Positions 1 through 24,141 are shown, numbered from the stretch's first letter. The stretch is 24,141 bases of DNA from Candidatus Sumerlaeia bacterium (GCA_038208905.1 JBBQYG010000052.1:1-24141); one strand, 5' to 3'. Notes: generated from the sequence alone by a model not told the origin. Made by a program: numbers and translations.

Positions 1-1
1 C

Positions 2-1096
2 TTCGCCATCCCGGCGGGCGTCGTGGCCGCGGGACTTTTCCTCGGCAGCCCATCGCTCTTCCCCGCGATCAAGGGCTTCTTCCTGCCGGGCGATTCGCCG
101 CTCTCCGCCCGCGAGGTGATCCTCGTGCTCCAGTACCGCCACCCGCATCACCACCAACCGTGGACATGGCCCGCGTCCCACTACGTCCAGGCCGCGCTGG
201 TGCTGGTGGCGGGCGCACTCTCGCTTTGGCGAATCACGCCGGCGGGCGAGCGCCGCCTGCTCGTGGTTCCAGGGGCGCTCATCGTCTATGCAGTCGCCAG
301 CAGCGCGCTCTTCGCGCTCTGCGCCGCGCTGCGGGTCCTTCCGATCGTCGCGTATATACAGTGCTTTCGCCTCATCCCGCTGGCGATGGCGATAGCAGCC
401 ATCGGAATGCTGGGAGCGCTGTGGAGGACACTGGGAGGACGAGGAATCGCCTTTTTTTCACTGGCCGCGCTGGCTGGGGCAGTTCTATTCCGCCTCGCCG
501 GGGTCTTCGGCCCAGGCCTCGTCTCCATCGCGGCGCTGGCCCTCGCGTGGCGTCCGCTTCCCGCCTCCATCGCGCCGCTCGCGCTCTCAACGCGGCGCTG
601 GCCAATCCTCGCGATGGGTGCCGCATCGCTTGCCGTGATAGTCGCGCTGCAGGCCAGCGCCCCGCTGCGCGACCGAATCAATGCGATCCGCGGGAGTCAT
701 TGGCTCGCCACCGCCGAGCCCACCGATCCGGCACGCGCGCGTCTTGCCCAATGGATCCGCGCCAACACCCCCCGCCAGGCGATCATCTCCATCCCTGCCA
801 CGATGGAAGGCTTCCACATCTGGGAGCAACGCGCCGTGGTCGTGGACCTCAAGAACGTCCCCTACCGCAATGCCGGGCTTGCCGAGTGGTCCACCCGCAT
901 CGCCCTCGCCACGGGGGACAATCCCATGCGCCCCGGCGCCACGCCCTCCACCACCGACCCCGACCCCGAATTCCTTATCCAACTCGCCGGCCGCTACCGC
1001 GCCAGCTACGTCGTGCTCCGCGGCAAGATAGCCCACTCCCGCGACGTCTATCCATGGGATGACTATACCGTGATTGAGGCAGGTAACGGCAGGTAA
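2..1096 (+). CDS. Polytopic membrane protein with a C-terminal DUF6798-like domain; 5' end truncated by the window edge
   Basis: The frame is open from position 2, so the GTG at 23 is probably internal. Several hydrophobic helices are followed by a soluble tail (WIRANTP...RAVVVDLKNVPYRNAGLAEWSTRI...YRASYVVL) that resembles DUF6798 proteins as I recall them; no search was run. Confidence 0.6.
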   Translation, partial: FAIPAGVVAAGLFLGSPSLFPAIKGFFLPGDSPLSAREVILVLQYRHPHHHQPWTWPASHYVQAALVLVAGALSLWRITPAGERRLLVVPGALIVYAVASSALFALCAALRVLPIVAYIQCFRLIPLAMAIAAIGMLGALWRTLGGRGIAFFSLAALAGAVLFRLAGVFGPGLVSIAALALAWRPLPASIAPLALSTRRWPILAMGAASLAVIVALQASAPLRDRINAIRGSHWLATAEPTDPARARLAQWIRANTPRQAIISIPATMEGFHIWEQRAVVVDLKNVPYRNAGLAEWSTRIALATGDNPMRPGATPSTTDPDPEFLIQLAGRYRASYVVLRGKIAHSRDVYPWDDYTVIEAGNGR

Positions 1097-1195
1097 CGGC
1101 AGGGAGAAGGAGGAAAAAGCAGACGCCTGCCTCCCCCTGTCTTCCCCTGCCGTTCGCTGCCTCTCCCTGTCGTTCCCTGTTTCTCCCCGCCGTCA
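1074..1195. repeat. Inverted pair of degenerate 10-bp tandem arrays between convergent genes; likely a long hairpin or bidirectional terminator
   Basis: Left arm 1074-1123: TTGAGGCAGG TAACGGCAGG TAACGGCAGG GAGAAGGAGG AAAAAGCAGA. Right arm 1126-1195: CCTGCCTCCC CCTGTCTTCC CCTGCCGTTC GCTGCCTCTC CCTGTCGTTC CCTGTTTCTC CCCGCCGTCA. The period is exactly 10 nt and the arms are approximate reverse complements. Confidence 0.85.
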
Positions 1196-2005
1196 AAAAT
1201 CCTTCATCGGCGAGCTCGCGCTTGCATAGGCGCGCTTCTCCATGCGGCCCGCGAGGAAGGCGGTGCGGCCCGCGCGTGTGGCGTCGCGGCAGGCGGCGGC
1301 CATGGCGACGGGGTTTCCGGATTTGGCGATGGCGGTGTTGAGGAGGATGCCGTCGATGCCGAGTTCCATCGCCAGCGCGCAGTCGCTCGCCGTTCCCACG
1401 CCCGCGTCCACGACCACAGGCACGCTCAGCAATTCCTTGATGATGCGGATGTTCCCCGGATTCAGGATGCCGCGCCCGCTCCCGATCGGCGAGCCCAGCG
1501 GCATCACCACCGCGGCGCCCGCCTGTTCAAGGCGCTGGCACAGCACGATGTCGTCGCTGCAATAGGCCATCACCGTCCAGCCCTCCCCGGCAAGCCGCCG
1601 CGTCGCCTCCAGAGTCCCGATGGGGCACGGCATCAGCGTCTTCTCGTCGCCGATCACCTCGATCTTGATGAGCTTTGGGAGTTCCAGCTCCAGTGTCAGT
1701 TCCGCGATCTTCAGCGCGTCGTCCACCGTATAGCACCCCGCCGTGTTTGGGAGGATGTGCATGCGCTGGGTATCGATGAAGTTCAGGATGTTGTTGGCGG
1801 GATTCTTCATGTCCACGCGGCGGAGCGCCACCGTCACCATCTGGGAAGCCGACGCGCGGTGTGCCGCCTGCATCGTGGGAAAATCGGGAAACTTCCCCGT
1901 GCCGACGATCATTCGGGAGTGAAGGCTGTAAGGCCCGAACTCCAGCGGCCCGTCCGCGATCGTCGAATCGGGGCTGGTTGGCAGCGGCTGGGGAGCGTCG
2001 TTCAT
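1193..2005 (-). CDS. thiG: Thiazole synthase ThiG
   Basis: Hallmark motifs SRMIVGTGK, ILPNTAGC, IKIEVIGD, VMPLGSPIGSGRG, VVVDAGVGTASD, A.ASSP. It lies directly downstream of thiS. Start placed at ATG 2005 (MNDAPQ) because the longer ORF overlaps thiS. Confidence 0.97.
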   Translation of the reverse strand: MNDAPQPLPTSPDSTIADGPLEFGPYSLHSRMIVGTGKFPDFPTMQAAHRASASQMVTVALRRVDMKNPANNILNFIDTQRMHILPNTAGCYTVDDALKIAELTLELELPKLIKIEVIGDEKTLMPCPIGTLEATRRLAGEGWTVMAYCSDDIVLCQRLEQAGAAVVMPLGSPIGSGRGILNPGNIRIIKELLSVPVVVDAGVGTASDCALAMELGIDGILLNTAIAKSGNPVAMAAACRDATRAGRTAFLAGRMEKRAYASASSPMKDF

Positions 2006-2039
2006 GGGGCGGAATCCGGGGGGCGAGGCGCGGGGGACG

Positions 2040-2267
2040 TCAGCCCCCGCCCACCATCGCGATGATCTCGATTTTGTCACCCTCGCGCAGCGCCGTCGCC
2101 CCGCGGTCGGGTCGGCGGACGATTTCGCCATTTACCATCGTGGCGCAACGGCGTTCATGGAGGCCCAGTTCCTCCAGCAGGCCGCCAAGGCTCCCCGCCG
2201 AGGTCGTTTTCGGCTCGTCGTTGACGGATATCGCGAGTGGACCGCTCATGGTCTTGACCTGTTCCAT
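2040..2267 (-). CDS. thiS: Sulfur carrier protein ThiS
   Basis: 75-aa ubiquitin-like protein with VNGEIV and LREGDKIEII..VGGG, ending in the Gly-Gly motif. AGGAGG lies about 8 nt upstream of ATG 2267; an alternative start is 2249. Confidence 0.95.
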   Translation of the reverse strand: MEQVKTMSGPLAISVNDEPKTTSAGSLGGLLEELGLHERRCATMVNGEIVRRPDRGATALREGDKIEIIAMVGGG

Positions 2268-2329
2268 CCCCGCACCCTCCTATTCTCCCCGCATCGGCAG
2301 CAATACGACTTCACCAGCGAGGCTTTGCA

Positions 2330-3436
2330 ATGAAACCGGACTACGGCGTGGCGGTCAAGGTGGGCATCTTCTTCACCATCGCGGTGTTGATCGCGCTGGG
2401 GCTCAGCCTTCAGGTCGGTCGCAGTTCCTGGTTCTCCAAGCAATACACGCTGGAGGCCCGGTTCGTCCGCGCCCCCTCCGTGGAGGCTGGCACCAAGGTC
2501 ACCCTTCGCGGATTCCCCGTGGGCACGGTCGGGTCGCTCGATTGGGAACCCGCCACCAGCCGCATTCGTGCGGTACTCAACATCAAATCGCAGTATGAAA
2601 TTCCCTCCAACGCCGTCGCCCGTGTCCAGTCCAGCAGCTTCCTCGGTGGTTCCGTCATCGACATCGCTCTGGATCCCGAGCAGACCGTGGGTCCCGCCCT
2701 TGCGGACGGGGGCGAGATCACCACCCGCGAGGTTCCCGGTATCGAGGAGGTCCTCTCCACGGTCGGAGACCTCAGCCGCGACACCCAGGAACTTATCCAG
2801 AACCTGAACAGCAATCATGAGACGACCCTGGCCAAGGTCAACGAGGTGATCGAGGAAAACCGCGAGTACATCAGGGCGACCAGCGAATCTTTCTCGAAGG
2901 CAGGCCCCAAGCTCGAGCTGCTTTCCGACCGCCTCAACGAGATGACCGAATTCATGAAGAGCGGCGAGGGCACCATCGGCGCACTCTACGCCAACAAGGA
3001 CCTCTATGATCAAATGGTCCAGGTTTCCGAGGACGCCAAGGAAATCACCGCCCAGATCAAGTCCGGTAGCGGCGATCTTGGGGCCCTTATCTATGGGGAC
3101 CAACTCGCCGCCGACGCCAAAAAGGTCATGGCCGACCTCCAAAGCGCCGCTACCGAGGTTCAGGGCGCCGTCAGCGAGAACCGGGAAAGCATGAAGAGCC
3201 TCTTCGCCTCGCTCTCCGACGCCGGCCCCCGGATCGACAAGGCCATCTCGAACTTCAACGAGGTCTCCGAGAAGATTAACGCCGGGGAGGGAACCCTCGG
3301 CAAGCTAGTCAACGACCCCAGCCTCTACAACGACGCCAAGTCCACCATGAACCAAGTGGGCGAAAGCTTCGAGAACAGCGAGGAGCAGGGCGTATTCCGT
3401 AGCTTTCTCGGCCTTCTGTTCGGAGCGCTCATTTGA
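2330..3436 (+). CDS. mlaD: MlaD/MCE-family protein (N-terminal TM helix, MCE domain, long helical tail)
   Basis: N-terminal anchor VKVGIFFTIAVLIALGL, MCE motifs GTKVTLRGFPVGTV and IPSNAVARVQSSSFLGGSVIDI, and repeated GEGT(I/L)G(A/K)L..D..LY units in the helical tail. Confidence 0.88.
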   Translation: MKPDYGVAVKVGIFFTIAVLIALGLSLQVGRSSWFSKQYTLEARFVRAPSVEAGTKVTLRGFPVGTVGSLDWEPATSRIRAVLNIKSQYEIPSNAVARVQSSSFLGGSVIDIALDPEQTVGPALADGGEITTREVPGIEEVLSTVGDLSRDTQELIQNLNSNHETTLAKVNEVIEENREYIRATSESFSKAGPKLELLSDRLNEMTEFMKSGEGTIGALYANKDLYDQMVQVSEDAKEITAQIKSGSGDLGALIYGDQLAADAKKVMADLQSAATEVQGAVSENRESMKSLFASLSDAGPRIDKAISNFNEVSEKINAGEGTLGKLVNDPSLYNDAKSTMNQVGESFENSEEQGVFRSFLGLLFGALI

Positions 3437-3508
3437 CCCACCCGGGAACTTCGGAAAGTTTTTCCCTTCAAGGGTCTAACATCCCCTTGCGCTCCCGGGC
3501 CCTTCCCT

Positions 3509-3535
3509 TTGACATGCGTGTCGAAACCATAGGGC
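3509..3535 (+). promoter_or_regulatory. Possible sigma70-type promoter for the Mgl/Roadblock cluster
   Basis: Perfect TTGACA at 3509-3514 in the 208-bp intergenic gap. The only -10 candidate (TAGGGC, 3530-3535) is weak and has 15-bp spacing. Confidence 0.25.
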
Positions 3536-3644
3536 ACTTCCGGTGCCGACCCGTTGTGGGTGCCAGTGGCGCCATGGGTCGCGGGATGCCAGCAGCGGCC
3601 AGCGTCGTGCAACTCCCCCCACGCCTGCGGAGACGGAACGCAAC

Positions 3645-4463
3645 ATGGTGATGCCATCGGAGATTCTCCAGATGGAGCGCGACTTCCTGTCCGGGAAGAA
3701 CCCTCTCGCCTACCTTCCGCTCTGCCAAGCCCTTCGCCGCCAGAATAACTTCAGCCGAGCCCTCGACCTTTGCCTCCGGGGCCTTGCCGGCGACCCCGAT
3801 TCCGTCGCCGGACGAACGCTTCACGCCCGCCTTCTGGCTGACCTTGGGCGCTACGAGGAAGGCCTTCGCGAGATCGCCCGCGTCGAGCCCATGGCCCCCG
3901 ACGCGATGGGCCTTCTCGGCGAAAAAGCGCGCATCCTCATCCGTCTGCGCCGCCTCGACGAGGCCCGCGCGGTCCTCGCCATCCTCAATCGCCGCAATCC
4001 GCTCGCGCCCGATGTTCAGGTCCTCAACGACGCCCTCCGCCAATCCGAACGTACCCAACCCCGGGGCACCGGCTCCAGCAGTGCCGACGCCGTCCCCCGC
4101 ATTGTCCGCCGGTCCTCCGCCGAGATTCTGGCGGACCTGCTCAAGGAAATGCGCTCCCTCGTCAAGATCGTCGGCGGCGCAGTCATCCCGCTTGGCGTTG
4201 GCGATCCTGCCGTGGAGGGCCGTGTCGAGCACGCCGAGCTTGCGCTTGACTACTATCGCGACGTTACCGCGGCCAGCAGGGACCTGGAAATCGGGCGAAT
4301 GCGCATGGGCTTCCTCGAAACCGAGCAGGTCCAGCTTATTGTGCTTGTCCGTGGCAAGGCCCTCGTGGCTATTTCCTTCGAGCCGATGGCGAATTTTGGT
4401 AAAGTCTACCACCGCTTTGCGTTTGCAGTGGACCGGTTGCTGCCAGAGTCCAGTGCGAGCTAA
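3645..4463 (+). CDS. TPR-repeat protein fused to a C-terminal Roadblock/LC7-like domain
   Basis: N-terminal helical repeats (AYLPLCQALRRQNNFSRALDLCLRGLAGDPDS..., ARLLADLGRYEEGL..., ARILIRLRRLDEARAVL) have the TPR pattern. The last ~115 aa align by eye with the Roadblock gene at 5489 (LEIGRMRMGFLETE...PMANFGKV vs MEQGELRSFIVETD...PDANLGLI). Start at ATG 3645 or 3651, after GGAG. Confidence 0.75.
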   Translation: MVMPSEILQMERDFLSGKNPLAYLPLCQALRRQNNFSRALDLCLRGLAGDPDSVAGRTLHARLLADLGRYEEGLREIARVEPMAPDAMGLLGEKARILIRLRRLDEARAVLAILNRRNPLAPDVQVLNDALRQSERTQPRGTGSSSADAVPRIVRRSSAEILADLLKEMRSLVKIVGGAVIPLGVGDPAVEGRVEHAELALDYYRDVTAASRDLEIGRMRMGFLETEQVQLIVLVRGKALVAISFEPMANFGKVYHRFAFAVDRLLPESSAS

Positions 4464-4487
4464 TTCCCCAGGGACCAGGGTCATCCG

Positions 4488-5429
4488 ATGACGAGTTTCG
4501 ACAAGAACCTGCTGCTCCTTCTGGTCACGATCCTGTCGCTGGTCGCGGTGGCCAGTGGGCTTTCCGGCGCGCGCCCCATCTTCGAGTTGAACCTCTCCTC
4601 CGTCGCCATCGTCGTCGGCGTCGAGTTTCTGGTTTACTTCATCGCCTCCATGGCCATGAACCAGCGCGCCACCGTCGGCATGGCGCTCGGATCCGCCGTG
4701 GCCTTCGTCATCCTCCGGTGCATATGCTCGCTCATCGGCGGCGCGGCATTCGGTATTTTTGCCGAGGCCGCCGATGGCTTCAATCCCGCGCTGGCATGGC
4801 TCAATCCCGTCGCCGCCGCCATTCAGGTCTTCACGGTGCTCGTCACCGGCCCCTACATTCTCGCCATCACGTTTCCCGACTTGATCGGCAAGGACGCGGC
4901 CCGGTCGCTTCGCGGCGGCCCCGCCGCGCCAAGCGTCTCCTCTTCGCGCTCAAGCGTCGCCATGCTGGGTTCGCTCGAGACCTCGCCCACGGGCGGCTTC
5001 ATCCAGGTCTTCTCCTACGAGGAACTTACCGGCGTCATCCGCAAGAGCCCGGGCCTCGAAGGCTTCGTCATCTACAACGAGGAAGGGCTGGTCGTCTGGA
5101 AGGACATCCCGATGAAGATCGACGTGGACGCCCTTGCCGCCCGTATCATGTCCGGCGGCACCCAGCTCGGCAGGGTGGTGCTCGATTCCGGCCTTTCCCG
5201 CCTGCGCCGCATCGCCATCGAAAGCCGCGACCACCACATCCTGAGCACCACCCTCAACCAGTCCTTCGGCATGATCATCATCTTCAGCAGCCGCACCCAG
5301 CAGGACGAGATGTTCACGCGCATCTCGATACTTTCCAAAACCGCGCGCGAGTTTCTCCAGTGGAAGTACCCGTCCCTGCCGCTGTCGACGGGGATGTCGC
5401 GGGACCGCATTGCCCTGGACATGGTTTGA
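4488..5429 (+). CDS. Membrane protein (~4 TM helices) fused to a C-terminal Roadblock/LC7 domain
   Basis: About four hydrophobic segments in the first ~130 aa, a Ser/Ala-rich linker, then a Roadblock pattern (SPGLEGFVIYNEEGLVVW...DVDALAA...SGLSRLRRIAIESRDHHIL...MIIIFS). Confidence 0.78.
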   Translation: MTSFDKNLLLLLVTILSLVAVASGLSGARPIFELNLSSVAIVVGVEFLVYFIASMAMNQRATVGMALGSAVAFVILRCICSLIGGAAFGIFAEAADGFNPALAWLNPVAAAIQVFTVLVTGPYILAITFPDLIGKDAARSLRGGPAAPSVSSSRSSVAMLGSLETSPTGGFIQVFSYEELTGVIRKSPGLEGFVIYNEEGLVVWKDIPMKIDVDALAARIMSGGTQLGRVVLDSGLSRLRRIAIESRDHHILSTTLNQSFGMIIIFSSRTQQDEMFTRISILSKTAREFLQWKYPSLPLSTGMSRDRIALDMV

Positions 5430-5454
5430 CAACGTAGCGTTTCGCAACCGACGA

Positions 5455-5472
5455 ATCCCCCGCACGGGGACG
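5455..5472 (+). repeat. Hairpin motif copy 1 (ATCCCCCGCACGGGGACG), upstream of the stand-alone Roadblock gene
   Basis: Stem TCCCC/GGGGA with loop CGCAC, immediately before the AAGGAG ribosome-binding site. A near-identical copy lies at 5839-5854. Confidence 0.6.
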
Positions 5473-5488
5473 CAAGGAGCCTCTCTCA

Positions 5489-5839
5489 ATGGACCGCATA
5501 CTGGCCGAGCTTAACAAAACACCCAACGTGGTCGGATCGTTCGTTGTCGGCTCCGACGGAATCATCGTCGCCAGCGACTTCGCCACCGAGCTCAACGACG
5601 AGGTGATGGGGGCCCTGACTTCCTCCATCATCAATTCCACCGAGAAGGCCACCAAGAAAATGGAGCAGGGCGAGCTTCGCTCCTTCATCGTGGAGACCGA
5701 CTCCAACAAGATGTTCTTCAACTCGACCCGCTCCGGTTTCCTGGTCTGCGTCTCCACCCCGGACGCCAATCTGGGCCTCATCCGCGTCGAGATGAAGACC
5801 GCCTCGGAGAAACTCGACAACGCCGTCGGCATGCGCTGA
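5489..5839 (+). CDS. Stand-alone Roadblock/LC7 protein (MglB/MglC-like paralogue)
   Basis: 116 aa with the classic pattern ILAELNKTPNVVGSFVVGSDGIIVAS...GELRSFIVET...ANLGLIRVEM; AAGGAG RBS upstream. Confidence 0.92.
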   Translation: MDRILAELNKTPNVVGSFVVGSDGIIVASDFATELNDEVMGALTSSIINSTEKATKKMEQGELRSFIVETDSNKMFFNSTRSGFLVCVSTPDANLGLIRVEMKTASEKLDNAVGMR

Positions 5840-5854
5840 TCCCCGCACGGGACG
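5839..5854 (+). repeat. Hairpin motif copy 2 (ATCCCCGCACGGGACG), upstream of mglA
   Basis: Stem TCCC/GGGA with the same CGCAC loop and flanks as 5455-5472, one G-C pair shorter. Confidence 0.6.
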
Positions 5855-5890
5855 GCGACACCTTACATCCGAAGGACCCGAACAGACTCC

Positions 5891-7108
5891 ATGGCAACCC
5901 TCAATTACGCTTTCAAGGAACTCTCCTGCAAGATCGTCTATTATGGCTGCGGCCTTTGTGGAAAAACCACGAACCTCATCCATATCCACAAGACGGTCCC
6001 CCAGAAGTTCCGTGGCGAGCTTGTATCCCTCGCCACCGAGCAGGACCGCACCCTGTTCTTCGACTTCCTCCCCCTCGACCTTGGAGAGGTGAAGGGCTTC
6101 AAGACCAAGTTCCAGCTCTACACCGTCCCCGGCCAGGTTTACTACAATGCCACCCGAAAGCTCGTCCTTCGCGGCGTGGACGGCCTTGTCTTTGTCGCCG
6201 ACAGCCAGAAGGACCGCCTTCAGGAAAACATCGATTCCCTCGAGAACCTGAAGCAGAACCTCGCCGAGTACGGCTACCGGCTGCAAACCGGCCCGTCGGA
6301 CTTCGAGGGCATCCCCTGGGTGATCCAATACAACAAGCGCGACATGCCCCAGGTCTCCGAACTTGAGGACATGCAGGTCGCCATGAACCCCAACCGCGTC
6401 CCCCACTTCGAGGCCGTCGCCGTCAACGGCAACGGCGTCAAGGATACGCTCAAGGGCATCTCTTCCCTCGTCATCAAGAAGCTCAACGCCGACCCCACCG
6501 GAGTCGGCGGCACTGCGGAACCCAAGAAGGAATCCAAGCCCGTCGCCGCAGCCGCCACGCCCTCGTCCAAGGCACCGGTCGCGGAGGACTATTCCGCGAT
6601 GAACGAGGACGACTTGGAGAAGGAGTTGGCGGAGGAGCCGAAGTCAAAGTCGGGCGCCGCTGCCTCATCGACGCCCGCCATGTCCCGGCCCAAGCCCGCC
6701 GCCCCGGCTCCCGTCGCGGAAGCACCCGCCGCCCATGCCGGAATGCCCGTCCTCAACGTCGTCCAAAAGGGCGGCGCCCGTGTCCGCGGCCTCGGCTTCG
6801 GAAGCTCGAACCTCACGCTGGCCAACATGGCCGGCGGCGACGCGGACCTCTACCAGTTGACGGGCAAGGTCTCCTTCCTGGGCATCTTCGGCTCGACGTG
6901 GAGCCGTCGCTTGCGCTTCACCGGAACCGAGGAAAAGGCCTACGGCGGAGTCGTCTCGAAGTTCTTCAAGTTTCTCTCAGACGATGGCACCGACCCCTCA
7001 CTGGAAGTCTATGTGAAGGACGATTTCGACAAACCCCTGTTCGTGAATTACCTCGGTAAGTTCGGCGAAGTGAAGATCGTACCCCCGGGCAAGGCACCCC
7101 TTGCCTGA
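5891..7108 (+). CDS. mglA: MglA-family small GTPase with a low-complexity linker and an extra C-terminal domain
   Basis: Residues 1-199 carry MglA signatures: KIVYYGCGLCGKTTNL (G1), DRTLFFDFLP (intrinsic Arg), YTVPGQVYY (G3), VDGLVFVADS and QYNKRD (G4). About 200 further residues follow. Confidence 0.95.
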   Translation: MATLNYAFKELSCKIVYYGCGLCGKTTNLIHIHKTVPQKFRGELVSLATEQDRTLFFDFLPLDLGEVKGFKTKFQLYTVPGQVYYNATRKLVLRGVDGLVFVADSQKDRLQENIDSLENLKQNLAEYGYRLQTGPSDFEGIPWVIQYNKRDMPQVSELEDMQVAMNPNRVPHFEAVAVNGNGVKDTLKGISSLVIKKLNADPTGVGGTAEPKKESKPVAAAATPSSKAPVAEDYSAMNEDDLEKELAEEPKSKSGAAASSTPAMSRPKPAAPAPVAEAPAAHAGMPVLNVVQKGGARVRGLGFGSSNLTLANMAGGDADLYQLTGKVSFLGIFGSTWSRRLRFTGTEEKAYGGVVSKFFKFLSDDGTDPSLEVYVKDDFDKPLFVNYLGKFGEVKIVPPGKAPLA

Positions 7109-7139
7109 GCGGCCGAAGGCGCAAGAAAGGAATTGAGTA

Positions 7140-7625
7140 ATGGCGAACCAGCCTCTAATCCTGACCAAGACCGAGATCACCCAGATCCACCGGGCGCTCC
7201 TGCAGATGCTTAAGCAGTCCGAGGCCAAGTGCGCGATGCTCGTCGATGCCGACGGCAAGTGCCTCGCCAAGAAGGGATTCACCTCGAACATCGACACCGA
7301 TGCCCTCGCCGCCCTGATCGCCGGTTCCTTCTCGTCCACCCGCGCCATGGCCAAGCTCGTGGGGGAAACGGACTTCTCCGTGCTCTTCCATCAGGGCACC
7401 CGCGACCACATCCACAACATCCTCGTTGATACCAACACCATCCTGACCGTGATCTTCGACGACCGCACCACCATCGGCATGGTTCGCCTCTACTCCAAGG
7501 AGAGCGCCAAGGCGCTCAAGGAAACCATCGAGGTCGCCCGTACCAAGAAGATGCCGATGGACAAGAAGCTGGCCATCGAGAAGGACGTCGAGGACCAACT
7601 CGACAACCTCTTCAAGGAAGAGTAG
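7140..7625 (+). CDS. mglB: MglB, Roadblock-domain regulator (GAP) of MglA
   Basis: Matches the myxobacterial MglB pattern along its length: N-terminal helix, LVDADG, IDTDALAALIAG, AKLVGETDFSVLFHQG, VIFDDRTTIGMVRL, and the C-terminal helix DQLDNLF. Adjacent to mglA. Confidence 0.92.
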   Translation: MANQPLILTKTEITQIHRALLQMLKQSEAKCAMLVDADGKCLAKKGFTSNIDTDALAALIAGSFSSTRAMAKLVGETDFSVLFHQGTRDHIHNILVDTNTILTVIFDDRTTIGMVRLYSKESAKALKETIEVARTKKMPMDKKLAIEKDVEDQLDNLFKEE

Positions 7626-7692
7626 CCCCACCCCGCCCCCACAGCGGTAACCGAACCGGATTGCGACCCCCACACACCGAACAGAAACGCAA

Positions 7693-8991
7693 ATGCAGGG
7701 TAATCTCAAACAGATCCAGCTCCCCGAAGTGCTCCAGTTCATCAGCATGGGCAAGAGCACCGGCCTCCTGACGATTCGCGACCCCAAGGGGAACGAGATC
7801 ACCTTGATGATCGCCTCGGGGCGCATCATCAACTCCAGTGCTCTCGACCGCCGCCGCCGTCTCGGCGAGCTCCTCGTCCAGCGCGGCATCCTCAAGCGCA
7901 GCGTCCTCTCCCAGATTCTCACTCTCCAGCGCACGATCGAGTCCGACAAGCGCCTCGGCCAGATCCTCGTGGAGCGCGACTACATTCAGGAATCCACCAT
8001 CCGCGAGGTTCTGCACCTCCAACTCGAAGAAGAAATCTGGAACCTCTTCGGACTCGATTCCGGCGAGTTCAAGTTCGACCACTGCGAGGAGTCCAAGCTC
8101 GGCGAGGCCCTCGTCCATATCGAGATCGATCCCCTCCTCATCGAGGGCACCCGCCGCCAGGACGAGTGGCGCAAGATTTCCCGCACCATCCCCGGCGACC
8201 GTGTCATCCCCACCCTCAAGGGGAACGTCCGCATCAGCGACCGTAAGGATAAGCTGCGCTTCAGCCCATCGGAATGGAAAGTCCTCGCCCAGATCAACGG
8301 GCGCACATCCATCAAGGGCGTCGTCAACCGTGCCTCCATGGGCCGTTTCGAGGTGTACCGCATCGTCGCCGAGCTCGTGGATCGCGGACTTGTCACAATC
8401 CGCGAGGTTGACCGAAACAGCGTCGAGAGTGCCCCCATGCTTTCCGCCGCCCAAACCAGTGGCGCGCACCCCATGACCACCGCCAAGACGGGTGGCGGGC
8501 TTTTTTCCATGCTTACGGGCTCGGGGCCGTCCCGCCGGGACGACCGCGCGGAGAAACTCGCGTGCGTTTCCCCCATCGGCGCCCTCTCACATCTGGTCAA
8601 TCGTCAGGTGGAGACCATTCCCCCCCCCCGCAGCGGAGAGAACGATTCGCGCCTCCTCGCCGATATCTGGGCCGATCAGGCCAGTATCTATACCAAGGCC
8701 GACCTGATCAAGGTTGATCGCGGCGCGCTCAACGCCGATCTGGCCGAAAGCTACCTGCGCCTCTTCGAATTCGGCGAGGCCGTTCAGGATTGCTACGAGG
8801 ACTCCCTCGAGGCGCTCATTCACACCGTTGACGCGCTCTACAGGATTTCCGTCGCCCGGCAGGGCGACAAGGCCGCCGCGCGCGCCATCAAGGAACTGCT
8901 CGACGACCTCGCGCCCCGCATCACCGTGACGTATGCCCGCGAATTCAAGATCGAGGAACGTATTCCGGCAACCCTCAAGATCGCCGCCTGA
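7693..8991 (+). CDS. DUF4388 (PATAN-like) protein with tandem MshEN-type c-di-GMP motifs, a winged-helix-like segment and a helical C-terminal domain
   Basis: DUF4388-type N-terminus MQGNLKQIQLPEVLQFISMGKSTGLLTI and GEFKF...LLIEGTRRQDEW. Contains RLGELLVQRGILKRSVLSQILTLQ and RLGQILVERDYIQESTIREVLHLQ, then EWKVLAQINGRTSI...ELVDRGLV. Confidence 0.88.
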   Translation: MQGNLKQIQLPEVLQFISMGKSTGLLTIRDPKGNEITLMIASGRIINSSALDRRRRLGELLVQRGILKRSVLSQILTLQRTIESDKRLGQILVERDYIQESTIREVLHLQLEEEIWNLFGLDSGEFKFDHCEESKLGEALVHIEIDPLLIEGTRRQDEWRKISRTIPGDRVIPTLKGNVRISDRKDKLRFSPSEWKVLAQINGRTSIKGVVNRASMGRFEVYRIVAELVDRGLVTIREVDRNSVESAPMLSAAQTSGAHPMTTAKTGGGLFSMLTGSGPSRRDDRAEKLACVSPIGALSHLVNRQVETIPPPRSGENDSRLLADIWADQASIYTKADLIKVDRGALNADLAESYLRLFEFGEAVQDCYEDSLEALIHTVDALYRISVARQGDKAAARAIKELLDDLAPRITVTYAREFKIEERIPATLKIAA

Positions 8992-9034
8992 CCGCGGAGT
9001 ATCCGGGAAGCCCCAAAGCGAGAGGATGGACTTC

Positions 9035-10177
9035 ATGCCTGGCGAAAGAGTACTTCTGGTGGATTCCTCCGCGGCCGTGGTCGACATGGGCAAGGCCGTG
9101 CTCGAGGAGAATGGCTACAAGGTCACCACCGCCAGCAATGGCGTGGCCGCCCTTTCCCACCCCGACCTCCAGAACTTCAACCTGATCATTGTCGAGTCCC
9201 GGCTCGACGGCGTCGATGGACTGGAAACCGCCTCTCAGATACGCACCGACGCGGAGACCTTCGGAATTCCCGTCCTCCTCCTCGTCCCCGACGATGAAAT
9301 CGAACATCGCGCCAGCCAGTCCCTGCGCGGCGCCAACGGATTCCTCGGCAAGCCCTTCAGCCCCTCCCACCTTGTGATCAAGGCCAAGGAAACCCTCGAG
9401 GAGCAGCGCCTCAAGGCCGTCTCCCACCAGTACCTCGAGGCCTCCGCCGACCATCACATGCAGGAACTCGCGGAGCAGAAGATTCAGCAGGCCGTCGAGA
9501 AGAAGATCCAGATCATCGTCGAGCGCGCGATCCAGTCGATCGTCTCCATCATCGACCAGCGCGCCAAGAAGGAGGTCGATGCCCGCGTCACCGCCCTCGT
9601 CTCCGAAAAGGAGCAGGAACTCGTCCGCATCACCGTCCAGGAAGTCGCCAAGTCCATGGTCGAGAAGATGGCCGAGAAAAAGGTCGCCGAGGCCATCGAC
9701 GCCGTCCTGATGGAAACCACCGAGAAGACCATCAAGCGCGCCGCCGACTCCATGCTCCCCTCGCTCGTCCGCGAGCGCGTCAAGGAGTCCGTCGAGAACA
9801 TTCTCCCGCGCGAGGTTCAGATAAAGGTCGAGAAGGCCACCCAGGAGAAGATGACCGAGTTTGGCGAGGCCCTCATCAACGTCATCAACATCGAGGCCAA
9901 GAAGGCCATCCCCCTCATCGCCAAGGAAAAGCTCCCCGAGATCGCCGAGCGCCAAGTCACCGTCGCCTGCGAACAGCGCATCCCCCAGCTCGTCACCGCC
10001 GAAGCCCGCGGCGCCGTCGCCAACGAACTCAACATGCGCGTGAAGCCCCTCATGGACCAGGAATCCAAGCGCATCAAGAACGTCGTCCTCATCTGGGTCT
10101 TCGCCCTCGCCATCCTCATGTGCATCCTCGTCGTCGTCCTGATGCTCATGCTTCCCCGACTCACTGCACAGGGCTAA
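9035..10177 (+). CDS. Atypical response-regulator receiver domain + long helical/coiled-coil region + C-terminal TM anchor (RomR-like architecture)
   Basis: Receiver fold RVLLVDSS...ASNG...LIIVESRLDGVDG...IPVLLL...GANGFLGKPF, then ~230 aa rich in E/K/A/V, then a hydrophobic stretch (VVLIWVFALAILMCILVVVLMLML). GAGAGG lies 9 nt before ATG 9035; an alternative start is 9026. Confidence 0.85.
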   Translation: MPGERVLLVDSSAAVVDMGKAVLEENGYKVTTASNGVAALSHPDLQNFNLIIVESRLDGVDGLETASQIRTDAETFGIPVLLLVPDDEIEHRASQSLRGANGFLGKPFSPSHLVIKAKETLEEQRLKAVSHQYLEASADHHMQELAEQKIQQAVEKKIQIIVERAIQSIVSIIDQRAKKEVDARVTALVSEKEQELVRITVQEVAKSMVEKMAEKKVAEAIDAVLMETTEKTIKRAADSMLPSLVRERVKESVENILPREVQIKVEKATQEKMTEFGEALINVINIEAKKAIPLIAKEKLPEIAERQVTVACEQRIPQLVTAEARGAVANELNMRVKPLMDQESKRIKNVVLIWVFALAILMCILVVVLMLMLPRLTAQG

Positions 10178-10324
10178 CGGCAGGAAAAAACAGCTAACGG
10201 CAGGGAGAATCGGCTAACGGCATTGAAAAGCAGGATTCTCCACCCTGCCGTTACCTACCTCAACCCTGCCTCCCCCTGCTTTTTCCTGCTGTCACCTGCC
10301 TCTCTCTGCCATTTCCTGTCTCAC
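10175..10324. repeat. Second inverted pair of degenerate 10-bp tandem arrays, between the convergent receiver gene and eutN/ccmL
   Basis: Left arm 10175-10234: TAACGGCAGG AAAAAACAGC TAACGGCAGG GAGAATCGGC TAACGGCATT GAAAAGCAGG. Right arm 10244-10324: CCTGCCGTTA CCTACCTCAA (C) CCTGCCTCCC CCTGCTTTTT CCTGCTGTCA CCTGCCTCTC TCTGCCATTT CCTGTCTCAC. Same unit family as 1074-1195. Confidence 0.85.
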
Positions 10325-10591
10325 TCCTTCGATCTCCACGCTGTCCACGATCGCCAGAATCGCCGCGTCCAACGGGCGATTCTTGACCTGAGTTCCCATG
10401 CGCGCCGAAGACCCCGTCACCACCAGCACATACTCACCCCGCCCGGCGCCGATTCCGTCGGCGGCCACTGTATAGACATCCAGTTCCTTCATGTCGGGAT
10501 TCACATGTCTCACCACCAGGAGCTTAAGCCCCTCCAGATTCACGTCCTTGCTCGTGGAGACAACCGTACCGACAACGCGACCGAGAACCAT
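10292..10591 (-). CDS. eutN: Bacterial microcompartment vertex (BMC-P) protein, EutN/CcmL family
   Basis: 99 aa: MVLGRVVGTVVSTSK..LEGLKLLVV...VAADGIGAGRGEYVLVVTGSSAR...PLDAAILAIVD. GGAGG lies 8 nt before ATG 10591. Confidence 0.95.
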   Translation of the reverse strand: MVLGRVVGTVVSTSKDVNLEGLKLLVVRHVNPDMKELDVYTVAADGIGAGRGEYVLVVTGSSARMGTQVKNRPLDAAILAIVDSVEIEGVRQEMAERGR

Positions 10592-10643
10592 GGTGACATC
10601 CTCCGGGAGTTCCCCCACCGATACCTACCCCCCTCCCCCGTGT

Positions 10644-10730
10644 CACGCCGTTTCCCCTCCGTTTCCCTGCTTTTCTCTACCTCTTCCTGTCTTTCCCTGC
10701 CGTTCCCCTTGCCGTTCACCCGGCCATTGC
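10644..10730. repeat. Third, single-orientation array of the same ~10-bp pyrimidine-rich unit
   Basis: CACGCCGTTT C CCCTCCGTTT CCCTGCTTTT CTCTACCTCT TCCTGTCTTT CCCTGCCGTT CCCCTTGCCGTTC..., located in the divergent gap between eutN and the DHDPS-like gene. Confidence 0.7.
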
Positions 10731-10786
10731 CCCATACCTCCATTATGAAAGTCCCGGGAAGGGACAGCAGCACGGAGCCACCACGC

Positions 10787-11788
10787 ATGCTTCCGCAGAT
10801 CGACACCATATCGCATCCCGTCTCCCGCCGCGATTATCCGTCTCTCCTTTGCGGAGCCATCGCCCCGCTCTTCACGCCCGAACGGCTCGACGGCCGCATC
10901 GACTACGAGGGGCTCCAGTCCCTCGCCGACCACCTCTGCCGCCAATCCGCCGTCAGCGCCCTTCTCATCCGCACCGGCGAAGGCCGCATGTGGTCCTACT
11001 CCCTGGAGGAGGCCCGTCAGGCCATCCAGTGCGTCCTCGACGTCGCCCGCCACCGCAAGCCCGTCATCGCCGGCACCGCCGGAATCTGGACCGGAGAGTG
11101 CAGCGACTCCCCCCGCCCCGCCGTCTATTACCGCCGCGCCGTCGAGCTCAGCGAGTGGGCCCTCGCCAGCGGAGCCGCCGCCGTCCTCCAGCCCGTTCCC
11201 GCGTTTCTGACCGGCGGCTATGACTATACGCCGCAGGACCGCATACTCCGCTTCTTCGAGGACCTCGCCCAGTCCGTCAACGGACCCATCGTCATCTACA
11301 ATCAAGAACACCTGCCCGAGGGCCACGCCCTGCTCCCCGAATCCCTCGCCCGCCTCAGCCAGCACCGCCAGTTCGTCGGCGCCATCTACTACACCCACGA
11401 CTCAAGCATCCTCGCCGAACTCGTCCGCTGCTGCCACCCCCGCTTCAGCGTCGTCAGCGGCTACGACAGCCTCGCCATTCCCGCATTCATGGGCGGCGCC
11501 ACCTCCAGCGCGGGCACCCTCGCCACCCTCCTCCCCGAAGTCATCGACACCGCCTGGCGCTCCCTCGCCACCCCCGACCTCTCCGTGGCCTGGCGCGCCC
11601 AAACCGACCTCCTCAAGATTCGCGAGATGCTGGCCCCCTACCAGGGGCCCGACATCGGCTGCGCCGTCCTCGCGCGCCAGGGCCTCCACATGGCCCCGCG
11701 CTCCCGCGCCGCCGGACGGCAACCCCTCCGCATCGACATCGAGCGCGTCTCCCGCGAGATCGGCCACATACGCGCCGCCTACGGCTAA
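10787..11788 (+). CDS. DHDPS/NAL-family (DapA-like) TIM-barrel protein, apparently lacking the Schiff-base lysine
   Basis: Family framework GAIAPLFT...DGRIDYEGL...PVIAGT...A.ASGAAAVL..P...FFEDLAQSVNGPIVIYN...FSVVSGYD...MGGA. VGAIYYTHD stands where VG(I/V)K(D/E)SSGD is expected. GGAG lies 9 nt before ATG 10787; an alternative start is 10745. Confidence 0.85.
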   Translation: MLPQIDTISHPVSRRDYPSLLCGAIAPLFTPERLDGRIDYEGLQSLADHLCRQSAVSALLIRTGEGRMWSYSLEEARQAIQCVLDVARHRKPVIAGTAGIWTGECSDSPRPAVYYRRAVELSEWALASGAAAVLQPVPAFLTGGYDYTPQDRILRFFEDLAQSVNGPIVIYNQEHLPEGHALLPESLARLSQHRQFVGAIYYTHDSSILAELVRCCHPRFSVVSGYDSLAIPAFMGGATSSAGTLATLLPEVIDTAWRSLATPDLSVAWRAQTDLLKIREMLAPYQGPDIGCAVLARQGLHMAPRSRAAGRQPLRIDIERVSREIGHIRAAYG

Positions 11789-11803
11789 CCCCCAGCGCCC
11801 CGC

Positions 11804-11864
11804 TGTTGACGCCGTTGACCGCCACTAACACCGTCAACACCGTCAACACGGTCAGCACCGTCAC
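11804..11864. repeat. 9-bp tandem array with a short inverted arm
   Basis: GTTGACGCC GTTGACCGC followed by CACCGTCAA CACCGTCAA CACGGTCAG CACCGTCAC. TTGAC/GTCAA units face each other and can form a hairpin. Confidence 0.75.
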
Positions 11865-11885
11865 AAAAAGCAAGGCCCCCCCACG

Positions 11886-12668
11886 GTGACCCTCCGCCGC
11901 CGCCTACGCCACACGCGCCTCTGGCAAGCCCTCCGCCCCGCGGTGTGGGAACTCCGTCGCCTCAGCCACCCGGATGGCCGGGCCATCATGCTCAACGGAA
12001 TTTGCAGAATGCGGGTCGGTCCCGGAGTGAACCTCAGCCACCCCACGCGGCCGCGCTATGAGCCCGCATACTTCCGCGCCTTCTGGAAGGCCCTTCGCCC
12101 CGGCATGACCGTCTTCGACATCGGCGCCAACCAGGGGCTCTTCGCGATTCCCGCCGGGCTTCGCGTCGGGCACACGGGGCGTATATACGCCTTCGAGCCC
12201 GCCCCCGCCGCACAGCTCGTGCTTCAGGAGCAGATCCGCCTCAACCACCTCCACCGCGTCGTCCACCCCGTCGCGTCGATTTGCGGCGCCGAGCGCGGAA
12301 TCCGCGCCCTGCACGTGGCAAGCAGCGCCGTCGGTTGGGCATCCGCCGCCGAGGCCGCCCCCGGCACGCAGTCCCTCCTCCTCCCCGTGGTCACCCTCGA
12401 CGACTTCGCCCGGCGGGTTTCCGCCGCCCCCGATGTCATCAAGATCGACGCCGAGGGAATGGAGGCCGAGGTGCTTCAGGGCGCGGCCGGCTTGCTGTCC
12501 TCCGCCCGCCCGCCCATCGTCTTCTGCGCCGTCCACCCGGGCTGCGGAGAGGCGATCGCGGAACTCGCGCGGCGACACCGCTACGCCGTCCATCGACCCG
12601 GTGGGAAACCGGTGTCGCAACTCGCGCCCGGCGAGTATATCCTTGTCCCAAGCGGGAGTACCTTGTGA
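11886..12668 (+). CDS. FkbM-family SAM-dependent methyltransferase
   Basis: Motifs LRPGMTVFDIGANQG, GRIYAFEP, VTLDDF and PDVIKIDAEGMEAEVLQGA. Confidence 0.92.
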   Translation: MTLRRRLRHTRLWQALRPAVWELRRLSHPDGRAIMLNGICRMRVGPGVNLSHPTRPRYEPAYFRAFWKALRPGMTVFDIGANQGLFAIPAGLRVGHTGRIYAFEPAPAAQLVLQEQIRLNHLHRVVHPVASICGAERGIRALHVASSAVGWASAAEAAPGTQSLLLPVVTLDDFARRVSAAPDVIKIDAEGMEAEVLQGAAGLLSSARPPIVFCAVHPGCGEAIAELARRHRYAVHRPGGKPVSQLAPGEYILVPSGSTL

Positions 12669-13813
12669 AGCCGCTGCGGATCGCCTTTCTCTGCAGCGAG
12701 TACCCTCCCGATGCGCACGGGGGGATCGGAACCGCCACCCGCGAACTGGCCCAGGGCCTTGCCGCCTGCGGCCACCGCGTCTGGGTGATCGGCCACTCCG
12801 TCCGCACCGTGCGCGAATTCGATGGGCCCGTGCGCGTCCTGCGGCTGGGGGGAAGGCCCACCGCAAACCCACGCATGGGTGCGGTGCTTGACCGTTGGAA
12901 TCTCTCGCGCACCGTGCGGACCTTTTGCCGCCGGGCACGTATAGACATCTTGGAGGTTCCCGACTGGATGGGGGAGTCGGCGTTCCTCTCCATTCCCACG
13001 CCTCCCCGATGCCCCGTCGTGATTCGGTATCACGGGGCCCAAACCACGCTCGCCCGCCTGCGCGGAGCCAGTGCAACCACCCTCACGCGCCTCCTCGAGG
13101 CGCGCGCCATCCGCCATGCCACCCACCGCGTCGCTCCCTCGCGCTTCATCGAGGCCGCCACACGCGCCGCCTTCCGCGGAACGCCACCCGCTGACTCCGT
13201 CATTCCCAACGGTATAGACACATCCCTGTTTCGGCCAGTCCCCGGCATCGTGCGCGATCAAAACCGCGTTCTCTACGTCGGGCGCCTCAGTGAGAAGAAG
13301 GGTGCCACGACCCTCGCCGCGATCCTTCCCCTTATCCTCGAACGCGACCCGCAGGCCCACCTGCACATCGTGGGAGAAAACCTCGGCGGCGCACCGCTGG
13401 AGAACCGGCTCCGCCGCAGTCTCTCAGCCGACGCGAACGCACGCCTGAACTTCCGCGGCGCCCGGCCCCATGCGGATCTTCCCGCGATCTACTCCGCCGC
13501 TACCTGCCTTCTTCTCCCCAATCGCGCCGAGTCCTTCGGCCTCGCCGCCATCGAGGCCATGGCCTGCGGCTGCATCCCCATCGTCGCCCAGCACAGCGGC
13601 CCCGCCGAGCTCATACGCCACGGTGCCAACGGATATACAGCCTCCGCCGAACGCCCGCGCGAGTTTGCGATCTGCGCGCTTCGGCTCCTCGGCGACTCGG
13701 CCACCGCCGCGAGGATGCGCCCCCATGCCATCGGGGACGCGGTCTCCACCTACGGCCGCGAAGCCATCCTCGCAGCCAACGAGTCCTTCTACGCCGGATG
13801 CCTCCGCCCATGA
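12665..13813 (+). CDS. Glycosyltransferase family 4 (GT-B fold)
   Basis: LRIAFLCSEYPP..GGIG, VIPNGID, LYVGRLSEKKG and the EX7E motif ESFGLAAIE. The GTG start overlaps the upstream stop (GTGA, 12665-12668). Confidence 0.93.
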   Translation: MKPLRIAFLCSEYPPDAHGGIGTATRELAQGLAACGHRVWVIGHSVRTVREFDGPVRVLRLGGRPTANPRMGAVLDRWNLSRTVRTFCRRARIDILEVPDWMGESAFLSIPTPPRCPVVIRYHGAQTTLARLRGASATTLTRLLEARAIRHATHRVAPSRFIEAATRAAFRGTPPADSVIPNGIDTSLFRPVPGIVRDQNRVLYVGRLSEKKGATTLAAILPLILERDPQAHLHIVGENLGGAPLENRLRRSLSADANARLNFRGARPHADLPAIYSAATCLLLPNRAESFGLAAIEAMACGCIPIVAQHSGPAELIRHGANGYTASAERPREFAICALRLLGDSATAARMRPHAIGDAVSTYGREAILAANESFYAGCLRP

Positions 13814-15366
13814 CCGCGAAGCCATCCCTCTCCAGAGAAGTCGTCGCCAACTCCGCGTGGCTCGGCGTCATGTTCGCCTTCGGCATGGCATCCGGAGCTG
13901 TCTCCACGCTACTCCTCGCCCGGATCCTCTCCACCGAGCAACTAGGTATATACGGAGGCATGGTGCGCGCCTACTCGTGGCTATGCGCCTTCGGGGTGTT
14001 CCTCCTGCCGCCCGTCCTCGTCCGCTACGTCGGCGAGCTGCGCGGCGCGGGAGCCATGCGTCAGGCTCGACTCCTCCTCGCCGCGTGCCTGCGGATTCAG
14101 TCGTTCATTGCCATCCTCGTGGTCATTCTGGGGTTCCCGGTCCTCCTCGCTTCCAACCTCGTGCTTGGAATCGACCACACGACCGCCGCTCTTCTCGTGG
14201 TGGCATTCGTTGCCTACGCATTCGGGCAGCTCTACGATGCGTGGCTGCGCGGCACCGGCGACTTCTCCCGCCTCGCCATCGCCAGCGGACTCGGCTCGGC
14301 GCTGCGCATCGTCGCGATCGGTGTCCTCTGGATCAGCGGCGCCACCGTGCCGCTCGCCCTCTTCGTCCTGCTCCTCGGCAACGCAGCCTTTCTCGGATTC
14401 GCATGGTGGTTCTCCCGCCCCGTCGCCACAGACGATCCGCGGCGTGGCAGGGTGGAGGTCCGCGGCCTCCGCAAGCGCCTCGCCGACTACGCCGCCAACA
14501 TGGGCGTCGCGGGGTTCCTCTCGCTCGTGATCTGGAACTACATCGAGGTCTTTCTCCTCGCGGGATTTCAAACCGACGCATCCCTCCTCGCGCACGAACT
14601 CGCCCTCTATACCACCGCCATCGCCATCGCCGCGCTCCCCATGCGCGTTGGAAAGACGATCAGCGGCGCCCTCCTTCCCACCTTCTCCGCCCTCTACGGA
14701 GCCAAGGACCACACGCGCATCAGGCGCGGCTATTTCCAAGCCACGATCCTCGCCACCGCCAGCGGTGGCTTCTTCTCCATCCTCCTTCTTGCCAATGTCG
14801 CGCCCGCGTTTCGGCTGCTCTTTCCAGAGAGTCTCCACGCCGCAGTCCCCCTCCTTCACCTCCTGCTGATCCCATCCATCTTTCTCGCCATCAACCACGC
14901 CGGCGGCGCGCTCCAGCTCGCGCTGGAGGGACACCGCTACGCCCTTGCCGCGATCGCCACGCTCGCCTGCGTCAACATCGCGCTCGACATTGCCCTGATC
15001 CCCGATCACGGAGCCATCGGCGCCGCCACCGTCAATGCCATCGTCCAGAGCGCCGCCGTCTGCTCCACTATCGTATATATCGCCTTTCGGCGACGCATCG
15101 GCTTTCCCTTCCGCCGCATGGCATTACTCCTCGCCACACAGGCCTTTGCCGCATCGCCGGGTCCCATAGCATCCTTTGCTGGGGCGAGCGACTCCGCCGC
15201 GCTCGCCATCGGACTCGGCACTTCCCTCCTCGCCTACATCGCGCTCCTTCGTTTCACGCCAATACTGAACGACGCGGACCGCGCCGCGATTCGTGTGGCG
15301 CTTGCAGGATCGCCCAGTGCCTTCCGCTGGATTCCGCGCCTCATTGCCGGAGCCCCGCGCCCATGA
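13810..15366 (+). CDS. wzx: Polysaccharide flippase (Wzx/MOP exporter superfamily)
   Basis: More than 12 hydrophobic segments, with LLARILSTEQLGIY, LLPTFSALYG and NIALDIALIPDHGAIGAA. ATGA overlap with the preceding gene. Confidence 0.88.
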   Translation: MTAKPSLSREVVANSAWLGVMFAFGMASGAVSTLLLARILSTEQLGIYGGMVRAYSWLCAFGVFLLPPVLVRYVGELRGAGAMRQARLLLAACLRIQSFIAILVVILGFPVLLASNLVLGIDHTTAALLVVAFVAYAFGQLYDAWLRGTGDFSRLAIASGLGSALRIVAIGVLWISGATVPLALFVLLLGNAAFLGFAWWFSRPVATDDPRRGRVEVRGLRKRLADYAANMGVAGFLSLVIWNYIEVFLLAGFQTDASLLAHELALYTTAIAIAALPMRVGKTISGALLPTFSALYGAKDHTRIRRGYFQATILATASGGFFSILLLANVAPAFRLLFPESLHAAVPLLHLLLIPSIFLAINHAGGALQLALEGHRYALAAIATLACVNIALDIALIPDHGAIGAATVNAIVQSAAVCSTIVYIAFRRRIGFPFRRMALLLATQAFAASPGPIASFAGASDSAALAIGLGTSLLAYIALLRFTPILNDADRAAIRVALAGSPSAFRWIPRLIAGAPRP

Positions 15367-17348
15367 TCACTGCACGCGATTTCACCATCGTCATCCCCAC
15401 CTATCGGCGTGAGTCTGTCCTCCTCGACACCATCGAATCCGTCCTCGCGCTCGACCCCGCGCCCCTCGAGATCGTTGTGGTCGATCAGACTCCGCGCCAC
15501 GACTCCGCCACCGCGGAACGCCTCCAGGATATCTCGCGCTCGAAACGCATTCGCCTCATCCACGAGCCCACTCCCAACCTCCCCCGCGCCCGGAATATCG
15601 GAATCCACAGCGCCACCGGCCGCATCGCCCTTTTCCTCGATGACGATGTACTCGTCCGCCCCAACTTCCTTGAGCTGCACCTCCGCCACTATGCCGACGA
15701 CAATGTCGCCGGCGTCAGTGGTCGCATCGTTTTCCCCGGAGAGAACCCCGACACACCACGTCCACTTCCGATGTCCGCGGCGCTTGCCGCCAATCGCCTC
15801 GACCTGCAAGTCATGCGCTATACTACGCCGATTCCCAACGTGCTCCACGTCGTCGGCGCCAACATGAGCTATCGCCGCTGCTGGATCGAGCGCGTCGGCG
15901 GATTCTCTCACCGCTTCACTGGCAACGCCCTCGCGGAGGACGTCGATTTCGCAGCCCGCGTCCGCCGCGCTGGCGGAGCGATCCGCTACGACCCCGACGC
16001 ATGGCTGGTTCACCGCGCCACTCCCGACGGCGGCTGTCGCGCGCCCTCGAACAAATCGTCTAGCGCCATGCGGGCCTTCTCCACCAGCCGCGCCCGCATG
16101 AGGAACTACTACTTCATGCTCGCCCACGGCGTGGGCCCTTGCGGCGCGATTCCCGCCATCAAGAACCGGCTGACACCCTCTCGCGTCGACATCGACGCCG
16201 TCGCCAGCGCGACTCCATCCGCTTTTCGCACGCCATCCCAGAGAATCTTCTCCGCCGCTGGCCGCGTCACAGGCGCCTGTCAGGGCCTTGCATCGGGCCT
16301 ACTCGCACCCGGTGGGGGAGACCTCCGTCGAGCCCCGCGGCGCGCTGGCCCCCGCGCTGCGATGTGCACCATCTCAATCGTCATCGCCACCTACGAGCGT
16401 GCTGGCGCACTCCACACGGCGCTCCTTTCACTCGCCGCCCAGGACGAACCCATCGAGGAGGTTATCGTCGTTGATCAATCCCGTAATCCAACCGATCCAT
16501 CACTCCCTGCGCTCGGGGCCATCCAGCGTATTGTCTATACAGTTCTGTCCCGTCCCAGCGCATCCGCCGCGCGCAACGCTGGCGTCGCCCTCGCGCGGGG
16601 CGAAGTCATCCTCTTCGTGGACGACGACGTGACCGTCCTGCCCGACCTTGTGCGCCGCCATCGGTCCCGCTACGCCGATCCCCGCGTCTCCGCCGTGGGA
16701 GGGCGAATCGCGTGGTCCGGCTGCGATCCGCGCCATGCGTCGCCCTTTCCCGGCCCTCGCGCCGCGATGCGGAACCATCCCGAGGCGCCCGTCTGCTACC
16801 ACGCAACCCCGGCAGTGGGGCCGCTGCACTTAATCACCTGCAACTTCTCCGTGAGGCGTGACTGGTTCGTTGCCGTTGACGGCTTCAATGAACGCCTTTC
16901 CGGCTATGGTGAAGATCTCGAACTCGTGGCGCGCCTCCGCCGCGCCGGCGCGTTGCTCCTCTACGATCCCCGCGCCGCCCTCGTCCATCACTCCGCCCCC
17001 GTCGGCGGAATCCGTCTCTCTACGGTCAACCCACTTCGCTTCGGATTCCGCCGCGGCTGGGCTCACCACTACTCCTATCTGCGCAGTGTTGGCCTTCTCG
17101 GCCACGCCGCCGCCACGGTAAGGCGGCTCACCGCAGCAATTGGCCGTTACACATCCGCCAGCGCCCCATCCGATGGCCCCGTCGCCCAAGTAACCCGCAA
17201 TCGCGGCCGCTCCGCCGCTCTCTCCTATAAGGCGCTCGCCCTGGCGGGGTCGGCCTTCGCGTATCCCCTCGCCCTTGCCACGTATATACGCGACACTCGC
17301 TACGGCGGAGACTATCGCCGCCATGCGGAGGACCACCGCGATGGCTGA
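15363..17348 (+). CDS. Tandem GT2-GT2 glycosyltransferase fusion (661 aa)
   Basis: Two complete GT-A domains: TIVIPTYRR...FLDDD...GANMS...AEDVDF and SIVIATYER...FVDDD...TCNFS...GEDLEL. The ATG at 15363 overlaps the wzx stop; the second domain begins near 16362. Confidence 0.9.
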   Translation: MITARDFTIVIPTYRRESVLLDTIESVLALDPAPLEIVVVDQTPRHDSATAERLQDISRSKRIRLIHEPTPNLPRARNIGIHSATGRIALFLDDDVLVRPNFLELHLRHYADDNVAGVSGRIVFPGENPDTPRPLPMSAALAANRLDLQVMRYTTPIPNVLHVVGANMSYRRCWIERVGGFSHRFTGNALAEDVDFAARVRRAGGAIRYDPDAWLVHRATPDGGCRAPSNKSSSAMRAFSTSRARMRNYYFMLAHGVGPCGAIPAIKNRLTPSRVDIDAVASATPSAFRTPSQRIFSAAGRVTGACQGLASGLLAPGGGDLRRAPRRAGPRAAMCTISIVIATYERAGALHTALLSLAAQDEPIEEVIVVDQSRNPTDPSLPALGAIQRIVYTVLSRPSASAARNAGVALARGEVILFVDDDVTVLPDLVRRHRSRYADPRVSAVGGRIAWSGCDPRHASPFPGPRAAMRNHPEAPVCYHATPAVGPLHLITCNFSVRRDWFVAVDGFNERLSGYGEDLELVARLRRAGALLLYDPRAALVHHSAPVGGIRLSTVNPLRFGFRRGWAHHYSYLRSVGLLGHAAATVRRLTAAIGRYTSASAPSDGPVAQVTRNRGRSAALSYKALALAGSAFAYPLALATYIRDTRYGGDYRRHAEDHRDG

Positions 17349-18477
17349 CAATCCAATCCGCATCCTTCACGTGGTCGGCTCGCTGAGCGGAGGCGGAATC
17401 CAGGCCTACCTGCTCGGCCTCCTCGCTCACCTGCCGCACACGGAGTTCCAATCCGAAGTCCTCGAGATGAACGCACCCGAGGGCCCACTCGCCCCCGATG
17501 CCCGTCGCCTCGGCGCCGCCACCCACTGCATCGCCACAGGCCGCGGTGCGCGTTCATTCTCTCAGGAGTTCTGGGCGCTTCTCACTCGCGGCAGTTACGA
17601 TGTCGTCCACGTCCACCGTTCCGGGGGCGGCATGGCGCTCCCGCTCGCCATCGCCGCCCGCTGCGGCGTACCGGTTCGCATCGCTCACTTCCAGAATGTG
17701 CGGCGGCCACCCGGTGGGGGATTTTTGAGGCGCATAGCCGAACCGATGCTCCGGCGCGTTGCGCGCTCCTCATCCACGTCGATCATCGGCGTGTCCCGGG
17801 CGGTTCTTGCCTCGCATCTGGGAGCGGGCTACAGGACCGACCCGCGCTGCCATCTGATTCCGAATGCCATCGATGTGGAGGCCCTCGCCGCCGTCAGCGC
17901 CGAAGGAATCCGCGAGGAAATTGGCATCGCCCCGACCGATTTCGTCGTCGGCAACGTCGCGCGCTTTTCCGCTGCCAAGAATCACGAGGCATTGATCGCC
18001 GTGGCCTCCGATCTGCTGCGCGGCGGCATTCCCCTGCGACTTCTCCTTGTCGGCGATGGCGAGCGCCTAGCATCCATACGCGCGATGGCCGAGCGCGAAG
18101 GCATCGCCGACCGGGTGATCTTCGCGGGCTGGAGGACCGACATTCCCCGCCTTATGAAAGCCATGGATGTCTTCCTGTTTCCCTCCCGATGGGAGGGACT
18201 TCCGCTCGCGCTCCTCGAGGCACAGGCGTGTGGAGTTCCCTGCGTTGCCTCCTGCATCGAGAGCAACAGCGAGGCACTCGCGCCCGAATACGCAGACTGG
18301 ACGTTTCAGCCATCCGACACGACGCGCGCCGCAAGCCTCGTCCAACGGTTGCACTCCAATCCGCAGGATCGATCCCGGCTGGCGCAGGCAGGATCCCGCC
18401 ACGTCCTCCAGTTCGATATTCGCTCCATCACAAACCGCATCGCGGCAATGTATAGACAGCGGGTCGCCCAGCCTTGA
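17341..18477 (+). CDS. Glycosyltransferase family 4
   Basis: IRILHVVGSLSGGGIQ, IPNAID, VGNVARFSAAKNH and DVFLFPSRWEGLPLALLEAQACG. 8-bp overlap with the previous stop. Confidence 0.93.
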   Translation: MADNPIRILHVVGSLSGGGIQAYLLGLLAHLPHTEFQSEVLEMNAPEGPLAPDARRLGAATHCIATGRGARSFSQEFWALLTRGSYDVVHVHRSGGGMALPLAIAARCGVPVRIAHFQNVRRPPGGGFLRRIAEPMLRRVARSSSTSIIGVSRAVLASHLGAGYRTDPRCHLIPNAIDVEALAAVSAEGIREEIGIAPTDFVVGNVARFSAAKNHEALIAVASDLLRGGIPLRLLLVGDGERLASIRAMAEREGIADRVIFAGWRTDIPRLMKAMDVFLFPSRWEGLPLALLEAQACGVPCVASCIESNSEALAPEYADWTFQPSDTTRAASLVQRLHSNPQDRSRLAQAGSRHVLQFDIRSITNRIAAMYRQRVAQP

Positions 18478-19838
18478 GCGCAACCATCCCGCCACCGCCA
18501 TCCACTCGTCGCGGCACCGGCATTTCTCGGCGTCTGGCGCGGGCCCCCCGCATGGCTAGGAAGCGGCTCCCTCTCGAGTGGCGCATCGGCCTCCTCCTGA
18601 TGCTCGCCGCCAGCTTCTTCATGAGCGGATTCTTCGACAGCCTCGTGATTCAGGTCATGGGGGAACGCCAGGTCAGCCGGGAGATCCGCATCGCAGTTGC
18701 CGTCGGGCTCGCGGGCCTTCTGGGAATGATGGCACTGGTTTCCTTCTTTGCAACCGTTCCTCGCGACTACGCTGCGCGCGAACGCCCCGCCTTCGAGTGG
18801 CCGCTCAAGATTTTCCTCCTCCTCACGCCGTTCTGGGCCGTCGCGGGATTCATCAACCAGTGGCCCGTCACCTATGTCATGGGCGACGTCTTCCTGCTCT
18901 CGCTCCTCCCGCTCACTTATTTCACGCTTACGCGCCGCCCACTTACGCGTCCGCGATACGTCTTCGCGTGGATATACGGCCTCATGCTACTTCTCGCAAT
19001 CGTGAGCTCCTGCATTGTCTTCTGGCACAACCTCGTTGGCATGCAGAAGGACAAGATGAGCGTGGACGCCGCGCTGGTGCCGATCTTCTACACAATGCTC
19101 AAGGCAAGCCCCACGCTCTTCGAACTCGCTCTTCTTCCCATCTTCGTTCTCGCCGCGATCATCACAACGAAGCGCAGTACGTGGGCTGGCATCATCGTCT
19201 TTGTGGCCATGGCGCTGATGCTTCGGCCGGGGATGAAGCGCAGCCTCCGCCTTCTACTCGTCGTCGGTGCCATGGGCGGCATCGTCATCGTCGTTCAGGA
19301 CCAGAAGCCCGAGTGGATCGAGCACGCCAGCGGACTCCTTTCCTACCGCTGGGAGGAGACGCAGGAGGATTTCTCCTCCGAATCCGGCGACCTCGGCAGC
19401 GCCGCCGGGGGCCGCATGGGCGAGGTCTTTGGCGTGATCGATACCATTCAGGAGCGCCGCAATCCCATCGACTGGGTCACGGGCCTTGGCCTTGGCGCCA
19501 TCGTCCAGGCCCGCGGCGGACGAGAGCGCCACCACATTCACTCCACGCCCGCCACCTTCCTCGCGCGCACGGGGCTGGTGGGCCTCGTCCTCTGGCTCTC
19601 CTTCGCCTTCCTCGTCCTCATGTATATCATTAAATACGCGCGGCGCCAGCATCCAGAGTGGTATCGCGTCCAGCTCTACCTCTGGCTCGGCCTTTGGGTC
19701 TCCATGCTCATTTTCAGCCTCAAGTCCCAGGCCTTCTGGGGCAGCGCCGTCGGTGGCATTCAGCTCGCCTTCATCTACCACGTATGCCGCATGAGCGAAA
19801 ACCTCCCCCGCGTCGCCATCGACGAGCCCGCCGCATGA
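18474..19838 (+). CDS. O-antigen ligase / Wzy polymerase-like polytopic membrane protein
   Basis: About 10-11 hydrophobic segments, a TKRSTW motif, and a large periplasmic loop ending in GLGLG...HHIHSTPATFLARTGLVG (Wzy_C/WaaL-like H..Y/F....GxxG). The TTG start overlaps the upstream TGA; an alternative ATG is at 18552. Confidence 0.75.
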   Translation: MSATIPPPPSTRRGTGISRRLARAPRMARKRLPLEWRIGLLLMLAASFFMSGFFDSLVIQVMGERQVSREIRIAVAVGLAGLLGMMALVSFFATVPRDYAARERPAFEWPLKIFLLLTPFWAVAGFINQWPVTYVMGDVFLLSLLPLTYFTLTRRPLTRPRYVFAWIYGLMLLLAIVSSCIVFWHNLVGMQKDKMSVDAALVPIFYTMLKASPTLFELALLPIFVLAAIITTKRSTWAGIIVFVAMALMLRPGMKRSLRLLLVVGAMGGIVIVVQDQKPEWIEHASGLLSYRWEETQEDFSSESGDLGSAAGGRMGEVFGVIDTIQERRNPIDWVTGLGLGAIVQARGGRERHHIHSTPATFLARTGLVGLVLWLSFAFLVLMYIIKYARRQHPEWYRVQLYLWLGLWVSMLIFSLKSQAFWGSAVGGIQLAFIYHVCRMSENLPRVAIDEPAA

Positions 19839-20989
19839 AGACCCTCCACGTCATCCACAGCATGGATCCGCGCTCCGGCGGCCCCGTGGCCGCGCTCCTC
19901 GGGCTCACCGCCGAGCAGGTGCGCCGTGGTGATCAGGTCACGATCGTTTGCACCGATGTCGGCAATCCAGCGGACCCACCCGATGGCATCGCCATGCGCG
20001 TCTGCCGAGGATACGGAGCGCTCGGTGTGCTGCGGCGCTTCCGCTACTCCCCCGATGGATCGCGCGCCATCGGGCATTTGCTCGCCCTGAAAGCCACGCG
20101 CCCCGATGCCGTGCATATACATGGACTCTATGCCCATCTGACGCTTTCGGCGGCAGCCGCTGCGAATCGTTGTGGGGTTTCCCACGCCATCCGCCCCGCT
20201 GGCGGGCTCGGCGACTTCGCGCGGAGGCAGGGCGCGAGCAATGCGAAGCGACTCGTGTTCAACCTGATTCTCAAGCGCCAGATGCAACGGGCGACCTTCG
20301 TTCATACCACCTCGCCGAAGGAGCAGGATTCACTCCGCCGTCTCCTCCCCGGTGCCCGCGTGGAATGCGTTCCCCACGGAGTGACGATTCCTACCGAAAT
20401 GGAACTGGAAGCGGGAAAGAGCGCCTTCACCCAGGCCCATCCCCATCTCGCCAATCGTCCCTTCGTGCTCTTCATGGGTCGCCTCCACCGCAAGAAGGGG
20501 ATCGACCTCCTCTTCGCGGCCTTCTCGGAATTCTCAGCTAACAATGAGACAGTGCTGGTGATCGCGGGCCCCGACGACGGATACTTCATGAAGACATGCT
20601 CGCTCGCCGCATCGCTGGGCATCTCCGGCCGCGTTGTCTATACAGGATTCTTGGAGGGCACGATGAAGACAGGGGCGCTCGCCCTTGCCCGCATCTTCGT
20701 GCTTCCTTCGATGGAGGAAAACTTTGGCATGTCCGTCGTCGAGGCCATGGCCCACGGCACCCCCGTGCTCACCTGCCCCGAGGTGGATAGCCACCGCTAC
20801 GTCGCCGAGTCGCAGGGCGGCCTCGTCGTACCCAGGTCGCCCCGCGCCTTCGCCGACGGGCTCCGCAGCCTTTGGGATTCGGATACGCGGTCAACGGGCC
20901 AGCGCGGGCGAGAGTATGCTATCCAGCATCTTTCGTGGGCCATCGCTGCCAACTCGCTCGAGCGGCTATTTGCGGAGGGACATCAATGA
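19835..20989 (+). CDS. Glycosyltransferase family 4
   Basis: MKTLHVIHSMDPRSGGP, VHIHGL, LFMGRLHRKKGIDLL and FVLPSMEENFGMSVVEAMAHG. ATGA overlap at 19835-19838. Confidence 0.93.
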   Translation: MKTLHVIHSMDPRSGGPVAALLGLTAEQVRRGDQVTIVCTDVGNPADPPDGIAMRVCRGYGALGVLRRFRYSPDGSRAIGHLLALKATRPDAVHIHGLYAHLTLSAAAAANRCGVSHAIRPAGGLGDFARRQGASNAKRLVFNLILKRQMQRATFVHTTSPKEQDSLRRLLPGARVECVPHGVTIPTEMELEAGKSAFTQAHPHLANRPFVLFMGRLHRKKGIDLLFAAFSEFSANNETVLVIAGPDDGYFMKTCSLAASLGISGRVVYTGFLEGTMKTGALALARIFVLPSMEENFGMSVVEAMAHGTPVLTCPEVDSHRYVAESQGGLVVPRSPRAFADGLRSLWDSDTRSTGQRGREYAIQHLSWAIAANSLERLFAEGHQ

Positions 20990-23358
20990 TCGACCTGCGC
21001 GGGTCGTCGGACGCCGCCCGCCTCACCCAGTGCGCGGCAATCCTGCTGGGCGCGATATTGCTGCTGGTCGGATGGGGAGTCGGGCACTCCGGCGCCGGGG
21101 TCCTCGGCTGGCGTAATGGTGACATGGCCGCGTCCTACTTCTATTGGCGCGAGTTCGGCTTCGGCGAGCTCGCCCGCGGACGCTTCCCAGGCTGGAATCC
21201 CTACACGTTCTGCGGCAATCCTTTCGCCGCAAACTACGAGACAGCCCTCTTCTATCCGCTCAACTGGCACTTCATGCTGATGCCGACAGCATGGGCCATC
21301 AACATCTCCGTCGTCGGGCATGTCTGGCTCGGCGGCATCCTCACGCTCCTGCTTGCGCGCCGGATCGGCCTCGGCTGGTCCGCCGCGTTGATGGCGGCCT
21401 TTGTCTATACACTCGGCGGACCCCTGCTTGGCCGCGTCTATGTCGGCCACCTCACCATCGTCTGCGCCCTCGCTTGGTGGCCCGGGGTCCTTCTCGCCAT
21501 CGAGAACCTTCTCCGCAACCCCACCCCCCGGGCCGCCGGCCTCGCCGCCGGGTGCTACGCCATGCTGATCGTGGCGGGTCACCCGCAGATTTTGTATTAT
21601 GGGTCGGTACTTGCAGTTGTCTATGCGGCAATCAGGCTTGCGACCATCGGCGCCAATCCGTTGAGACCAATCCTGTTCCTCGCTGCCGCATGCGCCACCG
21701 GCATCGCCCTCGGATCGACGCCCCTGCTACTGACCTACTATGCCACGCTCGAGGGCTCGCGCCAGGCACTCACTCCGGAGTCCGCCTCCACGTTTTCGTT
21801 TCCGCCAATTGGCTTCATCGGGACATTGATCCCGTGGTTTTTCGGAGACGGAATTCGCTCTCCCTATTGGGGGCCATGGTACATGTGGGAGATTTCCGTC
21901 TATACGGGGATCGTGCCACTCGTCCTTGCCGCAATCGCGGGTTGTGCGAGCCTGCGGAATCCACGAGCCCCCGCATTCTCGCTCGCAATGATTCTGGCAA
22001 TTGCGTTGGTTGTCGCCGTTGGCTCGGCGACTCCCTTGTTCTGGGTCCTTTTCAACTGGTTGCCGGGATTTGGTTCCTTCCGCGGCGTGGGAAAGGTTCT
22101 GGGACTCGCGCTGCTTCCCGTGGCCATTCTCGCCGCCATCGGCTTCGATCAGATTTGCTTTCCGCCGTGGAGGAATCACCGGTGGATCCTGCCTTCCATC
22201 GGCATCGTTCTGCTGGCGGCGGTCCTCGCCATGGGATGGATGGCGAGTGGGACCGATGGGCAGAAGTACGGATTCGAACAGTTGACGGGGCACTTCGATA
22301 TTGGATCGATGCTGGAGATGAATCGATTTCAGCTCAGCCAGTTTGCCGCGCCCATCGTCGGCGCCATCACCCGCCAATCGCTGATCGCCGCGGTTGCCGT
22401 GATTCTCGCGTTTGCCGCGCTGGTGCTGCTTGCCCGGGGGAACCGCCGCGCACCCGTCTTCGTGCTCGCCCTTGTGCTGGCGGATCTGCTCGTCGCGCAT
22501 CGCGTTCTCTTCGTCACGTTTCCTTCCAGCTCCCGGGGTCTTCCCGCCGAGCTTTCGGGTCAGGCGAATTCGGACCGCATCCTGATCGCGGATCCATCGC
22601 TCAGCCCCAACGTCGCGCTGAGCGGAAGGATCCGCACCGCCTCCGGATACGAGCCGCTTTACCCGCGCCGCTTCGGGGAGTTCATCAATGCCGTGAATCT
22701 CAAGTCCCGCCAGAATTACGATCCACTTCCCGAGCCAAGGCGCGTGGGCGATCTTTTCCGGGCATCGGGCACCGTTGCCTACTGGGACGGTAAGGCGGTC
22801 GCGCCGATTCCGAACTCCCTGTCGCGCGTTCTCTTCTTCAGCACGGCGCTGGTCGTCGCGAATTCAGGGGAATCATGGGACATGATCGCCGATCGGCTCT
22901 TTGACCCGACGACCACTCTCGTGATCGAAGCTCCCGGCCTCGTATTGACGAAGGGTCTGGGAGAAGTAGCCACCCCGCGCCTGGTGGAGGACGCACCATC
23001 GCGCGTCACCGTGGAACTCGACTCCACCGCTGGCGGCTTCCTCTACCTCGCCGACACGTGGAACTCCGGCTGGTCCGCCACCGTCAACGGAGAGCCCGCG
23101 CCCGTCTATCCCGCCAACCACGCCTTCCGCGCTGTCCCCGTTCCGCCGGGACCAGTGCGCGTGGGCTTTGTCTATACGCCGCCGGGGCTGCGCCTTGGCC
23201 TGGGAATTACGCTGGCTGGGTTTGTGGCGCTGGGGGCATTGGTGTGGTGGCCTCGCCGTCGAGGCGTTGGCGAATTGGCCGAATCCCGCCCAGATATGCA
23301 ATCGCCCACAGGAACGCCAGAAGGAACCACTCCCACATCCACGCATACGCCCCCGTGA
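20986..23358 (+). CDS. YfhO-family large membrane protein (putative GT-C glycosyltransferase)
   Basis: GRFPGWNPYTFCGNPFAAN...FYPLN, AGHPQ, many TM helices, and a C-terminal LYLADTWNSGWSATVNGEPAPVYPANHAFRAVPVPPG..V.FVYTP followed by a last TM helix. ATGA overlap at 20986-20989. Confidence 0.85.
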   Translation: MIDLRGSSDAARLTQCAAILLGAILLLVGWGVGHSGAGVLGWRNGDMAASYFYWREFGFGELARGRFPGWNPYTFCGNPFAANYETALFYPLNWHFMLMPTAWAINISVVGHVWLGGILTLLLARRIGLGWSAALMAAFVYTLGGPLLGRVYVGHLTIVCALAWWPGVLLAIENLLRNPTPRAAGLAAGCYAMLIVAGHPQILYYGSVLAVVYAAIRLATIGANPLRPILFLAAACATGIALGSTPLLLTYYATLEGSRQALTPESASTFSFPPIGFIGTLIPWFFGDGIRSPYWGPWYMWEISVYTGIVPLVLAAIAGCASLRNPRAPAFSLAMILAIALVVAVGSATPLFWVLFNWLPGFGSFRGVGKVLGLALLPVAILAAIGFDQICFPPWRNHRWILPSIGIVLLAAVLAMGWMASGTDGQKYGFEQLTGHFDIGSMLEMNRFQLSQFAAPIVGAITRQSLIAAVAVILAFAALVLLARGNRRAPVFVLALVLADLLVAHRVLFVTFPSSSRGLPAELSGQANSDRILIADPSLSPNVALSGRIRTASGYEPLYPRRFGEFINAVNLKSRQNYDPLPEPRRVGDLFRASGTVAYWDGKAVAPIPNSLSRVLFFSTALVVANSGESWDMIADRLFDPTTTLVIEAPGLVLTKGLGEVATPRLVEDAPSRVTVELDSTAGGFLYLADTWNSGWSATVNGEPAPVYPANHAFRAVPVPPGPVRVGFVYTPPGLRLGLGITLAGFVALGALVWWPRRRGVGELAESRPDMQSPTGTPEGTTPTSTHTPP

Positions 23359-23939
23359 GTGGGACCTCCATGAATACCGCGCGAAACTGCATCGCCGTAG
23401 TCCCGCCCACGGCAGCACACACGATCGCCAGTGGCAGGCGTTTGGTTCTCGGCGCAACGCTCGCCGCCATCGATGCCAATACGATTCCCGCAACGGCCAC
23501 CGCAGTCTGCAATGCGCCGGAATCAGGCAGCCCCGTCGCATAGGCCGCCGCCACCGCCCCGCCCGCCGCCGCCGCAAGGATCACCCGCCCCGCCGCGCGA
23601 TATGGCCAGATGAACGCGGCGATAAATGCAACGATGACCCCCGATGCGGCGAATGCCAGGCGCATCGCCAACTCGGTGACGGGGAATTCGTTGTGCTCCA
23701 CGATTCTGGAAGCGCTCGCGATCAGCGCCGTGGCGGAGACCTCCGTCGCTACTTGCGGATTGAAGATCACCACTCCCACCGCGATTAGAATGGGAAGCAG
23801 AGTTAGCACGGCCAGGGCATTGATCCCCACATACAGGCCCAGCGCATACGCCTGGCCGGGATCGCGGAGCGATTCGCCTTTCGGGTGTCTATACAGCAGG
23901 AAAACCGCCACCGGCGCGGCGATCATTGCCAGCTCCATC

Positions 23940-23940
<1 letters not shown>
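23207..23940 (-). CDS. 3' part of a polytopic membrane protein of unknown family; the 5' part is corrupted by the poly-C tract
   Basis: Seven or eight consecutive hydrophobic segments from MELAMIAAPVAVFLL to WEWFLLAFLWAIAYLGG. The true start is probably further upstream. Confidence 0.6.
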
Positions 23941-24078
<138 letters not shown>

Positions 24079-24141
24079 CGGCCCATGTGTGTGGTCGCCG
24101 GCGCCAACCGCGCTCTCAACAGCTTGCGCAACCACTCCCTC

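Follow-up and report, generated by a model that had tools for sequence, protein, structure and literature searches.

What kind of system is encoded by seven adjoining genes, G1 to G7, in a genome of Candidatus Sumerlaeota (BRC1)? The genes lie within the 24,141-nucleotide stretch of DNA that was analysed (the window), and a sequence-only reading had suggested that they may form an undescribed polarity or GTPase-signalling hub. Sumerlaeota are an uncultured phylum, and the seven-gene cluster is a variant of the bacterial cell-polarity switch. The ORF list reproduced seven co-directional genes on the + strand (3645-10177), separated from G1 to G7 by 24, 59, 51, 31, 67 and 43 nt (Table 1), and the domain calls made earlier for all seven were confirmed or supported by family profiles, profile comparisons and hydropathy. 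An alternative start of G7 is present at 9026; in the alignment the orthologues begin at the residue encoded at 9035. Flanking genes encode ThiG, MlaD, a convergent EutN, a DHDPS-like protein and glycosyltransferases. The hairpin and T-run behind the MlaD gene mark a possible upstream operon boundary, the signal of this pattern in a scan being weak (8 sites versus 5.5 ± 2.7 in shuffles).

Table 1. Positions of the seven genes, their domains and a neighbouring hairpin in the window.
Feature	Position	Strand	Description
Terminator-like hairpin and T-run	3442..3454	+	directly 3' of the MlaD stop codon
G1	3645..4463	+	TPR repeats, ~residues 19-126; C-terminal Roadblock-like domain, ~residues 160-264
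G2	4488..5429	+	polytopic membrane protein; C-terminal Roadblock domain, ~residues 178-290
G3	5489..5839	+	stand-alone Roadblock/LC7 protein, 116 aa
G4	5891..7108	+	MglA-type GTPase, linker and beta-barrel, 405 aa
G4 N-terminal domain	5891..6487	+	MglA-type GTPase, residues 1-199
G4 linker	6488..6748	+	Ala/Pro/acidic low-complexity; length varies in orthologues (alignment columns 200-355)
G4 C-terminal domain	6749..7105	+	eight-stranded up-and-down beta-barrel
G5	7140..7625	+	MglB: Roadblock domain and C-terminal helix; presumed GAP of G4
G6	7693..8991	+	PATAN/DUF4388 domain, residues 1-160
G6 insertion in PATAN	7840-8037	+	MshEN/GSPII-type, helical, residues 50-115
G6 after PATAN			winged-helix, ~163-240; disordered linker, 243-285; helical C-terminal domain, 289-428
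G7	9035..10177	+	receiver, residues 1-120; conserved long helical region, ~121-345; C-terminal TM helix
G7 TM helix	10082-10138	+	single, C-terminal; tail-anchored topology

In other species, 25 of 45 loci located via G7 show the full seven-gene order of the window, and nine more, cut by contig ends, are consistent with it; among the 20 loci retrieved around homologues of G4, 14 show it, the two locus sets sharing genomes. Conservation of the order in relatives, which had been set as a test of the original proposal, was thus borne out, and because of it the cluster is more than a product of chance.

By its sequence, G4 is a paralogous MglA-type small GTPase. Residues 1-199 align collinearly with M. 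xanthus MglA (5ymx; phmmer, E 3.1e-72) and are followed by a 206-residue extension; single-domain MglA proteins, at ~195-200 aa, are shorter. The P-loop GxxxxGK[ST] is present (G19-T27), with G19, G24, K25, T26 and T27 invariant in 20 orthologues, as are T78, G81 and Q82, while at least 90% of them have R53. We take the Thr replacing Asp in the third GTPase motif (TxxGQ), the catalytic Gln and the intrinsic Arg to be the hallmarks of the MglA group with an intrinsic arginine finger, in M. xanthus numbering. The MglB gene, G5, lies 31 nt downstream of G4 and is kept there in 15/20 loci. An AlphaFold2 model of the C-terminal barrel (pLDDT 92.9, pTM 0.87) has eight strands and matched only generic barrels among known structures (top Z 10.0). 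Searching 1.84 billion proteins gave 44 hits to the barrel, 37 of them apparently real, and truncated fragments were the only cases without MglA; the tethered barrel, with no other partner domain in that collection, is new to the MglA field.

Sequence and profile comparisons support four Roadblock domains in the cluster, in G1, G2, G3 and G5. Matches to Robl_LC7 (PF03259) are above the cut-off for G3 (46.1 bits) and G5 (43 bits). The G5 profile covers M. xanthus MglB (6izw_B) over the full length (residues 5-160, E 7.9e-34), and it matches the NCBIfam MglB equivalog NF052242 at E 1e-22, but the score, 80.9 bits, stays below the 200-bit cut-off of that model, which is built on Thermus-type MglB. 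Among solved structures G3 comes closest to the Asgard Roadblock 7yh1_D (E 1.2e-16), its match to MglB reaching only 4.6e-5. G1 shows TPR families above their Pfam cut-offs (TPR_19, 38.7 bits versus 25), as matched in 14/14 orthologues. Its C-terminal Roadblock region gave no Pfam match, and was recognised by profile-profile alignment with G3 (hhalign, 90.5% probability, E 1.4e-6, 102 columns) and by a match of the G1 profile to 7yh1_D (E 2e-5, G1 residues 160-264). The G2 protein of the window falls below the Robl_LC7 cut-off (16.2 versus 23 bits, E 0.0088); 12 of 14 orthologues match at E<=0.1 (best 1.2e-8), and hhalign against G3 gave 87.4%. Four hydrophobic segments of G2 are indicated by hydropathy (residues 8-26, 39-57, 65-83 and 101-127), and the membrane part contains the invariant polar residues E46, Y50 and R77. 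The idea that components of the locus bring their own membrane anchors holds in that both G2 and G7 have membrane segments, although G2 is polytopic rather than singly anchored. The joining of Roadblock domains with TPR repeats in G1 and with a membrane domain in G2 is likewise an addition to the MglA field.

G6 is a PATAN protein (DUF4388, PF14332; 103.1 bits versus 25, profile positions 1-122) that also matches the MshE-related c-di-GMP motif of NCBIfam (NF053729) with 39.5 bits, the cut-off being 38. In its AlphaFold2 model (pLDDT 86.8), the insertion shares a four-helix fold with c-di-GMP-bound MshE (5htl_B; Z 8.7, rmsd 2.9, 60 aligned, 33% identity) and the ligand-bound GSPIIB domain of PilF (8pfa_B; Z 8.4, rmsd 2.2, 57 aligned, 37% identity). 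We take RLGxx(L/I/V)(L/I/V)xxG...Q to be the formula of the tandem 24-residue MshEN motif, present in two copies in the insertion. Motif 1 is well conserved among 38 orthologues ([RK]56 in 37, G58 in 37, L61 in 38, G65 in 35 and Q79 in 37), whereas motif 2 is partly degenerate, its Gly being kept in only 12 of the 38. The domains of MshE and Thermus PilF, which also have two tandem motifs, form the N-terminus of a secretion ATPase; that of G6 is inserted inside PATAN, and its ligand binding is predicted. By analogy with these domains, G6 is likely to represent a candidate c-di-GMP receptor. The genome contains 4 GGDEF matches and 17 matches to T2SSE-type ATPases.

RomR consists of a receiver, a Pro-rich linker and a Glu-rich C-terminal region. 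G7 shares the receiver alone (Response_reg, PF00072; 61.1 bits versus 30.2) and has neither Pro-rich nor Glu-rich regions; its receiver is followed by conserved helices and a TM segment, and an assignment as RomR is not supported. The RomR analogue suggested for the locus stands for the receiver; the architecture is closer to that of FrzS-type partners, as outlined in PMC11580455. Nor did the label of pseudo-receiver survive: position 54, the phosphoryl acceptor, is Asp in 47, Glu in 2 and Ala in 1 of 50 distinct orthologues, the Glu occurring only in the window copy and one relative, and since Asp is kept in 47/50, G7 is not a pseudo-receiver family-wide. The conserved Lys, K106, is found in 50/50. 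Other receiver features diverge, the second acidic position of the DD pair being Asp in only 15/50, and residues 83-84, which from alignment by eye we presume to be the position of CheY Thr87, being hydrophobic in 50/50, in place of a conserved Thr/Ser.

G6 and G7 are separate ORFs in every locus scanned, and their products are predicted to interact. Complex modelling, proposed earlier for pairs of proteins of this locus, predicted a contact for G6-G7 with a score of 0.80 (best control 0.00). Of 157 complexes with known structures, 116 attain this score, as do 2 of 215 mismatched pairs; it is a model confidence obtained from shallow alignments (16 and 15 rows), and the calibration is therefore only rough. 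At least 97% of the contacts agree between runs, with partner pLDDT of at least 71. In the predicted complex, the winged-helix and C-terminal domains of G6 dock on the active-site (phosphorylation) face of the G7 receiver, and the interface contains the most conserved residues of both proteins. On the G6 side these are D337 (38/38 orthologues), A336 (37) and [KR]335 (36); on the G7 side, S12 (Ser in 44/50, Asn in 6/50), K106-P107 (50/50) and the invariant A33, N35 and G36. A high-scoring model of a PATAN/MshEN protein on the active-site face of a receiver is a further novelty for the MglA field and, if true, would give the first structural idea of how PATAN, c-di-GMP and receiver are coupled. 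Such coupling bears on the cyanobacterial PatA-type regulators (PatA, PixG, PixE and LsiR) and on many MglA-PATAN neighbourhoods in other phyla. In the PatA-type proteins PATAN also works with a receiver, but the two are fused, whereas the Sumerlaeota proteins are two polypeptides from adjacent genes, the receiver protein is membrane-anchored, and the predicted contact of G6 is made by domains other than the PATAN core.

As originally claimed, one locus combines MglA and MglB with additional Roadblock proteins, a TPR protein and a candidate receptor for c-di-GMP. The M. xanthus polarity module with its pilus effectors (MglA, MglB, MglC, RomR/RomX, SgmX and FrzS) similarly contains an MglA-type GTPase with R53, T78 and Q82, an adjacent MglB, a further Roadblock protein, a TPR protein and, in FrzS, a receiver with a long helical region (PMC11580455, in part). 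It differs in that the Sumerlaeota GTPase bears a linker and beta-barrel, a Roadblock domain is attached to the TPR protein, another Roadblock protein spans the membrane, the receiver protein has a tail anchor and in most orthologues retains Asp, and all parts are encoded in one putative operon. G3 is likened to MglC as an extra Roadblock protein, a likeness that does not establish orthology. The MglA-Bd2492-RomR-CdgA hub of Bdellovibrio bacteriovorus also combines GTPase, TPR protein (Bd2492), receiver and c-di-GMP receptor (PMC3983030, in part). In that hub, MglB has been lost and the receptor belongs to the degenerate GGDEF proteins, whereas the Sumerlaeota locus retains MglB and its candidate receptor is an insertion of MshEN type within PATAN. 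Membrane-associated Roadblock proteins also partner a small GTPase in the Streptomyces conservon (CvnA-D) and in eukaryotic Ragulator-Rag (PMC4316618 and PMC10933270, both in part). The Sumerlaeota locus lacks the histidine kinase and CvnC of the conservon, and its membrane anchor lies within a Roadblock protein instead of a separate LAMTOR1-like subunit, the likeness to both systems being architectural only.

With slightly better than even confidence, we read the cluster as one conserved Sumerlaeota signalling operon built around an MglA-type GTPase, with a probable pilus target. By analogy with characterised systems, G4 would act as the GTP/GDP switch and G5 as its GTPase-activating partner, while solo G3, TPR-fused G1 and integral-membrane G2 may pair as Roadblock dimers into an inner-membrane platform for recruiting or regulating the switch. 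The model suggests that G6 and G7 form a stable membrane complex, with G6 on the phosphorylation face of the tail-anchored receiver. G6 would sense c-di-GMP through its MshEN-type insertion, G7 may also receive a phosphoryl signal, and the pair, if coupled to G4, would link the second-messenger level to the site or timing of GTPase action. The most likely target would be a type IV pilus or a related secretion ATPase machine. In Synechocystis, PATAN domains have PilB1 and PilC as binding partners (bioRxiv 10.1101/2021.06.11.447907, in part), M. xanthus MglA has a TPR protein and a receiver/coiled-coil protein as partners (PMC11580455, in part), and Bdellovibrio MglA a TPR protein and a c-di-GMP receptor (PMC3983030, in part).

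It is unlikely, in our judgement, that the locus instead brings together two independent neighbours, an old G6-G7 pair signalling alone and a separate MglA/MglB/Roadblock module (G1-G5), adjacent in part of the phylum without joint function. The genes are unequally spread, G6-G7 being present in 66, the extended (barrel) MglA in 49 and the membrane Roadblock protein G2 in 36 of 75 species genomes. In 10/45 loci, G6-G7 occurs without the other five genes, with unrelated DNA reaching at least 3.6 kb upstream, and extra loci from families f11, f15, f17 and f18 follow the same pattern; in lineages with the pair alone the extended MglA is located elsewhere, and the seven genes are not an indivisible hub. 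Family f7 has the barrel-bearing MglA in 11/13 genomes and G6-G7 in 12/13, at separate places, with G4 standing alone among housekeeping genes (an MFS transporter gene on one side, BshC/rpoB on the other) and G2 found in 0/13; family f15 has G7 in 6/7 genomes and the barrel domain in 0/7. Independence is, however, at odds with the arrangement wherever G4 and G6-G7 share a locus, as they are always co-directional with only G5 detected between them (G4 directly before G6 in L022 and L027, G4-G5-G6-G7 in L029). Their adjacency extends over at least eight families of the class, and the MglA/MglB-PATAN neighbourhood recurs in other phyla (PMC4316618; bioRxiv 10.1101/2021.06.11.447907; both in part). 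G6 and G7 themselves are adjacent in every locus having both, including lineages lacking the other five genes.

The operon might also work as proposed upon an envelope, polysaccharide or cell-division process rather than pili, which we consider distinctly unlikely. A same-strand MlaD-family gene lies upstream in the window and in 4/20 related loci (L015, L016, L017 and L020), yet among these 20 the linkage was not seen beyond the window's order; on the downstream side the window contains a large glycosyltransferase/Wzy cluster, but the convergent EutN gene separates it from the operon. Pilus or motility genes were found neither among the flanking genes of the window, as the sequence-only reading had stated, nor in a scan of 34 ORFs adjoining 11 related loci. 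Roles outside motility also exist for MglA-family GTPases and for PATAN proteins, PatA acting in heterocyst patterning (bioRxiv 10.1101/2021.06.11.447907, in part), whereas their experimentally found partners are mostly pilus-motor components (PMC11580455; bioRxiv 10.1101/2021.06.11.447907; PMC3983030; each in part). PilM is present in 75/75 genomes, and the phyletic pattern is therefore silent on a pilus link. Within the operon, the extra Roadblock proteins could serve as alternative GAPs or GEFs, in competition with MglB for G4, instead of a scaffold, their membrane and TPR parts only tuning nucleotide cycling. We regard this as very improbable, although Roadblock dimers are known regulators of MglA-type GTPases (PMC4316618; PMC10933270; both in part) and conservation of G3 is very strong (identities of 74-87% within the order): the Roadblock domains of G1 and G2 have no profile resemblance to MglB (hhalign, 0.3% and 4.2%), and the solved structure closest to G3 belongs to an archaeal Roadblock whose partner is not known.

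A bolder extension of the single-operon reading, to which we give little credence, is a bacterial architecture resembling Ragulator-Rag. A Roadblock platform built into the membrane (G2, G1 and G3) would hold the GTPase, the tethered beta-barrel would be a new ligand- or partner-binding effector domain, and the c-di-GMP-sensing PATAN protein would clamp the active site of the tail-anchored receiver and gate the assembly as a whole, its invariant Asp337 loop complementing or blocking a receiver without the usual second acidic residue. If true, second-messenger and phosphorylation signals would be merged at the membrane with those of a G protein in a manner not seen before.

MglA/MglB genes adjoining PATAN genes have been reported before (Wuichet & Sogaard-Andersen, PMC4316618; bioRxiv 10.1101/2021.06.11.447907; both in part), the latter source including PATAN proteins with a GspE_N annotation and MglA/MglB genes nearby. 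As this linkage is already in print, the locus is not an undescribed kind of system; what stands of that claim is the seven-gene architecture, for which our literature search found no published description, nor any paper treating Sumerlaeota and MglA together. Elsewhere in the same genome, on contig C274, a canonical short MglA paralogue is encoded together with an adjoining Roadblock gene.

Seven co-directional genes, here termed G1 to G7, form a compact unit in the window, with successive gaps from G1 to G7 of 24, 59, 51, 31, 67 and 43 nt; this layout, put forward in an earlier reading of the sequence alone (the sequence-only reading), was borne out by the ORF list and the translations. A gap of 208 nt separates G1 from the upstream MlaD-family gene, and a convergent EutN/CcmL gene sets the 3′ limit of the unit. 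The DHDPS similarity of the long ORF overlapping the latter is confined to its C-terminal part, so the true start of this ORF is probably downstream of EutN. The polysaccharide gene run further downstream contains three GT4 glycosyltransferases, a 1292-aa protein with GT2 domains, a Wzy/O-antigen-ligase-like protein and a YfhO-like membrane protein. Other genes encode ThiG, a DUF6798 membrane protein and the DHDPS-like protein and, as had been stated, annotation of the window ORFs revealed no pilus or motility genes. The stretch occurs in freshwater, mat and sediment habitats. With a G+C content of about 60–70%, the window gave no sigma-70-like site (0) in the promoter scan, no enrichment of terminator-like sites in the pattern scan and no Rfam family reaching its gathering score across its whole length. 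The EutN/CcmL gene is a lone microcompartment-vertex gene, with no further microcompartment shell gene within the window.

Coordinates of the operon, of sites within it and of the flanking features
Feature	Position	Strand	Basis or remark
MlaD-family gene	2330–3436	+	upstream neighbour, same strand as operon
Terminator-like hairpin	3442–3454		pattern scan; between MlaD-family gene and G1
Seven-gene unit G1–G7	3645–10177	+	ORF list and translations
G1, TPR-Roadblock	3645–4463	+	272 aa
G2, membrane-Roadblock	4488–5429	+	313 aa
G3, solo Roadblock	5489–5839	+	116 aa
G4, extended MglA	5891–7108	+	405 aa
G5, MglB	7140–7625	+	161 aa
G6, PATAN/MshEN	7693–8991	+	432 aa
G6 PATAN core	7693–8172	+	residues 1–49 and 116–160
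G7, receiver-helical-TM	9035–10177	+	380 aa
G7 phospho-acceptor position	9194–9196	+	residue 54
EutN/CcmL gene	10292–10618	-	convergent; 93 bits; 3′ limit of unit
Long ORF overlapping EutN/CcmL gene	10223–11788	+	DHDPS-like in C-terminal part only, from about 10850
Polysaccharide gene run	12281–23358	+	glycosyltransferase/Wzy cluster

The gene order is conserved in relatives. A search with the G7 alignment over one genome per GTDB species yielded 45 loci, 43 of them labelled Candidatus Sumerlaeota, Sumerlaeia or candidate division BRC1 and two simply "bacterium". When HMMs made from alignments of the orthologues were used to score them, 25 of the 45 were seen to carry all seven genes in the window order and nine more, cut by contig ends, to be consistent with it; ten hold G6–G7 only, preceded by 3.6 kb or more of unrelated sequence, and one holds G4, G6 and G7 only. 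The complete set is likewise present in 14 of 20 loci fetched around G4 homologues, a sample that overlaps in genomes with the 45. Within the family, identity to the window is approximately 89% for G5, 79–86% for G3, 66–69% for G4, 68–69% for G7, 50–54% for G6 and 45–50% for G1 and G2. Domain profiles run on each ORF, a check proposed in the sequence-only reading together with this neighbourhood survey, confirmed or supported the MglA, Roadblock, DUF4388, MshE-related motif and receiver calls.

Parts of this arrangement have been described. Passages in Wuichet and Sogaard-Andersen (PMC4316618) place some group 1 and 5 mglA genes near PATAN (DUF4388) genes and credit MglB-PATAN neighbourhoods to Makarova et al. 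2006. For Synechocystis, passages in 10.1101/2021.06.11.447907 report binding of PilB1 and PilC by PATAN domains, annotation of some DUF4388 proteins with GspE_N, and MglA/MglB genes regularly lying near PATAN genes. In M. xanthus, MglA is described as acting with SgmX, a TPR protein, and FrzS, a pseudo-receiver/coiled-coil protein (PMC11580455); in Bdellovibrio its described partners are a TPR protein, RomR and CdgA, a c-di-GMP receptor (PMC3983030). In the openly accessible literature, supplements aside, we found no description of the seven-gene architecture, no MglA-barrel fusion and no membrane- or TPR-fused Roadblock protein. The operon is genuine and conserved, and elaborates the MglA/MglB-PATAN theme in a lineage-specific way; the observation first made is confirmed and its interpretation right in part, but the system is not of an undescribed kind, since that theme was already known. 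What is original in it is the barrel tethered to MglA, the fusion of Roadblock domains in two of the proteins, and a PATAN-receiver pair that is split over two genes, is anchored in the membrane and has an interface predicted with high confidence. No output genes adjoin the operon, and we infer its function by analogy.

The presence of four different Roadblock proteins, as originally proposed, is supported by several lines of evidence. G3 and G5 are both clear Roadblock proteins in Pfam; the G5 profile gives a full-length match to M. xanthus MglB (E 7.9e-34), and archaeal Roadblock proteins match G3 better (1.2e-16) than MglB does (4.6e-5). G2 has four hydrophobic segments within residues 8–127, containing invariant polar residues, and its Roadblock domain, which falls short of the threshold in the copy from the window (E 0.0088), is matched in 12 of 14 orthologues at E ≤ 0.1 (best 1.2e-8) and supported by hhalign (87.4%). 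G1 contains TPR repeats, TPR families being matched by 14/14 orthologues, and Pfam gave no family for its C-terminal 110 residues. This part aligned to the G3 Roadblock profile (hhalign; 90.5% probability, E 1.4e-6, 102 columns), and the G1 profile matched the solved Roadblock protein 7yh1_D (E 2e-5), an entry which, according to a passage in PMC10933270, stems from work on Roadblock proteins of Asgard archaea. Comparison with the MglB profile did not support G1 and G2 as MglB-like (0.3% and 4.2%, respectively).

Residues 1–199 of G4 match M. xanthus MglA (E 3.1e-72), with the P-loop, R53, T78 and Q82 all retained, and are followed by a variable Ala/Pro/acidic linker and a conserved domain of about 119 residues. 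This domain was modelled with AlphaFold2 (33 orthologues; pLDDT 92.9, pTM 0.87) as an eight-stranded up-and-down β-barrel. Foldseek comparison of the barrel model with the PDB gave nothing at E ≤ 0.001. VIA-align returned only generic 8-stranded barrels, headed by a de novo TM barrel (Z 10.0) and including BF2706 (Z 9.1) and the Cap15 cyclic-dinucleotide receptor (7n34; Z 8.9, rmsd 3.2, 101 aligned), with which OmpA-like/outer-membrane barrels and others tie at Z 8.9. Since these matches are generic and none stands out, neither a specific homologue nor a ligand is claimed for the barrel. A search of the barrel profile against 1.84 billion representative proteins (a library without taxonomy) gave 44 matches at E ≤ 0.001, which were sorted by a HMM scan of our own into 19 full-length MglA-plus-barrel proteins, 7 truncated proteins that retain the barrel and the last part of the MglA domain before it, 11 fragments beginning in the MglA-domain tail, linker or barrel, and 7 repeat proteins with weak per-domain scores only; in the 37 matches that look real, the barrel was seen with no partner domain other than MglA. 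Most of the genomes also have a second, short MglA, which in the window's own genome (contig C274:1274-2510) precedes a Roadblock (MglB-like) gene of its own, at 22.5 bits just below the Robl_LC7 cut-off.

G6 had been read as a DUF4388/MshEN-motif protein and candidate c-di-GMP input, and both domain calls hold, with 103 bits for PATAN/DUF4388 and 39.5 vs 38 bits for the NCBIfam model of the MshE-related c-di-GMP motif. In the G6 model (38 orthologues, pLDDT 86.8) the β/α core of the PATAN domain is broken by four helices at residues 54–119, and is followed by a winged helix (approximately 163–240), a disordered stretch (243–285) and a helical C-terminal domain (289–428). The four-helix insertion aligns with secretion-ATPase N-terminal domains of known structure, namely those of c-di-GMP-bound MshE (5htl_B; Z 8.7, rmsd 2.9, 60 residues, 33% identity), of c-di-GMP-bound Thermus PilF GSPIIB (8pfa_B; Z 8.4, rmsd 2.2, 57 residues, 37% identity), and of XpsE and PilB. 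[RK]56, G58, L61, G65, L76 and Q79 of MshEN motif 1 are each retained in 35–38 of 38 orthologues, as are G89, L92 and Q110 of motif 2 in 37/38, the central Gly of the latter being present in 12/38 only. Motif residues and model together point to the insertion as a candidate c-di-GMP input; four GGDEF matches were found in the window's genome.

The G6 winged helix resembles that of GATOR1 subunits (Z 9.0–9.2), but ordinary winged helices match too (Z 5–7), and the likeness thus tells of fold only. For the C-terminal domain, Pfam gave no family and structural matches were weak and helical (Z up to 7.5). The PATAN core has, in the model, the order strand-helix-three strands-(insertion)-strand-helix, and the winged helix after it matches one that follows the longin domain in GATOR1 subunits. 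The modelled core recalls the Roadblock/longin sandwich, and one idea is that it may itself be Roadblock/longin-like, residues 1–49 and 116–160 being barely covered in the structure searches. Two more PATAN/DUF4388 matches in the same genome (contigs C22:23543-23830 and C261:2581-2853) lack the long helical insertion, as judged by match length.

The receiver-helical-TM architecture of G7 is upheld by the domain call, the alignment and the TM segment: the receiver domain leads into a lengthy, conserved helical region, and a single TM helix lies approximately 12 residues short of the C-terminus. The helical region gave only sub-threshold noise in Pfam and no usable Atlas match. The view that this is a pseudo-receiver fits the window copy, which has Glu at the phospho-acceptor position, but not the family as a whole. 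In a census of 50 distinct orthologues the acceptor is Asp in 47, Glu in two (the window copy and a close relative, L038) and Ala in one Sumerlaeaceae-type copy (L067). Asp occupies the first acidic position in 47/50 and the second in only 15/50, and the receiver Lys is invariant. Thr/Ser is absent from all 50 at the position which, aligned by eye, we take to equate with CheY Thr87. With a prevalent Asp acceptor, a rare second acid and no Thr/Ser, the family is an atypical receiver, and its members may still be open to phosphorylation; the Glu of the window copy may represent a lineage-specific locked state.

Of the pairwise complexes that the sequence-only reading had suggested for modelling, that of the invariably adjacent G6 and G7 was modelled, using full G6 and G7 residues 1–350 in three runs with three controls. 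The complex scored 0.80 (runs 0.81, 0.80 and 0.80), against 0.00 for the best control. Among solved complexes, 116 of 157 attain the same mark, as do 2 of 215 mismatched pairs; these counts hold only roughly here because our own alignments were used. Contact agreement between runs was at least 97% and partner pLDDT at least 71. On G6, the predicted interface comprises the winged helix (residues 174–233) and the C-terminal domain (334–371); on G7, residues 11–25, 32–43, 57–72 and 106–110, the loops round the receiver phosphorylation site. It coincides with the best-conserved residues of both proteins: D337 (38/38), A336 (37/38) and [KR]335 (36/38) in G6; S12 (S in 44/50, N in 6/50), the invariant A33, N35 and G36, and K106-P107 (50/50) in G7. 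The model supports, rather than shows, binding of G7 by G6. We know of no solved complex like it.

Across 75 species genomes of the phylum, G7 was detected in 66 (E ≤ 1e-25), the G4 barrel domain in 49 (E ≤ 1e-3) and G2 in 36 (E ≤ 1e-5), and from these distributions the G6–G7 pair is the most widespread part of the system. Among the families of Sumerlaeota, f13 has G7, barrel and G2 each in 0/7 genomes, the two searched for MglA also giving no match; f15 has G7 in 6/7 with barrel and G2 in none; and f7 has the barrel in 11/13, G7 in 12/13 and G2 in 0/13. The components separate in some lineages. In f7-type loci a solitary G4 is flanked by an MFS transporter gene and BshC/rpoB, with G6–G7 elsewhere, and in f11, f15, f17 and f18 the adjacency of G6 and G7 is kept in varied contexts; the neighbours of lone G4 or lone G6–G7 loci are housekeeping genes or varied. 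On this phyletic pattern, one class would have gained the barrel MglA, and a subset of that class the Roadblock/TPR/MglB set as well; alternatively, these parts may have been lost elsewhere. PilM, present in 75/75 genomes, makes the pilus pattern uninformative; in the window's genome, 17 T2SSE matches provide candidates for PilB/PilT/PilC homologues.

Several single loci differ in their surroundings. A genome of another class (G041) has G7, no barrel-bearing MglA, and a lone G2-type 4TM-Roadblock homologue (L078:5867-6775, - strand; E 2.4e-32) among radical-SAM and AAA+ genes. In a Sumerlaeaceae MAG, a divergent gene upstream of G6–G7 (L068:3952-7434, - strand) encodes a 1160-aa Hsp70-TPR-Ser/Thr protein kinase fusion. 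Directly upstream of G6–G7 in an f15 genome lies a gene (L079:6465-8564, - strand) for a PAS-PAS hybrid histidine kinase that ends in a receiver domain; in this lineage the kinase might serve as phospho-donor to the G7 receiver.
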